A DNA stretch of 64,000 nucleotides from positions 1,664,001-1,728,000 of the forward strand of contig OZ240241.1 in the NCBI GenBank assembly GCA_965198115.1, read 5' to 3'. This document shows positions 1-64,000 of this stretch, piece after piece. The stretch is from Candidatus Latescibacterota bacterium. Lineage in GTDB: Bacteria > Latescibacterota > UBA2968. The notes below the pieces were generated by a model. It was given only the letters and a program-made list of their open reading frames with translations, did no database searches and was not told the DNA's origin. The translations under genes and the position numbers were made by a program. How positions within the stretch are numbered: position 1 is the stretch's first letter; each line of letters opens with the position of its first letter.

Positions 1-537
1 CCTCTTGACGATCCACCCGTCCGGACAGGGCGGAAACGCAAGCGACTCGTGGTCGTCCCCAGGCACCTCGACCCCGAGCACCTCCAACACCGACGTTGAT
101 AAGGGCCCCTGTATGCCAAGAACGGACCAGGATTCGGACACATCTTCGATCGAAACATCGTCACCGATCAGATAGCGATCGAGAAACGCCGCCGCGGACG
201 TGTGCAGATCCGGTTCGAACTCCAAAAACATCGCTTCCCCGCGGTTGTAGAGGTGCAGGTCGGCCTGCGTGTTTCCCTTTGGGTCCGTCAATGCCGTGTG
301 ATTGCCCTTACCTGGCTGGACGTCTTCGACCGTGTTCGTGAGCATTCCGTGGAGGAACCTGGCGCGATCGGCTCCCGTCACACGCAGTTTTCCGCGCGCA
401 CTCCGGTCGATCAGCGCCGCATTGCTCCGAATCGCCTCGTACTCGGCCGCCGCATCCCCATAGTCCACGGCGACCTCACGCCCCTCGATCGTTTCGAAAC
501 TGCCTTGTGCCTGAACCTCGCGCAGCCCCATGCTCAT
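1..537 (-). CDS. Aminomethyltransferase folate-binding protein (GcvT/YgfZ family), 3' end outside window
   Basis: Not in the ORF track because it runs off the edge. Manual translation from ATG 537 (RBS AAGGAG): MSMGLREVQAQGSFETIEGREVAVDYGDAAAEYEAIRSNAALIDRSARGKLRVTGADRARFLHGMLTN...DVSESWSVLGIQGP, the typical GcvT/YgfZ N-terminus. Confidence 0.85.
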   Translation of the reverse strand, partial: MSMGLREVQAQGSFETIEGREVAVDYGDAAAEYEAIRSNAALIDRSARGKLRVTGADRARFLHGMLTNTVEDVQPGKGNHTALTDPKGNTQADLHLYNRGEAMFLEFEPDLHTSAAAFLDRYLIGDDVSIEDVSESWSVLGIQGPLSTSVLEVLGVEVPGDDHESLAFPPCPDGWIVKR

Positions 538-686
538 CTCCTTGGCGAACTGCTTCCACAGACGTCACCCGGTGACTATCATAGCCAGCCTACCGAACGT
601 GTCAAGGCGGCGCGTTCTCTTGGCTTGCCGTGACGCGGCAGCCCCATACTTTAGAGAGTCGGAACTCTACTCCTCAGGAGGTCAAC

Positions 687-1655
687 TTGAAAGCAATCCG
701 CGTGCACCAGACTGGCGGGCCCGAGCGTCTGAGTCTGGACGAAGTGCCCGTAGCCGACCCGGGCGAGGGCGAAATTCTCATACGCGTCGACGCGGCGGGA
801 CTCAACTACATCGACACCTACCACCGATCCGGCCTGTATCCCCTGGAGTTGCCGGTCACGCTCGGTCTCGAGGGCGGGGGCGCGGTCGAACGACTCGGGG
901 ACGGCGTTGAAGACTTCGAACCCGGTGACCTCGTCGGCTGGGCAACCTGCCAGGGATCGTATGCCGATTACCTCTGCGCGCCTGCCGAGAAAGTCGTCAA
1001 ACTGCCCGATGGCATCACTACCGAGCAGGCCGCGGCCGTCATGCTGCAGGGCATGACCGTCCACTACCTCACGCACACGACCTATCCCCTCAAAAGTGGG
1101 GACACCGCGCTCGTTCACGCTGCCGCTGGAGGCGTCGGGCTCCTGATGGTCCAAATCGCGAAGAAACTCGGAGCGCGCGTCATCGGCACGGTAGGAACCG
1201 AGGAAAAGGCCGACCTCGCACGCGGGGCCGGCGCCGACGAAATCATCCTCTACGCGGAGCAGGATTTCGAAGCGGAAACCCGCCGACTGACGGATGGCGA
1301 TGGTGTGGACGTCGCCTACGACTCCGTTGGAAAGGCGACGTGGGAAGGCTCCATGAACAGTCTGAAGCCGCGTGGGTATCTCGTGCTCTTCGGGAACGCC
1401 AGCGGCCCGGTCCCCCCCGTCGACCCCTTCCTCCTGACACAGAAGGGCTCTTTATTCATGACGCGTCCCACCCTGATGAGCTACACCCTGACCCGCGAGG
1501 AGCTCCTCGGCAGAGCCCACGACATCCTCGGCTGGGTCGCGGACGGATCGCTGAACCTGAGAATCGACAGACAGCTCCCCCTCGCTCAGGCGGCCGATGC
1601 CCATCGTGCCCTCGAATCGAGGGCGACCAAGGGAAAGGTACTGATCCTGCCGTAA
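687..1655 (+). CDS. qor: NADPH:quinone oxidoreductase (zeta-crystallin/MDR family)
   Basis: GLNYIDTYHRSGLYP, LGLEGGG, HAAAGGVG and YDSVG motifs. Probable start is TTG 687 after AGGAGG (track ORF begins at 630). Confidence 0.92.
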   Translation: MKAIRVHQTGGPERLSLDEVPVADPGEGEILIRVDAAGLNYIDTYHRSGLYPLELPVTLGLEGGGAVERLGDGVEDFEPGDLVGWATCQGSYADYLCAPAEKVVKLPDGITTEQAAAVMLQGMTVHYLTHTTYPLKSGDTALVHAAAGGVGLLMVQIAKKLGARVIGTVGTEEKADLARGAGADEIILYAEQDFEAETRRLTDGDGVDVAYDSVGKATWEGSMNSLKPRGYLVLFGNASGPVPPVDPFLLTQKGSLFMTRPTLMSYTLTREELLGRAHDILGWVADGSLNLRIDRQLPLAQAADAHRALESRATKGKVLILP

Positions 1656-1682
1656 CCCGGCTCGCACGGATTCCGCATCATC

Positions 1683-1720
1683 TGGCCGTGTCTCGCGAGG
1701 GGCGCGGCCACTTCTATCTT
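1683..1720 (+). terminator. Probable intrinsic terminator of qor
   Basis: TGGCCGTG...CGCGGCCA hairpin followed by pyrimidine-rich CTTCTATCTT. Confidence 0.4.
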
Positions 1721-1781
1721 CATTCTTATCAAACCTTTAGCCTCTTTATCAGAAAAAGTGCCGAAAAACAAGAAAAAGGGC

Positions 1782-1809
1782 TAAAGGTCGATCAACCACC
1801 TGCCGATAT
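1782..1809 (+). promoter_or_regulatory. sigma28 (FliA/SigD)-type promoter P1
   Basis: TAAA(GGTC)-N16-GCCGATAT versus consensus TAAA-N15/16-GCCGATAA. The -35 lies in one arm of a perfect 10-bp inverted repeat (ACCTTTAGCC 1733-1742 / GGCTAAAGGT 1779-1788). Confidence 0.65.
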
Positions 1810-1836
1810 ACTGAGAGAAGGGGCGACTTACCCACC

Positions 1837-1863
1837 TCACGGGTCACCCCTCGATGCCGATAT
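1837..1863 (+). promoter_or_regulatory. Second, weaker sigma28-type promoter P2
   Basis: TCAC-N15-GCCGATAT, 54 bp downstream of P1. Confidence 0.4.
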
Positions 1864-1925
1864 CACGGCGTTCCGACGGGGGTCGGGGCGCAACTGTAGG
1901 TCCCCTCTTACTTGGGTCGAAATCG

Positions 1926-2132
1926 ATGGATCGTGATCGTGTGCGACAACTACAATCCACAATCAGCCGACAACTTTCGCACCTCACCGGAGAGGAGGTC
2001 AAAATCACTGACTTGGAGGCCATCTATTTTGCCTCGGCCGAGCTTACGATCGCCCTCACCCGACAGTCGGGTATGAAAGGTTGCTCATGCCAGCAGAAAT
2101 CAATAACTCCGTCATTTCAGCAGCGTCCCTGA
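1926..2132 (+). CDS. Small hypothetical protein (68 aa)
   Basis: ATG 1926, MDRDRVRQLQSTISRQLSHLTGEEVKITDLEAIYF; globular-looking and immediately downstream of the sigma28-like promoters; overlaps the next ORF. Confidence 0.45.
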   Translation: MDRDRVRQLQSTISRQLSHLTGEEVKITDLEAIYFASAELTIALTRQSGMKGCSCQQKSITPSFQQRP

Positions 2133-2362
2133 CACCCCGTTCTGTCCCTCAAGGCCAGGCGGAGTTGAGGTCGCGCGACAACGCGGCGGAGGGGAACACC
2201 TCGAATCCTCAGGCCGTTCTGGCCAGCCGAAACGAGGAAGTCGTACGGGCGCCCGATCCGGGAACGAGCGGGCAGGGCGCCGAAAATCAATCTCAGCAGA
2301 ACACCTCCGCCGCCGACAGCGGCGACGGTGGAGTCGGAAACAACCTGGATGTAACGATCTAA
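2087..2362 (+). CDS. Low-complexity S/N/Q/A-rich small protein ending GVGNNLDVTI (YjfB/motility-associated-like C-terminus)
   Basis: ATG preceded by GAAAGG; disordered composition; C-terminal GNNLD motif. Confidence 0.6.
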   Translation: MPAEINNSVISAASLTPRSVPQGQAELRSRDNAAEGNTSNPQAVLASRNEEVVRAPDPGTSGQGAENQSQQNTSAADSGDGGVGNNLDVTI

Positions 2363-2510
2363 CCCGTCTATTCTGCGCAACGAATCGTTCAACGCGGCGA
2401 CCTCCTGGTCAGAGGTTCGGGGCGATTCGAAGCGACGTAATCGGTTGATTCGGTCACCGGTTACGGAAACCTCAGTCGAAGCGATTGATCACGTTTGGTA
2501 GGGTAGTGAT

Positions 2511-3490
2511 ATGCCGATCTTTGTATCGCGGTTTTCGCCTGAAAGGTCGCTCATCGGTAATTTCCTTTCTCCGCGCTCACCCGCCAGGGAAGCGCAGGAG
2601 GAGTTGGAAGCCGATCGAGAGTGGCAGCCACTGGAAACAGTGGCAACCCCGCACCGGCCGGAGACCGGGTTCAGTCTGCGAATCGTTCCACTCCCGATTC
2701 TACGACCCGATCTGCGACCGAGAACGCCGCGTCCGGGCAGGACGCACCTTCCCAGAACATCAGTGCCGACTCGCTCACGCTCCTCGATCAGCTGCGGCTC
2801 AGACGAAACGCCGCCAACCTGATCGCAGACATCCGTGAGAATACGGGATCGGCCGAACCGATCGAGGATCCTCCAGCCACAGAAGGCGACGGTGTGGTCT
2901 CAGCCGGAGCCGGTGCTCTGGCAGAGCGCCTGACGGCGCTCGTCGAGGAGCTGGCTACGGACGGTGGCGACAACGTCGTCCCGGTCGAAGCATCCTCTGA
3001 ATTGATCGAACCCGTCGCGGTCGAGAATCAAGCAGCCAGCGAAGCTGCAGCGACCGAGCGGCTCGAAGTTCTGATCGACGCGTTGCAAGCGGGCGACTCG
3101 ACGGAGGCAGGAGCCGCCGTCGTCCAACCCGCCAGCGCACCCGCGGAGTCGGTCGAGCTCGCGCCACGCGAAGTGCAGGAGCGCAGTCTGCGGCAGGATC
3201 TGCAGACGATCGCTACCGGTCTTCGCGAGGACGCCGCTATCGAGAGCCAGCGGAGTGTGGCCCAGGCTGCGCGAACAGCCGAGGCCGCAGCTCAGCGGGG
3301 TCAGCGTCAGGAGGTCCGCCAGAACCAACGGGAGATTCAGTCCCTGCAGACGGACCGACGTAGTGCCCAACAGGATGTGCAACGGGCAGACCAGGCTATC
3401 CGTCAGTTGCAGACGCGGAACACTCGGATTCAATCGAGCTCGTCGCAGCCGACGAACACGGGGAATTCACTCGACCTTCTGGCCGAATAG
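2511..3490 (+). CDS. Ala/Glu/Gln-rich protein with C-terminal coiled coil, ending TGNSLDLLAE (FlxA-like); possible frameshift near 2620
   Basis: The 289-aa ORF 2621-3490 is clearly coding. The upstream frame from ATG 2511 (MPIFVSRF...REAQEELEADRE) joins it if one G is added at GAG|GTG (~326 aa), so the true start is uncertain. Confidence 0.6.
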
Positions 3491-3593
3491 TCACCACCGG
3501 GGTTTGAGCCTGACCCGGGCCCGAAACCAGGCTCAAGACGACGCGTACATCGGAGTGGCGCTTCGTCAACGTACCTCGTCTCTCAACTAGAGC

Positions 3594-3654
3594 GGTGGTA
3601 CCGATTGGTCAGTCCCCCTTTCTCTCGGTCTTCCGAGGGGAAGGGGGGTTTTTT
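3594..3654 (+). terminator. Strong intrinsic terminator overlapping a T-box-like antiterminator
   Basis: 15-bp stem CCCCCTTTCTCTCGG-TCTT-CCGAGGGGAAGGGGG followed by T6; upstream GG-TGGTACC-GATT...AGTC-CC can form an alternative structure. Confidence 0.75.
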
Positions 3655-3656
3655 CA

Positions 3657-3684
3657 TTGACCAGTGACCATTGACCAGTGACCA
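3657..3684. repeat. Heptamer tandem repeat (T/G)TGACCA x4
   Basis: TTGACCA GTGACCA TTGACCA GTGACCA read directly. Confidence 0.85.
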
Positions 3685-3797
3685 GAGTTTGGGTGTAGGA
3701 GGATGGAAGGGTGTTTGGATAAAGGGCTTGCTCACGATTTGGGGTTCCCCTATCATCATTCGCAACGCAGCGTCGTCCCCCCTTTCCGGGTCCTGTC

Positions 3798-4085
3798 GTG
3801 CAAGATATCGCAGATCATCTCAAAGTCCTCGCCGACCCGGCCAGGCTCCGCATTCTTAAAGAGCTCATGGTCGTCAAAGCCGAAAAGAACGTTTGTGTGC
3901 GCGACCTGGCCGAGCGACTCAAGATTTCCCAGCCCAACGTCTCCCACCACCTGAAGGTGCTGAAGTCTGCTGGCTTCATCTCGTGTAAGAAACCGTGCGA
4001 TGAAGATCAGCGATACGCCTACTATTCCGTCGATCGCGCGAAGATCGAAGGTCTCTTCTGTAACGTCATTGAATCGATCTCGTAG
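3798..4085 (+). CDS. ArsR/SmtB family metalloregulator
   Basis: LKVLADPARLRIL...CVRDLAERLKISQPNVSHHLKVLKSAGFI winged HTH; 4 Cys. Confidence 0.92.
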   Translation: MQDIADHLKVLADPARLRILKELMVVKAEKNVCVRDLAERLKISQPNVSHHLKVLKSAGFISCKKPCDEDQRYAYYSVDRAKIEGLFCNVIESIS

Positions 4086-4106
4086 AGTGGGAAAGGCGTA
4101 GAACCA

Positions 4107-4143
4107 CCCTTCGATACGCGGCGTAGCCGCTACTCAGGGCAGG
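4107..4143. repeat. REP-like palindromic element (CCCTTCGATACG...CTACTCAGGGCAGG)
   Basis: Hairpin related to the copies at 10423 and 14217. Confidence 0.6.
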
Positions 4144-4341
4144 CAGATGAACACAAATGGGGAGTCGGCCATTTGATCCAGTCCCTATTCGGGAAAATGA
4201 TTTGAAAGTGTCCGGAGGCTTGCCGCAGGCAACGATGATGACAATTGGTAGTGAGGTTTGAAACAGACATCCCGCAGCTTAGAAAAAAGTGGCCTCGTCG
4301 GCATCGACGGGGCCCTTCGTCGTTTTAGACAGATGGTTTGA

Positions 4342-4914
4342 TCAACCTGGAGGCACAACCACGATCGCGCGCGGACGCGTCGGGCAGGCGTGTTCGCACA
4401 CGCCGCATCCGACACAGACGTCGCCAACGGCCACCATTCCTCCGGCGTCCAACGCGAGTGCCTTTTCGCCCACCGGGCAAAGATCGATGCATATTCTGCA
4501 ATCGACGTCGTGTGTTCGCTCGCATTGATCGACGTCGACCCGGGCCCGCCCCATCCGAATCGCCTCTCTCGGCAGAACCTCGAGAGCGCCCGTTGGACAC
4601 GCCGGCATGCACGCGAGGTCGTCGCACACGACACAGGGTTGGGTTTCGGCGAGGATGACGGGTGTCCCGTCTTGGGACGGATCGGACGAACTCAACGGTT
4701 GAATCGCATCGGCCGGGCAGGCACCGACACAAGCGTGGCACTTCGAACACACATCCAGAAAGTCGGGCCTCGCGCCGGGAGGTCGGAGAATCCTCACCGG
4801 GCCGGTCTCCCTATCTAGCTTCTCCTCGACGAATTCGGCGGCGGGCAGCACGTATCGTCTCACCACCTCGCGAAAGAAACCGCGCCGTCCAGAGTCCTCG
4901 TTCACTTCACCCAC
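4342..4914 (-). CDS. NapG/MauM/NapF-type polyferredoxin (4Fe-4S)
   Basis: RRGFF N-terminus, LRPPGA, CSKCHACVGACP, CVVCDDLACMPACP, CRICIDLCP, CVGCGVCEHACP. Confidence 0.88.
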   Translation of the reverse strand: MGEVNEDSGRRGFFREVVRRYVLPAAEFVEEKLDRETGPVRILRPPGARPDFLDVCSKCHACVGACPADAIQPLSSSDPSQDGTPVILAETQPCVVCDDLACMPACPTGALEVLPREAIRMGRARVDVDQCERTHDVDCRICIDLCPVGEKALALDAGGMVAVGDVCVGCGVCEHACPTRPRAIVVVPPG

Positions 4915-4926
4915 CTCACCTGACGA

Positions 4927-5700
4927 TCACGAGACCGCGACCTGTCGGGCCACGGAACGCAGATCCATTTCATACTCGATGTCTACGATCGGTGGACGCG
5001 ATGGGATCTGATTGATCCCGTGCCTGGACGCCCGTCCCATTCGCTCCAGCAGATAGGGCACCACCGCGCGATCGATCGGATGAACCGTGTAGACGTTCGT
5101 CTCTCTCACATCGTCCCACGCGAACCCCAGTCCTTCGAGCCGTTTCGCCATCAGGTTCACGACATAGGTCCCCTTCTCCCCGATCGCGTCTTCCGTCGTC
5201 TCGCCACACCGGATGATCGCCTGCCGTGTCAGTTCTGGTGACGCCACCTCTCCACCCCCTGCGATCACGAAGGACGACGCATCCTCGTCGGCGGCATCTG
5301 CGTCTGGCACCGCGCAGGAGAATGCGTGCATCGTCTGTTCGTCCGGTGGATCGAGCGACGGCGCGACGTTTGTGCGCGCGATCGGATTCTCGTCGCCGTC
5401 GTAGACCTCCCAGGAACGGAGCACGTCGCAATACGTCTCGTTGTAGGCCTTGAAACCGTCAATCGTGTAGGGCGAAGGGCAACGGAGCTCGATCGCACAA
5501 AGGGATTCGCGCGGTTCGCCGACATCGGATAGATACCGATCGATTCGATCGAACCCGCCGCGCCACGGCAACAGATGTTCGAACTGAATCCGCTCGACTC
5601 GAAACCCCGGTTCCGCGGCAACACCGCTCGAATACGGTGAGCCCCCGCGCAGGTAGCGGTATCGACCGCTGGGGTGCGGGCGACCTGGCCGGTTACTCAC
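4927..5700 (-). CDS. CnbZ-like (2-amino-5-chloromuconate deaminase / RidA-fold) protein
   Basis: PYSSGV, LCAIELRCPSPY, NPIARTNVAP, SRPPIVDIEYEMDLR motifs; GTG 5700 overlaps the upstream stop. Confidence 0.7.
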   Translation of the reverse strand: MSNRPGRPHPSGRYRYLRGGSPYSSGVAAEPGFRVERIQFEHLLPWRGGFDRIDRYLSDVGEPRESLCAIELRCPSPYTIDGFKAYNETYCDVLRSWEVYDGDENPIARTNVAPSLDPPDEQTMHAFSCAVPDADAADEDASSFVIAGGGEVASPELTRQAIIRCGETTEDAIGEKGTYVVNLMAKRLEGLGFAWDDVRETNVYTVHPIDRAVVPYLLERMGRASRHGINQIPSRPPIVDIEYEMDLRSVARQVAVS

Positions 5701-6749
5701 AAAACCTCCTCGGGTTCGGTCAGATACGAAACGAGCAACCTGCCCGTATTGACGATGCCCTCGGTCGAGCACATCTCGTATCCGTGCGTGTTGTCGCCCG
5801 GGTAGGCCAGACACAGTGCGCGCCCGGCCGCCCCCGCCTTCTTTGCGATGCTCGCGTCACTCCCGTAAGACGTGACGACGGCGGCTTGCGCGCCGAATCC
5901 CAACCGGTCGGCTCTCGCGTGGAGACGATCGAGCGTTGCCTGATGATACAGTCCCTGGGCATCGGCGTGCAACAGCACGGGAGAGCCGCCATTCCGAATC
6001 TGATACTCTTCGGCGACGGGCGCAATGTCGAGTGCGATCACTTCGTCGACCGGCAGGCGTTCGATGGCGTGGACCGCGCCGATCGCCCCGACCTCCTCTT
6101 CCGAACTCACCACGAGGTAGACGTCGCGCAACGGGGGTGTTCGCTCGAGCGTTCGCGCCGTTTCGAGCAGAATCGCGACACCCGCCCGGCAGTCGAGGTT
6201 ATAGCCACAGATGAAACCCTCGATATGCTTCGCCCTCTTCCGTTCCCGATCCAGCACGATTCTCGTACCGGGTCGAACACCGGCGCCCTTGAGCGTTTCC
6301 TTCGACACCTTCGTTTCCACCCACATCGATTCCCAGTCCAACGAAGCCCCCGCTTTCACACGACCGGCGGGACTGTCGGTCGAGACGTGCTTCGCACCGA
6401 TCGACAGCACACCCGGCATGGTCTCTTTGGCTCCGAGGATCTCAACGGGTCTTTCGCCGATCGCCCAGGGGTGAAGACCTCCGAGGGCCCGAACACGAAG
6501 ACGGCCATTCGACTCAACGCGCTTCACCATCATAGCGATCTCATCTTTGTGCGCCGTCACCGCGACCGCATTGTCGGTATCACTCCCCGGTATCTTCACG
6601 ATCAGGTTGCCGGCTGCGTCGACCGCCGTTTCCATTCCCAACCCCGCAAAGACATCGGTACAGTAAGTCGCGACTTCGTCTTCCACACCCGATGGCGCGT
6701 GCGCGAGCATGAGAGACTCCGTGTCTCTCATCAGTCTCTGAGGTTCCAA
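5697..6749 (-). CDS. M42 family aminopeptidase/metallopeptidase
   Basis: APSGVE, AHKDEI, LDCRAG, SEEEVG, NTHGYE; TTG 6749 after GAGAGGA (the track ORF is over-extended to 7238). Confidence 0.88.
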   Translation of the reverse strand: MEPQRLMRDTESLMLAHAPSGVEDEVATYCTDVFAGLGMETAVDAAGNLIVKIPGSDTDNAVAVTAHKDEIAMMVKRVESNGRLRVRALGGLHPWAIGERPVEILGAKETMPGVLSIGAKHVSTDSPAGRVKAGASLDWESMWVETKVSKETLKGAGVRPGTRIVLDRERKRAKHIEGFICGYNLDCRAGVAILLETARTLERTPPLRDVYLVVSSEEEVGAIGAVHAIERLPVDEVIALDIAPVAEEYQIRNGGSPVLLHADAQGLYHQATLDRLHARADRLGFGAQAAVVTSYGSDASIAKKAGAAGRALCLAYPGDNTHGYEMCSTEGIVNTGRLLVSYLTEPEEVL

Positions 6750-6952
6750 CGCATCCTCTCCGGAAGGGTCAACAACGAAAGCTGCAACGGATCCCCGTTT
6801 CTCAGCCCGATGGCTAAAGACTGGGCGGGGTCCGGCCGAACTATGTGGGGTATCCCCCGATGTTACCCCTTGATTTGTAAGGGATTGACTTCCTCCATGC
6901 AAGTTCTCATCCTTTAGACTGGGCCGCACGTGAGGCCCTGACGATCCGCTGC

Positions 6953-6982
6953 TTGACAGCGCGCGACGAATTCCTTTATTGT
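6953..6982 (+). promoter_or_regulatory. Possible sigma70 promoter for the sigma factor gene
   Basis: TTGACA-N18-TATTGT. Confidence 0.35.
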
Positions 6983-7053
6983 CGCCGCCTCCCAAACGTG
7001 CACGGGCATCTTGCCACCAGCGTCCTTCACCCCACACCACAAGGAACTCCGAA

Positions 7054-7920
7054 GTGGCGCGTGCATCCAAGACGAATTTCAAGGGTGTAAAAGATTCGCT
7101 CCATCGGTATCTCGAAGACGTGGCTTCTTCCCAGCCACTCTCCGCAGCAGAGGAAATCTCACTCGCCCAACGCATCAAAAAGGGCGACCTCGAGGCACGG
7201 GCAAAACTCGTCGAAGCGAACCTCCGCTTCGTCATCACCGTCGCACGTGAGTATCAAAACCAGGGCGTCCCTCTCGTCGACCTCATCAGCGCCGGTAACA
7301 TCGGTCTGATCGTCGCGGCCGAACGGTTCGACGAAACGAAGGGATTCAAGTTTATCTCCTACGCTGTCTGGTGGATCCGGCAATCCATTTTACAAACGTT
7401 GGCCGAGCACTCACGCGTCGTGCGTTTGCCCCTCAATCGGGTCGATCTCCTGCGTCGCATCGCTCGATACACGAACAGCAAGCAGCAGGAAACTTCCTCA
7501 AAGCCGCAGGAAGAAGAGATCGCCGAAGAGTTGGGCATCACCGTCGAGCAAGTCGTCGACACGCTGTCGACCGGTCAGCGCGTGCTCTCGCTCGACGCCA
7601 CATTCGGCGACGACGACGAGAACAGTCTGCTCGAAATCATGGCGGATGACAACCAAGAACCACCCGACGAAATGATGTTGAAGAACTCGCTCGAGTACGA
7701 AATCCACGCAACTCTGGATACGCTCGACAACCGGGAAAAGGAAGTTATCAAGCTCTACTTCGGTCTGAGCGGCGAGCCCGAAATGACCCTCGAAGAGATC
7801 GGTCTCCAGTTCAGGCTCACTCGCGAGCGCGTACGCCAAATCAAAGAGAAGGCCTTACGGAAGCTTCGTCATCCCACGCGAGGCCGCAAACTGATCTCCT
7901 TCTCGGAAAGCGGCGCCTGA
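7054..7920 (+). CDS. RNA polymerase sigma factor, RpoD/SigA family, short form lacking region 1.1 (288 aa)
   Basis: DSLHRYL (1.2), LVEANLRFV, GFKFISYAVWWIRQ (2.3/2.4), TLEEIG...TRERVRQIKEKALRKLR (4.2); GTG 7054 after AAGGA. Confidence 0.95.
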   Translation: MARASKTNFKGVKDSLHRYLEDVASSQPLSAAEEISLAQRIKKGDLEARAKLVEANLRFVITVAREYQNQGVPLVDLISAGNIGLIVAAERFDETKGFKFISYAVWWIRQSILQTLAEHSRVVRLPLNRVDLLRRIARYTNSKQQETSSKPQEEEIAEELGITVEQVVDTLSTGQRVLSLDATFGDDDENSLLEIMADDNQEPPDEMMLKNSLEYEIHATLDTLDNREKEVIKLYFGLSGEPEMTLEEIGLQFRLTRERVRQIKEKALRKLRHPTRGRKLISFSESGA

Positions 7921-7946
7921 CGACCGATTAAAACGAGAAAGAAATG

Positions 7947-7981
7947 AGGGCTGTGTCCACAGGACGCAGCCCTTTGTGTTT
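7947..7981 (+). terminator. Intrinsic terminator between convergent sigma factor gene and murD
   Basis: AGGGCTGTGTCC-ACA-GGACGCAGCCCT followed by TTGTGTTT. Confidence 0.7.
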
Positions 7982-7998
7982 CCCTCCCACCTTCAACC

Positions 7999-9393
7999 TC
8001 ACATACCGTCCACGAGCTCCCTGAACCTTCTTCCACGCTCCTCGAAATTGGCGAACATCCCGTAGCTGGCACACGCCGGTGACAGGAGCACCGTCTCTCC
8101 CGAACGCGCCTCCTCCTTCGCCGCAACCACCGCCGAATCGAAATCTGACGCGTGGTGCACGTGCGTCGACGCCTCGGGAGGCACCGAGTTTTCGATCGCG
8201 TTCGCCGTCTCGCCCACCAGAACCAGGCACCTCACCCGTTCCGCGATGCGTCTGCCAAGATCGTCGAACGGAATCCCTTTGTCGTAGCCACCTGCAATCA
8301 GAACGATGTCGCCCTCGATCGCATCCAGGGCCACGGCCGTTCGGTCGGGACTCGTCGCAACCGAATCATTCACGAAAGTCACACCCTTCACGCTCCCCAC
8401 GCACTCGAGCCGGTGCTCGACACCCTCAAACGTGCGGAGAACGTCCGCGACGCTGTCCCTGCCGACACCGACAGCCAGCGCGGCCGCTGATGCCGCACAG
8501 GCGTTCGCGACGTTGTGCCGACCGGGAACACGCAGATCGGCCGTCGCGACCAGCGTTGACCCATCCGCCACGATGTGATCGTCTTCCACGAACACCGACG
8601 TGTCGTCACCCGACACAGACCCGGTGGCGAACCACAGCGTCCTGGCCTCCGTCCGCCAACCTGCGACTTCCTCATCGTCGCGATTCAGAACGGCCACGTC
8701 GTCTTCGGTCTGATGCTCGAGGATCCCTTGCTTCGACGATCGGTAATCGTCGATCGAACCGTGTATGTCCAGATGATTGATCGAAAAGTTGGTCACCACC
8801 GCCAGGCGAGGCGACCACGCCATCCCCCGCAGGTGTCTCAGCTGAAAACTCGACAGCTCCAACACGACGGGAACGTCCTCCGACAAAGCCTCGAGCTCAT
8901 CCAGGAGCGAGATTCCCATGTTTCCACCCACGCTGGCACCTTTCCATCGCCGCTGAATCATGGCCCCGATCAGGGTCGTCGTCGTCGTCTTGCCGCTGCT
9001 GCCCGTCACCCCGAACACGGGTGATGGACATCTCGCCAGGAAGAGACCGATTTCCGTCGTAATCGGTACATCTTCTTCCCTCGCCACGTTCAAAAACGGA
9101 GAAGAAAGGGGCACGGCCGGGTTGGCCACGACCAGGTCCGCTTCCCGAAAATCTCGACCCTCGTGACCGCCGAGTCGAAATCGAACGTCGAGATCGGACA
9201 ACGCGTCGACAGACGCCGCCAGCTCCGACTGGGTCGATGTATCCGTCACCGTCACCTCAGCGCCCTGCTCGACTAGATAACGCGTCGCGGAAACAGCGCC
9301 CCCGAGTCGCCCGAGCCCCATAATCAGAACGCGCCTTCCCTTCAGGGAAAGCGCGGCATCGAGGATGGCCTGTGGCGATAGATCGGACGTCAC
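7999..9393 (-). CDS. murD: UDP-N-acetylmuramoyl-L-alanine--D-glutamate ligase
   Basis: GVTGSSGKTTTT, GGNMG, ELSSFQL, NHLDIH, EHRLE, NDSVAT, LLSPACASYGMFANFEERG. Confidence 0.95.
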   Translation of the reverse strand: MTSDLSPQAILDAALSLKGRRVLIMGLGRLGGAVSATRYLVEQGAEVTVTDTSTQSELAASVDALSDLDVRFRLGGHEGRDFREADLVVANPAVPLSSPFLNVAREEDVPITTEIGLFLARCPSPVFGVTGSSGKTTTTTLIGAMIQRRWKGASVGGNMGISLLDELEALSEDVPVVLELSSFQLRHLRGMAWSPRLAVVTNFSINHLDIHGSIDDYRSSKQGILEHQTEDDVAVLNRDDEEVAGWRTEARTLWFATGSVSGDDTSVFVEDDHIVADGSTLVATADLRVPGRHNVANACAASAAALAVGVGRDSVADVLRTFEGVEHRLECVGSVKGVTFVNDSVATSPDRTAVALDAIEGDIVLIAGGYDKGIPFDDLGRRIAERVRCLVLVGETANAIENSVPPEASTHVHHASDFDSAVVAAKEEARSGETVLLSPACASYGMFANFEERGRRFRELVDGM

Positions 9394-10280
9394 AATTTTC
9401 GCCCTTCGAGCATGAACAGCACGATTTCCACGAGCGTGACCAGGTCGAGCGCATTGTGATGGAGAACGTCGTGCATCTCGATCGCATTACCTGTCCGCAC
9501 GAACGCATGATACGCATCGGGAATCGCTTCGCCCGGAATATCTCCCGTCCGCCCCCGCTTGCAGATGGCTCGTTCGAGCGTCTGTAGCTTGCAGTTCGGC
9601 AAACGCTCCTTATAACGGCGGCGCCCTTCGTGCAAAAGATCGATATGCACGAGATCGTCGGGCAAATCGTAGCCATAGTAGCCCATGCGATCGCGAACAT
9701 AGGGCAGGTCGTAGGTCTTGCCGTTGAAACTCACGACGGTTTTCGCATAGCTCAAGATTCGCCCCAACTCGAACAGGAGCGCGGCCTCTTCCGTGTAGTC
9801 TCTTGCCAGGAGTTGCAGCACGCGGAGCTCTCCGTCGCGCGCGGCGACCACCCCCACCAGGAACAGAGGCGTACCAGCCGTGAACCCTGTCGCTTCGATG
9901 TCCAGAAAGAGCAGTCGATCGCCCGGCGTGTGGGACAGAGCGCCGAATGTTTCGTGAGGGTCGTGCGGGAGCATCGCGACCCCCTGCAGCGATGACATCA
10001 GCCGGGCAAACCGGGCGGTCATCGTGTCCCCATCCCCAGGCAACAGTTCGGCGACCGAACGATCGACCATGAGAAAGGACCCGGCGGGTGTTTCCCACGG
10101 ATCTCCGACCACAATCTCTTCGATCGCGCGCCGTATTCGGACGTCGGCGGGGCCGGCCATCGTCCGATCGATGGACGAAGAGGCATCCTGGGTCACCGCG
10201 ACTGACATCGCAGCTTCTCGACGACGAAGCGCTGAGCGTCGGAGCGCGGAGATGCGTGTTCGGAGTTGGTGGGTTAGCAT
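9390..10280 (-). CDS. YprB/MrfB-like RNase H-like (DEDD) exonuclease domain protein
   Basis: LFLDIEATG, SFNGKTYDLPY, HIDLLH, CKLQTLE, HNALD; start uncertain (10280, 10328 or 10370); stop overlaps the murD start. Confidence 0.82.
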   Translation of the reverse strand: MLTHQLRTRISALRRSALRRREAAMSVAVTQDASSSIDRTMAGPADVRIRRAIEEIVVGDPWETPAGSFLMVDRSVAELLPGDGDTMTARFARLMSSLQGVAMLPHDPHETFGALSHTPGDRLLFLDIEATGFTAGTPLFLVGVVAARDGELRVLQLLARDYTEEAALLFELGRILSYAKTVVSFNGKTYDLPYVRDRMGYYGYDLPDDLVHIDLLHEGRRRYKERLPNCKLQTLERAICKRGRTGDIPGEAIPDAYHAFVRTGNAIEMHDVLHHNALDLVTLVEIVLFMLEGRKL

Positions 10281-10422
10281 CGGTTTTCTGTTGGGAAACT
10301 TCGGGCCATTCCTTTCCGCAATCGTCATTTGTTGTCTTCTCTTTCCGGATAGAGCCCCTTTTATGACCAAAAGAGAAACAGAAAAGTCCCACTCAGGCGC
10401 CGTGGGGGCTGGTGGCCTCGGC

Positions 10423-10446
10423 TCCCTCGACTACGCTCGGGACAGG
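10423..10446. repeat. REP-like element TCCCTCGACTACGCTCGGGACAGG
   Basis: Near-identical to 14217-14240. Confidence 0.7.
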
Positions 10447-10876
10447 CTCGTCACAGGTGGCAGGGCCCCATCCAGTAGCCGACGTGCTCCACCCCACCCC
10501 CATACCGTCCGCCGGCAGTCGGTTGCGTTACAGAAGAGTCAATAATGATGGTGCGCTTGCGGACTAGCACCCGTAGGAGGTGGAAGGAACATCGGGGCCG
10601 CCTGTCGCCTTTCCCTCGGCGCCATCTTGTGGTCCCGATAGCCAGCATCGAGAGACCACCCAGAACCGTTCAATCACGGATGATCCATAATGAATCTCAA
10701 TTATCCTTGTGTGCTCTCTCCATAGACAGGCGGAAGTCTTCTTATTCATCTGCTCGTGTTTGCGATTGTAGTCAGGTTGGGAAATCGAGTCAAGGTGGGG
10801 GCATTTCACGGAATGCGTTTGTTCGCGCGCGTCCGATGGGCTAAATTGACGCGCCGATCGAACGAAACGACTCGCC

Positions 10877-11875
10877 ATGACCAACTACATCATCCGACGC
10901 CTGCTCCACATGATCCCTACGCTGATCCTGATCTCCATGGTCAGCTTCGTCGTGATCCAAGCGCCCCCCGGCGACATGCTCACGTCCCGTCTGGCCGAAC
11001 TGGCCGAGCAGGGCGAGCTGGGATCCGAAAGCGCCGTCGCGCAGATCGAGGCGCTCCGCGAACGCTATGGCTTGAACGATCCGCTTTACATTCAGTATTT
11101 CAGGTGGATCGGCAACATCGCCTTCAACGGCGACTTCGGTCAATCGTTCACCTACGAGATGGACGTGATTCAGCTGCTCGGGGAACGTTTGGGCCTCACC
11201 CTCACGCTCACCCTGTCGACGCTCGTCTTCACGTGGATCGTGGCCATTCCGATCGACATCTACTCGGCGACCAAGCCCTACTCCCTGGGCGACTATGGAT
11301 TCACGCTCCTCGGGTTCGTCGGCCTCGCCACACCCAACTTTCTGCTCGCTCTCGTCATCATGTTCTGCCAGATCACCGTCTTCGAAACGGAATCCGTCGG
11401 CGGGCTCTTGTCGCCGCAGTACATCGGCGCGCCCTGGTCGTTCGCAAAATTCCAGGACCTGTTGGCTCACATCTGGGTCCCGATCGTCGTCATCGGAACG
11501 AGCGGCACGGCCAGCGTCATCCGCATCATGCGCGGCAACCTGCTCGACGTGCTGGGCCAGCAGCACATTCAAACGGGGCGGGCGAAAGGACTGACCGAAA
11601 CCAAAGTCATCGTCAAATACGGTGTCCGCATCGCGATCAACCCCCTCGTCAGCCGTCTCGGACTCGCGCTCCCGAACCTCCTGTCCGGCGCCGTCGTCAC
11701 GGGCATCGTCCTCGGTCTGCCCACCGCCGGTCCGATCTTTCTGACCGCCTTGACATCCCAGGACATGTATCTGGCCGGCGCCTTCCTCTTGCTCTCGGCC
11801 ACCTTCCTGTTGATGGGCAACCTGCTCGCCGACATTCTTCTCGCGTGGCTCGACCCGAGGATCCGATATGAATAG
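10877..11875 (+). CDS. oppB: Peptide/oligosaccharide ABC transporter permease (OppB/DppB family)
   Basis: YIIRRLL, PPGD, GLNDPLYIQYFRW, GDFGQS, EAA-like TGRAKGL. Confidence 0.92.
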   Translation: MTNYIIRRLLHMIPTLILISMVSFVVIQAPPGDMLTSRLAELAEQGELGSESAVAQIEALRERYGLNDPLYIQYFRWIGNIAFNGDFGQSFTYEMDVIQLLGERLGLTLTLTLSTLVFTWIVAIPIDIYSATKPYSLGDYGFTLLGFVGLATPNFLLALVIMFCQITVFETESVGGLLSPQYIGAPWSFAKFQDLLAHIWVPIVVIGTSGTASVIRIMRGNLLDVLGQQHIQTGRAKGLTETKVIVKYGVRIAINPLVSRLGLALPNLLSGAVVTGIVLGLPTAGPIFLTALTSQDMYLAGAFLLLSATFLLMGNLLADILLAWLDPRIRYE

Positions 11876-13010
11876 CGCCCCGGCCGTCGCCGGCGAGCAA
11901 TCGATCGAAGAGCCCGAGGCCGTCGCCACAACAGCCTCCTATTCTCAGCGAAAGCTCATCTGGCGACGCTTCAAGAAGCATCGGGCAGGCGTTATCGGCG
12001 GGTACGTGGTCATCCTCCTCTACGTCATTGTCGGCCTGGGGGAATTCCTGGCTCCGCACGGCGTGAGTAACCGCTATTACAAAGTCGTCCACTGCCCGCC
12101 TCAGCGGATTCACTTCTTCTCCAACGAGGGATTCCACCTTCGCCCGTTTGTCTACGGGATCAAAGGCCATCTCGATCGCCAGACGGGAATCAAAAAGTAC
12201 ACCGAAGACTCCGAGCTGAAGCATCCCATCTACTTATTCGCGAAGGGTGATGCCTACTTCTTCTACGGTCTGTTCACCTGGGACCGTCACCTGTTCGGGA
12301 CCGGTGTGGACAATCCGATTTTTCTCCTCGGAACGGACCGGTTCGGCCGCGATCTGCTGTCCCGCATCATCGTCGGGGGACGCATCTCCCTCTCGATCGG
12401 ACTGTTCGCCGTCTTCCTCAGCCTCACCCTCGGCTCGGTCCTGGGTGTCACCTCCGGCTACTACGGCGGTGCGGTCGACAACCTGATCCAGCGCATCATC
12501 GAGCTGATCTTCGCCTTTCCCTCGATTCCGATCCTCATGGCCCTGAGCGCCGTGCTGCCCGCGGACTGGCCTTCGCACCTCGTCTTCATGGGCATCGTCA
12601 CCGTTCTCGCCCTGATCGGATGGGGCGGACTCGCACGCGAAATCCGAGGCAAGACCCTGTCGCTCCGGGAAGCCGACTTCGTCCTGGCCGCTCGCGTCTG
12701 CGGTGCGGGAGACGCGCGTATCATCTTTCGCCATCTGCTCCCCTCGATGATCAGCCACATCATCGTCATCGCCACCCTGGCAATCCCGATTTTCATCCTC
12801 GGGGAGAGCACCCTCAGTTTCCTGGGTCTCGGCATCAAGCCGCCCTCCACGAGTTGGGGGCTCCTGCTTTCCGACGCCATGAACATCCACTCGCTCAGCC
12901 TCTATCCGTGGCTGCTCGCACCCGGTTTCTGCATCATCATCGCCGTCCTCGCGTTCAACTTCCTGGGCGATGGCCTGCGCGACGCCGCCGACCCGTATTC
13001 GAGCCGATGA
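11868..13010 (+). CDS. oppC: ABC transporter permease (OppC/DppC family)
   Basis: WRRFKKHR, LGTDRFGRDLLSR, ESTLSFLGLG, AFNFLGDGLRDAADP. Confidence 0.93.
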   Translation: MNSAPAVAGEQSIEEPEAVATTASYSQRKLIWRRFKKHRAGVIGGYVVILLYVIVGLGEFLAPHGVSNRYYKVVHCPPQRIHFFSNEGFHLRPFVYGIKGHLDRQTGIKKYTEDSELKHPIYLFAKGDAYFFYGLFTWDRHLFGTGVDNPIFLLGTDRFGRDLLSRIIVGGRISLSIGLFAVFLSLTLGSVLGVTSGYYGGAVDNLIQRIIELIFAFPSIPILMALSAVLPADWPSHLVFMGIVTVLALIGWGGLAREIRGKTLSLREADFVLAARVCGAGDARIIFRHLLPSMISHIIVIATLAIPIFILGESTLSFLGLGIKPPSTSWGLLLSDAMNIHSLSLYPWLLAPGFCIIIAVLAFNFLGDGLRDAADPYSSR

Positions 13011-13016
13011 GAAACG

Positions 13017-13126
13017 AACACGAAGACGCGAAGTCGCGAAGTCGCGAAGGATAGAACGGATGATCACTACCCCGTGCGTGTGGAGATCCGAAGTTGTCTT
13101 TCTTCGAGCCTTCGTGACTTCGTGTT
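13017..13126. repeat. Inverted pair of short CGAAG-based tandem repeats between oppC and oppD
   Basis: AACACGAAGACGCGAAGTCGCGAAGTCGCGAAG ... CTTCGAGCCTTCGTGACTTCGTGTT. Confidence 0.7.
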
Positions 13127-13132
13127 GATTCT

Positions 13133-14128
13133 ATGAGCGAAGACCAACAACCGTTGCTCGAGATCAATAACCTGAAGACGCATTTCTTCACGGATGACGG
13201 GGTGGTGCGTGCGGTCGACGGGGTGTCGTTTTCCGTCGGGAAGAGTGAAACGATTGGGGTCGTGGGAGAGAGCGGATGCGGGAAGAGTATCACTGCCTTC
13301 TCGACGATGCGTCTGATCCCGGAACCACTTGGCAGAATCGTGGATGGAGAGATCGTCTTCCACCGGAACGGCAGCTCGGTCGATTTGACGAAACTGCCGC
13401 CGCGCGGCCAGGAAATGCGCGACATCCGTGGCAACGACATCGCGATGATCTTTCAGGAACCGATGACGTCGCTCAGCCCGGTCCACACGATCGGGAACCA
13501 GATCGGCGAAGCCATCGAACTCCACCAGGAAGTCGACAAAGCCGAGGCGCGTAGGCGATCTGAAGAGACTTTGCTGAAGGTTCGTCTCCCCCGACCCGAT
13601 CGGCAGCTCGACGCCTATCCGCACGAGCTCTCCGGCGGCATGCGCCAGCGCGCGATGATCGCCATGGCCCTCTCCTGCAATCCCAGCCTGCTCATCGCCG
13701 ACGAACCGACGACCGCACTGGACGTGACCGTCCAGGCTCAGATCCTCGACCTCATGGAGCAACTCCAAAGCGATATCGGCATGTCGATCATGCTCATCAC
13801 GCACGACCTGGGCGTCGTCGCGCGCATGGCCGATCACGTCGCCGTCATGTATCTGGGCAAGGTGGTCGAGTACTCGGACGTCCGAACGATCTTCAAACAA
13901 CCGCGTCATCCTTACACGCAGGGGTTGCTGAAGTCGATCCCCGTCATCGGACGCAAAGAACAGCTCGTGCCGATTGAAGGTTCCGTGCCCGACCCGTTCG
14001 AGTTGCCGACAGGATGCACGTTCGCGCCCCGATGTCCTCACGCGACCGATCAGTGCCGGGAAGCGCCGACCTTACGTGAAGTTTCGGCGGGACATCAGGT
14101 GAGCTGTTGGCTGGAGGTAGAACCGTAG
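13133..14128 (+). CDS. oppD: ABC transporter ATP-binding protein (OppD/DppD)
   Basis: [39 protein letters not shown]-terminal GCTFAPRC...C...C. Confidence 0.95.
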
Positions 14129-14216
14129 GCGGTGGACGGTTACGACGGGCCTCATTCTCGTGGGCGGTGGTAGTGGGCGGTCGGCGGTAAAGACGGACTT
14201 CGCGACAACCTTGGGC

Positions 14217-14264
14217 CCCTCGACTTCGCTCGGGATAAACTCCGGGGCGAACGGCGGTTCGCCC
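14217..14264. repeat. Two adjacent REP-like elements between oppD and oppF
   Basis: CCCTCGACTTCGCTCGGGATAAAC followed by the palindrome GGGCGAAC-GGCG-GTTCGCCC. Confidence 0.7.
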
Positions 14265-14300
14265 GATGTTAAAGCCCACAACATTGCGTGAACGACACAA

Positions 14301-15328
14301 ATGACCGAGACAAACGGAAAATCTGAAGTTCTGTTCGAGATCGAAGACCTCAGGACCTATTTCCCAATCAAGAAAGGGATCTGGCGAAAGGTCGTCGGCC
14401 ACGTCAAGGCGGTGGATGGCGTCAGCATGACGCTGCACCGTGGGGAAACGCTGGGGCTCGTCGGCGAAAGTGGGTGTGGGAAAACCACGACGGGGCGATC
14501 GATGATCCGGTTGATCGAACCGACGAGTGGCCGTGTGACGTTCCACCACGACGGTCAGGCGATCGATCTTCGAAACGTCGAGAAGGAAGAGCTTAGAGGC
14601 CTGCGACGTTACCTGCAATACATCTTCCAGGACCCCTTCTCATCGCTCAACCCGCGCATGACCGTGTTCGACATCGTCGCGGAGCCGCTCGTCATCAACC
14701 AGATCGCCAGCGGATCCGAACTGGAAGGGCGCGTCGAGCAGCTGCTCGTTCGCGTCGGCCTTAGACCCGATCATCTTCGCCGCTATCCGCACGCGTTCAG
14801 CGGTGGACAACGTCAGCGCATCGGAATCGCCCGGGCACTCGCCCTCACCCCTCGTCTCATCATCGCGGACGAACCGGTCAGCGCGCTCGACGTCTCGGTC
14901 CAGGCTCAGGTCATCAATCTAATGGAAGAGCTTCAGGAGGAATTCGATCTTACCTACTTGTTCGTTGCGCACGACCTGAGTGTCGTCGAGCACATCAGCG
15001 ACCGCGTTGCCGTCATGTATCTCGGCCAGATCGTCGAGATGACCGAGGCCAGCCAGCTCTACGAACGTCCCTTGCACCCCTACACCGTTGCACTCATGTC
15101 GGCTGTTCCCGTCGCGGACCCCGATCACCGCATGGACCGTGTCCCCCTCGAGGGCGACGTCCCCGATCCGCCGACGCCCCCTCCAGATGCAAATTCCATC
15201 CTCGTTGTTCCTACGCGCAAGACATCTGCAAGACGGACGACCCCTCGCTACGCGAAATCGAGCCCGGTCACGAAGCCAGCTGTCACTTCGCGGGCGAGCT
15301 CGAGTTTCAACAGATCCAACCCGCCTGA
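14301..15328 (+). CDS. oppF: ABC transporter ATP-binding protein (OppF/DppF), 1-nt frameshift near 15170
   Basis: [24 protein letters not shown]. The native C-terminus [14 protein letters not shown]...SCHF* lies in another frame ending at TGA 15326-15328; the track ORF to 15500 is read-through. Confidence 0.9.
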
Positions 15329-15329
15329 C

Positions 15330-15787
15330 ATCGAACATCGAGAATCGAAAAAAGCACGATACATCCGACCGACCGCCGCTCGATACCACGGGTCCGAGCG
15401 TGAAATCTTGAAGCCGTTGACCACATCGACTCCGTCCTCCAGGCTGTCGACCAGTCGTCGCAGGTCGGCGACACGATACTGCCCGTCGCCGTCGGTATAG
15501 AAGACCCATTCTCGTGAAGCGTTTTTGAACCCGGTCGTCAGAGCCGCACCGTAGCCCCGGTTTTCCCCGTGGGCGATCACCCGCACAGCCGGAATCGCCC
15601 CGGAGATTTTATGGAGACGTTCGATACTCTTGTCCGAGCTGCCATCGTCCACGACCAGAATCTCGTATTCCGAAGCGAGAGACCCGGCCAGGTCGTCGGC
15701 CTCGATCACCAGCTCGCCGATCGTATGTTCGTCGTTGTAACAGGGGAAGAAGATCGACAGAGAAGACAGGCGAGGGGCCGTAGGCAT
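15330..15787 (-). pseudogene. GT2 glycosyltransferase (DPM-synthase/ArnC-like), C-terminally truncated
   Basis: [36 protein letters not shown] present. Family-like sequence ends after ~150 aa, where it meets the oppF stop. Confidence 0.7.
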
Positions 15788-16887
15788 TCAGACTGATCGC
15801 GCAGGGTCGACACCACGCGATCGACTTCTGCGTCCGTCAGTTCGGGATAGATCGGCAGACACAGCACATCTCTGCAAATACGTGTCGAGACGGGAAGGTC
15901 GGTGGGAATCCTGCGAAACGTCGAGAACGCGGGCTGCTCGTGCAGGGCGCGCGGATACAGCACGCCCGTGCCGATGCCGGCTGACGACAGCCGGGCCTGG
16001 AGACCGTCCCGATCCGGATGTCGTACGCAGAACTGGTGAAAAACGTGGTCGGCCTCCACAGCGGGCAGTCGCAGGTTCAGGCCCGACAGCCCCTCGACGT
16101 ATCTTCCCGCGACTTGGCGTCGGCGGGCATTGTCCCGATCGAGGTGTGCGAGACGAACGCCCAGAACAGCCGCCTGGATGTCGTCCAATCGGCTGTTCAT
16201 GCCCAGCTCCAAGCTGACCTGGCGTTCCTGCCACCCGTATTGCCTCAGCGTCCTCGCTCGTTCGAGGAGGCCGGTGTCGTCGCTCGCCAGGCAACCGCCA
16301 TCTCCCAAAGCAGGAAGGTTCTTCGTAGGATAAAAGCTGAAGGCGGAAACATCCCCAAAACTGCCCGTCAGGCGATCTCCTATTCGGGCACCGTGCGATT
16401 GCGCGCAATCCTCGACGACGCTGAGGCCGTGTTCTCGGGCGATCGATCCTAAACGCTCCATCGGAGCGGGACAGCCGTAGAGGTGGACAGGGAGGATAAC
16501 CTTCGTGGCGGAACAGACGGCCTCCGCGACCCGTTCGGGGTCGAGTGTGCAAGAATCCGGATCGACGTCGACCAGCACCGGACGCGCTCCCGAACGGACG
16601 ACGGCCGTGGCTGTCGCCGACGCGGTCACTGCCGGCACGAGCACCTCATCCTCCGGCCCCAATCCAAGCGTCCTCAGGGCCAGCTCGAGCGCGTCCGTTC
16701 CGCTCGCCGTTCCCACGACGCCCGCCACCCCGAGGTAGTCTGCGAACGCGCGCTCGAACCGATCGCACGCCGCCCCCAGCACATACCACCCGCTATTCAG
16801 GACCTCAGCAATCGCCTCGTCGATCTGTGTCCGAAGCCGGTCATAGCCGCGACCCGGGGCGGCGGGGTGGATGGAAGGTTGACCCAT
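15788..16887 (-). CDS. DegT/DnrJ/EryC1/StrS PLP-dependent aminotransferase
   Basis: ASGTDAL, PVHLYG, EDCAQSHGA, FSFYPTKNL, NSRLDDIQAA, LCLPIYP. The track ORF runs to 15706; one added base would use the TGA at 15788-15790 abutting the GT2 ATG. Confidence 0.92.
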
Positions 16888-16917
16888 CAGATCACGATGA
16901 ACAGGAGAGCCACGTCC

Positions 16918-17250
16918 TCACCCGTTCAGCTGTCTCAGAAACTGGAAGGTATAGATACCGGAGTCGTGGCCATCCTTCCACACGATCTGGATCGCATACC
17001 GACCGACCTTCTGGATTCGGTCGATTTCTGCGCTGGCTGCCATCTGGCCGGGGGTGATCACGTGCAGGTCGCTCGACGATGTCTCACGGTGGCTCTCGCA
17101 GACCGCACACGGACAGCTCCGTCTGAGAAGGTCGAGCGGCAAATTCGATCTCGTTCGGTCACGCCACTCGATCTGCATCGTGGCGTCTTCGACCGATACG
17201 TGGATTTTCTCGGGCACAGCGGGATTCACGTCGGCACCTTGACTTTTCAT
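16918..17250 (-). CDS. DUF971 / GBBH-like N-terminal domain protein
   Basis: LRRSCPCAVC, VGRYAIQIVWKDGHDSGIYTFQFL. Confidence 0.88.
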   Translation of the reverse strand: MKSQGADVNPAVPEKIHVSVEDATMQIEWRDRTRSNLPLDLLRRSCPCAVCESHRETSSSDLHVITPGQMAASAEIDRIQKVGRYAIQIVWKDGHDSGIYTFQFLRQLNG

Positions 17251-17321
17251 CTCCCGGACCTACATTTCGCCAAACCGTGGTCGAAGGCATTCACCGGGCC
17301 GAGGTTTCAGACCTCCGGCCC

Positions 17322-17349
17322 GGAACTTTTTCTGCTAAAATGAGTATAA
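17322..17349 (+). promoter_or_regulatory. Possible ECF (sigmaE-type) promoter for the TonB gene
   Basis: GGAACT-N16-GTATAA, 21 bp before ATG 17371. Confidence 0.45.
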
Positions 17350-17370
17350 CTCACAGCACCTGTTGAAGAT

Positions 17371-18132
17371 ATGAACGTTCTCCACATCAGATTCGGACAC
17401 TCGCTGCTCTCGACGCTCGCCAGAGCCACGCTCGTTCAGAAGCAGTTTCAACGGCTCCTGGCCGACCGGCCGACGGGTGTGCGCGTGGCGTGCCGTAGCA
17501 AGCAGCCACACGCCGACCTGAACAGCCGTTACACCGCCATCACGCTGCGGTCCGCCGGAGCCACGGCCGGAGCCATGCTCCTCTCCTTCCTCCTTTACCC
17601 GGAACACATCCCAACCGTCGGCCAGGGCACGCGAAGACCCGCCATAATTCACGTGGAACACATTCCGGAGACGGTGCAGAGAACACAGCCACCTGCCCCA
17701 CCCAGACCCGTCGTTCCGATCGCGGTCGAGGGGGACGTGCCCGACACCGTCACCATCGAACCCACAGACCTCGACCTCGATGCCATCCCCATCGACCTCT
17801 CCCTCTCCGGGCCTCCTGGAGGGGGCGGGCCCCTTTCAGACGAGCCCATGGACGCGTCCGAGATCGACTACAAACCCCACCTGCTCACGCTCATCATGCC
17901 GGCGTTTCCGAGCGAGGCCCGAAGGGACCGATTGAAATCCGGATCCGCGAAGGTCAAGCTGCTGGTCGACAAACGGGGAAAGGTCGAAAAGGTGGAGTTT
18001 GTGGATGGACCTGCGGTGTTCAGAGAGGAAGCGATCTCCACAGCCTACCGCTACCGGTTCCGCCCGGGCAAGCATCAGGGGGAAGTCAGAAAAGTGTGGA
18101 TGGAGATTTCGATACAGTTCCGATACGACTGA
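17371..18132 (+). CDS. Energy transducer TonB family protein
   Basis: KQPHADL motif, TM helix, Pro-rich PPAPPRPVVP linker, C-terminal PAFPSEA...LVDKRGKV...FRPG domain. Confidence 0.85.
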   Translation: MNVLHIRFGHSLLSTLARATLVQKQFQRLLADRPTGVRVACRSKQPHADLNSRYTAITLRSAGATAGAMLLSFLLYPEHIPTVGQGTRRPAIIHVEHIPETVQRTQPPAPPRPVVPIAVEGDVPDTVTIEPTDLDLDAIPIDLSLSGPPGGGGPLSDEPMDASEIDYKPHLLTLIMPAFPSEARRDRLKSGSAKVKLLVDKRGKVEKVEFVDGPAVFREEAISTAYRYRFRPGKHQGEVRKVWMEISIQFRYD

Positions 18133-18139
18133 AACCTCA

Positions 18140-18622
18140 CTACCCGTCGGAATCATCCGTTTTCTTCAAGGACGCGATCTGCTCGTTTGCCGCTCTCAGC
18201 CTCTTGGAGAGGACGCGCGTCATGTTGAGCACCATACTCAGGTGCGCATCACGATGTGCCTCGAAGAAAAGCCGAAGGGTTTCGAGTGGGAATTCCAGCA
18301 ACATCGCCTCGGGATCCGCCCGGACCGTCGCTGACCTCGGCAACACATCCACGAAAACCATCTCGCCAAAGAAGTCCCCGCGGCGGTGCAGCCGCGTCAA
18401 CTCGACCTTGTTCCCGTCGCCCGTCTTTTTCTCGATGACCACCTCGCCATCGTGAAGGATATACATCGATTCACCGGGCTCCCCCTCCTCCACGATCACG
18501 TTACCATCGCGGAACTGGTGAATCGCGGCCGCGCCGACGAGAGATTCCAGCTCGTCCATGTTCAGGCCGACCAGAAGTGGCGACAGGCTCAATGTATGGT
18601 AGTCGATCTCGCTCATGTTCAC
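18140..18622 (-). CDS. Stand-alone cyclic nucleotide-binding domain protein
   Basis: EGEPGESMYIL, GDFFGEM, PRSATV, LSKRLR; no HTH domain. Confidence 0.9.
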   Translation of the reverse strand: MNMSEIDYHTLSLSPLLVGLNMDELESLVGAAAIHQFRDGNVIVEEGEPGESMYILHDGEVVIEKKTGDGNKVELTRLHRRGDFFGEMVFVDVLPRSATVRADPEAMLLEFPLETLRLFFEAHRDAHLSMVLNMTRVLSKRLRAANEQIASLKKTDDSDG

Positions 18623-18626
18623 TCGT

Positions 18627-19328
18627 TCATCGACGGGTCACACCGTGTCTCAGCGTCAATTCCTGCAGCAGCACGCCGTAGGACGTCCTCAGGCTCGAAT
18701 CGAGACGAAAGGCGTGCCGGTAGGAACGAGCCGCCTCCCGATAAAAACCCTTGGCCGTCAGCACCCGCCCCAGAAGAAGGTAGTTTTCAGCGAAATCGGG
18801 CGCCAGCTCGGTAATCCGCGTGGCCATCTCGTGGGCGGTCTCGAAGTCTCGACGAGCCACGTGAATCCAAGCCTTCCCGAATCGGCTGTGGGGGTTCGTC
18901 GGATCCTTCTCCTCGGCAAGACTGTAGTAGAGGAGGGCGTTGTCGAGGTCTCCCGATCGGTGATACAGATAGCCGAGGCTCGACAGAATACCTGCATCGA
19001 GGGTGTCGATGGCCGCAACCTGCAGACCAGCCTGGATCGACTGCTCCAGGTCATCGAGGTGCAGGTAGCAACTCGCCAAGAGTCGCAGGGCTTGAAGGTG
19101 ACCCGTACGGTGAAGCAGGAAATCGCCCAACTCCGATGCGGCCGAGGCGTAATCCCCGTTTTCCATCGAAAGCCGTACACCGTCGAGACCGGGGTCGAGT
19201 ACGACTCCTGCCGTATCCGGACTCAGGTCGATGTCGGCTGGCTGTAGCAGCGCATCGAGGCCCGTCTGGGCGTATCCGGCCCCGCCGAGCAGGAGCCAAA
19301 CGAACGCCACCACGCAGAACCGACTCAT
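18627..19328 (-). CDS. Secreted tetratricopeptide repeat protein
   Basis: Signal peptide ending GYA; repeated LG.LY...G...A helical TPR pattern. Confidence 0.8.
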   Translation of the reverse strand: MSRFCVVAFVWLLLGGAGYAQTGLDALLQPADIDLSPDTAGVVLDPGLDGVRLSMENGDYASAASELGDFLLHRTGHLQALRLLASCYLHLDDLEQSIQAGLQVAAIDTLDAGILSSLGYLYHRSGDLDNALLYYSLAEEKDPTNPHSRFGKAWIHVARRDFETAHEMATRITELAPDFAENYLLLGRVLTAKGFYREAARSYRHAFRLDSSLRTSYGVLLQELTLRHGVTRR

Positions 19329-19963
19329 CCTACCACTTTCCCCTTCAGATAGAGCAACGAGTATATCCCCAGGACGCCCCCGAACCCTCCGACGACGATC
19401 ACGATGGTCGTGTTCGACAGTCCACCGAGGGTCCCGAGCACTTCTGCGTGCAGCTTGACGAACGCCTCGTTCCCGGGTTCCAGATCGAGCACCCGTTCGA
19501 TGGCTGTCCGCGCTTGGGCTTCCTCACCACGACCGTAATGAATCCGAGCAAGGTTGTAATAGGCCGTGGCGACATCCGGGGACACACGAACCGCCTGGCG
19601 ATACAGCCGCTCGGCAGCCTCCGGCTTCCCCTGTCTTTCGTAGACCGTACCGAGGTTGTTGTAGGCGTCGCCGTCCTTGGGATCCAGCTTGAGCACTTCC
19701 CGATAATACTTCTCTGCAAGGTCGTATCGTTTTTGAACAAAGCAGAGATACGCCAGATTGTAACGCGCATCTCGATGCTTGGGGTCGCGCTTGACGACCT
19801 TGAGATAGAGATCGACCGCCTTTCTCAGATCTTTCGGACGGTCGATACCCAGTTGCGCCTGCTGGGCCTGTTCGAAGAGCGCATCCGTCTCGTCAGCGTG
19901 AAGATACGCCGGGAAAAGCCCTGCCAGGGCCGACACGAAAGTAACCACCCAAACGCGGACCAA
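19325..19963 (-). CDS. TPR protein with signal peptide and C-terminal TM anchor
   Basis: ARYNLA, AYNNLG, AYYNLA repeats; hydrophobic C-terminal helix. Confidence 0.85.
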   Translation of the reverse strand: MVRVWVVTFVSALAGLFPAYLHADETDALFEQAQQAQLGIDRPKDLRKAVDLYLKVVKRDPKHRDARYNLAYLCFVQKRYDLAEKYYREVLKLDPKDGDAYNNLGTVYERQGKPEAAERLYRQAVRVSPDVATAYYNLARIHYGRGEEAQARTAIERVLDLEPGNEAFVKLHAEVLGTLGGLSNTTIVIVVGGFGGVLGIYSLLYLKGKVVG

Positions 19964-20186
19964 TCGTTCCTCTCTGAACAGGACTAAAATGGGAACATCA
20001 GATCGATTCGGGTTCTCAGGCTACTCGCGAACCGAACCTCGTCGAGAGACATGACGATGGGCGGCCGGTGCCTCCATAAGTCGAGGCACAGCTGCGCCGA
20101 GATGTCGAGTCGGCGGCTCGCGAGCCGCGCGACGAGGAAAGAGACCGTCAAGAGTCGGATCACGTCAAGTCCTGTTCAATGCTTAA

Positions 20187-20216
20187 ATCATAGCATCGGC
20201 CTCCAACCGGAGTCAA
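20187..20216 (-). promoter_or_regulatory. sigma70-type promoter for the TPR/TPR/cNMP operon
   Basis: TTGACT-N18-TATGAT with extended TG on the minus strand. Confidence 0.55.
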
Positions 20217-20254
20217 GCTCGATTGGCGATCCAATGTATTTAAGAATCAAGGTG

Positions 20255-21367
20255 TTAGTTGTCCATCGCCCCCTGGTCGATCCAAAGCCGGACCAGCGCC
20301 AGGTCCCCACCGTTCAAAAAAGGCCCGCCCTGCGGCATCCTGTCCCCCAAAATGCCGGCTGAACCGGATATTTTCTGCATCAGGTAACTCGAGTCGGGCG
20401 ACCCGGGTGTCACACGCGGGGTCGTCGGAACCTGGGAGCTGGCCACACCGACCAGCGCCCGCCACGCCGTGTCGGCCGCCATTACCAGACCCTCCCCGGG
20501 GGGAAATCGATCGGATGCCGCGTGGCACCCGACGAACGCACAGTTTTGGTCGAACAGGGGTTGGATGTCCCGCGAAAAACCGGTCTCGGGTCGATAGGAG
20601 AAGGATTCGGACAGGGTGGCCGCACGGAGTCCGTCCGCGCCCATCACGCCGTCGATCTCGATCGTAAGAGAAACGCCCGCGGCGAGCGGCGACGTCGTCG
20701 CAGTCAGCAGGTCCGCTCCGTCGAACATCGTCGACAGAACGCTAACCTCACCCGCATCGGTCGTCACACGAACGGTTGGAATCAGAGCGGAATCGACCGC
20801 CTTCGTGAACGTGATCTGGACGCGGTCTGCCGCCGACGCGACGACGGCCCGGATATCGGGGGGCGTCGGGGGGGCTTTCGTTCGGAGCGCTCCCGCGCCG
20901 ATCCAGTCGCGGATCGCGGCGATCTCCGCAATATCCAAAGGGGGGCGCTCCAGCGGCATGCGGTCCCCAAAAGCCACGCGACCCGCGGAGTCTACGCCCT
21001 CGAGTTTCCAGATGAGCAGGCTGTTGTCGGGGTCGCCAGCGATCACCTGAGGACCGTTCCGGCTCAGAGTCGGGTCGAAGAGCTCATCGTAGCTGACCGG
21101 TGAGGTGAGATCGAGCCCGGCGTCTCTCTCGCCCACGCCTCCTGGCTCGTGGCAACCCCCCGTACACGACCGGTCGAACACATCCTGGACATCTCGATCG
21201 AAGAACGACGAGGTCCCCGACGGGGCGGCCACAATCGGTGCGGTCGTGAAGGTCTGCCGCGTTCGAACATCGCTGCAGGCCACGATCAACACGGCCAGCA
21301 CACAGATCGTCACTGGTGGCAGTAGCCGCAAAAGCCGACACCCCCCGTGCGTGTGTTGACGTGACAC
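20255..21367 (-). CDS. Lipoprotein with two atypical c-type cytochrome domains (CxxxCH, CxxxxCH) flanking an Ig-like domain
   Basis: Lipobox LIVAC. Duplicated module F.RD.Q..FD..C...CH ... SxLxxK ... GDRMP ... WI..GA (planctomycete cytochrome c-like). Start 21367, or GTG 21313 overlapping the upstream stop. Confidence 0.78.
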   Translation of the reverse strand: MSRQHTHGGCRLLRLLPPVTICVLAVLIVACSDVRTRQTFTTAPIVAAPSGTSSFFDRDVQDVFDRSCTGGCHEPGGVGERDAGLDLTSPVSYDELFDPTLSRNGPQVIAGDPDNSLLIWKLEGVDSAGRVAFGDRMPLERPPLDIAEIAAIRDWIGAGALRTKAPPTPPDIRAVVASAADRVQITFTKAVDSALIPTVRVTTDAGEVSVLSTMFDGADLLTATTSPLAAGVSLTIEIDGVMGADGLRAATLSESFSYRPETGFSRDIQPLFDQNCAFVGCHAASDRFPPGEGLVMAADTAWRALVGVASSQVPTTPRVTPGSPDSSYLMQKISGSAGILGDRMPQGGPFLNGGDLALVRLWIDQGAMDN

Positions 21368-22473
21368 GCGTAGCAGGTCGCTCCGTCATCGGTATGGAAG
21401 TCTCCTCGGCCGGCTACGTCGGCGAAGTTCACCCCGTGGGTGGCCGGGTCCGTCCCCCGGACACCATCGAAGTCCACGTGGCACTGCAGACAACTCGGGT
21501 CTGCGGCATCGACGTCGTGACAGGCGATGCATCTTTCGATGTCGCGTCGCGCCCACGATGCGTGACGCCCGCCACCCGACCCCATTCCCGCCACCCAGGG
21601 CTCCGGGTCCTGGGGCAACGGACCGTGCCAGATCGGTTTAAATCGTTCCTCCCTGTCCTCAACGCGGTGGCAATCGATGCAGTAGTCCGGTTCGTGGCAG
21701 GACTGACACCGCCGTTCCTTCCCAGCTGCGTCGAGAGGATGCAGAAATCGATAGTTGGGTTCGTGCTGTCTTTGCACCACCTGCCCGATCCTTCCCCGCG
21801 AACTCGGGGCATAAGTCGGAACCCGGTCGGTCGGACTCGACGCCTGGACCAGGAGAGCGCCGGCGTGGCAGTCCTCGCACCAACTGTCGTCGTGGCATTT
21901 TTCGCACGGCATGTCGTCGGCACGACTGTGTTGTTTGTGTTCGTAAACCCAATCCACCCGGTGAGTCTGTGGTCGAATGACCTCCACCCTGGGATGGCAG
22001 GTCTCACACACCAGCGGGGCGTCAGCGTCCTGGTGACAGGTCAGACAGTCGTCCATGATCGGCCAGTTGTGCCGGCTGGCATAGTCGGTCTCCGTCATCC
22101 CCAGGTGGCACCCCTCGCACGACAGCTGAACCGTCTCGAGATGGTACCCGTGTGGAAACTCGATCAGCCGTTCGGGACTGTCGAACGCGACCCTCTGGAC
22201 GTCGGGCCGGTGACACATTCCACACTGCGTTTCGTCCTCGACCTCGCTGTGACACGTGCCACACGTCGCTTCCTTGGGCAGAATGTTGTCACGCGATCGC
22301 GAGCTCGCAGCCGCCTCCGTATGACAGTCCACACACGTCAAGCCGTAGTCGAGCAGGTGCTCTGCGTGCGAAAAGATGATCAGGGCAGATCGATTCTGCT
22401 CGGGTATCGTCACGTGCGACCTGTCTTCGGCGTGGGCGGCCCACACCATCACAAGTGCGGTGATCAGAATCAT
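21310..22473 (-). CDS. Multiheme c-type cytochrome, 14 CxxCH motifs (387 aa)
   Basis: Signal peptide MILITALVMVWAAHA. CVDCH, CGTCH, CGMCH, CEGCH, CLTCH, CETCH, CEKCH, CEDCH, CQSCH, CIDCH, CIACH, CLQCH, CYACH, CGYCH. ATG 22473 overlaps the upstream TGA. Confidence 0.92.
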   Translation of the reverse strand: MILITALVMVWAAHAEDRSHVTIPEQNRSALIIFSHAEHLLDYGLTCVDCHTEAAASSRSRDNILPKEATCGTCHSEVEDETQCGMCHRPDVQRVAFDSPERLIEFPHGYHLETVQLSCEGCHLGMTETDYASRHNWPIMDDCLTCHQDADAPLVCETCHPRVEVIRPQTHRVDWVYEHKQHSRADDMPCEKCHDDSWCEDCHAGALLVQASSPTDRVPTYAPSSRGRIGQVVQRQHEPNYRFLHPLDAAGKERRCQSCHEPDYCIDCHRVEDREERFKPIWHGPLPQDPEPWVAGMGSGGGRHASWARRDIERCIACHDVDAADPSCLQCHVDFDGVRGTDPATHGVNFADVAGRGDFHTDDGATCYACHVNTRTGGVGFCGYCHQ

Positions 22474-23816
22474 CGAGGCCCACGCTTCGCAAAAATCCAT
22501 CCGGTCGCGCTGAAGAAGAAACGCAGATCGTGTCCGTTTCCCGGAAACGGATTCGCCCGCGTGGCCAGTTTGAGATCCTGAGAGAGATTCTGTCCTTGCA
22601 GGGTGAGGCTGAAGCGTCGCATCGGTCGAATGTGGAGACCCAGCGTCTGCGATGCGACCATCGACCGCGAGCCGCCCGCTTCGTGCGTCTTGAATCGAGT
22701 CAGATTGAAGGACGCCTCGGCCCACACGCGTTCGTGGAGTGTCTTTCGAACGACCGAGGTGACCCCGTCGGAAACGCCACCCGAGCCACGGCGTGCCACG
22801 TATCCGACGACACCGTTGAGCACCTGGGCGCCCGCGTTGAAGCGAGCTCCTCGATCGGAGGCATAGTCCACGAGACTCGCGATCCCGAAGAGCCCGAAGA
22901 AACGGTTGAACCGGTAGGTTCCGCGCAGGGAGTATTCCTGATTTCCGGCCTGGGCGAACACCGCGAAGAGACTGTTCTGGTCAACGTAGGGTGTGCGGTG
23001 TATGAAGTCCGCCGAGAGGGAGGTAGGACCGCGCTGAAAGCGGAGGACGCCCTCGACGCGACGCGTCTTCCAACCGTCCGGGATGCTCGTATCCCACCTG
23101 AAGTACCCCGAAAGTGGGCCGACCTGGCGTCGCAGATCAAGGCCGGCCATTTCCTGCTCGACTTCGCCCGGTTTGATCTCCAAAGCGGAAAGGCCCGCGG
23201 CTTCACGGTACTCTGCGCGATAGGGTTTGGCTTCTCGGCTGCGGCGGTAATAGCTCAGACCCATTGTGGTTCCCGCCAGCGTAGACAGAAACCGACCGCC
23301 GTAGATGTGGCCCTCGCTCCACGACGAGACCCCTTCTTCTCCGGCGGCCACGAGTGTACCCACGTAGAAGTCCCATTCCCCCACTCCGGAAGCGCGGCCC
23401 GATGCACGCAGGCCATCGATCCGACCGACACCCACACCCGACAGGATCGTCTGTCGCCCGAATTTCCCCACGAACCGTCGACCCGCGTCCCGATACCTCA
23501 CGAACCCGTGGTAGAGTCGGTAGGCAGGGTCGCCGCCGATGCCGGCCCTCATCTCCTTCGACATCCTTCCATAGACGTGAAGGGAGACCTCCGGGCGGCC
23601 GACGCCCATCAACCGGACGCGGCCCGTTTGGTAGACCCGGAAGGATCCAGTCGTCACCGAATCCTGAAGCGCCCGCTCGAACGTGTAGAACGCGGATGTG
23701 AACCGACCGGAAAGTGTTGTCCCCCAGACGGTTAAAGATAAAAAGTAGAGTAAACAGAGAAGGAGAAGCCCGCGGATCTGCCAGCCCGTCATCGAGTCGA
23801 ATCTCAGGAAGGTCAT
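22470..23816 (-). CDS. Putative outer-membrane beta-barrel (porin) protein
   Basis: Signal peptide; amphipathic aromatic-rich beta pattern throughout; GRQTILSGVGVGRIDGL; near-terminal FFFSATGWIF. Confidence 0.75.
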   Translation of the reverse strand: MTFLRFDSMTGWQIRGLLLLCLLYFLSLTVWGTTLSGRFTSAFYTFERALQDSVTTGSFRVYQTGRVRLMGVGRPEVSLHVYGRMSKEMRAGIGGDPAYRLYHGFVRYRDAGRRFVGKFGRQTILSGVGVGRIDGLRASGRASGVGEWDFYVGTLVAAGEEGVSSWSEGHIYGGRFLSTLAGTTMGLSYYRRSREAKPYRAEYREAAGLSALEIKPGEVEQEMAGLDLRRQVGPLSGYFRWDTSIPDGWKTRRVEGVLRFQRGPTSLSADFIHRTPYVDQNSLFAVFAQAGNQEYSLRGTYRFNRFFGLFGIASLVDYASDRGARFNAGAQVLNGVVGYVARRGSGGVSDGVTSVVRKTLHERVWAEASFNLTRFKTHEAGGSRSMVASQTLGLHIRPMRRFSLTLQGQNLSQDLKLATRANPFPGNGHDLRFFFSATGWIFAKRGPR

Positions 23817-23890
23817 TCAGGGAGCGGCGGTCGCGGACGCCTCGCTACGGGAGGAACGATCGACTTGCCTGGGCTGTCGGAAATACAAAT

Positions 23891-23980
23891 CCCGGCCTGC
23901 CGATCCGTGTCGTCGTAACGTCCGACGGCGTAGGGAGATCCGTCGGGGGGAAGACGACGGGGGAAAGCCGACAGGCCGGG
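23891..23980 (-). other. Long interrupted hairpin in the 5' leader of the porin-cytochrome operon
   Basis: Minus strand: CCCGGCCUGUCG/CGGCAGGCCGGG, CGUCGU/ACGACG and CCGACGG/CCGUCGG nested helices. Confidence 0.55.
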
Positions 23981-24008
23981 CAAGGTGCCTTTTTCCAATG
24001 ATTTACAA

Positions 24009-24037
24009 AAGGTAATACATGTCCAATGGGGCCGCAA
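24009..24037 (-). promoter_or_regulatory. Possible sigma70 promoter of the porin-cytochrome operon
   Basis: TTGCGG-N17-TACCTT in an AT-rich patch. Confidence 0.45.
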
Positions 24038-24058
24038 GACCACGGGTGTTCGGATCCG

Positions 24059-25192
24059 TCAGGCCAACGTTTTCCACGCTACGGATCCCTCGACCGACTC
24101 GAATGCACCGTTTTTCGGGTTTTCGCTCAGGTTGAACAGAGTCTTTTTGCCGTCCAGACTCCACGATTCGAGCTGAGGCCCGATGTCCGATTGCTGGACC
24201 TTGGTTTCGGCCCAGGTTTCGTCCATCTCGATCACACCCGACGAGGAGTCCTTGACGTGCGAAAGTTGCAGGGCCCTCACGCGGCAGCCGGTGTGGATTT
24301 CTCCCCTAACCCGACACCGCACCGGGACAGCCTGTTCGAGTCCTTCCAGAAGCTCGTTCCGTTCCAGTTGGAGCCCCTCGACATCTTTCCGAAGCTGGTC
24401 CGCCCGTTGTACTATCATCACGTGCTCGCGGAGCTCTTCGATCACTTTTAGGAAAATCCTGTGCCGACTCGGGTTCTGGCTTACGTAACCTTTATTCGTT
24501 CGCGTGATCATGCCCACGACGACTTTCAGATAAAACTCCTGCAGGGCCCTCGCGGCGTCTTGCCTATCTCCCAAGGCATTGTAAAATGCGTTCAGATCGA
24601 CTTTCAGTTCCCCGGGACCCGGAATGAGAATGCTGCCCAGCCGCAAATCGACCTGGGGGTAATCCCGAATGAACTTTCGTGCGCCTGCCCCGACCTTCAC
24701 CTCGAGTGCTGAAAGTTCCTTGTCGATCGTCTGCATGGCGGCACGCTGTCGTTTGAGGTCTGTGATCTCTCCCGAGCGGTAGCCGAGGGAGACGACCGTC
24801 TCTCGGAGATCGCCACGAACTTCCACACCCATGTCCGAGTGAAGTTCGCTGTTTGCAACATCCCCTTGTACGACGATATGACGCGCCCGGATTCGGGCGT
24901 GCTGCACGGCTTTTTCCACGACCAGCGTCTCATCCACTTCTATCTGACACGTACCCCTCTCGTCACCCAGAACATCCCCGTTAATCGAGAGGTGGCCCCG
25001 CCCCGATATGACGCTGCTGCGAAAGACAGCGCCCTGGATCAGTCCGTTCTGATCGCCGAAATTCAGCTCGCCGCTTTCCGCGTTGACTTCGGGTACGACC
25101 CGAACTTCTTCTTCTTCCTCGGCGTGGTCGTCAGGTTCCGGCATAGAGCTCCCTTCCGTGCCCCCACTCCGATTCTCACCTTCCTGCGTCAT
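24059..25192 (-). CDS. Hypothetical protein, FapA/DUF342-like beta-solenoid plus coiled coil
   Basis: Repeated I/VxGDV/L motifs (INGDVLG, VQGDVAN, VRGDLR), a coiled coil, then VRGEIHTG, resembling the FapA C-terminal layout. Confidence 0.55.
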   Translation of the reverse strand: MTQEGENRSGGTEGSSMPEPDDHAEEEEEVRVVPEVNAESGELNFGDQNGLIQGAVFRSSVISGRGHLSINGDVLGDERGTCQIEVDETLVVEKAVQHARIRARHIVVQGDVANSELHSDMGVEVRGDLRETVVSLGYRSGEITDLKRQRAAMQTIDKELSALEVKVGAGARKFIRDYPQVDLRLGSILIPGPGELKVDLNAFYNALGDRQDAARALQEFYLKVVVGMITRTNKGYVSQNPSRHRIFLKVIEELREHVMIVQRADQLRKDVEGLQLERNELLEGLEQAVPVRCRVRGEIHTGCRVRALQLSHVKDSSSGVIEMDETWAETKVQQSDIGPQLESWSLDGKKTLFNLSENPKNGAFESVEGSVAWKTLA

Positions 25193-25576
25193 TACCTAAA
25201 CCGCGAATCTCATCTCTCTTGTTGACCAGTTCCCGGGTCAGGTCGACCAGCCTCTTAATGGTCTCGGTCCTCACCGGCTTCGCCAGTACCAGATCCGTAT
25301 GTTCGAACACATCCTCCGACACTTCCTCCGTATATCCCGACACGATCGCGATCACTGCCCACGGCATCATACCCCGACGACGGACAGGATATCGATGCCG
25401 CTCACGCCCGACATTTTGATGTCCAGCGTGACCAGATCGAATCGCGTCTGGATGGCACGTGCCAGAGCCTCCTCGCCGCTTTCAGCCACCTCGACGAGAT
25501 CCGCCCCCAGCGTTCGAATGCTATCCGACAAAAAATCGCGAACATCCTGATCATCGTCTACGACAAGAGCTTTCAT
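25176..25576 (-). CDS. Single-domain response regulator (CheY-like), 1-nt frameshift near 25372
   Basis: MKALVVDDD...TLDIKMSGVSG in one frame, MMPWAVIAIVSGY...LAKPV in the next; adding one base in CGGGG gives ~133 aa. Confidence 0.85.
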
Positions 25577-25594
25577 GAGTCCTCCCAACTTCCT

Positions 25595-26311
25595 CTACGA
25601 CCCGAACTGTTTCGCAAGTTCCAGAAAGTCGACAAACCCGACCGTTCCATCCCCATCTAAATCGAACCGCGGGTCGAACCCGGACTCGCCGGCCGAAATC
25701 CCAAACCCACTGGCGAACCTCAAAAAGTCGGCAAAGTCGACGCGGCCGCTCCCATCGAAGTCGGCGGAGACCGCGCTCTCCTGCAATCGACCCAGTTGAA
25801 TCACCCCCAGAGGGGAGCCCGCTTCCGGCGCGACGGACGCCGCGAGGGAAGACAGATCGCCAAGCGTGATCGGACGGATCAGCGTGAGAGAGTCGCCTGC
25901 CGCGGTGAAACTGAGGCTATCCGTCGTGTTGGCTGAGGTCAAGACGAGCGTTGTGTCGTCGACCCGGTAGGTGCCCCCTTCCTCCACCGTATCCCTGACG
26001 CTCACCTGAAGAGGGGCACCCAGAACGGTCAGAGCCACATCGACCCGAAGCACATAGGCAAGCGAAAAACCATCCGCCGAATCCAGATTCAGCTGCCCCG
26101 ATACGAGAGCGGTCAGTGCCAGATCGTCGGCTGCGGCCGTAAGCGCCGGATCGGCGTAAACCTGAACGACGACGTCGGCTCCACCCCACAACCCGGCGGG
26201 ATCGCCGCCCGACGCGATCGGCACCTCGTCCAGCGTCTGGCCCGCGGCTGTGGCCGCCGACAAAAGAATGCCCACGAACAGGAAGATCCGACGACTACGT
26301 CCACGATTCAT
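25595..26311 (-). CDS. Secreted protein with C-terminal dockerin/EF-hand-like double repeat
   Basis: Signal peptide from ATG 26311; ADFDGSGRVDFADFLRFASGFG and FDLDGDGTVGFVDFLELAKQFG. Confidence 0.8.
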   Translation of the reverse strand: MNRGRSRRIFLFVGILLSAATAAGQTLDEVPIASGGDPAGLWGGADVVVQVYADPALTAAADDLALTALVSGQLNLDSADGFSLAYVLRVDVALTVLGAPLQVSVRDTVEEGGTYRVDDTTLVLTSANTTDSLSFTAAGDSLTLIRPITLGDLSSLAASVAPEAGSPLGVIQLGRLQESAVSADFDGSGRVDFADFLRFASGFGISAGESGFDPRFDLDGDGTVGFVDFLELAKQFGS

Positions 26312-26467
26312 CGGATAAATATACAACTCCGCGGACCGAGATGAAGCCATCATGTTGCCCTTGAGTTCCCGCGTCGGCCGCGACGAACTTCCCAGCCACA
26401 AGGGGGATTCCTGTGCAACGATCAATTTGGGTGCCCAACCGCCCGTCCGCCCCCAGACCCGAAAGCA

Positions 26468-27291
26468 TCAGGGCCATCGCGTCTCGAACGCGTCCATCCC
26501 CTGGCCATAAACCAGGTCCCCATACACCCGCCATTCGGTCAAGACTCCATCTGCCAGGGGCGCGTCTTCCTGGAGCACACCCAGATTCACGTCCAACTCG
26601 GCCACCGTCGAAGGAGCTGTCATCGCCACCTGAACGGCGGGGTGCGAGAGCGCGAAACGATAGCAGTCGACGGGAGTAGGGACACGCCTCGTCCACTCTG
26701 AGTGGCCCTGGAGGAGAGAACCCCATCGAGTGCACGTGAACGCCACGACGGGGACCTGTGAGTCGAGCGCCGTCGAGAGCAGGTTCGACTCGGACTTTCT
26801 GTGGGCCATGTTGTAACGATGCATCACCACGTCGACGCGACCGGACGCCACAAGACGCTCAGCCAGCGGACGGTCGTGGACGCTCGCACCCACGTACCGG
26901 GTTCTTCCCTGATCCTTGAGCGATTCAATCGTCCGCAGTGCCCCATCCTCACCCAGAATCGTATCGAGATCCTCCTCCGGCGACACATACTCCGCGAAGA
27001 ACACATCCACATCTTCAATGCCAACTCGCTCCGAAACCTCATCGGCGTATGCCAGAATCGCGTCGGGCGATCGGTCTTCTGTACCTGTGGCGACGATCAA
27101 GGACTCCCTGCGATCACGGCAGACACGGCGCAGACCTTCCACCATTCCGTCGAACCGCATCGAGTAGAAAACAGGTAGTTCACGCCAGCCCGCACAGCCC
27201 GGTCCACCATCTGCGGCGTGGTGCGATCGTTGCCCCCGAGACCCAGGACAGACGCCCGTTCTCCTTCCCGACTGTGAATCGGATTATTCAC
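26468..27291 (-). CDS. Aldo/keto reductase family protein, 1-nt frameshift near 27167
   Basis: N-terminal SVLGLGG...AGVNYLF in one frame, then YVGASVHDR, MHRYNMAHR, YRFALSHPAV; a missing T in the T-run would restore ~274 aa. Confidence 0.82.
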
Positions 27292-28357
27292 GATCGATAT
27301 CGACGTGTCGTTTCTGCTCGCTCGATTGGTAGGCCGCCTCGACGACTTTGCCGACTTCCAGCGCGTCCGCGCCGGAGGCAGGTGGCGATCCATCGGTCAG
27401 AGCAGCTTGGATGAAGTCATCCAGGAAGGCAACCCCGTAGACACCACCATATGCGTCGTTTTCCGCGAGTGTGTATTCGAAGGTCTTCAGCGGGGTCGAC
27501 TGCCAGGCCGGTGCCACACTCGTGAGCTCCAGACGGGGCGGCTCATTCGAAGGCCGCCACACGAGTTGACCTTCACTCCCCCGAATCGCGACATATGAAT
27601 CGTAGCTCGGGCCCATGTAGCCCGCCCCACTGATCGACAGCTGGTATCCGGCCTGGAGGCTCCCGATGACACCGGTCGAGAATCGCACGGACACCGATGC
27701 GACATCCTCCACGTCGATCGCTTCCCCGCTGACCGTGTCGACCATCGCGCTCACGGACACGATTTCGTCATCCAGCAGGTAGCGCAACAGATCCACGTAA
27801 TGACACCCCAACCACGACAGGATGCCGCCCCCGGAAACCGACCGATCGAACAGCCAGTGGGTGGGGTCCCTGAACTGGACCTGCGAGGTGACCATGCGTG
27901 CCTCGCACGTCGTGATACGACCCAGGGCACCGTCTCGAATCAGCTTCCGGGCGTCTCGCGAAATAGGATGATACCGGTTCTGATACATCACCCCGAGCGT
28001 CCGCACCCCTTCCCGTGCGATTCGGACGACCTCACGCACCGACCCGCTGGTCGGTCCGATCGGTTTTTCGCTGAGGACGTGCGTGCCCCCGCTCAGCATT
28101 CTGCCACAGACCTCCGCGTTCACGTCATTCGGCATGCAGGCGACGCCGATCGGGCACGCCTCGCCCAGGATACCGTCCACATCGCTGAAGCCACGGACGA
28201 CCTTTTCGCACGTCGATTGCGCCTCATCGAGCGCCCGGGCGTCTTCATCGTAGACAACGACCTCGTCCACACGGTCGCTGTGAGAAAGGGTTCGCAGATG
28301 AGCGGCCGAATGCGGGTGCCTCAACCCGAAAAAGGCCACTTTGGTGCCATCGCTCAC
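27284..28357 (-). CDS. Gfo/Idh/MocA family oxidoreductase
   Basis: HVLSEKP, GGGILSWLGCHYVDL. Confidence 0.9.
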   Translation of the reverse strand: MSDGTKVAFFGLRHPHSAAHLRTLSHSDRVDEVVVYDEDARALDEAQSTCEKVVRGFSDVDGILGEACPIGVACMPNDVNAEVCGRMLSGGTHVLSEKPIGPTSGSVREVVRIAREGVRTLGVMYQNRYHPISRDARKLIRDGALGRITTCEARMVTSQVQFRDPTHWLFDRSVSGGGILSWLGCHYVDLLRYLLDDEIVSVSAMVDTVSGEAIDVEDVASVSVRFSTGVIGSLQAGYQLSISGAGYMGPSYDSYVAIRGSEGQLVWRPSNEPPRLELTSVAPAWQSTPLKTFEYTLAENDAYGGVYGVAFLDDFIQAALTDGSPPASGADALEVGKVVEAAYQSSEQKRHVDIDRE

Positions 28358-29769
28358 GGATCACCCTCCTTGAAATAGGGCTCGTCATCAACCGCCAGTT
28401 GTAGTGTCCTGAGCTCCCTTCGAAGAGACGCGACCGTGGTCGCATACTCGGGATCCTCGTAGACGTTGTTGAGTTCATAGGGATCCTTGTTCAAGTCGAA
28501 CAACTCCCATTCTGGCGTCTTGGTCTCATCGACCGTCCCGGGCTGGCCCAACGCATCCGCGTAGTAGTAGATCAACTTGTGATCGTGCGTTCGGATCCCG
28601 TAGTGTGCGTAGACGTGGTGCTGTGACAGATGCATCCAGTAGCGGTAATACATCGACGATCGCCATCCCTCGGGCGCCTCCCCCTCCAGAATAGATCTGA
28701 AGCTGCGACCCTGGAAGTAATCGGGTACCGCGACTTCGGCGTAGTCCAGGAAGGTGGCAGGAAAGTCGACATTCAGAGCCATGTCATTGCTCACGCGGCC
28801 GGGGGGGATCTCGCGCGGATACCGAGCGATGAACGGCATCCGCAAGGATTCCTCATACATAAACCGCTTGTCATACCACCCGTGGTCACCCAGGAAGAAA
28901 CCCTGGTCGGACGTGTAGACAACCAGTGTGTCGTCGGCGATCTCTTCGGACTCTAGGTAGTCGAGGACGCGACCGACGTTGTCGTCGATGCTGGCCACGC
29001 AGCGGAGGTAGTCCTTGATGTAGCGTTGATACTTCCAACGCTTCTCCTCATCGGGAGACAGGCCTTCCGGCGTCGGGCCTTTTAGATCGCGCTCGATGAG
29101 GTCGCGGTCCACCCTCATTCTGGCCTCTTTCGCCGCCGAAGCTCTGTTTTCGTAATCGTCCCAGAACGTCTTCGGCTCCGGAATGTCCACGCCGTCGTAC
29201 ATCGTAGCGTGTTTCTCGTCGGGCTCCCACCAACGATGCGGCGCCTTGTGATGAAGCATCAGGAAAAACGGCCGATCGCGATCCCGGTTGTCGAGCCACG
29301 CGAGCGACAGGTCGGTGATGATGTCTGTCACGTATCCATCGAGTCGCCGCGACGTTCCCATCTTGCTCATCTCCGGGTTGTGGTAGTCGCCTTGCCCGGG
29401 AAGAACGTCCCAGTAGTCGAATCCCGTCGGGTCGTGGTGTCCACCGTGACCCAGATGCCACTTCCCGACGATTGCCGTCTGATAGCCGCCCGCACGCAAG
29501 AGTTTGGCGACGTTCTCCTGACGCCCGTCGAGTTTTGCTCCCAGAGTCGTCACGCCGTTCACGTGGTTGTAGGTACCTGTCAGGATGGTCGCGCGGCTCG
29601 GCGTGCAGATGGAATTCGTACAGAAGCAGTTGTCGAATCTCACACCCGACTTCGCGATCCTGTCCAGGTTGGGGGTCTCGTTGATTCGGCTCCCGTAACA
29701 ACTCATGGCATGAGATGCGTGGTCGTCCGACATGATGAACAGGATATTCGGTCTATCAGCCACGATCAT
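28354..29769 (-). CDS. Formylglycine-dependent sulfatase (N-acetylglucosamine-6-sulfatase-like)
   Basis: RPNILFIMSDDH, CTPSRATILTG, GKWHL, HKAPH, SDQGFFLGDHGWYDKR; ATG 29769 overlaps the upstream TGA. Confidence 0.95.
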   Translation of the reverse strand: MIVADRPNILFIMSDDHASHAMSCYGSRINETPNLDRIAKSGVRFDNCFCTNSICTPSRATILTGTYNHVNGVTTLGAKLDGRQENVAKLLRAGGYQTAIVGKWHLGHGGHHDPTGFDYWDVLPGQGDYHNPEMSKMGTSRRLDGYVTDIITDLSLAWLDNRDRDRPFFLMLHHKAPHRWWEPDEKHATMYDGVDIPEPKTFWDDYENRASAAKEARMRVDRDLIERDLKGPTPEGLSPDEEKRWKYQRYIKDYLRCVASIDDNVGRVLDYLESEEIADDTLVVYTSDQGFFLGDHGWYDKRFMYEESLRMPFIARYPREIPPGRVSNDMALNVDFPATFLDYAEVAVPDYFQGRSFRSILEGEAPEGWRSSMYYRYWMHLSQHHVYAHYGIRTHDHKLIYYYADALGQPGTVDETKTPEWELFDLNKDPYELNNVYEDPEYATTVASLRRELRTLQLAVDDEPYFKEGDP

Positions 29770-30599
29770 CTCCCTTGCTGCAGCTCTGCCCCACAACACC
29801 GGCAGTAGACAGCGTCGGCGTGATGTCCTTCCGCTGAGCAAGACGGACAGGCCTGCGTCGAGACCGTGATGTTCGACCGTGTCATCTCCGCAGTCACGAT
29901 GCCCGTCGGTACGGCGATGATGCTATATCCGAATATCATAATGACCGCCGCAATCGATTGGCCCAACCCGGTACGGGGCGAAATGTCACCGTAGCCGACT
30001 GTCGTCAGTGTGACGATCGCCCAGTAGATGCTCCTCGGAATGCTCGTGAACCCGTTCTCGGCACCCTCGATCACATACATGGCCGATCCGAAAATCACGA
30101 CGATCGTCGCCACCGTGAACAGGAAAACCGTGATTTTCCTCCGGCTCGCCTGCAGGGCCGCCCCGAGGTGCTCCGCCTCCCCCACGTATTGAACGAGCTT
30201 CAGAATCCTGAAAACCCTCACCAGCCGGAGCGCGCGGATGACCCTGAAATACTGGGTCCCCGGCAACAGCACGCTCAAGTAGGTGGGTACCACGGCCAGC
30301 AGGTCTACAATCCCGTAGAAGCTCCGGGCATAGCCGAGGGGTCGTCGGACGGCGAACAGCCGGAGAATGTACTCGATCGTAAAGAGAATTGTAAAACCCC
30401 ACTCGAGTCTCAAGAGCAACGGTCCGTGAACCCGACGGATCGATGAGACGCTGTCCACCATGGCTACTGCGATGCTGCCCAGAATGCAAAGGATGAGCAC
30501 GATGTCGAAAATCTTGCCCGCGCGAGTATCCGCCTCGAAGATCACTTCGTGGAGGATCGCCCTCACGTTCGATTCCGGTCTTGCTCTGGATTCGCTCAC
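29766..30599 (-). CDS. Voltage-gated potassium channel (6TM ion transporter)
   Basis: S4-like RVIRALRLVRVFRILK, filter TTVGYGD, C-terminal CPSC/CRCC. Confidence 0.93.
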   Translation of the reverse strand: MSESRARPESNVRAILHEVIFEADTRAGKIFDIVLILCILGSIAVAMVDSVSSIRRVHGPLLLRLEWGFTILFTIEYILRLFAVRRPLGYARSFYGIVDLLAVVPTYLSVLLPGTQYFRVIRALRLVRVFRILKLVQYVGEAEHLGAALQASRRKITVFLFTVATIVVIFGSAMYVIEGAENGFTSIPRSIYWAIVTLTTVGYGDISPRTGLGQSIAAVIMIFGYSIIAVPTGIVTAEMTRSNITVSTQACPSCSAEGHHADAVYCRCCGAELQQGR

Positions 30600-30608
30600 T
30601 GGAAACCG

Positions 30609-31694
30609 TCAGACGCTGATAAAGTGGTAGATCGATGGGTGAAGACCGCGGAGATGAATCGGGTAGCGCCGAGCCAGTCGGAAAGGGAGATTTCCTGCCT
30701 CGGCACGGGCTTCGACCTCACGATCTCGGTCCGTAACGACGACAAGGCGGCCCTCGGGCTTCAGAGCCGGTTGGCACACGCGCATCAAGTCGGGCAGGTC
30801 GAACACGTCACGCCGTGTGAGGTCGGCCACCACACAGTCGACGGCCTCACCCCGGCACGGAAGATGCCGCCCGTCCCAGATGGACGTTGCCAGACTCAGT
30901 CCGGCGGCTGCCGAATTGATCGCAGCCGCCCGAACACAGGCCTCGTGCGTATCCAAAGCGGTCAGGGTGATAGCCTGGAGCAGGCCTGCTTCGATTAAAG
31001 ACCCACCCCCGCGACATACGGGATCGAGCCATCTCTCGCCAGCACGCGGCTGTCCGATCAGGGCGACCGCAGCGGCAACCGGCGACGGCAACTCGCCCCC
31101 TACGAGAGCGTGTGTGTGATCACGAACACCTGGCGTCGCCAGACGGAGACCGACTCGAGCGCGTCGCCTTTCGATCGAAACGTGGATCGTGTAGGGACCG
31201 GATTGCTCCCCGGCGTCGAGATCGTACTGTGCTGCTAGAACGGTCAGGAGGACTTGCTGCAGCTCCCCCGCGGAAAAGCGATGCCCGCGCCCCACTGTGC
31301 AAGTTACTCGCACACCCGGATTTCGCGGAGGGCCGTTCAGCACATCGAAGAGGGCGACCGACGGTATGATGTCCATCCTGGCGAGCGCGTCGGCAACGCG
31401 AAGCATGCCGGGCCGCCCGACGGTGACGTCCTCAACTTTCCCCAGATCGGCGAAGATGGCGCTCACGGTCCGCAGATCCAAAAGACGTCGGGGCGATCGC
31501 TCGAACCGAAAGTGGACGCGACTCTGCCGTCTCCGACGATCGATACGTAGATCGCGCACGCCCTTCAGCGAGCGAAGCTCCTTCTCCGTAAACCCGTCGA
31601 GTCCGCCGGGCGCCGTCGCGAAAAAGTCGTAGACCTTTTCGATCTCCGAGGGGCGGGCCGGCTCGATGCCCAGAATGTCCGCGAAGTCGTTCAC
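30609..31694 (-). CDS. THUMP-domain RNA methyltransferase-like protein (degenerate motifs)
   Basis: LLDLRTV, GHRFSA, L...VAAA, WLDPVCRGGGSLIEA (canonical DPMCGSGT). Confidence 0.65.
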   Translation of the reverse strand: MNDFADILGIEPARPSEIEKVYDFFATAPGGLDGFTEKELRSLKGVRDLRIDRRRRQSRVHFRFERSPRRLLDLRTVSAIFADLGKVEDVTVGRPGMLRVADALARMDIIPSVALFDVLNGPPRNPGVRVTCTVGRGHRFSAGELQQVLLTVLAAQYDLDAGEQSGPYTIHVSIERRRARVGLRLATPGVRDHTHALVGGELPSPVAAAVALIGQPRAGERWLDPVCRGGGSLIEAGLLQAITLTALDTHEACVRAAAINSAAAGLSLATSIWDGRHLPCRGEAVDCVVADLTRRDVFDLPDLMRVCQPALKPEGRLVVVTDRDREVEARAEAGNLPFRLARRYPIHLRGLHPSIYHFISV

Positions 31695-33026
31695 TTACCG
31701 CTTCTGAATCCGCCCATCGACCACACCCCTCAGGCTGGGCGCCGTCCTGATGGCCTTGGCCAGCGCATCTCGAACCTGGACGCCCGTCGCCCGAACACGC
31801 GCCGGGATCGCAACCTTGGTCTCGACGGCCACGGTATAGTCTTTCCGGTCCTCCACGGGGGTCCCCCCGATCAGAACATCGACGAGTTGCCCTACCCCCT
31901 GTGGAACCTGCTCGTAGACCACGACCGCGCCCGAGGGGTAGAACATCAGTTCGCCGATTTCCGACAGGCTCAGGAGATCGCGAACCTGGCCCCCCTTCAA
32001 CGTAGCCACACCCACTTCTGAATCGAACGGGTATAGCTCGATCAGCTCGGCAGGCGTGATCGCTCCATCGTCCGGCCCCTGTCCAACGTGAGCAACGGAC
32101 ACCAGCCCGAGATCGGTCATCGCCGATTCTCGGAGAACATCAGCGATGAGATATCCAACCGCCGAGTGCACGAACCCCCCTGAAGACCGACCGATTGTGG
32201 CGTCCAGCGAAACGGGCTGGCCTTCGACCGTGACCGACCACTCGTCCAGATCGTTCTCCACGGCTGGTTCGAGAGCGTCTAGGTCTACCGCATTCAAGGA
32301 TCCATCCGTGACCTTGCCCTCGTCGTAGGAGAGATCAATCCCGGCCAGACGCCCCCCGATCTGCGCGACGAACACCTCCCCTACCGATCGACCGATCGTC
32401 TCCCCGGGCAACCGATTCAGAATAACATCGAGTCCCTGCACTTCAGCCAGACGTGTCACGTTCGCTGGAGTCAGAACGGTGATCGCCACGACCAGGTCGC
32501 AACGGGGAGCCAGCATGGGCACGTAGTAACGGGCCGCCGCGATCGGATCTCCGACCGTCAACTCCGCGATCTGGGAGGCCAGACCGATCAAACCGACTCT
32601 GGCCTTGCCCGCGCGAACGATCGACAGCGGTTGAACGTGAAGGGGCGGGCGACCCGACCCCGAGCGGTGCAGGTTGCTTCCGAGGACCGAGAAGTCGGCC
32701 GTCGCCCCGAAGGCGCTAAACCCGTCGCGCGCTGCGTCCACGTGGCCGGCAAACCACGTGTCATAGCCGGCCCTGTTCATCAGGTGGACCGAAAGGCTGC
32801 CGTGTTGTGGATGCACGAAAGCGCGCTCGACAGGAGAGAGGGCATTTCCGCCGTCGATCAGTAACGTCGGACGTCCCCCCTGGCGCACACCCTGGGCGAA
32901 AGCTCGGATTTTCGACAAGGACGCCACGTGTCCGCCAATGTCGACCGAGTAAACCAGAGTCAACTCATCGGCGGCGGCGTGGCCGACGACGGCCATCCAG
33001 ATCCAGAGAGCCAGGAAAGTTCGCAC
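31695..33026 (-). CDS. Secreted 5'-nucleotidase-like protein (metallophosphoesterase plus C-terminal domain), divergent
   Basis: Signal peptide; LLIDGGNA, MNRAGYD, VLGSNL, LDVIL, YPFD..V....LKG. Confidence 0.65.
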   Translation of the reverse strand: MRTFLALWIWMAVVGHAAADELTLVYSVDIGGHVASLSKIRAFAQGVRQGGRPTLLIDGGNALSPVERAFVHPQHGSLSVHLMNRAGYDTWFAGHVDAARDGFSAFGATADFSVLGSNLHRSGSGRPPLHVQPLSIVRAGKARVGLIGLASQIAELTVGDPIAAARYYVPMLAPRCDLVVAITVLTPANVTRLAEVQGLDVILNRLPGETIGRSVGEVFVAQIGGRLAGIDLSYDEGKVTDGSLNAVDLDALEPAVENDLDEWSVTVEGQPVSLDATIGRSSGGFVHSAVGYLIADVLRESAMTDLGLVSVAHVGQGPDDGAITPAELIELYPFDSEVGVATLKGGQVRDLLSLSEIGELMFYPSGAVVVYEQVPQGVGQLVDVLIGGTPVEDRKDYTVAVETKVAIPARVRATGVQVRDALAKAIRTAPSLRGVVDGRIQKR

Positions 33027-33041
33027 GTAGAGACACTCCGG

Positions 33042-33860
33042 CTATGGGCAATGAGATCCGAATTCTCGGTAGGCGCGCGGCGGTACGCGATGGTATTCTG
33101 TGGCCACCTGAATCAGCCTGTCGACTGCGGCCTCGAAGACCCGGCCACCCTTCTCGGCCGTCGCAGCCGTCGCATCTCCCATCGTCCCGGTGACCCCGAC
33201 CGTATCCCGACGACGCTCCGAAAACCGCGCGAAAGATTGCAGCTCCGGACTGAACGGATTCGGAAACTCGTCGGCATTGATCCGCGAACGGTCGACGAGG
33301 TAGTCTCTCAGATGGAGCTGCAATGACGTCTCCCACTCTCCCCCGTGTCCGACGCTTCCGTCGTCGGCATCTCCCCACTCGAGCATCTCTGCTTCGACCA
33401 TCTGCCACCAGCTGAACGCCACGATGAAAACATCGTCTTCCGAAACCGTATCCCTCACGACCCGAATCGGAGCGGCGTTCCCACCGTGGCCGTTTACGAG
33501 CACGATACGGTGGAACCCATTTGCGTGGATGCTTCGGCAGATGTCGCCCAACAGATTCAGGAAGGTTTCGATGCGCAGACTGATCGTCCCGGGGAATCCC
33601 ATGTTGTAGTGCGTAAACCCCGACCAAACCGGGGGCGCAACAATGACGGGAAACGCATCGACTCGCCTGGCCGCTTCGACCGCAAAGTAAAACGGCCCCA
33701 CGATGTCCACATCCATCGGACAGTGGGGCCCGTGCTGCTCGATCGACCCGACGGGCACGATGACGACCGGATCGCGCTCGAGCCTCTCCTCGAACTCGTG
33801 CCGCCACAGCTCCTGCCAGAAGATCTTCTTGTTCTTGCCGTCGAAAGAATCGCGAAACAC
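33042..33860 (-). CDS. Creatininase family amidohydrolase
   Basis: PVGSIEQHGPH, D, FPGTI, NGHGGN, HGGEWETS, ATAEKG; start 33860 or 33893. Confidence 0.93.
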   Translation of the reverse strand: MFRDSFDGKNKKIFWQELWRHEFEERLERDPVVIVPVGSIEQHGPHCPMDVDIVGPFYFAVEAARRVDAFPVIVAPPVWSGFTHYNMGFPGTISLRIETFLNLLGDICRSIHANGFHRIVLVNGHGGNAAPIRVVRDTVSEDDVFIVAFSWWQMVEAEMLEWGDADDGSVGHGGEWETSLQLHLRDYLVDRSRINADEFPNPFSPELQSFARFSERRRDTVGVTGTMGDATAATAEKGGRVFEAAVDRLIQVATEYHRVPPRAYREFGSHCP

Positions 33861-33908
33861 GGTAGCTACGCCTTTCGACGACGGCGCGAACACCGGCCAG
33901 TCACGGGG

Positions 33909-35057
33909 TCATCGGCCAAGACGGTCATCCTCGGCCGCAAGCCACTCCGCGTAGGGTGTGGGCATGTCGGGAACCGAGCCGTGTCCGGCCGCCTCGCGCC
34001 ACGGAGTCAGGGGATGCGTACGGTTGGGTTGCGGCAGATCGATCCGGCGCCCCGTCGCGACGGATTCGAAGACACCCATGATAATCTCCAACACGTGTCG
34101 CCCGACTTCGCCACTGCAGAGGTGAGGACGCCCCTCATCCAGGGCCTGAACGTACTCATCGACATAGGCAAAATCGTCGACAGCCGCCAGCGAGGCCTCG
34201 TCAAACCCTTCGGGAGCGACGGGGGGCAGCGGCTCCCACGCCTCCCCCCCGGGCACGTCGTGAGGAACCCGTAGGATTGCTGCCGACCGGCTCCCCCAGT
34301 AGAGTCGCCCCGTCGTTCCATAGTATTCGCACGAATAGGCGGTCGAATCGACGGTCGGGAACCGGTGCTGTGCTAGCGTCGCCGTGTGACTGCCATCGAA
34401 GACGAGGGTGGCCGTCAGATACTCCCCAGCCATCGTCCCCATCCCGTTCGGTGCGGGCACCACGTCTTCCGGCCGTGTGATGTGACCCCCCGTCACACCC
34501 AGCGCAGACACAGACAGGCAGGGCCCAGTCAGCTCCATCATCGCATTCAAGGAGTGCGTGCCGATGTTGAGCAGGCCGTAGCCGCCATAGTAGCCCTTCC
34601 CGCTTGCGAGGGCAAATCGCAGGTCCCCGATCTCACCCGCCCGGAAGGCCTTCGCGACGGCCTGCAGGGCCGGACCCGTTCTGCCCTGATGGTGGACCGC
34701 CACCCGCACGCCCTTTTCGTGGGCCAGGCTGATCAGCTGATCGGCTTCCTCCAGTGTCGTGCAGATCGGCTTTTCGACGTCTATGTTTACGCCGTGCTCC
34801 AACACGGCCATGCCCAGTTCGAAGTGAAGTTGCGTCGCGGTCGGTATCGCGACGATGTCGGGTTCCGTGTCCCGAATCATTCGGTCGAAATCATCGAATC
34901 GGGCCGATACTGCCAGTTCGTCTCCGAGCGTGCTCAATCGTTCGGGAACCAGGTCGCACAACCCGACCACTTCCGTTCGTGGATGGGCGTGGTAGGCTCG
35001 GCCGGCGGCGGTTCCCCGCCCACGGCAACCCAGAATCGCTGCACGGTAGGTTTTCAC
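33909..35057 (-). CDS. Gfo/Idh/MocA family oxidoreductase
   Basis: ILGCRGRG, VEKPI, NIGTH. Confidence 0.9.
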   Translation of the reverse strand: MKTYRAAILGCRGRGTAAGRAYHAHPRTEVVGLCDLVPERLSTLGDELAVSARFDDFDRMIRDTEPDIVAIPTATQLHFELGMAVLEHGVNIDVEKPICTTLEEADQLISLAHEKGVRVAVHHQGRTGPALQAVAKAFRAGEIGDLRFALASGKGYYGGYGLLNIGTHSLNAMMELTGPCLSVSALGVTGGHITRPEDVVPAPNGMGTMAGEYLTATLVFDGSHTATLAQHRFPTVDSTAYSCEYYGTTGRLYWGSRSAAILRVPHDVPGGEAWEPLPPVAPEGFDEASLAAVDDFAYVDEYVQALDEGRPHLCSGEVGRHVLEIIMGVFESVATGRRIDLPQPNRTHPLTPWREAAGHGSVPDMPTPYAEWLAAEDDRLGR

Positions 35058-36112
35058 GCGGCCTCACTCAGGTTAATGGCGAGAGACCGAATGGCCGCCG
35101 CCGCTTCGTCGATGTCGGATTGGGTGATGCCCAGGTGCGGTATGGCTCGAATGTAAGTCGGGCCGGGCGCACTCACGCGAACGCCGTGGCGTTCGATCAG
35201 TGTGTTCACGAATTCGAGAGACGTCAGTCCGAGCGAACGAATGTCGAACCGTACCATGTTCGTCTCGACACCCGCGGGATCGATGTCGATACCCGGCGTT
35301 CCGGCAATCCCCTCAGCCAGTCGCCTGGCGTGAGCGTGATCCTCCGCCAAACGATCGACGTTGTGGTCGAGTGCGTAGATCCCGGCCGCGGCGATGATGC
35401 CGGCCTGTCGCATGGCACCCCCGATGCGCTGCTTCCACTGCCACGCCTGCTCGATGAAGGCCTGGGTGCCCGCCAGAACACCACCGACAGGCGCGCCCAG
35501 TCCTTTGCTCAGGTCGATCCATACCGAGTCGAAGGACCCGGCGTAGTCCGACGCGGAGATGCCCGTGGCGACGACGGCGTTCAGGAGCCGGGCGCCGTCC
35601 ATGTGCATCAGGGCCCCACGTTCGCGCGCTACGCGCTCGACGCCCCGGATCTGGTCGAGATCCCAGATCTTTCCGCCCGGCTTGTTGGTCGTCTGTTCGA
35701 TCGACACGAGACGAAAGGATGGTTTGTAGCGGGAGGCAGGCTCGATCGTCTCGGCCACCTGCTCTGGTGTGAACTGCCCGTCGACCCCGTCGATCGGATA
35801 CATCGTCGCATTCGCCAGAACTGCAGCGCCCCCTGACTCCGAAATCAGGGGATGAGCCGTTCGGTCCATCAGAATCAGATCTCCGGGCCCACAGTGCACG
35901 GCGAGCGCAATCTGGTTGCACATCGTCCCTGACGGCAGAAATACAGCGCTCTCCTTGCCGGTGAGCTCGGCCACGCGATCCTGCAGCGCGTTGACCGTCG
36001 GATCCTCCATCTTCTGCTCATCGCCGACCTCTGCCTCGCACATGTAGGCGCGCATGCCGGGCGTTGGCTGTGTCGACGTGTCGCTATAGAGGTCGATTTT
36101 CACTTCGGTCAT
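35054..36112 (-). CDS. ltaE: Low-specificity L-threonine aldolase
   Basis: DLYSDT, PSGTMCN, HMDGARL, LSKGLGAPVG, GGAMRQAG. Confidence 0.9.
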   Translation of the reverse strand: MTEVKIDLYSDTSTQPTPGMRAYMCEAEVGDEQKMEDPTVNALQDRVAELTGKESAVFLPSGTMCNQIALAVHCGPGDLILMDRTAHPLISESGGAAVLANATMYPIDGVDGQFTPEQVAETIEPASRYKPSFRLVSIEQTTNKPGGKIWDLDQIRGVERVARERGALMHMDGARLLNAVVATGISASDYAGSFDSVWIDLSKGLGAPVGGVLAGTQAFIEQAWQWKQRIGGAMRQAGIIAAAGIYALDHNVDRLAEDHAHARRLAEGIAGTPGIDIDPAGVETNMVRFDIRSLGLTSLEFVNTLIERHGVRVSAPGPTYIRAIPHLGITQSDIDEAAAAIRSLAINLSEAA

Positions 36113-36200
36113 ACGCACTCCCCCAGTCAGAAACACCACGCAACCACTGGAAAGACCCTAACTTAGGGCTGGTCGAGAGGCCGTGCAAGGGGATTCAGGA

Positions 36201-36229
36201 ACAGAAAGGCCCCGACGCTCATCGGGGCC
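36201..36229 (-). terminator. Intrinsic terminator after the PAC2 gene
   Basis: GGCCCCGA-N6-TCGGGGCC followed by TTTCTGTT on the minus strand. Confidence 0.65.
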
Positions 36230-36259
36230 CGTGTTTCTACTTCGCCGCGGGTTTCTGTG

Positions 36260-37231
36260 TCAGATGTTCCCTTCGGGGTTCTCCCGAAAGAGGTTCAGAA
36301 AGCGGTCTTCGTAGTAGCCGTAGAGACTCCACCTGTCCAGCTCGTGCTTCAACTGCGCCGCGGTTTCCCTCGCCTGTCTCGTGTCTCCCGCCTGGCTCAC
36401 CTGCAAAAACAGGCGTTCGATCTTTTCCATCACGTACTGAGGCACCTGATCTTCATCCACCGCGCCGAGTTCACCCAGTTCTCCCGCTTCGGGGGTCTCC
36501 ATCGTCGAGAACGTCGCCCTGATCTTCTCCTCGATCTCGTTCAACACCTGGCCCATCTGTTCGACCGCCTCGTCCAATTCCGTCAGGTCGACCTCGACAT
36601 CCAGAATCTGCTGGAGAACGCGAACAATCTCCCGCGACGCCCTTGGATTCGGCATCTGGATCACGTGATGCGGCATGGTGGCCAGCAGACACGACGCGGG
36701 AATCTCCCGTAGTGCGGCGAACCCCAATAGGAGTCCGTTCATCCCGGAAACGTGACCTTGTTCCAGAAGATCTACACCGTGATGCGACAGGGTATCTCTC
36801 ATACCTTCCGTATTCGAAACCCCCAGTACCTGGACATCGTCCGTGTGGCTCATGGGAATAGCCAGCGCGGCTGCCGTGTAGATAGCAGAAACACCCACAT
36901 CCTGGGCGTAGTCGAGCACGGCCGTCATCATCGAGGTTCCACCCTCACCCGAAACCTGCGCTTCGCTCTCGAACACCATGAGGTCAGTGCCCGCCACGTG
37001 GAAGAACACGTGTGAGGGCACATCCGGAAACCGGGCGAGCCCATCTTCCACGATCACCATATCGGGTGTAAAAAACGAGCGAAGATCGATCTCGGCACAC
37101 GCGTCCGCCTCGAGCGTGCGCCTAAGGTAATTGACGGCGCCCACGCCCACGCTCCCCATGCCGGGCCAGCCTGCAATCAGGGTGGGGGTCGTCACCTCAT
37201 CCCGGATGTCACGGGAAACCTTCAGACTCAC
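36260..37231 (-). CDS. PAC2 family (proteasome assembly chaperone-like) protein
   Basis: LIAGWPGMGSVG, VSGMNGLLLG, NPRAS, VDLTELDE; C-terminal ELDRWSLYGYYEDRFLNLF. Confidence 0.82.
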   Translation of the reverse strand: MSLKVSRDIRDEVTTPTLIAGWPGMGSVGVGAVNYLRRTLEADACAEIDLRSFFTPDMVIVEDGLARFPDVPSHVFFHVAGTDLMVFESEAQVSGEGGTSMMTAVLDYAQDVGVSAIYTAAALAIPMSHTDDVQVLGVSNTEGMRDTLSHHGVDLLEQGHVSGMNGLLLGFAALREIPASCLLATMPHHVIQMPNPRASREIVRVLQQILDVEVDLTELDEAVEQMGQVLNEIEEKIRATFSTMETPEAGELGELGAVDEDQVPQYVMEKIERLFLQVSQAGDTRQARETAAQLKHELDRWSLYGYYEDRFLNLFRENPEGNI

Positions 37232-38310
37232 GATGACCCCCGCAGCCGCTCGAGCGGATGTACTCGATCCTCCAGTGGAATCGAAACGCGCCCACCCTCA
37301 ATTTGCGACGCATACGCGCCCACGATCATCTCCAACGCACTCCTCGCATCGAACGCACTCGATGCGGGTTGACTATCGTTCTGGATGCTGTCTACCAGAT
37401 TCAGAATCGCCAGACGGTTTCCGTCCTGCAGGGCAACCGGACCGGGCTGGATCGTAGACCGGTGTTGTTCGGCCGCCCAAGGTGTAAGAGCGGTGTCCTC
37501 GAGCAAGGCCACTTGATTGGCCGAAGCGTTGAAGCCGATTCGGCCCTCGGTCCCGATCAGGTCCAGACCATATGTGCGGCCGTCGCGGATGTCGCGCGCA
37601 CGTGTCTCGAAAGTCGCCGTCACGCCAGACTCGAATGCAAAGAAACTGTGAACCCGATCTCCGGCGATCGGCCCGATCGGTTCACCCGCTTCGCGGACGT
37701 CGGCGGCGGTAATGTCCCGACCCTCCTGCGTGACACGCCCGAACATCCACGCGACGTCGCCCACAAAGTACCGCATCAGGTTGAAGGAGTGGGTGCCCAG
37801 AACCATCATGTCCTCTCCACCCCCACGAAGATCGCATTTGCCCGCACTGTAGATTGAGACGACCTCACCGATCTTGCCCTCTCCGATCATCTCTTTAATA
37901 CGATGGATCTGAGGCAGATAGACGGCCTGGTGTGCGACGGCCACCTTGCGACCCGTTCGCTCGACGGCCGCGCAAATTCTATCCGCCGACTCCAGGTCGG
38001 CCGCGAGGGGCTTTTCGCAATACACGTGAGCGCCGGCTTCGAGGCAGGCGATGACCATCTCTTCGTGGCAGTCGACCCATCGAGGACAGACACTCACGAT
38101 ATCGGGCTTCTCGCGGAGCAGCATGTTTTCGTAATCCTCGTAGGATCGCTCGGCTCCCGCATCCACGCGTGCCTTTTCACGTCCTTCCGCATCCTCGTCC
38201 GACACCGCAACCAGATCGACGGCATCCACGTCCGTGTAGCAAGTGTGCAGTCCGTGTCCGAAATTGCCGCGTCCCGTGCGTCCGATCGCACAGGCCTTAA
38301 AGTCTGCCAT
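37228..38310 (-). CDS. Gfo/Idh/MocA family oxidoreductase
   Basis: TGRGNFGHGL, HVYCEKP, GGGEDMMVLGTH. Confidence 0.9.
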   Translation of the reverse strand: MADFKACAIGRTGRGNFGHGLHTCYTDVDAVDLVAVSDEDAEGREKARVDAGAERSYEDYENMLLREKPDIVSVCPRWVDCHEEMVIACLEAGAHVYCEKPLAADLESADRICAAVERTGRKVAVAHQAVYLPQIHRIKEMIGEGKIGEVVSIYSAGKCDLRGGGEDMMVLGTHSFNLMRYFVGDVAWMFGRVTQEGRDITAADVREAGEPIGPIAGDRVHSFFAFESGVTATFETRARDIRDGRTYGLDLIGTEGRIGFNASANQVALLEDTALTPWAAEQHRSTIQPGPVALQDGNRLAILNLVDSIQNDSQPASSAFDARSALEMIVGAYASQIEGGRVSIPLEDRVHPLERLRGSS

Positions 38311-39365
38311 CAGGGACCTCCATGGGGTAAGAAGACGACACCGAGCGCTTCATTCGGGGTCTGGATCAAAGCTTCACACGCCTCAGGGGCGTCTTCGAGA
38401 CGGGCCCGATGCGTGATTAGCGGCGCCACCTGAATATCACCGCGCACCATAAAATTGAGGCACTCTTCCATGTTTCTCCGCGTATGCCAGCGCACGAAAA
38501 CGGGCGGATAGTCCTCGCCCAACTCCCACGCTTCATCGTGATAACCGGGTCCCGTGCGGGCGGCGGAGCGGACGTCCAGGTTGCCGAGGGCGGCAGCGAA
38601 AGTGTGGTCGATACGCGCGCCCCCCACGATCACGACCCGCCCCATGCGGTGCGTGTCAGGGGCCCGCTTGATCGTGTCTGCCAGCATCTTGAAGGCCTCG
38701 GTGCCATCCCCGCCAAACGACATGATGCCCGCATCCAGACCCCGCCCCCGCGTGAACACCGAGATAGCTTCACGCGGATCACACTCGGCGGCATTGACAA
38801 CCTGATGGGCCCCACACGCTTGCGCAACCTGGAGACGCATCCCGAGGCGATCGATCCCGATCACGTGACATCCCGCCGCACGCCCCCACTGAAGGGCGAA
38901 CTGGCCGACCGGTCCAAGGCCCACGACCGCGAGATACTCCCCCAGCTCGGGTCCCGTGCGACGCAGGGCGTTTAAAGATGTCGCCACGAGGTGGATGGAT
39001 GCGGCTGCTTCGTCGGTCACGCTCTCCGGGATCGGGACGGCCAGATTCTGAGGAACGACCGCGTGTGTGGCGTGCTCGGCATAGTTTCCGCCCATGCACG
39101 CCACTCGCGTCCCCGATGCGAGGTCCTCGACATCGGGTCCGCATTCCAAAATAACACCGGCGTTGGAATATCCGAACGATCTGGGCGGTGTGTCTTGCGG
39201 ATTCCGGCGCCGATCGACGACCCTGCCCAGTTCGGATCCTGGGCTGACCATGCTCGCACCCACGCGAATCAGGATCTCCCCAGCGCCGGGATCGTCCAGC
39301 TCGTCTTCCACCACCGCGATGCGACCCGCGCCGTCGATCGTGAGAACTCGTCTCGTCACACCCAT
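38310..39365 (-). CDS. Zinc-binding dehydrogenase-like (MDR) oxidoreductase
   Basis: VSPGSE, FGYSNAG, GLGPVG, LITHR. Confidence 0.85.
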   Translation of the reverse strand: MGVTRRVLTIDGAGRIAVVEDELDDPGAGEILIRVGASMVSPGSELGRVVDRRRNPQDTPPRSFGYSNAGVILECGPDVEDLASGTRVACMGGNYAEHATHAVVPQNLAVPIPESVTDEAAASIHLVATSLNALRRTGPELGEYLAVVGLGPVGQFALQWGRAAGCHVIGIDRLGMRLQVAQACGAHQVVNAAECDPREAISVFTRGRGLDAGIMSFGGDGTEAFKMLADTIKRAPDTHRMGRVVIVGGARIDHTFAAALGNLDVRSAARTGPGYHDEAWELGEDYPPVFVRWHTRRNMEECLNFMVRGDIQVAPLITHRARLEDAPEACEALIQTPNEALGVVFLPHGGP

Positions 39366-39367
39366 AT

Positions 39368-40159
39368 TTATAGGCTCACGATCTTTCGCATGCGGGCTGC
39401 CATTTCGATCTGTGTGTCCCGATCGCCCCCGACTTCGTGGATGACCGGGCGATCGTAGCCAATCGCGCGAAGATCAGCGACCACCGTTGCCCAGTCCGTA
39501 TCGCCATCCATCAACGGAACGAACTGCCGGTCCTTCCTGACAAAGTCCTTGAAGTGGACGCGGGCGATCCTGCCGCCCAACCCACGAATCCAGTGCTCGG
39601 GAAAGCCATAAAACATCATGTTCGCCGTGTCGAGGTAGATTCCGATCCGCGGACTCGCGATTTCGTCGACCAGCTGCGCGGCCTCTCTTGGACTCAGCAT
39701 GAACTTGTTCCAGACGTTTTCGATTCCGACGGTCACACCCTTCTCTTCTGCCAGGGGCGCGATATCCTTCATGCCGCCGACCATCCAGTCCCAGGCCTCC
39801 TCATACGTCCCCTCGGCCGTGAGCTGGCCCGGGTGGAGCAGCACGGCGTCGACGCCGAGGGCGTGCGCGATTTCGATCGACCGGGCAAGACATTTAGCCC
39901 CTTGCTTTCGCTGCGCCCCGTCCGGGTGGATGAAGCACCCGCGGTCGGCATACCAGGCGATCGAGCTGCCCACTTCGACGCCCGCGACGTCGCATCGTCG
40001 GCGGACGTCGCGAATCTCGTCTTCGGTCATGTCCACGTCGGGGTCGCGACCGGCGCCAAAAACGAGCTCGACCGCTTCGTAACCCGCATCCTGGCAGAGT
40101 TGGAGTGTGTCATCCAAACTGAGATCGCTCAGTATGATCTGCGTGACTCCGATTTTCAC
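39368..40159 (-). CDS. Sugar phosphate isomerase/epimerase (AP-endonuclease-2 TIM barrel)
   Basis: IENVWNKF, DTAN, VHFKD, HEV metal-binding motifs. Confidence 0.9.
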   Translation of the reverse strand: MKIGVTQIILSDLSLDDTLQLCQDAGYEAVELVFGAGRDPDVDMTEDEIRDVRRRCDVAGVEVGSSIAWYADRGCFIHPDGAQRKQGAKCLARSIEIAHALGVDAVLLHPGQLTAEGTYEEAWDWMVGGMKDIAPLAEEKGVTVGIENVWNKFMLSPREAAQLVDEIASPRIGIYLDTANMMFYGFPEHWIRGLGGRIARVHFKDFVRKDRQFVPLMDGDTDWATVVADLRAIGYDRPVIHEVGGDRDTQIEMAARMRKIVSL

Positions 40160-40172
40160 AAAGGACCTCCGG

Positions 40173-41060
40173 TTAGGCCACCGGGTAGGCGAGTGCGCCC
40201 GGGACCGTGTTTTCGATCGCGTAAACCGACGTCATCGCGGTGATGTAGAGTGTTCGGAGATCGTCTCCACCAAACGTGCAGTTCGCCGGTGCCTCGGGCA
40301 CGGGGAGAAAGGCGAGGTGTTCGCCCTCAGGAGAGAAGACATACACCCCACCCCTCTCTTCGCTTCCCGCCGTCACATAGACGTTTCCGTCCGTATCCAG
40401 AACCATCCCGTCACCACCGCGGCCAGGAGCGAAATCGTAGATCTCGGCCTTCACAAGCCATTGTCCGTCGTCATCCAGACCGTAGGAAAGGAGTTTCCGA
40501 GCGCCCCATTCGTCAGGGTTGTTGTCGACCAGAACGATCGTCTTTCCATCCCGTGACATCACGATCCCGTTGGGGGTCTCGACATCGTCGATCACCCGGA
40601 CCAGTCTGCCGTCGAACTCTATCCTGTAGACCGCCATCGCATCCTGCTCGCAATCAGTCCGGTCGCCGTATCTTGGATCCGTGAAGTAAATGCGGCCTTC
40701 CGGGTCGAAACAGAGATCGTTCGGGCTGTTCAGACGCTTTCCGTCGTAGGCCGACGCAAGAACGGTCTCCGTCCCATCCGGTTCGAAGCGAACGACCGCC
40801 CGCCGCCCACCGTCTCCCTGCGCACAGCACGCCAGCAGCCGCCCCTCGGAATCGAAATTCATTCCATTCGCTCGCCCGCTGGGCTCTCGCCAGACTTCCT
40901 GTCGCCCATCCTTTCGAAGCACGTGGATACGGTTTCTCGGGCAATCGCTGAAGTAAAGATTCCCCTCGGCATCAGCGGCGGGGCCTTCTGTGAATTCGCA
41001 ACCACTCGCCACCTGCCTTAACTCGGCGCCAGTCGCAAACGGACCGTTTTCTTGAGCCAT
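40173..41060 (-). CDS. SMP-30/gluconolactonase family protein
   Basis: FTEGP, ANG, LNSPND, YFTDP, PNGI, GDGM, NCTFGG. Confidence 0.93.
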   Translation of the reverse strand: MAQENGPFATGAELRQVASGCEFTEGPAADAEGNLYFSDCPRNRIHVLRKDGRQEVWREPSGRANGMNFDSEGRLLACCAQGDGGRRAVVRFEPDGTETVLASAYDGKRLNSPNDLCFDPEGRIYFTDPRYGDRTDCEQDAMAVYRIEFDGRLVRVIDDVETPNGIVMSRDGKTIVLVDNNPDEWGARKLLSYGLDDDGQWLVKAEIYDFAPGRGGDGMVLDTDGNVYVTAGSEERGGVYVFSPEGEHLAFLPVPEAPANCTFGGDDLRTLYITAMTSVYAIENTVPGALAYPVA

Positions 41061-41072
41061 CTTCTACGTCCC

Positions 41073-41841
41073 TTAAAACGCGAAGGAAAAACCTGAAACG
41101 AGCTGCAGATCCGCTCGCCCAACGTCTTCGGGCGGTCCGGCGTCATACTGAAACCGCACGGTCGTCACGATCTCCACGTGCTTTCCGACCGCCACACCCA
41201 GCCTCGTGGAAACAAGTACCCGCGGGTCGTCGACCTCCGGCAGACGGGGCTGGACGTAGACCACTGCCGTGCACCCCACCGAGTCATCATTTCGGGTCGC
41301 AGCCGACGCATAGAAGCTGATGCGATGGTTGGTCGTTCGCGCCGGGTGGATGTCACCCGACACGAGGTCGTTGCGCTCGTGCTCGAGCAGGTAAGAGATA
41401 CTCAGAAACAGTCGCGAAGAACCGTCCTCAAGGACGCGAGTCCGCAGTCCTCCGCCACCCAGTGACCTGAACGACAGATTGCGTGCCAGGTCGTAATTCG
41501 TCTGGGCGAAGAACTCTGGACGGAACCGCGATCGCGTCGACGACTCGTGTCTGAGATGCACCAGACCGCTGTTCGAAAACCGTTCGCCGCCCTCCCAGCC
41601 GATGTCTCCGTTCACAATCACCAGCTGCTTGCTCGAATTCGTTGAACGATCCAGCCTGAACGCGGGTTCGAACTCGACGAGTTCGACATTGCCCGACCTC
41701 AGGGTCAATCCGAACTCGAACCGGCCCGAAGTCCCGATCGTATCGGCGCTCGCCCTCGCTGTTTCGATGTTGACCTGCTGCCCACACTGGAGACGCGAGC
41801 CCCACAAGCCACGCCACGATCAAACGGACGCCAGAATTCAC
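41073..41841 (-). CDS. DUF481 family outer-membrane protein, 1-nt frameshift near 41780
   Basis: QVNIE...GNV, FFAQTNYD, GGGLR, YVQP, C-terminal FSFAF. The signal peptide (VNSGVRLIVAWLVGLASPVWA) is in an adjacent frame; removing one base restores it. Confidence 0.72.
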
Positions 41842-42049
41842 GGTCCGAAAACCACGAGGGTCGAGCTGAGCGAGATCTCCGATGCGGGCACGCTTCATTC
41901 CTTGGATGCGCGGGTTCTGGCACCCACCGATCGGTCGATACCAGGGCAAAGAAGGACCCCACCTACGGTTGCACAAGGAAAAACCCCGCTCATCACAGGT
42001 TCGTCGAATACGATCGTATTCTGACCGAAGGGAAGCAGGTGAGCACGCC

Positions 42050-42835
42050 CTAACCCGCCGCGCCGGCGTTCACGCCCAAGCCACGTCGGTAGGCCTCGAA
42101 CGAAAACAAGTCGTCGGGAGCGACGTTGCCCACATTGACCTCGTTGCCATACCGATCGACGAGTTCACGTCGCATTCTGTGAATGTCGTGAGGGTTGACA
42201 CCCGCGATCCAGGGTCCCGGTAGCTCGAACATGACCCCCTCGACCCCGACGGCCGCGACGACGTCCTCGACCTCTCTGGCCGTATCCTCGTCCGCGTTCA
42301 CGAGTTCGGCAGCCTCGAGCAGAATGATGGCGGCACCCGCATCTCGACACGCACGAGCGTCATCTGCGAACGAGGGACCGTGCGCAAGACCTTCCTTCTT
42401 GCCCACTTCGCCGAACACCTGCATGTCGAACTCGACGACAGCCCGTCGAATCACAGCGACCTTCCAATCGAGCGTGACGTCTGCCACATTGTCGGAGACC
42501 TCGACCCATCGATAACCGGCCTCCTGGCAAGCGGGCAGGTAGGCCTCGGTTTTCCCGCTGATCTCCGCGTACTCCAGAAACTGGCCGCCGGGGAAAGCTT
42601 CGATTTCCCCGGCTTGATACGCCTCGATCTTTCGTTTAAGCAGATTGTTCGAGTAGAGCCTCGACATGCCAACCGCAATCTTCGCAAACTCGAAGTAGCG
42701 TCCACCCACGGCCAGCAGGTCCTCCTGTTGATTCGGGCCGATGCCCCAATCGACGACCATCGTCGTTCCTGTCGAGCGCGGTTTGTTCGATCGTTCCAGG
42801 CCGTCCAATCCGTTGAAAATATGATCCGTGTCCAC
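42050..42835 (-). CDS. comA: Phosphosulfolactate synthase (ComA family)
   Basis: KPRSTGTTMVVDWG, FAKI, PGGQFLE, VEVSD, EVGKK, EVNVGNV, EAYRRGL. Confidence 0.88.
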   Translation of the reverse strand: MDTDHIFNGLDGLERSNKPRSTGTTMVVDWGIGPNQQEDLLAVGGRYFEFAKIAVGMSRLYSNNLLKRKIEAYQAGEIEAFPGGQFLEYAEISGKTEAYLPACQEAGYRWVEVSDNVADVTLDWKVAVIRRAVVEFDMQVFGEVGKKEGLAHGPSFADDARACRDAGAAIILLEAAELVNADEDTAREVEDVVAAVGVEGVMFELPGPWIAGVNPHDIHRMRRELVDRYGNEVNVGNVAPDDLFSFEAYRRGLGVNAGAAG

Positions 42836-42912
42836 TCAGAGCCTCCCGTGATCACCATTTTTGACAAAACGTGTGGAACGCGCTCGGTCAAGCCCCTATC
42901 TTCTCAGACATC

Positions 42913-43797
42913 ATGCCCGGCGGAAACGAAATTCCACACGATCTCATCTCAGACTACGCACAATGTCGGGAAATCACCACGACTCACTACGAAAACTTTC
43001 CCGTCGGGTCTCTGCTTCTTCCATCCCACATCCGTCCCCACGTTTACAGCATCTACGCCTTTGCTCGGACGGCCGATGACTTAGCCGACGAGCCGGGCCT
43101 GAAGAAGGAGGAACGGCTCGTTCGCCTGGACGAATGGGCCCGCAGACTGGACACCGTATCAACCTCGCCCGAGGGTCCCATCTTCCGGGCCCTCGGCCAC
43201 ACGCTGCAGATGCACCCGATTCCCCTTCGATTGTTGTCCGACCTGCTAGGGGCGTTCCGCCAGGATGTCTTGCAGGATCGGCACGAAACGTGGGGTGACC
43301 TTCTGGCCTACGCCGAGCGCTCGGCAAACCCGGTGGGGCGGATCATTCTCCACCTGTTCGGGTATCACGACGAGGAAAGAGCCGCCCTTTCGGACAAGAT
43401 CTGTACGGCACTGCAGTTCGCCAACTTCTGGCAGGATGTGGCTGTCGATTTCGACCGCAACCGGGTCTATTTGCCCCAGCAAGAGATGGTCGCCCACGGG
43501 GTGACCGAATCGGATCTGGCGAGCGGCAGACCGACATCGGGTTTTCGCGCGCTCCTGACGGACCTCTGCGCACGAACCAAGGTGCTGTTCGACCAGGGTG
43601 TGGCGTTGCCCGAACGCGTGCGTGGCCGTCTCAAGTATGAGCTCAGACTCACGTGGCTGGGCGGATCCACAATCCTGAGGCACATACGTCGTGCCGATTG
43701 CGACATCTTCGGGCGGAGACCCCGAATCGGTCGGACCCTCACCATCCGTCTATTGATCAAAAGCCTTCGGCCCCTCCGCGTGACGAGGACGGTGTGA
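42913..43797 (+). CDS. hpnC: Squalene synthase HpnC
   Basis: HYENFPVGS, YAFARTADDLADE, AFRQDV, SANPVGR, ICTALQFANFWQD. Confidence 0.93.
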   Translation: MPGGNEIPHDLISDYAQCREITTTHYENFPVGSLLLPSHIRPHVYSIYAFARTADDLADEPGLKKEERLVRLDEWARRLDTVSTSPEGPIFRALGHTLQMHPIPLRLLSDLLGAFRQDVLQDRHETWGDLLAYAERSANPVGRIILHLFGYHDEERAALSDKICTALQFANFWQDVAVDFDRNRVYLPQQEMVAHGVTESDLASGRPTSGFRALLTDLCARTKVLFDQGVALPERVRGRLKYELRLTWLGGSTILRHIRRADCDIFGRRPRIGRTLTIRLLIKSLRPLRVTRTV

Positions 43798-44639
43798 GCG
43801 TCGGGGGCCACGCCTCGAAGGTCGTCCGTAGGGCGAGATCGAACTTTTTCTGGGCGTTCGTCTTCCTCGATAGACCCCGTAGAGACGCTATCTTCAGCGC
43901 ATATGCCTTCGCAAGACACACGGACGATCTGGTCGACGAAGCGCAGTCGGCAGACGACGCCCGCCGGAATTTGGACCGGTGGCGCACCGAACTGGATGCC
44001 TGTTACGAAGGGTCGGCCACCCTCCCGATCACACGCGACCTGCACGAAACGCTCGCCCGCTTTCCGATTCCCAAGAAATACTTTCAACAGCTGGTGGATG
44101 GCGTCGAAATGGACCTGATTCACGATCGCTATCCAACATTCGAGTCACTCTATGCCTACTGCTACAGCGTGGCTTCGATCGTTGGTCTCATCTGCATCGA
44201 GATTTTCGGATACCGGAGTCCATTGACCAAAGACTATGCGGAAAGACTGGGCATTGCTCTTCAGTTGACCAACATCCTTCGCGATCTGGGTGAGGACGGA
44301 GCGCGTAATCGCATCTACCTTCCACAAAACGAGATCGAACGGTTTGGTTATTCTGAAAAGGCACTGCTGAGGGGGGATCGTACAGAGGCGTTCAACGACC
44401 TGATGCGATTTCAGGTTGCCCGTGCGCGACGCTACTACCGTGGCGCCGAACTGGCGCTATCCGACATCGACCGGCCCGCGATGTTTCCAGCGGAGACGAT
44501 GGGAACCATCTACTCCCGTCTGCTAGGCCGGATCGAGGCTGAGGAATACAATGTGTTCGAGTGGCGGGCGACCGTTCCGACGGCCGTTAAAATCGGCATC
44601 GCGCTGAAAAATTTCCTGGCGAGCAAGGTACGGCCGTGA
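43794..44639 (+). CDS. hpnD: Presqualene diphosphate synthase HpnD
   Basis: SNFFWAF, YAFARHTDDLVD, YCYSVAS, LGIALQLTNILRD, RIYLP; GTG overlaps the hpnC stop. Confidence 0.9.
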   Translation: MSVGGHASKVVRRARSNFFWAFVFLDRPRRDAIFSAYAFARHTDDLVDEAQSADDARRNLDRWRTELDACYEGSATLPITRDLHETLARFPIPKKYFQQLVDGVEMDLIHDRYPTFESLYAYCYSVASIVGLICIEIFGYRSPLTKDYAERLGIALQLTNILRDLGEDGARNRIYLPQNEIERFGYSEKALLRGDRTEAFNDLMRFQVARARRYYRGAELALSDIDRPAMFPAETMGTIYSRLLGRIEAEEYNVFEWRATVPTAVKIGIALKNFLASKVRP

Positions 44640-45937
44640 AGGTCACTGTCGTCGGCGGTGGATTCGCGGGTATGTCCGCGGCGGTAGAGCTGAGCAGACG
44701 TGGCGCGCGCGTGACGCTCCTCGAAAGTCGGAGACGTCTTGGGGGCCGCGCCTATTCCTTTCTCGATCCGGTAACGGGATCCGTCGTCGACAACGGGCAA
44801 CACGTCCTCATGAGGTGTTGCACGGCTACGCTCGAGTTCTTGAAAATTTTAGGATCCGACTCCCTCGTCACTTTTCAGGAAACCCTGGACCTGGAATTCC
44901 TCGAGGTGCCTGGGACCGCTCGTCTTCGAGCAGCGAGGCGCCTGCCGGGGCGGTTGTCACTTCTGGTCGGGCTGCTGCGATTCAGCAGCGTACCATGGTA
45001 TCAGGGGATGGCCGTGATCAGGATCGCCGCCGCACTCGATCCGCCGCCTGATGATGCGTTGTCCGTAGAAGCGTGGCTGCATTCCGCAAGGCAGCCTGAA
45101 GGACTCATCGAGCGATTCTGGGCGCCGTTGTGCATCTCCGTCATGAACCAGCGTCCTCGCACCGCTTCCGCGCGTCTGTTCGCGGCCGTCGTGCGGGAAG
45201 CTTTTGGGGCAACCGCACAGGACGGAAACCTGGGGTGGGCGACAGCGGGGCTCAGTCAGCTGCACGATCCGGTCACGGCCTACCTGCAGAGGTCCCAAGG
45301 CGACGTACACGTCGGCGCAATGGCCCGCGCCATCACCCCCGGGACCCGCCCTGCGACCGAATTGAAGTCGGGTGATCGAATCGAATCCGACGCCGTCGTC
45401 GTGGCGGTGCCGCCTCCCTCTGCGGGGCGGCTCCTGTCCATCCGAGATTTCCCGGATCTGGCTGCTCGACTGTCGCAGTTCGTCCCCTCACCAATCGTCA
45501 GCGTTAACCTGTGGACCGAACACCCGCTCGTCGATCGTCCGTTCGTCGGGTTTGTGACTGGATCGTTCGACTGGGTCTTCCGAAGAGATCTGCTACTGGG
45601 AAAAGAATCAGCCGGGAAGGGATATCATACCTGTTTGATCGCGAGCGCAGCCGACCATCTCGATAACCTGGACAATCGCAGAATCTACGAGCGCGCGTTG
45701 GAGACACTCGCCGACGCTGGCCTCTCGGTGGGGAAGGGCGAGATCATTCACCACTCGGTCATTCGCGAACCCCGGGCGACTTATGCGCTGCCCCTGGGGG
45801 TCTCACCGATCGATCACCGAACGGAGCGGGACGGGATCGTGCTCGCCGGGGACTGGACGAATACCGGATTCCCCTGCACCATCGAAGGAGCCATTCGCAG
45901 CGGTCGAATGGCGGCAGATGCCCTCGCGGATCGCTGA
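44636..45937 (+). CDS. hpnE: Hydroxysqualene dehydroxylase HpnE
   Basis: VVGGGFAGMSAA, LGGRAYS, DNGQHVL, EPRAT, AGDWTNTGFPCTIEGAIRSG. Confidence 0.92.
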   Translation: MKVTVVGGGFAGMSAAVELSRRGARVTLLESRRRLGGRAYSFLDPVTGSVVDNGQHVLMRCCTATLEFLKILGSDSLVTFQETLDLEFLEVPGTARLRAARRLPGRLSLLVGLLRFSSVPWYQGMAVIRIAAALDPPPDDALSVEAWLHSARQPEGLIERFWAPLCISVMNQRPRTASARLFAAVVREAFGATAQDGNLGWATAGLSQLHDPVTAYLQRSQGDVHVGAMARAITPGTRPATELKSGDRIESDAVVVAVPPPSAGRLLSIRDFPDLAARLSQFVPSPIVSVNLWTEHPLVDRPFVGFVTGSFDWVFRRDLLLGKESAGKGYHTCLIASAADHLDNLDNRRIYERALETLADAGLSVGKGEIIHHSVIREPRATYALPLGVSPIDHRTERDGIVLAGDWTNTGFPCTIEGAIRSGRMAADALADR

Positions 45938-45940
45938 CGT

Positions 45941-46324
45941 CTATCCTACGCGAAACTTTGAAATGCCCTCGGTGATGAACGTCTTCGTTTCCAGATCGAG
46001 TGCGTAGATCTCTTCGATACGATCGTCATCCAATTCGCCCGTCACCAAAGGCAGGGCATCGATCTGGTAAAACTGCTCGCCGTCAGTGGCCTGTGCGGCA
46101 AGCCGGGCGGTGCCCGTATCCCGCGCGCTGAACAGCGTGAAAAAGATCTGCGGGCTGAGTGCGTAAAGGTGGCTTCCACGACCCAGGTACTCTCCCGTTT
46201 CCTGAAGACTCAATCCCGCATTGACGAGAAGCTCCTGGTAGGCGTCGACCTCGCCTAGAACCGCAACGACGTCGTCCTTCTCCAGCACATAGACCGTGTA
46301 GCTGCCGACCTTCTTCTGTCGCAC
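45941..46324 (-). CDS. Hypothetical protein (127 aa, acidic)
   Basis: Globular composition; GAGG RBS; last gene of a co-directional run. Confidence 0.65.
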   Translation of the reverse strand: MRQKKVGSYTVYVLEKDDVVAVLGEVDAYQELLVNAGLSLQETGEYLGRGSHLYALSPQIFFTLFSARDTGTARLAAQATDGEQFYQIDALPLVTGELDDDRIEEIYALDLETKTFITEGISKFRVG

Positions 46325-46333
46325 GCGAGCCCT

Positions 46334-46735
46334 CTATCGGCCGAGATACCACGTCTCCGTCTGAGCCTGACCGAAGCGATTGATTTTCCTGATGCGGAGT
46401 CCCTCTCCCTCGTCGAGGATTTCCCCTGCGTAGCGGGAGAAGGTCAGCCACGAGTAGAACACGATCTGCGCCCCGACCTTCGTGAAAACGCCCCGATCGG
46501 AGCGAGGTGCGGCGGACCTTTGGGAAATAAACGTGACAGCTTCCCACGTCCCTTTGGCGTCTCCGATCATCTTGAGACTGCCGGAGACGAGAAGCACGTG
46601 CTCGGATCGCGCGTCGGGGTCGAACAGACGTTCGAACGTGGCAGCCTCAAGCCCGTAGACTGTGATCGTAGCCGGTTCCACCGAAGGCAGAACCAGCATC
46701 AACAGGATCAGTATGGTCGATAGGAAGTTGCGCAA
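46334..46735 (-). CDS. Hypothetical secreted protein
   Basis: Signal-like LRNFLSTILILLMLVLPSVEPA; start uncertain (46735-46798). Confidence 0.6.
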   Translation of the reverse strand: MRNFLSTILILLMLVLPSVEPATITVYGLEAATFERLFDPDARSEHVLLVSGSLKMIGDAKGTWEAVTFISQRSAAPRSDRGVFTKVGAQIVFYSWLTFSRYAGEILDEGEGLRIRKINRFGQAQTETWYLGR

Positions 46736-46779
46736 AAGGGGTCCCCCTGATCCCATCGGCATCCCGGGCGGTTTCTTGA

Positions 46780-48458
46780 TCAGAACAGACCCAGCCACGA
46801 GGGCCCGGATTCTTCCGTCGCGGGGCCCGTATCGATCCCCGACCTCGGGTCGACCCGCACATACCTTCCAGAAGCCACGACGATCTGCTCTTCCTCACCC
46901 CCGAACCGGGCGCTCACCCAGGCCGTGCCATCTTTTACACGAACCGTCGTGGCAGAACTGAGCACGACTCTGATCTCGTAAACCGCACCCTGAGAGCCCA
47001 GGATGGTGGCGAGGGGGAAGGCGACGACAATGCGTGGATCGTTAATCTTCACCCAGACCCGGCCCAACCGAATACGCAGGATCGGGTCGGCAGCGGTGCC
47101 TTCCCCCACCTTCAGTGCACTCACCGGCGCAAGCTGAGCACGCGCCTCTCCCTTTCTTACGGACAAGACGGCTTCCCCGTCCTTGCCCGTCACGATTTCT
47201 TCACCGGGCCGCACCGGCTGAAAACCCAAGGGCAGGGTGTCCCCTTCTGCGTGCACGAAAACAGCACCTTTCGTAGCCTGCACGACCCCCCGGGAAGCGC
47301 TCGCGAGCGCACGCTCACCCACGGCTCGACCCGATCCGCCTACACCCGAACCCGGCTGTCGCGCGTAATCCTCGACGGCGACTCCGCCGCGGGCTGTCGA
47401 TCTTCCTCTTCCGCTCTTCGGTGAACCGAACCAGACGAGAAAGAATGACGAGATCAACAGCACACCGACACCCGCCGCGATGGTCCCGACCCTGGACCGT
47501 CGGGGCTCCTCGATTGCGATCTCGCCGGCGGTCTTCCCACGCCCCCCCTGGGAGGTTTCGGATCATCACCTTCCTCCACCGGATCATCGGCGGCCGCGAT
47601 CGATCCCAGGTAGGTCTGCACACGCCCCGCTTCGAACAGACCTCTGGCGCGCTCTAGGATCAGACGTTGAACCGTTTGGACTTTCTCGTCCTCGGTATCG
47701 CTCAAATACTCGACATCCTCCTGGAGCAACCTGGCGCGTCTCTCCGAAACGTTGACCGGCACCCGTCCCCGCAAGCGTCGCTGGAACCCACCCAGCGCCA
47801 TGGCCAGATCCCAATCGTCGACACCCGTCAGCACCACTTGCATCTCCGTGTCGGACAGTCGGTCAAGATCCTCGACCGAGAATAATCTTTCGCGCAGCTC
47901 GTCGGCGGCACCCGAATCCAGACGGTAGAGCGAGGAAAGCAATCGACGAAGGTGCGGGGCCATCACGAAAGAAGAAAGGATCACCGCACCGAATTCGGAA
48001 TCGGTCCGCCGGGAGGGGTCGCCCAGGGCAGCGTCGAGAGCGGTCACGAAGGCAGCCTCATCGTGACCGACGTGCCGTTCGAACCCATCCCACGACTGGG
48101 TACAAAGCGTGCGAATGACTTCGGACTGGAGAGCTTCGGGAAGATGTGGAAGAGTTTCTGCGGCTGCCTGCGTGGACCCGTGCAGAAAAACAATGGCGAC
48201 GAGGTCCGACACCTGTAGCGGTCGGGCCTCGACGAGCTCTCCGTCTCGGCCTCCGTCTTCGTCGAACAGTCGCGACAGATCCTGCGACAGAATCTGTTCG
48301 ACGATCGTCTGTTCGCTCCCCGGAACGGGATCGGCCTCGAGACACGCGAGTGTCGCCTCGCGCAGGTCGGCGGGGAACGCCCCCAGCATTCGGCCGCGAG
48401 CGTCGGGCCCGAGCGATCTCAACACGATCGAAAGGGCACGTGGAAGCCCGGATTCCAC
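46780..48458 (-). CDS. FliG-like / TM / FecR-like fusion protein (~559 aa), split by a 1-nt frameshift in a G7 run at 47542-47548
   Basis: ORF 47454-48458 matches FliG M/C (LFSVEDLDRLSDTEMQVVL...DLAMAL...NVSERRARLLQEDVEYL...VQRLILERAR). ORF 46780-47463 is FecR-like (GEEIVTGKDGEA, LRIRLGRVW, VRVKDGTA). G8 gives a continuous RGKTAGE...RRSRVGTIAAGVGVLLISSFFLVWF. Confidence 0.7.
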
Positions 48459-48460
48459 GC

Positions 48461-49636
48461 CTACGTGTCACCTCGGCCCAGTACGTCGATATACTTGAGC
48501 CCAGACCCGGTGTTGAACAACACGACCCGGTCATTCTCGGACAAGAACCCGGATGCTACCAGGGACTTGAGGCAGGCCAGCGTGGCACCGCCTTCGGGAG
48601 CGGGAAAGATTCCGGTGAAAGCGGCCATCTCGGTCACGCCGGCCACGAGATCATCATCCGAAACGGCGAGTGCGCACCCGCCGCTGTCGCGAATCGCCCT
48701 GAGCATCAGGAAATCGCCGACGGCGGCTGGCACCCGAAGCCCCGCTGCAAGCGTCTGCGCGTTCTCCCACGGATCGGCGTGTGTCTTTCCGCTTTCGTAC
48801 GCGCGAACGATCGGTGCGCATCCTTCGGCCTGGACCGAGATCATCTTGGGACGATGCGAGCCGATCCAACCCAATTCACCCATCTCGGCAAACGCCTTCC
48901 ACATCCCGATCAGCCCCGTACCGCCGCCCGTCGGATAGATGATCACATCGGGGAGCTCCCATCCCATTTGCTCGGCGAGCTCATACCCCATAGTCTTCTT
49001 GCCTTCGACACGGTAGGGTTCCTTCAGCGTGCTGACGTCGAACCAGCCCTCCGCCTCTTTCCGCTCGGCGACGACGCGGCCACAGTCTGAAATCAGCCCA
49101 TCGACGAGTTGGACATCCGCACCCAGTACACGGCTTTCCACGAGGTTGGCCACAGGGACGTCGCGCGGCATGAAGATGTGCGCTCTGAGGCCGGCACGAG
49201 CCGCGTAGGCGGCGGTCGCGCCTCCGGCGTTGCCTGCCGAAGGAATCGCCAGCTCCCGAGCTCCCAGTTCGGCTGCCCGAGAAACGGCGGCGGAAAGCCC
49301 GCGAGCCTTGAAGCTTCCTGTCGGATTCGTTCCCTCATCCTTGATGAACAGGTTGGGAACGCCCACCCGCTCGCCGAGTGCCCTCGTCTGCAGAAGCGGC
49401 GTAAAACCCTCGCCCAGACTGACCCTGAACCGTGGATCCTCCACGGGCATCACCTCGGCATAACGCCACATGGTCGGCTCGCGCGCGGTCAATGCATCGC
49501 GGTCGAGGGAAGATCGGACTTTTTCCAGATCGTATCGGGCGAACAGGGGAACTCCCTCGTCCGAAAGGTTCTGCAATCGATCTTTCGAATAGGACCGGGC
49601 GGTCTTGGTACAGATCAGATCCACGAGGAAAGACAT
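48461..49636 (-). CDS. thrC: Threonine synthase
   Basis: SLGEGFTPL, KDEGTNPTGSFKARG, PSAGNAG, EGKKTMG, YPTGGGTG, FNTGSGLKY. Confidence 0.93.
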   Translation of the reverse strand: MSFLVDLICTKTARSYSKDRLQNLSDEGVPLFARYDLEKVRSSLDRDALTAREPTMWRYAEVMPVEDPRFRVSLGEGFTPLLQTRALGERVGVPNLFIKDEGTNPTGSFKARGLSAAVSRAAELGARELAIPSAGNAGGATAAYAARAGLRAHIFMPRDVPVANLVESRVLGADVQLVDGLISDCGRVVAERKEAEGWFDVSTLKEPYRVEGKKTMGYELAEQMGWELPDVIIYPTGGGTGLIGMWKAFAEMGELGWIGSHRPKMISVQAEGCAPIVRAYESGKTHADPWENAQTLAAGLRVPAAVGDFLMLRAIRDSGGCALAVSDDDLVAGVTEMAAFTGIFPAPEGGATLACLKSLVASGFLSENDRVVLFNTGSGLKYIDVLGRGDT

Positions 49637-50463
49637 AAAATTCTCCGGGGCGGTCTCTCGAACAGAGGGGCCCTATGATGTCCCGGACACGCGGAATAGT
49701 CAAGACGTGCCGGTTGGAGAAAGGGGCAAATCGATCCCGTAATCACGCATCTTCCGTCGCAAGGTCGGTCGCGTGATGCCTAAAAGCTCGCAGACCTTTG
49801 CCACGGTTCCACCCGGCGAGGCAGAGGGCCTCGCGAATGTGCTGGCGCTCGACGTCCTGCAGGGAGGGCACCCCCGTCGCCTGCCCACCCTCGACCGATC
49901 CGAGCAGGATGTCTTCTGGCTCGATCACGTTGCCCCGGCACGAGAGGGCGCCCCGAGTCAGTACGTTTTGCAGTTCCCGAACGTTCCCCGGCCACGGCGA
50001 CCCCATCAGATGTATCATCGCATCGTCGCTGATGCTCACCGATCCCACGCCGACGCGGGACCCGATACGTGTCAACAGACGCGTCACGAGTGTGGGAATG
50101 TCGTCCCGGCGTTCTGCGAGCGAGGACAGACGAACGGTGACTTCGGCCAGTCGGTAATACAGATCGGCGCGGAATCCTCCGTCGGCTACCAGGGCCTCCA
50201 GCTCCCGATTGGTCGCTGCCACGAGTCGAAGATCCGGACGTACCAGATCCCGTCCCCCGACGCGGTAGAACTCTCCGCGGTCGAGCGCTTCGCAGCAGTT
50301 TGGCCTGCAGACTGAGCGGGGCGTCCCCGATCTCGTCCAGAAACAGCGTACCCCGATCGGCCAGCTCGAAACATCTCTTTCGTCTGTCCGTCGCACCCGT
50401 GAAGGCGCCTCGTTCGTGACCGAACAGTTCGCTTTCGGCCAGGGACTCCATCACGGCCGCGCA

Positions 50464-51105
50464 GTCATGACCTCCGGCAAAGCCGGAGGCTTGAAAACTT
50501 GTGAACCGCTCAAAGCGGTTGGAAACCAAGCGCCACCTAAAGGTGGCGATTACCTGAAAATGTTGAGCTGGTCGAGACTCAGGTCCTCCCGCTCCTGGTT
50601 CTGGATATACTCCCGAACCGTCTGTTCATCCTTGCCAACGGTGGAGACCCAGTAGCCTCTTGCCCAGAAATGCTGCCCGGTGAAGTTCGACCTAACCTAC
50701 GTCCCAGATAGTTCCGAGCAATGTGAATCGCACTCTTTCCTTTGATGAACCCTACCGTCTGAGCTACTGAGTGCTTCGGCGGGATCGAAATCAACGTGTG
50801 CACATGGTCGGATCGCAGGTGACCCTCTTCCACACGGCATTCCTTCTGTGCGGCCAGATCCCGAATCACCTCGCCCAGATAGCGACGAATTTCACCATAC
50901 AACACTTTTCTACGATACTTCCGAACCCAAACAACGTCATACTTGCACTCCCAAACCGTGTGACGTAGACTCCTTACGTTGTTCATTAGAGAGCCTTCCT
51001 TCCGTGTGCTTTGAGCGGTCCACGGCAAGGGAGGCTCTTACATATTTCTGGAACTGTCAAACTCTGGGAGTCTCCCCGGCAGAGCCGGGGGCTTACCAAG
51101 GTTTA
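50464..51105 (-). mobile_element. IS200/IS605 family element, tnpA-only (IS200-like), 642 bp
   Basis: Subterminal hairpins CCCCGGC-TCT-GCCGGGG and CCTCCGGC-TTT-GCCGGAGG; inserted 3' of TTAAC; ends in TGAC; no target duplication; removal restores GTT AAC TGC (VNC). Confidence 0.93.
50550..50986 (-). pseudogene. tnpA: IS200 Y1 (HUH) transposase, frameshifted by a 5-bp duplication
   Basis: HTVWECKY, KYRRK, DHVH, IKGKS, then in the shifted frame FWARGYWVSTVG...EYIQNQ; ACCTA ACCTA duplication at 50690-50699. Confidence 0.9.
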
Positions 51106-51717
51106 GTTAACGGCGACGAACGGCCCCGGCCGACCCGAAGCTGCGTGAATCGATCGGGCAAGCAACTCCTTACCCGTGCCGCTCTGCCCTCGAATGAAGA
51201 TATTGGCGCCTGTCGGCGCGGTCGCCGCTGCCGTGCGGTAGGCTCGAATCATGTCCGGGTTTCCGCCCACCACGACGTCCGCCCTCGGAAACGCCGTTTC
51301 GACACCGTCCATCCGCACACGTCGCCGATTGACACAAGGCAGCCTGGACAATGTCATTTTGAGCGCCGTCAGGGACAGAGGTTTGGAAAGACAATCGAAC
51401 GCACCCGTACCGATCGCTTCGAAGACCGTGTCGGAGGTATAGGCTGCGCTGAAGACCGCGACCGGGATCGACGGAATATGGGCCGACCCCAGCCGAATCA
51501 CGTCACGCGCATCACCGTCGGGCAGCACCACTTCGGTCAGAACCAGATCAGGAGGACGATTGCGAATCGCTTCTCGCGCTTTTTTGACCGTCGACGAGCG
51601 CATCAGCAAGAGACGGTCGTCGTCGGGAAACGGATCGGCGGACTGCGAGTCGACGATGAGTACGTGTGGCATCAGGGCCTCCTGGGTTTGAATTTTTTCA
51701 GGTCGGGTTCCTCATAG

Positions 51718-51732
51718 GCAAACACTGTGCCC
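51718..51732 (-). promoter_or_regulatory. sigma54 (-24/-12) promoter of the NtrC-family gene
   Basis: GGGCAC-AGTGT-TTGC on the minus strand, 45 bp upstream of the ATG (RBS AGGAGG). Confidence 0.65.
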
Positions 51733-51836
51733 ATCATTTCTTTCCCTTCGCACCAACCCGCCCGTTGGTCCCCTCCGCGCGTTTGTCGTCGATTCGCAGA
51801 CACTTTACAGCTTCCTTGTCGACGGTTTGATGGCAC

Positions 51837-51872
51837 AAGAAGAAGCCCCCTCTCCCAACGGGCAGAGGGGGC
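51837..51872 (-). terminator. Intrinsic terminator after the FN3 lipoprotein gene
   Basis: GCCCCCTCT...AGAGGGGGC stem followed by TTCTTCTT on the minus strand. Confidence 0.7.
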
Positions 51873-51897
51873 AGATGAAAGTCGTGTCAGACGATCC

Positions 51898-54462
51898 CTA
51901 AGGAACAGCCACGGTCTGTTCTTCCGATGAATCCCCGAAGCTGCTGCCGAGACGGGCCACGATCCGGTAGACGTAGACCCTGCCCGACAGCACCGTCGTG
52001 TCCACGTAGGTCGTGGTCTGCAGCCCTGTTGCAACCGTGATGAAGGTCCCCGATGACGAGTCCGACCCGGGTTCTTTGCGCTGAACGCTGAAAGAGTCGA
52101 ACGACCCGACGGCGCTCCAGGTCAGCGTGACGTCGGGCGTGGCCGTCGCCTGTGCCTGGACGTTCGTAGGCACCAGGATACCCGTGCCCAGAGCCGTCCT
52201 CGACACGGAACTCGACAGATCGCTCTCGTTGCTGTCCCCGTCCAGGGCGCTGACGCGGTAGATGTAAGTCGACCCGGTCGTCAGCCCCTCGTCGACATAG
52301 GTGGTCGACGACACCTCGGCGACTTGAATGAGTCCCGACGCTTCCGTCTCGAGTGCCCGATAGACGCGATAGGTGGCCAACCCGGTCAAATCCGAGCCGC
52401 CCGTATCCGTCTTCGGCGAGGTCCACGAAACCGAAATCGAGGTGCTGCTGGGACTTTCCAAAACGATCTGCGTCGGCGTGGCCGGCGCTCGATCATCCAG
52501 GGGAACCTGGGCAGAAACGAACAGGGACAGCTCGCTTTCCAGTCCTCCCAACCCGAGTGCCTGCACCCTGTAAACCACCGTGTCTCCTGGTGTGAGGGGC
52601 GAATCGACGTAAGTTGTTTGGATCGTCGAAAAAGTGCCCTGAGCCGCCGCATCGGCGGGATCTGCGAAACGCAAGACCCTGTAGCCGGTCAGTTCCGCTT
52701 CGGTGTTGGCCGACCAGCTTACCGTCACACGCGCGATGTCGGGCGTGGCAGTAACGTTCGTTGGCGCTTCGAGCTGGGAGGCGACCGTGCCCGAAACGAA
52801 CGCACTCGGCTCGCTCTCCAAGCCACCTGTCGCGATCGCCACGACGCGGTAGACAAAGGTCGCACCCGCCGTGAGAGGCGAGTCGACCAGCGTGGTCTGA
52901 ACCGTGTTGAAGGTCTGGTCGGGATCGGTGTCGTTCGGGTCGAGGAACCGTTTGACCTCGTAGCCCGTCAATTCGGGTTCACTGTTGGCTCTCCACGTGA
53001 TGATCAGTTGCTGCGGCCCCGCCTCGACTGCAACACCCGTGGGCCGGCTGACGCCGCGAGTCGTCACGGATGAGCCGCTCGACCTGGGGCCCACGTTTCC
53101 GACCACGTCGACCGCACTGATCGCGTAGAAATATCGCGTCAGCTGGGCCACGGTCGTGTCTTCGTAGGTCTCCTGCAACACATCGACCTCAGCCAACAGA
53201 ACGAACGAGCTTGCCGACTCACGCGACCTGAAGATGCGGTAGCCTGCGAGTCCCGTGATGTCATCGCCGTCGCTGTCGGTTGTGGGTGCCGTCCACGTCA
53301 ACGACACGAGTCGCAGGTCGGTTTCGCTCAAGCTGACGATGACATCGGAGGGCGCTGCAGGGGGCGTCTCGTCCGATGTAGCGACACCGTCGACGAAAGT
53401 AGAGGCGGGGCTTCTGCGCAGACCCAACTGTGGATCATCGGCCACTGCCTGGATCTTGTAGAAATAGACCTGATCGGCGACGAGGTTGCTGTCGACGTAG
53501 GTCGTGAGTGCCGTCGTAAACAGTGTATCCGAAGTCACCGGCAAGAAGGTCGCCTGCGTGTCCGTCGCTCGAAGGATGAGATACCCGATCAGACTCGGAT
53601 CGTTCACGGCAGTCCAGCTGATGTCGATCGCATCGATGCCCGACGTGGTCTGGATGTTGACCGGTGTCTGGAGACCCGTATTGCCCGTCGTGATGGACGC
53701 CGACGTCGAGCGTCCACTCTCGTTCGTATCGCCATCGACCGCGCTCACGCGGTAGAAATACTGGGACCCGACCACCAACCCCGCTGAATCGATAAAAGCC
53801 GTCGCGGTGGAGGCGACCTCGGCAATCTGAACGAAGGCGTCCTGAGAGTCCTGCGATCGGAATACTCGATAGGTCTCAAGACCCGTGAGGGGAAGACTGT
53901 TCGCGTCACTCAGGGGCGCGTTCCAGGTGAGCGTCACATATCCCGTGGAAGCATCGGCGACCGCCGAAAGATCCGTGGGCTGGCCGGGAGGACGGCTGTC
54001 GTCCTGCGCCTCCGCATTCACGAAAACGGACAGTTCGCTCTGCCGATCGACGACATCGACGGTAGACAGCCGGTAGAAGTAGACCTTGGCCACCGACAGA
54101 TCCACCGTCGAATCCACGAAGGTCGTCCGAGCCGTGGAGATGAGCGTATCGGCGTCTTCACCACTCAGACGAACATATCCCTCCGTCGCGACTGTCGACC
54201 GCCAGATACCGTAGCCCTTCAAATCGTTGCTGACGACGGCGTTCCACTGTAGCTGAATCCTTCCAATGTCTCCCACCGCTCGAATGTTCGTGGGCGGGCT
54301 CAGAGCCTCATTTCCGGAAAAGTTGGGATCGATGGGGTTGGTTCGCTCTCGACCGCACGCAACGATCAACAGAACCAACGCAACCGTGCAAAAGCGGCCG
54401 ACACGCTGCCGCCAGGAGTGCGTCATCTTCATCTCCCCGAATCGGATAGCGGAGGTCGTCAT
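51898..54462 (-). CDS. Large fibronectin type III repeat lipoprotein (about 8 FN3 domains)
   Basis: Lipobox LIVAC then NPIDP; repeated P..P.....L.W....L.GY...R....D.......Y.Y.V.A.D..GNES. Confidence 0.88.
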   Translation of the reverse strand: MTTSAIRFGEMKMTHSWRQRVGRFCTVALVLLIVACGRERTNPIDPNFSGNEALSPPTNIRAVGDIGRIQLQWNAVVSNDLKGYGIWRSTVATEGYVRLSGEDADTLISTARTTFVDSTVDLSVAKVYFYRLSTVDVVDRQSELSVFVNAEAQDDSRPPGQPTDLSAVADASTGYVTLTWNAPLSDANSLPLTGLETYRVFRSQDSQDAFVQIAEVASTATAFIDSAGLVVGSQYFYRVSAVDGDTNESGRSTSASITTGNTGLQTPVNIQTTSGIDAIDISWTAVNDPSLIGYLILRATDTQATFLPVTSDTLFTTALTTYVDSNLVADQVYFYKIQAVADDPQLGLRRSPASTFVDGVATSDETPPAAPSDVIVSLSETDLRLVSLTWTAPTTDSDGDDITGLAGYRIFRSRESASSFVLLAEVDVLQETYEDTTVAQLTRYFYAISAVDVVGNVGPRSSGSSVTTRGVSRPTGVAVEAGPQQLIITWRANSEPELTGYEVKRFLDPNDTDPDQTFNTVQTTLVDSPLTAGATFVYRVVAIATGGLESEPSAFVSGTVASQLEAPTNVTATPDIARVTVSWSANTEAELTGYRVLRFADPADAAAQGTFSTIQTTYVDSPLTPGDTVVYRVQALGLGGLESELSLFVSAQVPLDDRAPATPTQIVLESPSSTSISVSWTSPKTDTGGSDLTGLATYRVYRALETEASGLIQVAEVSSTTYVDEGLTTGSTYIYRVSALDGDSNESDLSSSVSRTALGTGILVPTNVQAQATATPDVTLTWSAVGSFDSFSVQRKEPGSDSSSGTFITVATGLQTTTYVDTTVLSGRVYVYRIVARLGSSFGDSSEEQTVAVP

Positions 54463-54935
54463 CAGAACTGGCGACTCAGCGCCACCCCCAGCTGTTTATT
54501 GTAGACATCGCTGTTCAAGTTCACCGAAAAGTCTTCCTTGATCATGAGGCCGCGGTCCATCTTGGGAATGTTGTCGTCCACCCCGCTGGCCAGAAGCAGT
54601 CGCAGACCACTCACGAACATCACGACCGAAAGCCCGGCCGCCATTTGACTCTTTGTGTCTCGATCGCTCGTCCTCTTGTACAACTCCTCTGCCTCCGCCG
54701 ACGAGGCAGCGAGTAGATAGCGGTCGTAGATGTCGTCCGCGTCACTCCGGAAGTCCAGGGCGCGTTTGGCTAACAGGGCGCTTCCGCCCACGAAGAGAGC
54801 ACCGAACGTACGGCGAACCGTAAACAGAGACTCTGCGCGAACCGAAGCTGCCGCCGACAGATTCAGCAGACACGCTGATAGAAAAGCACAGACCCACTTA
54901 CACGAACGCATGATAGACCTTCTCCCCCCTGCCAT
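54462..54935 (-). CDS. Hypothetical exported/membrane protein coupled to the FN3 lipoprotein gene
   Basis: Signal-like N-terminus, two hydrophobic helices around a DIYDRY segment, terminal LGVALSRQF; likely start near 54911. Confidence 0.6.
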   Translation of the reverse strand: MAGGRRSIMRSCKWVCAFLSACLLNLSAAASVRAESLFTVRRTFGALFVGGSALLAKRALDFRSDADDIYDRYLLAASSAEAEELYKRTSDRDTKSQMAAGLSVVMFVSGLRLLLASGVDDNIPKMDRGLMIKEDFSVNLNSDVYNKQLGVALSRQF

Positions 54936-55153
54936 GAAGGCAGCGCAGGTGGCTAAACTCGGTCAGGTTAGACACGGTATCCGACTTGCGGGTTTCGCGA
55001 GAATACGTCGAACAGAGGACGTCGCGCGAGGCGTCAACCCTTGTGTGGGAGGGGAGTGCGGCGGATTGAGCGTCGGAACGGGAGGAACGTCTAAACATAG
55101 ACCATGCCTCTTCCAAAGGCAACGAAGACGTGCCTGAATTCGACGACCGTAGA

Positions 55154-55915
55154 TCACGCGTCAGGCCCCCTCACGACGCGTATGCCGGCGGCGTAGTCGG
55201 CAAGGGTTCGACCGTTCCGATCGACGAATACCCACAGCGCCCCCACCCCGAGCGTCACCGGATAAACCAAGTAGGCGACAACGATCCTGATGACGTTTCG
55301 AAGCATGCTTGGAGCCTTTCCTGCCGCATCGACGAGCCTGACGCCGGCCTCCTTCAACCCCACCGAAGATCCTGTCCTCGCCCATTGCGGCGCGACGATC
55401 AGAATGCGGTAGACGACGAGAGCCCCGTAGTAGGGTCCGTAGTCTTGAACCGCACCGAGCAGCCTTTCGGGATCGGTGAAGAAGTCCACGGCCTGATCGA
55501 GGAAGGCGGGCTCATCCGGTGGTCGCCCACGACCTCTTCCCCGGCCTCCCCCGCCCCGTCTGGGTCCACGACCGCCGCCTTCGTTCGCCCCGCCGCCGAC
55601 TGATATGACACCGGCTCCTGCAAGAATCAGACCGATGATTCCCGCAGGCAGCAGAGAAACAAACAGGTCGACGGCGCTCCCCCAAAGCCGACGCAAACCC
55701 GATGGCGCGTCTGACGATTCAGACGATGGGACCGTGACTTCGTCCAGGCGGTCGAGCCGCGATCGAATCTCCGACTGCACCAAACGGAATCGGTCTGGAT
55801 ACGATTCCCGGTCGAGGTGCGCGAACACGTCCTCGAGCTGATCGAGGCTGTAGCCCCGAATGAGCGTCTCGAACGCACGTTCCTCATCGACAGCTTCGCG
55901 CGTCTCTTCCATCAC
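55154..55915 (-). CDS. RDD family membrane protein
   Basis: RRLWGSAVD, GLK..G.R.V, RTLADYAAGIRVV. Confidence 0.8.
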   Translation of the reverse strand: MMEETREAVDEERAFETLIRGYSLDQLEDVFAHLDRESYPDRFRLVQSEIRSRLDRLDEVTVPSSESSDAPSGLRRLWGSAVDLFVSLLPAGIIGLILAGAGVISVGGGANEGGGRGPRRGGGGRGRGRGRPPDEPAFLDQAVDFFTDPERLLGAVQDYGPYYGALVVYRILIVAPQWARTGSSVGLKEAGVRLVDAAGKAPSMLRNVIRIVVAYLVYPVTLGVGALWVFVDRNGRTLADYAAGIRVVRGPDA

Positions 55916-58900
55916 GGCTTCCGGTCCGAGAGCGAGTAGATCGTCGGAATCAACACGAGGGTCACGAACGTGGAAAGCACCAGCCCGCCGATGACGGTGA
56001 TTGCCATGGGTGCCCGAATCTCTGCCCCCTGGCCGATCGGGAACACGACATTCAGCATCCCGATGGCCGTCGTGTGGATGAGCGCGGGCAAAACGGTGCC
56101 GAACGTCCGGTCGAACGCATCGACGATGGGCCTCAGGTTGAAGATTCCCAACGCCATGGGCAGGAGACCCAGCACCGTCGTCGACGTCGTCATGAGAATC
56201 GGTCGGAGTCGGACCCGACAGGCCTGCTCGATGGCCTCCAGCTTGGGGATGTGCTGCTCTCGCCGGAGGGTGTTGATGTAATCGATCAACACGATCGCAT
56301 TGTTAACGACGATGCCGGCAAGCATGATGAGCCCGATCAGAACCACGACGCTCACAGATTGTCCCGTCGCCAACAAAATCAGAATCACACCGACCAGACC
56401 AAAGGGGATGGAGAACATGATCACGAACGGATGCACCAACGATTCGAACTGCGATGCCATCACCAGATAGACGAGAAAGATGGCCAGCCCGATCGCCAAC
56501 CGCATGCTTTCGAACGATCGCTCCCGTTCTTCGTTCTGCCCGCCCACGCGGATGTTGTAATCGCTTGGGTAGGCCATGGCCGATAGCTCATCCTCGATAT
56601 CCCGTACAGCCTCACTCAGGTCTCGGCCTTCGAGGTTGGCCGAGACGATCGCCACGCGCTCCTGGTCGATGCGACGTATTTCGGCCGGTCCCATTTCGAC
56701 CTGTAGATCGGCGACCACCGCCAACGGGATCGGCGTCTGCGCACTCGCCGGGCTGATGATCAGTCGTCGAAGATCGTCGACCGTGCTCCTGTGCTCCTCG
56801 GACGCGCGAACGCGGATATCCACACGACGGTCGCCCCGGGTGAACTCCGTGGCCACTTCACCCTGCACCTGATTCCGAATGATCTGCCCGATCGAGAAGA
56901 TCGTCGTTCCCAGCTGGGCGACGCGTTTTCGGTTGAAACGGATCTGGACCTCTGGGTTCCCGCCTGCGGCACTCGTCTTCAAATCGGCGAGACCATCGAT
57001 TCCTTCGATTCGGTCTACGACCTCGTCCGACAACGTTCTGAGCGTCGCGAGATTGTATCCCGATACCTCCACCTCGATCGGCGTCTTCGACGAAAAGAGC
57101 GACGGCCGCGAGAACTTGCACTCGACGGATGGAAAGTCGGCCAGCGCAAGACGTAGCCGCTCCATCACCGCCTCCTCCTTGTCGCGTATCACCCCTTCGG
57201 CCAGCGCAACGTTGATCTGCGCGATGTTCTCCCGCTCTTCGGCCGATGACCCACCCGACGAGGTGCTCGATCCGACAATGCTGTAAACGGTCGTGACCTG
57301 GGGCTCCGCACGAATCGCCCGCTCGAGATCCCGTACCACCGCCTCCGTCAACGCCAGGGGTGTGCCGACCGGCATTTCGACCGCGATGATGAACTCGCCC
57401 TGGCTCATTTCGGGGATCAGCTCGCTTCCGAGAAATCGCACGAGACCCCCCGATGCCCCCAGAAACCCGATGGCGATCAGGATGACCACGAGTCGATGCC
57501 GCAGAGCCCAGTGGATGATGCGCGGGTAGATCGCATAGGCACGATCCATGATCATGTTGAACACGAAGAAAAACGGCGTCAGAAGCTTGAGCGCCCCTCG
57601 ACCGATGGCCGACAGCGTCCGACCGAACAGCGCGACGATTCGGGGAGCCGTCTTTCCTCGTTCATCCCCCGCAGCACGGCGCCGGCGCTCGACCTCTGCC
57701 ATTTCCGACATCCACCTGAATTCTAGAGAGGCCAGCATGGGAATAAGGGTCAGGGCGACGAGCAGAGAGGCGACGAGGGAGAAAGTCACCGTCAACGCCT
57801 GATCTCGAAACAGCTGGCCCGCGATCCCCTCGACGAACACGATCGGCACGAACACGCAAATCGTCGTCATCGTCGCAGCGATCACGGCCTGCCCGACTTC
57901 GCTCGCGCCAGTGTTCGTCGCCTCCAGTGCGTCCTTACCCTCTTCTCGGTGGCGCTGGACATTCTCGAGCACGACGATCGAGTTGTCGACGAGCATGCCG
58001 ATTCCGAGCGCCAACCCACCGAGTGACATGATGTTCAGACTGACCTCGGACACGAACATCAGGAAGAACGTCGCCACGACGGAAATGGGAATCGACAGAC
58101 TGATGATGGCCGTGCTCTTGGGGTTTCGCAAAAACAAATAGAGAATGATGATGGCCAGGAAGCCTCCCATGACCGCCGTGTTGAGAACCTCGGACACGGA
58201 CTCCCGGATGAAGACGGACTGGTCGAACACCACCTCCACGCGCGACATACCCAGCAGGGCGTCCCCGTCTTTTCGAAACTCCGCCAGAGCCTCGTGAACA
58301 CGCTGGGCGACGGTTACCGTGTTGGCGTCCCCCTCCTTGTAGACGGCGAGCTCAACGCTCTCCTGGCCGTTGATGCGCGTGATCACCTGGCGTTCTCGGT
58401 GACCCCGCTTGACCTGCCCGACGTCGCTGAGTGTGATGATCGCGCCGTCCCGGTCCCCCACGACGATGTCCCGGATCTCTTCGACCGACTTGAACTCATT
58501 CAGGGTTCGAACGAGGTATTCGGCCTCGCCGTCTTTCAGCTCCCCACCCGTCAGGTTCACGTTCTCCTGTCCTAGCCTCGAGACCACCTGATTCAGCGGG
58601 ATACGCAACGTCGCAAGTTTCGGCCCGTCCACGTCGATGTGGATTTCTTCCTCGAGCCCGCCGTTCACACGGACGGCCGCCACGCCCTCCAGGCTTTCTA
58701 ACTCCGATTTCAGGTGCTCCTCACCCAGCAGACGCAGTGCGATCAGGCTCTCTTCGCCATACAGACCGATCCGAATGATGGGATCGAGCGATGGATCGAA
58801 TCGAAGGAGAACGGGCTTGTCGACATCCTGGGGCAGCTGAAGACGGTCGAGCTTTTCCCGAATATTCAGGGAAGCGAAATCCATGTCGGTGCCCCAGGCG

Positions 58901-59184
58901 AACTCGACGACCACGTCCGAAACGCCAGGACGCGCGGTCGAACTCACCCGGATGACGTTCGTCACGACCCCCACAGCCCCTTCTACGGGTTCCGTAATGA
59001 GCCGTTCGATTTCGGAAGGTGCCGCGCCCTCATACTCGGTGCGGACCGTCACGGTAGGATAGGTGATGTCGGGAAGCAGGTTGATGGACAGCCGCTGGAA
59101 CGCGACCATCCCGAATATGAGCGCGGCCACGACGAACATCGTAACCGTCACTCGCCTGCGTGTGGAAAATCCGATGATCTTCAT
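55912..59184 (-). CDS. RND efflux transporter permease (AcrB/SwrC-like)
   Basis: LLPDITYP, GMLVDNSIVVLEN, LASQFES-like, GIVVNNAIVLID, RLRPILMTT; 1090 aa. Confidence 0.96.
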   Translation of the reverse strand: MKIIGFSTRRRVTVTMFVVAALIFGMVAFQRLSINLLPDITYPTVTVRTEYEGAAPSEIERLITEPVEGAVGVVTNVIRVSSTARPGVSDVVVEFAWGTDMDFASLNIREKLDRLQLPQDVDKPVLLRFDPSLDPIIRIGLYGEESLIALRLLGEEHLKSELESLEGVAAVRVNGGLEEEIHIDVDGPKLATLRIPLNQVVSRLGQENVNLTGGELKDGEAEYLVRTLNEFKSVEEIRDIVVGDRDGAIITLSDVGQVKRGHRERQVITRINGQESVELAVYKEGDANTVTVAQRVHEALAEFRKDGDALLGMSRVEVVFDQSVFIRESVSEVLNTAVMGGFLAIIILYLFLRNPKSTAIISLSIPISVVATFFLMFVSEVSLNIMSLGGLALGIGMLVDNSIVVLENVQRHREEGKDALEATNTGASEVGQAVIAATMTTICVFVPIVFVEGIAGQLFRDQALTVTFSLVASLLVALTLIPMLASLEFRWMSEMAEVERRRRAAGDERGKTAPRIVALFGRTLSAIGRGALKLLTPFFFVFNMIMDRAYAIYPRIIHWALRHRLVVILIAIGFLGASGGLVRFLGSELIPEMSQGEFIIAVEMPVGTPLALTEAVVRDLERAIRAEPQVTTVYSIVGSSTSSGGSSAEERENIAQINVALAEGVIRDKEEAVMERLRLALADFPSVECKFSRPSLFSSKTPIEVEVSGYNLATLRTLSDEVVDRIEGIDGLADLKTSAAGGNPEVQIRFNRKRVAQLGTTIFSIGQIIRNQVQGEVATEFTRGDRRVDIRVRASEEHRSTVDDLRRLIISPASAQTPIPLAVVADLQVEMGPAEIRRIDQERVAIVSANLEGRDLSEAVRDIEDELSAMAYPSDYNIRVGGQNEERERSFESMRLAIGLAIFLVYLVMASQFESLVHPFVIMFSIPFGLVGVILILLATGQSVSVVVLIGLIMLAGIVVNNAIVLIDYINTLRREQHIPKLEAIEQACRVRLRPILMTTSTTVLGLLPMALGIFNLRPIVDAFDRTFGTVLPALIHTTAIGMLNVVFPIGQGAEIRAPMAITVIGGLVLSTFVTLVLIPTIYSLSDRKP

Positions 59185-59197
59185 GTCGAGATCGCTA

Positions 59198-60556
59198 TCA
59201 ACCCCCGCGTCGTCCCATCGTCACGATGCCCTTTTCTGACAGCTCCCGCACGAAGGCTCGCCACTTTTCCGGGTCGGTGCCGATCTCCGGGTCCTTCTTC
59301 ACGCGCTCGTCGAAGATTTTCTTTGCCTTTGGGAAGCGCTCGAAAATACGTGCCTGGAAGCGCTTGATGTCCCCACCACCCACGCGCTGACCTCTTCCCC
59401 CGCCGCGGTCCTCCCAACCTCCCTCGTCCACGCGTCCCGCTGCCTCCGGTGGTGCAACCGAAGCCATCTGCGGTGGCGCATCGCCGACGATACGAACGGC
59501 CGTTCCCGGCCTCAGGCCGTCCTGCCCCACGGTGATGACGACATCCCCGTCCCCGAGTCCATCTGTCACCTCTAGCCGGTCGTTGTCGCTGAACCCGATG
59601 GAAATCTTCCGTCGCTCCGCTCGCCCGCCCTCTTCTGTCTTTGCGTAGACGAAGACCTGATTCCCCTCCCCCTCCAGCACGAGCGCCTTCTTTGGGATGA
59701 CCAGCGTGTTTCGGCGCGTCTCCGTGATGATGTAGACCGACGAAAACATCCCCGGGCGGAGGATCGTGTCGTGGCTCGAAGGGATTTCCACAGTGACTTT
59801 GACAGTCCCGCTCAGCGGGTCCACGATGGGGCTGATCATCTTTACTCGCCCACGGTAATCCCTGCCCGGAGCGCTCTCCACGGTAATGAGGGCCTCCTGG
59901 CCGGTCTGGATGTTGCCGATTTCCTTTTCCGGAACACGGATCCTCGCCAGAAGGGGGTCGAAATCCGCGACCGAAAACAGGATCTGATTGTTGCTCACGA
60001 CGTTGCCGATTTCGACAAGCCGCAACGTGACCGTTCCTTCGACCGGAGACGTAATGCGGGTAAAGTTGAGGTCTAGCTTGGCTTGCTCGTATTGTGCTCG
60101 TGCCCGATCCAACTGCGTTTTCGCGTTCTCGAACTGCTCCTCGCTCACCAGGTTCGATTCGAAAATTTTCTGTATCCGCGCGTGGTTCCGCTGGGCGTCC
60201 AGGAAAGCCACCTCCATCTGCCTGGCCTGCAACTCCGCATCGGCCGCATCGAGCCGCGCCAGGATGTCGCCCTCTCGCACCTTGTCGCCCTCCTCCACGA
60301 GAATGGCAACGACCTGACCCGGGCGACGGGAACGCACATCGACCCACCGCTCCGCTTCCAACGTCGTGTTCTTGAGGACGCTCTTCGAGATTTCACCACG
60401 TCGAATCGACTCCGCTTTGACCGGGACGGCAGCGCTCGGCCGACCACCTCCACGTCGTCCACCTCCTTGATTGGCACCCCGTGCCTGACGTGACTCTTCA
60501 GACCCACAGCTGCCAGCGAACAAGACGACCGTTAGGACGACGCACCACCGATTCAA
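59198..60556 (-). CDS. RND periplasmic adaptor (MFP) lipoprotein with C-terminal extension
   Basis: FAGSC lipobox, VEEGDKVREGD, ITSPVEG, LRPGMF, GLGDGD. Confidence 0.92.
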   Translation of the reverse strand: MNRWCVVLTVVLFAGSCGSEESRQARGANQGGGRRGGGRPSAAVPVKAESIRRGEISKSVLKNTTLEAERWVDVRSRRPGQVVAILVEEGDKVREGDILARLDAADAELQARQMEVAFLDAQRNHARIQKIFESNLVSEEQFENAKTQLDRARAQYEQAKLDLNFTRITSPVEGTVTLRLVEIGNVVSNNQILFSVADFDPLLARIRVPEKEIGNIQTGQEALITVESAPGRDYRGRVKMISPIVDPLSGTVKVTVEIPSSHDTILRPGMFSSVYIITETRRNTLVIPKKALVLEGEGNQVFVYAKTEEGGRAERRKISIGFSDNDRLEVTDGLGDGDVVITVGQDGLRPGTAVRIVGDAPPQMASVAPPEAAGRVDEGGWEDRGGGRGQRVGGGDIKRFQARIFERFPKAKKIFDERVKKDPEIGTDPEKWRAFVRELSEKGIVTMGRRGG

Positions 60557-60759
60557 GCCACACCCCTGAATTCAATAACCTGAGAAAAGCGTGCTGCAAG
60601 GGACGAAGGAGCCCCTTGATCGACCGGATCCGCGGGCAGCGATTCGACGAGAAGAAAGGCGGAAAAATTCCCGCCTCCGCACAGAAAGCGAGTGGTTACT
60701 AACATAGCAATATATAAAAAGGGCACCCGAGAACAACGCAAAATGCCCCAAATCCTTGA

Positions 60760-61170
60760 CTATTTCGCTTTTTCCTCGGTCGCGATTACAAATCTCCTGA
60801 TCCCCGACCCCTTGATCAGATCGAGAATCCGCATGACGTCTCCGTAGGGTAGTGCCCGATCCGCCCGGAGAACCAATCCGCCGCTCGCATCGACCTCGTT
60901 AGACGACGAAGTCAGAATGCCCTGGAGGACCTCCTCCGTAACAGGTTCACCATTGTAAGCCATTTTGCCATCCGAGCTGACGTTCAGGACGAAGTTCCTC
61001 TCTCGCTGAACCTGATCGGCGTTCTGCATGGAGGGCAGTTCGACCTTGAGCGCGGACTGCTCGATGAAACTGGTCGTCACCAGGAAGAAGGTCAGCAAGA
61101 GAAACAGCACATCGATTAGCGACGTGATGTTGATGTTCGGGCGTCGTCGTGCCGGGGTTTGTAGCCGCAC
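60760..61170 (-). CDS. exbD: Biopolymer transporter ExbD/TolR
   Basis: INITSLIDVLFLLLTFFLVT, LRAD. Confidence 0.92.
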   Translation of the reverse strand: MRLQTPARRRPNINITSLIDVLFLLLTFFLVTTSFIEQSALKVELPSMQNADQVQRERNFVLNVSSDGKMAYNGEPVTEEVLQGILTSSSNEVDASGGLVLRADRALPYGDVMRILDLIKGSGIRRFVIATEEKAK

Positions 61171-61172
61171 GT

Positions 61173-61814
61173 TCAGTCTGCCGATTCGGGTTTGCGCTGG
61201 GGGTCGGCCTGGAATCCGCGCAATTTCTTCAGGAGCATGTTGGAATGCTTCTCGATCTCCAGAACGAGGCCCTCCGCCTTCGTCGTGAAGTAGTTGAAGA
61301 ATACGAGCGCCGGAATCGCGATAAACAGACCGGCGGCCGTGGTCAGAATGGCCTCTGCGATGCCACCGGCCAAAAGGTTTCCCTTCCCCACCCCCACCTC
61401 GGAGATTTCCTGAAAGACTTTGATCATGCCGATCACGGTCCCAAGAAGACCCAGGAGTGGGGAGATGCTGGCCACAGTCTCAAGCACGACGAGACCGCGC
61501 TGAAGATCGCCCATTTCCTGGCGGCCCTGATCCACGATACTCTCACGAATCTCGTCAACCGGTAGGTCGCGGTTGTCCAACCCTGCCTGGATGACGTGCG
61601 CGAACGGCCCTTCGAAGCGGCCGCAAACCGAATGGGCGAGTCCAACATCCTCGGGACCACCGATGTTCTCGATGACGCTCACGATCTCCGGTCGGATGAT
61701 TCGCTGACGTCGCAGGCTGAACGCCCGCTCGATCGCGATCCCGAGTGCAAGTACCGAGCAAAGCAGGAGCGGATACATGATCATTCCGCCCTGCTGGAAC
61801 AGATCCCAAGCCAT
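61173..61814 (-). CDS. exbB: MotA/TolQ/ExbB proton channel protein
   Basis: GGMIMYPL, SPLLGLLGTVIGMI, GIAEAILTTAAGL; ATG 61814. Confidence 0.93.
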   Translation of the reverse strand: MAWDLFQQGGMIMYPLLLCSVLALGIAIERAFSLRRQRIIRPEIVSVIENIGGPEDVGLAHSVCGRFEGPFAHVIQAGLDNRDLPVDEIRESIVDQGRQEMGDLQRGLVVLETVASISPLLGLLGTVIGMIKVFQEISEVGVGKGNLLAGGIAEAILTTAAGLFIAIPALVFFNYFTTKAEGLVLEIEKHSNMLLKKLRGFQADPQRKPESAD

Positions 61815-61825
61815 ACACGGTTCTC

Positions 61826-62710
61826 CTACCTGGCTTCCCCATCGATGATATACGCGAAGGAGGCCCATATGCCCAGAAAGGGCTCCGGAAAATCCTCGGG
61901 CAGAGGCCGGAAGGGCGCGGACAGTTCGACCGCCTTCACGCTCGTTGTCAGCAACATGTTACTGCCACCCGGCACGAGTACGGTCAACCCCTCGAGCCGC
62001 CCATCGGGATAGATTCGAAACCTGAGTCTGTTCTTGCCTTCGATAGCGCCCAGACGACTGAACGCCGCGGGTGGAAAGATGTTGGACTGGATGCGACGCT
62101 TCAGATACTTGAGATAAGGAGCGAACTTCCAGCTGTATGTGCTGAGTTGAAGCGCACCTTCGTCGAGCGCCCGGGATGCCGTGTTGTCCGTGGCAATCGA
62201 TGCGGGTGCTGCGATCGGGCTACCAAACACCGCCTCTTCTCGCTGCGCCTGCGTCAACTGACCCTGTCGTCGGAGACCCTCGGCGCCCCGCTGGTCTTGA
62301 CGGAGTCGACGACCCGCTTCATCCCCCGGTTGTCTCGAATCGGTCTGTGAATGTGCGTTTCCAGGTCTCGATCGATCCCCGCCGATGCGCGTCTCGAAAG
62401 CTTCTTTGCTCTCGGCTATTCCCTCGCTATGAGCGAGGTCCGACCTGGGAAGGTCCGCTCGGCTCCTGTCTCTGGACGTGGCGTTTCGGTCCGACAGGAA
62501 TCGAGTTTCATCGGGCGCGACATCCTCGGCATTGGCCAGAGACTCCACGAATTCGAAAGCAAGTGGATCGGCTTCGGTCATGACCGGTTGGGAAGCCGAC
62601 GCATCGATCAATCGCCTTGCCGGTTCAAGAAACAGCAGAAACAATACGTGGAGTAGAATGGCGGCCGAATAGGCGGCTGTATATCGATTTGCAAGAGGAA
62701 AGTTCTGCAT
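61826..62710 (-). CDS. TonB/TolA-like protein (TonB C-terminal domain)
   Basis: N-terminal TM with SxxxxxH (SAAILLH), disordered linker, YLKYLKRRIQ...SAPFRPLP. Confidence 0.8.
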   Translation of the reverse strand: MQNFPLANRYTAAYSAAILLHVLFLLFLEPARRLIDASASQPVMTEADPLAFEFVESLANAEDVAPDETRFLSDRNATSRDRSRADLPRSDLAHSEGIAESKEAFETRIGGDRSRPGNAHSQTDSRQPGDEAGRRLRQDQRGAEGLRRQGQLTQAQREEAVFGSPIAAPASIATDNTASRALDEGALQLSTYSWKFAPYLKYLKRRIQSNIFPPAAFSRLGAIEGKNRLRFRIYPDGRLEGLTVLVPGGSNMLLTTSVKAVELSAPFRPLPEDFPEPFLGIWASFAYIIDGEAR

Positions 62711-62811
62711 GGAGTCCCATCGATCGACCAGAAGAGGCCGGAACGCTTAACAATATAGCCGGGGACCATGGCAGACAAGCGTAAAGCCCCGAAAGCCCGA
62801 CAGCTGGCCGG

Positions 62812-62848
62812 AAAAACAAAGGCTCGAGGGACAACTCCCTCGAGCCTT
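62812..62848 (-). terminator. Intrinsic terminator
   Basis: Perfect 12-bp stem AAGGCTCGAGGG/CCCTCGAGCCTT followed by TGTTTTT on the minus strand. Confidence 0.8.
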
Positions 62849-62890
62849 ACGCTGGAACACCAAAAGGGGTTCCAACTCATTTATGACAGT

Positions 62891-64000
62891 CTACTTCGCA
62901 AATACCATTCTGCGCGTATCCTGGTGACGGCCGGCCACGAGGCGATAGAAATAAACCCCACTGGCGACCCGCCGACCGAATGCATCCTCGCCATTCCACA
63001 CGACATTATAGTCGCCCGATGTCTGCACTTCGTTCACGAGGGACTTTATCTGTTGACCCAGAACATTGTAGACAGCGACGTGTACGGTGGAAGATTCACC
63101 GAGCGAGTAGCTAATAGTCGTCGAGGGATTGAAAGGATTCGGATAGTTCTGACCAAGAGAAAAGGACTTCATCTCCACCGGGTCCGCTTCCTCTTCCACA
63201 ACCAGGGCCCGCTTCGTCAACACGGGCGAACCGTAGCAATCGACGTGTCCGGCCAGGTTCGACACGAAGACCACATCTCGTGCCAGCGTCACCTGCCATC
63301 CGAGCAATCCGCCCTCGACCACAGCGTCTCTGGCCACGGCGATTCTGGAGGCCGGAGCATAGATCGTGCCCAGGAAGTGTACGCCTCGAGCCAGGCTGTT
63401 CGTGCGACGGTGTACGCCATTATTGTCGTCATCATCATCATCTCCCTCATCGTCATCGTCCGTCTCGCCACTATCCACGTGCTGGGGTGAAGCAATGTTG
63501 AAGAGAATGTCGGAGGCGCTTCCACCGTTGACGGACACGACCGCGCGTCTACCCAGCGTTAAGCGCTTGCTGATGTTGACGGTCACGGGGCCGTCTTCGA
63601 GGTCGAAGATCAGAGATGTCTGTTTGGCGAGGGAGAATCTTTCAAAGTAGTAAACACCACTGTGGAGCGTGACGGTCGATCCCTTCCGCGCATTCAGGTT
63701 ACCGTAAGCCGGCGTCGTCTCATCGTTTGGCGGTAGATCGATCGACTGATTCTTCCGGACTGTAATGTCCCTCGCGTCCTCGTAGTCGACCGATAGGATG
63801 ACAGGAGGAAGGTGGGCGGTTTCAACTTCGGCACCGGGCTCTACCGTCCCTTCAACGACAACGGTCCTGTGCAATCTGATCCGACCACCTGCCGTAATGT
63901 CTCCAGTGATGTGGTTGAACCTGGCGATCTGGACCGGGCCGGTCGTCAGGATGGAACCCTGAATCATTCCAGGGTCATCGGCTGTATGTCCGCGATCGAT
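62891..64000 (-). CDS. Secreted beta-helix-like protein with FlgD-Ig/T9SS-type C-terminal domain, 5' end outside window
   Basis: Frame is open to the window edge; FSLGQNYPNPFNPST...VYNVLGQ...WNG.D..G..VASGVYFYRL; GTIYAP beta-solenoid motif; Asp-rich loop. Confidence 0.85.
   Translation of the reverse strand: MDRGHTADDPGMIQGSILTTGPVQIARFNHITGDITAGGRIRLHRTVVVEGTVEPGAEVETAHLPPVILSVDYEDARDITVRKNQSIDLPPNDETTPAYGNLNARKGSTVTLHSGVYYFERFSLAKQTSLIFDLEDGPVTVNISKRLTLGRRAVVSVNGGSASDILFNIASPQHVDSGETDDDDEGDDDDDDNNGVHRRTNSLARGVHFLGTIYAPASRIAVARDAVVEGGLLGWQVTLARDVVFVSNLAGHVDCYGSPVLTKRALVVEEEADPVEMKSFSLGQNYPNPFNPSTTISYSLGESSTVHVAVYNVLGQQIKSLVNEVQTSGDYNVVWNGEDAFGRRVASGVYFYRLVAGRHQDTRRMVFAK

Follow-up and report, generated by a model that had tools for sequence, protein, structure and literature searches.

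During our analysis of a 64-kb window of DNA from Candidatus Latescibacterota we encountered three overlapping genes whose products very probably form an electron conduit through the outer membrane. The barrel-cytochrome core of this trio is already known as a prediction made in 2014; what is new and distinctive is the third partner, encoded by a swapped gene, and the absence of CbcL/ImcH-like feeders from the whole genome. Because the usual export feeders are missing, the conduit may carry electrons into the cell. We slightly favour inward flow over export, and hold this direction, which is read from sequence, with somewhat less than even confidence.

All three genes lie on the minus strand, with the coordinates and shared orientation given in the initial annotation: an outer-membrane beta-barrel gene (gene 1, an Ignavibacterium-type Pcc porin; 22470..23816), a gene for an exported 14-heme c-type cytochrome (gene 2; 21310..22473) and a gene for a predicted lipoprotein (gene 3; 20255..21313). 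Genes 1 and 2 are joined by a 4-bp ATGA overlap, and genes 2 and 3 by GTGA if the GTG at 21313 is the start codon. This start gives 352 aa and is that of the database gene call; the alternative TTG at 21331 (358 aa) agrees with the N-terminus of the two nearest homologues. No other open reading frame in the window contains more than one CxxCH. A promoter and terminator scan returned signals at chance level. The whole trio stretch is covered with 0 differences by one Logan contig, which is possibly this DNA's own source. A TonB C-terminal gene is located 2 kb downstream of the trio on the opposite strand. The closest relatives are found in the Latescibacterota, and the FCB-lineage host that had been proposed is supported.

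The product of gene 1, expected to be an exported barrel-type protein of about 440 residues, has 448 aa if translated from the first ATG or 440 aa from ATG 23792, and carries a signal peptide. Its AF2 model (mean pLDDT 81.7) has 22 strands, and the structural matches of this model are to known barrels, in support of the original assignment. The top matches are to the plug-less barrel part of TonB-dependent receptors (Z 18.4, rmsd 4.5, 371 aligned); MtrB is also matched (Z 15.7, rmsd 5.4, 359 aligned). As the first strand begins at residue 34 and the alignments start past the receptor plug, there is no N-terminal plug ahead of the barrel as in a TonB-dependent receptor. We predict that gene 1 encodes an outer-membrane barrel without a plug. 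The 448-aa sequence matches no family in NCBIfam/Pfam (E up to 1 / 0.1), TIGR03509 included, and none of 36 distant porins scored above the NCBIfam cut-off. A genome-wide search with TIGR03509 gave no match in the host or in the controls and so carries no weight. ESM Atlas matches are to unnamed porin clusters only, and PDB sequence searches gave no match with porin profile A1 and two weak barrel matches with profile A3.

Gene 2 encodes, as first described, a 387-aa protein with exactly 14 CxxCH motifs. Two c7-like triheme domains (residues 33-160) are followed by an 8-heme C-terminal part, and PF14522 matches the protein twice. All 14 motifs are kept in 117 of 120 homologues and M140 is conserved in 97 of them; the suggestion that additional histidines provide distal ligands is consistent with 12 non-motif His residues conserved in at least 119. 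The AF2 model is confident over residues 1-160 only. In a structural search with it ActA was the sole match (Z 6.6 with rmsd 4.6 and 137 aligned, and Z 6.1); as the alignment is confined to residues 1-161, it is silent on the low-confidence C-terminal half. The PDB sequence search gave c7/ActA-type matches, and the NCBIfam search gave none to TIGR03508 (DmsE/MtrA family).

Gene 3 had been annotated as a di-heme lipoprotein cytochrome. The lipobox (IVAC) and the two heme sites stand, but neither site is a CxxCH: they are the atypical motifs CTGGCH (CX3CH) and CAFVGCH (CX4CH), each followed by a conserved Met-Pro. A class-I-like monoheme domain (CX3CH...Met) is connected through an Ig-like domain to a second monoheme domain (CX4CH...Met). 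Among 33 aligned homologues C50/C54/H55/M119 and C258/C263/H264 are invariant and M326 is conserved in at least 90%. Profile matches are weak and below cut-off (PSCyt1, CBB3, CopC/Big_5), and the PDB sequence search gave nothing useful. This family differs from the multiheme lipoprotein family of the Ignavibacteria and occupies the slot held by the surface lipoprotein in relatives. A single monoheme domain of the same type is widespread (104/168 genomes), often without a conduit alongside.

The porin and 14-heme cytochrome genes are neighbours at 78 of the 80 genome loci, and in the other two the upstream DNA is missing, so that the linkage is conserved as anticipated. Both genomes returned by a genus search around G168 carry the cytochrome. 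Hosts of this pair are found in the Ignavibacteriota, KSB1, Calditrichota, Kryptonia and Latescibacterota, and a multiheme gene holds the third position in 53 of the 80 loci. The di-heme lipoprotein type corresponds to one porin clade (12/168 genomes of the phylum), and the 10 di-heme-type porins included in an 85-row quick tree form a single branch (SH-aLRT 100). In this clade the di-heme His/Met Ig-linked lipoprotein appears to have taken the place of the multiheme surface lipoprotein. One genome (G079) contains both wirings, and the cultured Ignavibacteria Stygiobacter electus and Rosettibacter primus possess the multiheme/quinol-oxidase wiring. Estimates of dN/dS, with several pairs near saturation (porin 0.11-0.30, cytochrome 0.05-0.18, lipoprotein 0.12-0.69), indicate that the trio is under purifying selection. 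It is very unlikely that there is no conduit, with barrel and cytochrome co-transcribed but separate, or the locus a decaying relic. The poorly modelled C-terminal half of the cytochrome would allow this, as would its patchy occurrence (24/168 genomes) and the frameshifts or stops that break 4 of 12 di-heme-type copies in their assemblies; however, adjacency is near-invariant across several phyla, the genes overlap translationally, the ligands are conserved, dN/dS is well under 1 and the window copy is intact.

As originally noted, no quinol oxidase gene adjoins the trio, and the locus also lacks a multiheme surface protein and a c554-like periplasmic tetraheme. With one protein query for each feeder and genomes 84-100% complete, the CbcL-like query matched 0/11 genomes that carry only the di-heme type and 16/16 others (one weakly, 4e-17), and the ImcH-like query 0/11 versus 10/16. 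The split is seen within one family, where two genomes (G009 and G012) have both feeders and five di-heme-type kin have neither. Since the 11 genomes belong to one porin clade, 0/11 is close to a single event. A heme-copper oxidase-family gene is present in 27/27 genomes of both types, and oxygen respiration therefore does not tell them apart. The host genome encodes ACIII-oxidase and Rieske/cytochrome b-oxidase clusters and few multiheme proteins. Its single NapC/NirT gene is part of an nrfHA pair in which nrfA is interrupted by an insertion sequence.

Of 80 metagenome loci with homologues of gene 3 that share its layout (about 32% identity), 71 have a gene for a monoheme cytochrome-porin fusion immediately after the homologue; in the nine without a fusion the sequence ends within 350 bases. 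The same pairing occurs in one genome (G049, locus L200). Cyc2 is characterised by AxPxFAR[QK][TY] before its CxxCH and PxL after it (PMC8406198). The fusion consensus (65 sequences), AEPYLAVQKGxxCxxCH...GGGKR, matches this in part only, with FAR and PxL absent; the fusion thus lacks the full Cyc2 motif, although it may work like Cyc2. The arrangement nevertheless recalls Cyc2 with its periplasmic acceptor (PMC8406198), as the gene 3 homologues adjoin a monoheme-barrel fusion with Cyc2-like spacing; the Cyc2 likeness of the trio runs through the gene 3 family only. No full-length cytochrome-porin fusion was found in the host genome. Cyc2-like profile matches elsewhere in it, and upstream of the porin at L014 and L023, proved to be monoheme-Ig-dockerin-like proteins and not porins.

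For inward flow, the 14-heme cytochrome would thread the 22-strand barrel, with the C-terminal 8-heme part (modelled at low confidence) within the barrel and the two c7-like domains toward the periplasm. The His/Met hemes of gene 3 would have a potential above that of the bis-His chain and could form a downhill acceptor on the periplasmic face, a role modelled by the periplasmic acceptors MtoD and Cyc1. Electrons might then pass to ACIII/Rieske-cytochrome b and two heme-copper oxidases in an aerobic chain, and candidate donors are Fe(II), Mn(II), reduced humics or another cell. It is possible, if somewhat doubtful, that a Geobacter-like export conduit was rewired for uptake in aerobic Latescibacterota: both the quinol oxidases and the surface multiheme cytochrome would have been lost, and the di-heme lipoprotein, elsewhere a partner of Cyc2-like cytochrome-porins, would have been recruited.

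At a probability likewise clearly below even, the trio may be an ordinary export conduit like OmbB-OmaB-OmcB of Geobacter, in which the gene 3 product would sit on the cell surface as the last cytochrome and reduce acceptors of high potential (Mn oxides, chelated Fe(III), humics). The conduit would then receive its electrons from NrfH, ACIII or an 8-heme Rieske/cytochrome b partner encoded elsewhere. Gene order and lipobox fit the Pcc pattern, gene 3 sits in a surface-lipoprotein slot that most loci fill with a multiheme gene, and Kryptonia have a comparable monoheme domain fused to the multiheme lipoprotein (weak matches, 17-23 bits). Relatives carry CbcL/ImcH-like genes, M. roseus reduces Fe(III) (PMC6137239), and none of the Fe(II) oxidisers known to Shi et al. 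in 2014 had a pcc cluster (PMC4245776). Export is harder to reconcile with a locus stripped of surface multiheme protein, tetraheme and feeders, with 11 genomes in which neither feeder was found, and with the reported failure of I. album to grow on Fe(III) or Mn(IV) oxides; the host does encode one NapC/NirT protein, but in the interrupted nrfHA. It is unlikely that the conduit serves something other than energy metabolism, such as the reductive mobilisation of metals for uptake, detoxification, redox sensing or the supply of secreted enzymes with electrons. Such a use would suit a stand-alone operon in a cytochrome-poor heterotroph and the nearby TonB gene, and monoheme domains are fused to secreted dockerin-like proteins or precede DUF5777 barrels in 5/16 control loci, while at L014 and L023 a monoheme-Ig-dockerin-like gene immediately precedes the porin gene. 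Nevertheless, genes for metal transport or sensing are absent from the operon, the barrel lacks a plug on which TonB gating could act and all 14 hemes are kept.

These observations address the question of what makes porin-cytochrome conduits run inward or outward. One core pair is wired in two ways, with a multiheme lipoprotein plus quinol oxidases in some cases and with nothing but a His/Met di-heme protein in others, so that nature offers a swap experiment within a small cassette of 3.6 kb. If flow is inward, heterotrophic Latescibacterota would gain an unrecognised energy route from extracellular donors; if outward, the finding is a modest range extension of the 2014 prediction. If rewired for uptake, this would be the first complex of the Pcc type that serves to oxidise donors outside the cell; the di-heme lipoprotein would then be an acceptor module exchangeable between conduits, and its presence would mark those that run inward.

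The conduit was initially proposed as new, with the caveat that similar clusters might already be reported in other FCB phyla. The caveat was justified: the novelty does not extend to the core, as the porin and 14-heme pair fits IALB_1839/1838 of the I. album JCM 16511 pcc cluster (IALB_1840-1839-1838-1837), a prediction only, whose periplasmic cytochrome has 400 aa and 14 hemes (PMC4245776). Orthology rests on the match to locus L053, which is attributed to I. album (4-heme, porin, 14-heme, 6-heme + CX4CH; porin 25% identity over 432 aa, E 2e-23; cytochrome 40%, full-length, E 8e-93), not on direct IALB alignment. Both clusters have the order porin, ~400-aa 14-heme periplasmic cytochrome, lipoprotein cytochrome with atypical motifs, and the trio has the features of an Ignavibacterium-type Pcc: a porin with 22 strands (18-22 in such porins) beside the periplasmic cytochrome gene, a homologous (via L053) cytochrome of ~400 aa with 14 CxxCH, and a downstream lipoprotein cytochrome with lipobox and two atypical motifs. 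The lipoprotein slot is variable, with 1-15 typical motifs and atypical ones common (PMC4245776). In contrast to the trio, I. album has an upstream c554-like tetraheme and a TIGR01904-type multiheme third gene where the trio has the di-heme His/Met Ig-linked lipoprotein; the trio belongs to another phylum and its genome lacks a CbcL/ImcH-like match. PMC6137239 and PMC7399161 report Geobacter-like Pcc porins from Melioribacter, Caldithrix and Ignavibacteria MAGs, and passages of PMC5492636, PMC11323493, PMC10367259 and PMC8478452 contain nothing on this locus. In the literature searched (most subscription journals and bioRxiv supplements lay outside its scope) we found no description of this operon in Latescibacterota, IALB locus tags in one paper only, and no experimental study of any member of this conduit type. 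Geobacter sulfurreducens Pcc (OmbB-OmaB-OmcB, ExtBCD) resembles the trio in its gene clustering, in a small porin with 18-22 predicted strands and in having both a multiheme cytochrome in the periplasm and a lipoprotein cytochrome (PMC4245776), but has 8 periplasmic hemes versus 14 here and 12 lipoprotein hemes versus 2; IALB_1839 shares only 19% identity with OmbB and belongs to none of the five groups of Shi et al. (Table S1, PMC4245776). MtrAB, MtoAB-MtoD and PioAB share the cytochrome-in-barrel principle and the structural match to MtrB. Membership of MtrAB/PioAB/MtoAB is nevertheless ruled out by a 448-aa porin (versus ~650 aa), c7-like domains and the lack of a TIGR03509 or TIGR03508 match; as the initial annotation recognised, the cytochrome is not decaheme and the barrel is shorter (mature ~410 residues versus 649 in MtrB). 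An inward-running conduit of this kind would resemble MtoAB plus a class I cytochrome.

The three co-oriented open reading frames proposed in the initial annotation are present on the minus strand of the window: gene 1 (22470-23816), encoding a predicted porin with a signal-like N-terminus, gene 2 (21310-22473), encoding a cytochrome whose length of 387 aa and 14 CxxCH motifs had both been read correctly, and gene 3 (20255-21313, or starting at TTG 21331), encoding a predicted lipoprotein. The junctions are ATGA (genes 1 and 2) and GTGA (genes 2 and 3), dN/dS is below 1 for each gene, and no other open reading frame within the window contains more than one CxxCH. The flanking genes (TPR, cNMP-binding and TonB C-terminal downstream; FapA-like and dockerin-like upstream) are unrelated to the trio. 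This downstream set, TPR-TPR-cNMP-binding genes and an opposed TonB C-terminal gene (17371-19963 in the window), recurs behind the operon at several di-heme-type loci, in which the third gene is gene-3-like rather than a multiheme lipoprotein.

Gene 1 has no family match in Pfam or NCBIfam. Its AF2 model, built on a 24-sequence alignment (mean pLDDT 81.7), has 22 strands, the first from residue 34, and Foldseek matches are outer-membrane barrels throughout, among the matches listed, in agreement with the suggested beta-barrel. The best VIA matches to the model are TonB-dependent receptor barrels (Z 18.4, compared with 15.7 for MtrB), and because these align with the plug outside the alignment, the modelled barrel is open and wide. 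Residues 1-160 of gene 2 are modelled with confidence and resemble c7/ActA; the remainder is poorly modelled. Among 120 aligned homologues, 14 motifs are present in 117 and M140 is retained in 97, and the extra histidines put forward as distal ligands are represented by 12 further conserved His. With ligands assigned to hemes from the c7 pattern, which we assume to apply here, these His and M140 would provide 13 of the 14 distal ligands. The first-c7-domain equivalent of M140, residue 68 in this alignment, is variable (K 51, M 25, H 22, E 20; Glu in gene 2), and on sequence grounds this presumed ligand position is possibly a tunable or open heme site.

The gene 3 product consists of two monoheme domains, whose Cys, His and Met residues are conserved, with an Ig-like domain between them. 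Its description as a di-heme lipoprotein holds for the lipobox and the two heme motifs, but these are CTGGCH and CAFVGCH, and no CxxCH is present. Of 80 metagenome loci with a full-length homologue of gene 3, of which the single named one is from Pseudomonadota, 71 encode a monoheme-barrel fusion of ~365 aa directly after it, and the other nine end within 350 bases. This conserved two-gene unit is found among loci L111-L190 (e.g. L128:9088-10185, plus strand) and at L200:2886-3998 (minus strand). The unit corresponds to no curated family, and the motif of the fusion, AEPYLAVQKGxxCxxCH...GGGKR, has the Cyc2 spacing in divergent form; since the FAR and PxL elements that feature in the Cyc2 motif account of Keffer 2021 (PMC8406198) are absent, it is Cyc2-like in layout only. 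Among 16 control loci with the single heme domain, a Cyc2-like gene occurs in one, and in five the domain is followed at short distance by a similar barrel gene of ~290 aa (DUF5777 in both of the two scanned), the remainder having the domain alone or fused to secreted proteins. A gene-3-like monoheme domain is weakly detected (17-23 bits) at the N-terminus of multiheme Pcc lipoproteins of Kryptonia (L025:8815-9963, L041:11194-12378, L035:3734-4108). A monoheme-Ig-dockerin-like secreted protein, possibly an extracellular partner, is encoded directly upstream of the porin at L014:7524-8657 and L023:7299-8624, and away from the trio in the host genome (G000:C1:4600955-4602346).

Relatives of the cytochrome are encoded on at least 527 stretches, and in the best 80 the postulated porin-cytochrome linkage is upheld, with the porin upstream in 78 and no upstream DNA in the other two. 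Downstream of the cytochrome these 80 have a multiheme gene (53), a di-heme gene (8), a cut gene (1), no heme gene (12) or no DNA (6). The only porin homologue with a name, and the closest loci that have one, belong to Latescibacterota, the host's phylum, where 24 of 168 genomes encode the cytochrome and 12 of 168 the di-heme type, eight with all three genes intact. Di-heme-type porins, which make up 10 of the 85 rows in a quick tree excluding duplicates and split porins, group on a single branch with a support of 100; this tree is midpoint-rooted, so we claim no order of events from it. Other arrangements include shorter 11-heme cytochromes followed by very large partners (L107, 1-3234, at least 33 CxxCH in a gene cut by the contig end; L110, 2523-5537, 21 CxxCH and 10 atypical motifs), 9-heme candidate secreted cytochromes encoded upstream of the porin (L092:3476-6181, L102:2892-5666), whose C-terminal domains are cohesin and FlgD/T9SS-like, and an extra gene between porin and cytochrome (L016:1901-3614), presumably resembling a phosphate transporter.

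By its anatomy, linkage and analogy, the trio very probably forms a heme wire across the outer membrane, a well-supported prediction. Its direction would be decided largely by the membrane side of the gene 3 product. Quinol-oxidase feeders of export conduits were sought in 27 genomes selected for carrying the cytochrome, with one protein query per feeder: an Ignavibacteria multiheme-cytochrome b protein, which we take to be CbcL-like, and a NapC/NirT multiheme protein, which we take to be ImcH-like, both characterised by their Pfam domains. By these single-protein queries, and among kin that are not independent, CbcL-like genes occur in none of the 11 genomes with only the di-heme type and in all 16 others, including G079 with both types; ImcH-like genes occur in 0/11 versus 10/16. 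Locus inspection covered the genomes other than G150 and G074. The missing feeders, the His/Met hemes and the Cyc2-like partnership of gene 3 relatives slightly favour inward flow over export, and we tentatively suggest that electrons would pass inward across the outer membrane and on to oxygen. Export, the role that such feeders serve, is only a little less likely a reading of the trio, and a conduit for some non-respiratory use is improbable. An oxidase-family gene, however, is present in 27/27 genomes, both types alike.

The host genome encodes Ccm-type maturation genes and few multiheme proteins, the gene 2 cytochrome being the largest. It has two heme-copper oxidases, one in an ACIII cluster (2184678-2192937) and the other with Rieske/cytochrome b genes (G000:C1:8138517-8148459), which include a 1004-aa 8-heme protein next to the oxidase. 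Also present is nrfHA (G000:C1:3157338-3160716), its nrfA split by an insertion sequence.

The proposal that the conduit is new does not hold for its porin and 14-heme core, already predicted in print. Shi et al. 2014 (PMC4245776) single out IALB_1838 of Ignavibacterium album, with 400 aa and 14 motifs, as the largest of the Pcc periplasmic cytochromes, and describe alongside it porin IALB_1839, periplasmic IALB_1840 and IALB_1837, an outer-membrane cytochrome whose motifs are atypical. Passages of Arbour 2020 (PMC7399161) and Fortney 2018 (PMC6137239) describe similar porins in Ignavibacteria, Melioribacter and Caldithrix, and the seven-gene cluster described in part of Berger 2021 (PMC8258643) may be the same Ignavibacterium-type Pcc; no experiment on the complex is reported in the relevant passages of these four papers. 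I. album failed to grow with oxides of Fe(III) or of Mn(IV). The wiring of the core pair to a di-heme gene 3 was not found described in the literature searched. At the I. album locus L053 the order is a c554-like tetraheme, the porin, the 14-heme cytochrome and a 6-heme TIGR01904 lipoprotein, the porin and 14-heme cytochrome being homologous to genes 1 and 2, which, compared through L053 rather than the IALB sequences, are almost certainly orthologous to the I. album Pcc pair. The trio differs in its third gene, where the multiheme TIGR01904 lipoprotein is exchanged for di-heme gene 3; it is real, and is a new version of a known, predicted kind of Pcc.

Follow-up and report, generated by a model that had tools for sequence, protein, structure and literature searches.

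CheY controls the flagellar switch. Motor output is also tuned by soluble c-di-GMP effectors; YcgR, MotI/DgrA and FlgZ are soluble PilZ proteins that bind c-di-GMP, act as accessory brakes or clutches on MotA/MotC, FliG or FliM, and reduce motility (PMC12564702). The stator-contact residues of FliG pair with R90 and E98 of MotA and also position the stators, D289 being important for this positioning (PMC4030992). Borrelia possesses a second FliG, FliG1, which is dispensable for flagellar synthesis and asymmetrically located (PMC7225975). The FecR/PupR sigma regulators (PF04773; PDB 6ovm and 4m0h) consist of a cytoplasmic domain, a single helix and a periplasmic all-beta juxtamembrane domain (CJM), and in PupR the STN subdomain is needed together with the CJM for receptor binding (PMC7186176). 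In the co-component systems VtrA/VtrC and ToxR/ToxS, the gene of a membrane protein with a cytoplasmic output is followed by that of a periplasmic lipocalin-like barrel (PMC9214523).

Relatives of the locus described here, found across one class of Latescibacterota, encode a single protein of 500-610 aa in which one membrane helix joins a FliG-like part to a beta domain of the FecR type, and this fusion is a real single gene. Its cytoplasmic part has the fold of FliG (PF14842/PF14841/PF01706; TIGR00207; PDB 8umd, 3hjl and 1qc7) with the equivalents of R281, D288 and D289, and like FliG it is found only alongside flagellar genes. However, it has a membrane helix and an outer domain of its own, a shortened N domain, no EHPQ (the FliM-binding motif) and no conserved K264 or R297; membrane-anchored and 555 aa long, as against about 330 aa for the soluble FliG, it remains below the TIGR00207 cut-off (score 46.5, cut-off 226.7). 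With FecR and PupR it shares the layout, but FliG stands in the place of the anti-sigma domain, the STN is missing, the Gly-Thr site is mostly Gly-Ala, and neither an ECF sigma nor a receptor gene occurs among its conserved neighbours. The motor brakes and clutches are a likely functional analogy, although those proteins are soluble and respond to c-di-GMP, while the fusion is a FliG homolog with an anchor and an outside input; no PilZ family appears among the Pfam matches of the 59 aligned family members. For Borrelia FliG1, the accessible part of PMC7225975 describes neither a membrane helix nor a periplasmic domain. The VtrA/VtrC and ToxR/ToxS arrangement may recur in families f1 and f2, where a secreted barrel gene follows the fusion in a putative pairing, but here FliG is the output instead of a DNA-binding domain, the fold on the periplasmic side is of the FecR type, and the barrel is missing in f3 and f4. 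The architecture of the fusion lacks a defining feature of each of its nearest families; its mechanism is one that we infer. The initial annotation knew of no protein with such an architecture, and neither a protein of this kind nor such a control route is described in the literature covered (titles and abstract openings).

The window, that is, the whole stretch of 64,000 nt analysed from contig OZ240241.1 of a Candidatus Latescibacterota bacterium (genome G000), carries a broken copy of the gene (Table 1). An ORF at 48458..47454 (minus strand) matches two Pfam domains, FliG_M (aa 86-120, E 7.5e-6) and FliG_C (aa 177-280, E 7.4e-20), and on the same strand another frame, open over 47544-46780, holds a basic patch, a hydrophobic helix and a beta domain. 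The initial annotation had read these ORFs as one gene of about 559 aa, interrupted at a G7 run and encoding a positive-inside membrane helix, and the joining into one gene holds. Both parts together amount to 559 aa, and single-ORF homologs of 535-566 aa share 69-74% identity with the window's protein; as such unbroken full-length homologs exist, the one-gene reading does not arise by chance. The homopolymer is found where it had been placed (47542-47548; seven C on the plus strand, G7 on the minus strand). In the family alignment, which has 59 rows with near-duplicates included, hydropathy at the helix is at least 1.6 in 57 rows, and net charge is higher before the helix than after it in 44.

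Table 1. Features of the broken fusion gene and its neighbours (positions in the window)
Feature	Position	Strand	Basis
First half of the broken gene: FliG-like part in the cytoplasm (N domain shortened, M domain lacking EHPQ, then C domain), followed by an acidic linker	47550..48458	-	Pfam FliG_M, FliG_C; G070 ortholog model
Torque-helix equivalent, aa 239-251	47706..47744	-	Profile alignment to E. coli FliG; column counts, 59 rows; helix 239-251 in model
Linker stretch with the frameshift somewhere within it; contains the G7 run 47542-47548	47542..47571	-	Sequence; same in contigs of runs X1, X2
Single predicted TM helix behind basic patch, presumed N-in/C-out	47428..47490	-	Hydropathy, charge; model helix 324-341
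Predicted periplasmic FecR-type juxtamembrane beta domain (CJM)	46780..47286	-	Fold search; E. coli FecR profile match
Small secreted protein with a beta-barrel fold, probably starting near 46760; a candidate co-component in the periplasm; families f1, f2 only	46334..46798	-	
127-aa protein of no known family, probably bystander	45941..46324	-	No Pfam/NCBIfam family; kept in g10 without fusion
thrC, upstream syntenic marker (context only)	48461..49636	-	NF006050 above cut-off; conserved neighbour in f1, f2, f3
hpnE, convergent downstream syntenic marker (context only)	44636..45937	+	TIGR03467 above cut-off; abuts thrC in genus g6

The break itself had been ascribed to a sequencing slip or a phase-variable switch, and this proposal was not supported. 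Between conserved anchors the window's linker is 8 nt longer than that of the G070 ortholog, which reads P-Q-G-G at the frameshift position without any homopolymer; judged from the sequence, the frameshift need not sit in the G run. Contigs from the source sample (runs X1 and X2) carry the frameshift with G7 kept, and two of them, at a depth of about 9, cover the gene and show 0 differences from the window and 0 gaps, the two runs being one sample, perhaps the assembly's own source, and contigs dropping rare variants. There are 357 G/C runs of seven in this genome, and 22 ortholog genes share no conserved homopolymer tract at the site of the frameshift. The lack of such a tract and the G070 site make phase variation unlikely. 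In the window the copy is probably a genuine pseudogene, likely dead, on account of these contigs and of the state of the flagellar system in G000, where flhA, fliPQR and motAB are lost and 7 of the 17 remaining flagellar genes are broken. It is unlikely that this one copy is instead intact in the cell and that the frameshift stems from an error in the reads or the assembly or from phase-variable switching. The position of the break at or beside a homopolymer would fit such an error, as would the single sample behind X1 and X2 and the high background of 11 in 121 non-flagellar orthologs that also look broken in G000, but deletions and breaks among the flagellar genes go far beyond that background, three other genomes without flhA and motB hold broken copies too, the spanning contigs agree with the window, and the tract is not conserved.

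Regarding the FliG-like part, Pfam recognizes FliG_C in all 59 rows, FliG_M in 21, FliG_N in one and, further on in the protein, FecR in 16. The proposed likeness to the N, M and C domains of FliG stands for M and C, while the N domain, which in FliG co-folds with the tail of FliF, is shortened and evident by structure only, four helices at 4-65 in the model of the G070 ortholog aligning to the FliG N-terminus. This model matches whole FliG (Z 15.4; residues 2..283 on 3..324 of 8umd_B) and FliG_C of 1qc7_B (rmsd 1.2 over 89 residues). The absence of EHPQ is borne out by the profile alignment, in which its positions are replaced, and the M fold is present. In the torque helix, said to keep its charges, the window's R240, E247 and D248 are the equivalents of E. 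coli FliG R281, D288 and D289, which the family retains in 59, 59 and 58 of the 59 rows; the equivalents of K264 and R297 are not kept. The family also conserves the L-[FY]-x-F hinge and has invariant features of its own, absent from canonical FliG (R241 in 59/59 rows, Y275 in 55/59, and T-Y-x-G-S). R281 is present in every fusion row and in 6/6 short forms, but of 15 hand-picked soluble FliG paralogs of the class only 7 have it, so the FliG fold does not force this residue. The fusion family forms its own long branch in the FliG tree. In the short forms, which comprise FliG_C, TM and outer domain only, FliG_C nests among the soluble FliGs of the class (support 99/98); together with the missing M domain, this suggests from sequence comparison that the torque domain alone may be the output and may have been joined twice to a TM/outer part.

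The same data bear on whether the fusion is a minority subunit of the C-ring, co-polymerising with canonical FliG through the armadillo motifs of M and C while its helix and outer domain drag or tether the rotor as a brake or bias element. The conserved M and C domains and hinge, the alignment of the model to whole FliG and the co-loss with the flagellum described below would agree with this. Separate canonical fliG genes exist, as expected from the initial annotation, and mixed rings are plausible in a class in which 55 of 132 genomes hold 1-19 FliG_C matches each. Nevertheless, EHPQ is gone, the N domain is shortened, the short forms entirely lack the M domain, and a rotating membrane helix at the ring rim would presumably meet the stators, all of which gives this reading a low probability.

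The FecR-like C-terminus claimed at the outset was recovered by fold search, with PupR (6ovm_R; Z 15.3, rmsd 3.1, 137 aligned residues, 111..251) and BDI_1681 (4m0h_A; Z 14.5) as matches to the outer domain model. E. coli FecR matches the outer-domain profile (E 4.9e-6, a one-sequence search), and the window's own C-terminal frame received no Pfam FecR call at E<=1. The self-cleavage site carries Ala in 33, Ser in 15 and Thr in 11 of the 59 rows; it has been described as non-conserved even within the FecR family. In the alignment to PupR the protein stops at residue 251, and the STN subdomain (PupR 250-324) is absent. Sensing is not universal, as G037 has FliG and TM but no outer domain. Coupling to an ExbB/TolQ-type channel and relay from a TonB-dependent receptor, both suggested in the initial annotation, would suit the FecR fold and the exbB, exbD-like and tonB-like genes that lie 12-14 kb from the fusion within the window. 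Such a non-flagellar role is very improbable, since the syntenic exbB is kept in 5/5 non-flagellated genomes that lost the fusion, the subdomain needed for receptor binding is missing, and the distribution tracks flhA and motB.

The counts on distribution rest on genome searches, the related-locus search having given one locus only. Of the 49 class genomes with full flhA or motB, 33 have a strong outer-domain match; of the 83 others, 4 have one, none of those four being shown intact. In this comparison kin genomes are not independent, and losses are separate in genera g6, g10, g20, g21, g23, g25 and g31. Among inspected genomes without FliG, the fusion locus is empty in 5/5 of f1/f2 and 11/11 of f4 (16/16 non-flagellated), and readable copies are broken in 4/4 genomes lacking flhA and motB (G000, G158, G160 and G161), compared with 1/33 where either is present. 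This co-loss, together with the retained stator-contact residues, upholds the proposed link with the motor. The other 16 of the 49 flagellated genomes lack a strong match, the locus being empty in 5 of them, and since some flagellated genera do without it, the fusion is accessory. Its location outside any flagellar cluster, correctly noted, is not special, as the fliF-fliH operon contains no fliG in G000 or in G070; among the loci seen, the fusion never lies in a flagellar operon. Two ideas about the lineage were rejected: a flagellum lacking export gate and stator throughout, since relatives have flhA and motB, their loss being confined to G000 and a few further genomes, and a class without chemotaxis, since CheW was found in 25 class genomes. 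A CheW match is absent in 14/33 flagellated carriers. Outside the phylum, the few names seen bear Handelsmanbacteria and Gemmatimonadota labels.

The neighbours are as annotated, thrC upstream and two unnamed genes downstream. All 12 strong matches of the secreted barrel gene adjoin the fusion, all in f1/f2, and it was lost together with the fusion in g6 and g10. Its model, which is of low confidence (pLDDT 65.5), matches small barrels of eight strands at Z 7-11, with VtrC (5kev_B, Z 7.9) and ToxS (8u2f_B, Z 7.1) among many similar ones; the best ESM Atlas scores (0.84-0.87) carry lipocalin/NlpE-like names and are leads only. A complex prediction for outer domain and barrel scored 0.00 against a mark of 0.32, without controls, and is counted neither way. 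The 127-aa gene is probably a bystander, since it stays in 2/2 g10 loci that lost the fusion. In f4 the fusion adjoins a sigma gene which has region 3 and is not of the ECF type; kept in 66 of 76 f4 genomes, including fusion-less ones, it was rejected as a partner. The promoter/terminator scan gave matches at chance level.

Our preferred reading, held tentatively and at slightly less than an even chance, is that the intact protein is a membrane-tethered rotor mimic capturing MotAB stators under periplasmic control. The helix would insert N-in, leaving FliG below the membrane on a flexible linker of some 40 residues, level with the cytoplasmic domain of MotA; as EHPQ is absent and the N domain shortened, it would not be a normal C-ring subunit. 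The torque helix would bind MotA and compete with rotor FliG for stators, lowering torque in a clutch-like manner, and the outer domain (in f1/f2 perhaps with the secreted barrel) would alter clustering, position or stability of the protein on an envelope or surface cue. Both R90 and E98 are present in the MotA of G070, and the co-loss with the flagellum, the retained contact residues, the short forms and the few FliG_C matches of G070 (3) and G062 (2), which place the fusion in the minimal set, also speak for this reading. Counting against the rotor mimic, K264 and R297 are not kept, the family's own invariant residues could be there for another partner, the M domain and a portion of the N domain persist in most members although a pure decoy has no need of them, and 16/49 flagellated genomes lack a strong match. 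The results would agree with removal as well as with loading of stators. A loader or scaffold that uses the same MotA-binding surface to gather stators near the motor or pole and raise torque, somewhat like Borrelia's asymmetric second FliG, dispensable for flagellar synthesis (PMC7225975), draws on the same residue and distribution evidence, on the part of D289 in stator positioning (PMC4030992) and on two adjacent motB matches in f1/f2 genomes, but a gene never seen in a flagellar operon and missing from whole flagellated genera makes it quite improbable.

A partner away from the motor was also considered: anchored FliG would hold, in the manner of FecR, a soluble protein with a membrane-less MotA domain and free it on a signal, for example for flagellar gene expression. 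Apart from the FecR-like layout, this idea, which we regard as rather unlikely, draws on 8 of 9 new loci examined that encode soluble FliG_C and membrane-less MotA-domain proteins (the ninth has the MotA part only), on ECF sigma-FliG_C-MotA fusions in G042 and G066, and on the occurrence of all MotA-domain profile matches in FliG-bearing genomes. Yet 13 genomes with the fusion (G070, G062, G067-69, G043, G096, G099, G105, G110, G114, G127 and G131; several incomplete) yielded no such partner, their sole MotA cytoplasmic-domain profile match being partial and in a MotA-sized frame; the f4 sigma is neither ECF nor tied to the fusion, and the Gly-Thr site is mostly replaced. The ECF sigma-FliG_C-MotA fusions were rejected as a general partner, long matches occurring only in G042, G066 and partly G039 of 132 genomes.

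Returning to the rotor mimic, it is conceivable, though we would sooner doubt than assert it, that the fusion is a one-protein trans-envelope switch, in which an outside cue acts through the FecR-type domain so that tethered FliG engages stators directly, bypassing chemoreceptors and CheY. It would then be the most conserved piece of a class-wide system in which sensors, soluble hybrids and sigma factors reuse the torque domain of FliG and the membrane-less MotA domain like plug and socket. With as many as 19 FliG_C matches in one genome and with FliG, MotA and FliM modules shuffled, this lineage bears on how motor parts are reused; the fusion, if this is true, would link the periplasm directly to the contact of rotor and stator and would be a natural means of studying this contact outside the ring.

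The two frames that the initial annotation had proposed to join as one gene of about 559 aa do sum to 559 aa, and single proteins of 566, 555 and 535 aa (identity 69-74%) were retrieved by a homolog search, together with a prematurely ending one of 416 aa. Another locus, from Latescibacteria, is 68% identical to the first row of the profile and is the sole one from the named genome collection. When 168 genomes of the phylum were searched with a profile, long matches came from families f1-f4 of the window's class. Fifty-nine full-length rows, some of them near-duplicates, were aligned: 24 from the homolog and profile searches and 35 picked by length among the 150 best representatives. Pfam recognizes (E<=0.01) FliG_C in all 59, FliG_M in 21, FecR in 16 and FliG_N in one, and in 57 rows FliG_C is followed, at a median distance of 42 residues, by a stretch of 19 residues whose hydropathy is >=1.6; the charge is more positive before this stretch than after it in 44 rows and equal in 6, as expected of the positive-inside helix predicted earlier. 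The FliG-like N-terminus agrees with the domains of the upstream ORF (see table) and with an AlphaFold model of the intact ortholog from a relative, G070 (pLDDT 84.6, pTM 0.56), in which residues 4-276 are helical and residues 390-554 form a beta domain; the lone helix between them (324-341) is flanked on either side by a linker, the first of these disordered. The modelled helical part aligns with whole FliG (8umd_B; Z 15.4, rmsd 19.2, because the domains are placed differently) and with 1qc7_B (Z 13.9, rmsd 1.2 over 89). The beta domain matches PupR 111-251 (Z 15.3, rmsd 3.1, 137 aligned), so that the FecR-like C-terminus is supported as a fold, although Pfam gave nothing better than E 0.05 for the second frame of the window. 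In PupR, receptor binding reportedly requires both the CJM (residues 110-238) and STN (250-324) subdomains (PMC7186176); the fusion, in contrast, holds CJM only. FliG_C is present in 11/11 longer proteins recovered by the outer-domain profile. These proteins are labeled in databases as 'hypothetical' or 'FliG C-terminal domain-containing', and no description of a FliG-TM-FecR protein was found in the literature searched, in line with the novelty first claimed.

The fusion follows the flagellum. Of the 132 class genomes, 49 have either a full match to flhA or a MotB plug, and a strong outer-domain match occurs in 33 of these versus 4 of the 83 others; a CheW match is absent in 14 of the 33 flagellated carriers, several genomes being incomplete. 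Only one of these 33 carries a broken copy (G156). Copies are also broken in G000 (the window's own genome), G158, G160 and G161, where matches to flhA, motB and fliP were not found, and the copy of G044 is split across contigs. In genus g6, thrC adjoins hpnE directly (3/3 loci inspected), while in g10 only the 127-aa gene separates them (2/2). In f4 the fusion lies elsewhere, upstream of a sigma-70 gene retained in 66/76 genomes; this site is empty in 11/11 genomes without FliG and in five flagellated ones (G109, G148, G149, G150, G153), unreadable in three, and holds a fragmented remnant in G158. The neighbouring exbB is retained in 5/5 genomes that lost the fusion, which argues against the ExbB-type coupling initially suggested and makes coupling to ExbB/TonB very improbable. 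Of the two genes downstream, the secreted one is restricted to f1/f2, adjoins the fusion in 12/12 strong matches and is modelled, at low confidence, as a small eight-stranded barrel, whereas the 127-aa gene is probably unconnected to the fusion. The layout resembles VtrA/VtrC (PMC9214523), but the barrel is missing in f3/f4. Elsewhere in the window, a response regulator of the sigma-54 type, lying upstream of thrC, is split by an apparently broken IS200-like transposase (49743-51672), and a conserved neighbourhood at 42871-45937 combines hpnE with two genes for squalene/phytoene synthases (hopanoid precursor pathway). The stretches 51898-59184 and 60760-62710 encode a Fibronectin-III repeat protein of 854 aa, a membrane protein of the efflux type and an RDD protein, and also hold exbB together with exbD-like and tonB-like genes. 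Twenty tRNA genes are arrayed on one strand within 2 kb (G000:C1:2870558-2872531).

Flagellar genes of G000 are deleted or broken. Compared with G070, an ~11 kb block of the main operon is missing, from inside fliK to inside flhF, comprising the export gate, stators and hook (flgD, flgE, motA, two motB, fliN, fliO, fliP, fliQ, fliR, flhB, flhA; several names were assigned by reading translations), and source-sample contigs span the junction unchanged. Furthermore, fliF, fliH, fliA, flgI, flgK and flgL are broken, and 7/17 remaining flagellar genes scored (flagellin, flgC and fliG paralogs excluded) are broken against 11/121 non-flagellar orthologs (p 0.002), the latter drawn from a test of 200 G070 ORFs. 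Relaxed selection is therefore quite probably the best account of the frameshift, and the window copy is a probable pseudogene. The run at 47542-47548 is confirmed as C7, but the proposed misread base was not borne out, since contigs of two sequencing runs (X1, X2) match 45500-49000 without difference; both come from one sample (depth ~9), possibly the source of the assembly. As the 9% background of broken orthologs is high, a read error shared by contigs and assembly is an alternative, albeit an unlikely one. Opposite an insertion-split fliG lies a short gene resembling motA, whose product has membrane helices and no cytoplasmic loop (G000:C1:4608368-4608874). The fliF-fliH operon lacks fliG in both L087:5542-8025 and G000:C1:4514968-4517388, and two motB matches lie side by side in f1/f2 genomes.

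FliG_C matches (not copy numbers) range from 1 to 19 per class genome; G000 has 11, including the separate canonical fliG that had been anticipated, as two near-canonical stand-alone genes. Paralogs include FGE-sulfatase-FliG, FliM-FliG, MotA-FliG, ECF sigma-FliG_C repeats-MotA domain and soluble FliG_C with a membrane-less MotA domain, whose class matches all fall in FliG-bearing genomes. The many off-operon FliG and FliM paralogs comprise FGE-sulfatase-FliG, FliM-FliG, a FliM bearing a receiver-like domain, and a FliG whose preceding peptide may resemble the FliF tail. Six shorter proteins consist of only FliG_C, helix and outer domain; in a tree of 96 columns without a true root, their FliG_C clusters with the soluble FliGs of the class (99/98) and separately from that of the long form (100/96), which tentatively suggests that the torque domain was joined twice to the same anchor.

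Features of the fusion family and related paralogs (G, genomes; L, loci; P, proteins)
Feature	Location	Details
Upstream ORF	48458..47454, minus strand	two Pfam domains: FliG_M (E 7.5e-6, aa 86-120) and FliG_C (E 7.4e-20, aa 177-280)
Deletion junction stretch	G000:C1:4519800-4520280 (L092)	compared with L072/L087; source-sample contigs agree for L092
Short fusion (FliG_C with membrane helix and outer domain)	L091:6543-7643 (G042); G066:C324	P0035, P0042, P0052, P0063, P0065
Soluble FliG_C with membrane-less MotA cytoplasmic domain	L160-L168; G000:C1:806018-808210 (L155)	G000 copy split by insertion element
ECF sigma fused to FliG_C repeats	L147 (G042), L149 (G066), L148 (G039, shorter)	membrane-less MotA domain in two cases
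P0143		573-aa single chain; membrane MotA joined to M and C parts of FliG
FliG/FliM paralogs far from flagellar operons	L097, L098, L102, L103, L115; G000:C1:6266417-6271623, 6603790-6607166	

The torque-helix charges noted initially are near-invariant: the equivalents of E. coli R281 (R240, 59/59), D288 (E/D247, 59/59) and D289 (E/D248, 58/59) are kept, although those of K264 and R297 are lost and EHPQ is replaced. As a control, the R281 equivalent is kept in only 7/15 soluble FliG paralogs of the class, a non-random sample favouring long frames among 19 loci fetched, and it is lost in many off-operon paralogs. R241, Y275 and T-Y-x-G-S are conserved in the fusion family only. FliG R281 and D289, which matter for stator assembly, pair genetically with MotA E98 and R90 (PMC4030992); MotA of G070 possesses both of the latter. 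A loader of stators is an improbable role for the fusion. A ring subunit acting as a brake is a less remote alternative, albeit unlikely; the motor brakes and clutches described are soluble PilZ proteins (PMC12564702), unlike the membrane-anchored fusion. The second FliG of Borrelia is reportedly asymmetric and dispensable for flagellar synthesis (PMC7225975). A relay working off the motor is slightly less likely than a brake.

Altogether, the initial observation was confirmed and its interpretation borne out in part: this is a real, conserved, flagellum-linked family of membrane proteins, apparently undescribed hitherto. The FliG parts retained suggest MotA as the partner, the anchor would place FliG in the region through which stators diffuse, and an input could come through the outer domain. 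For this combination of features, read from sequence, we tentatively favour a rotor mimic that may capture stators.
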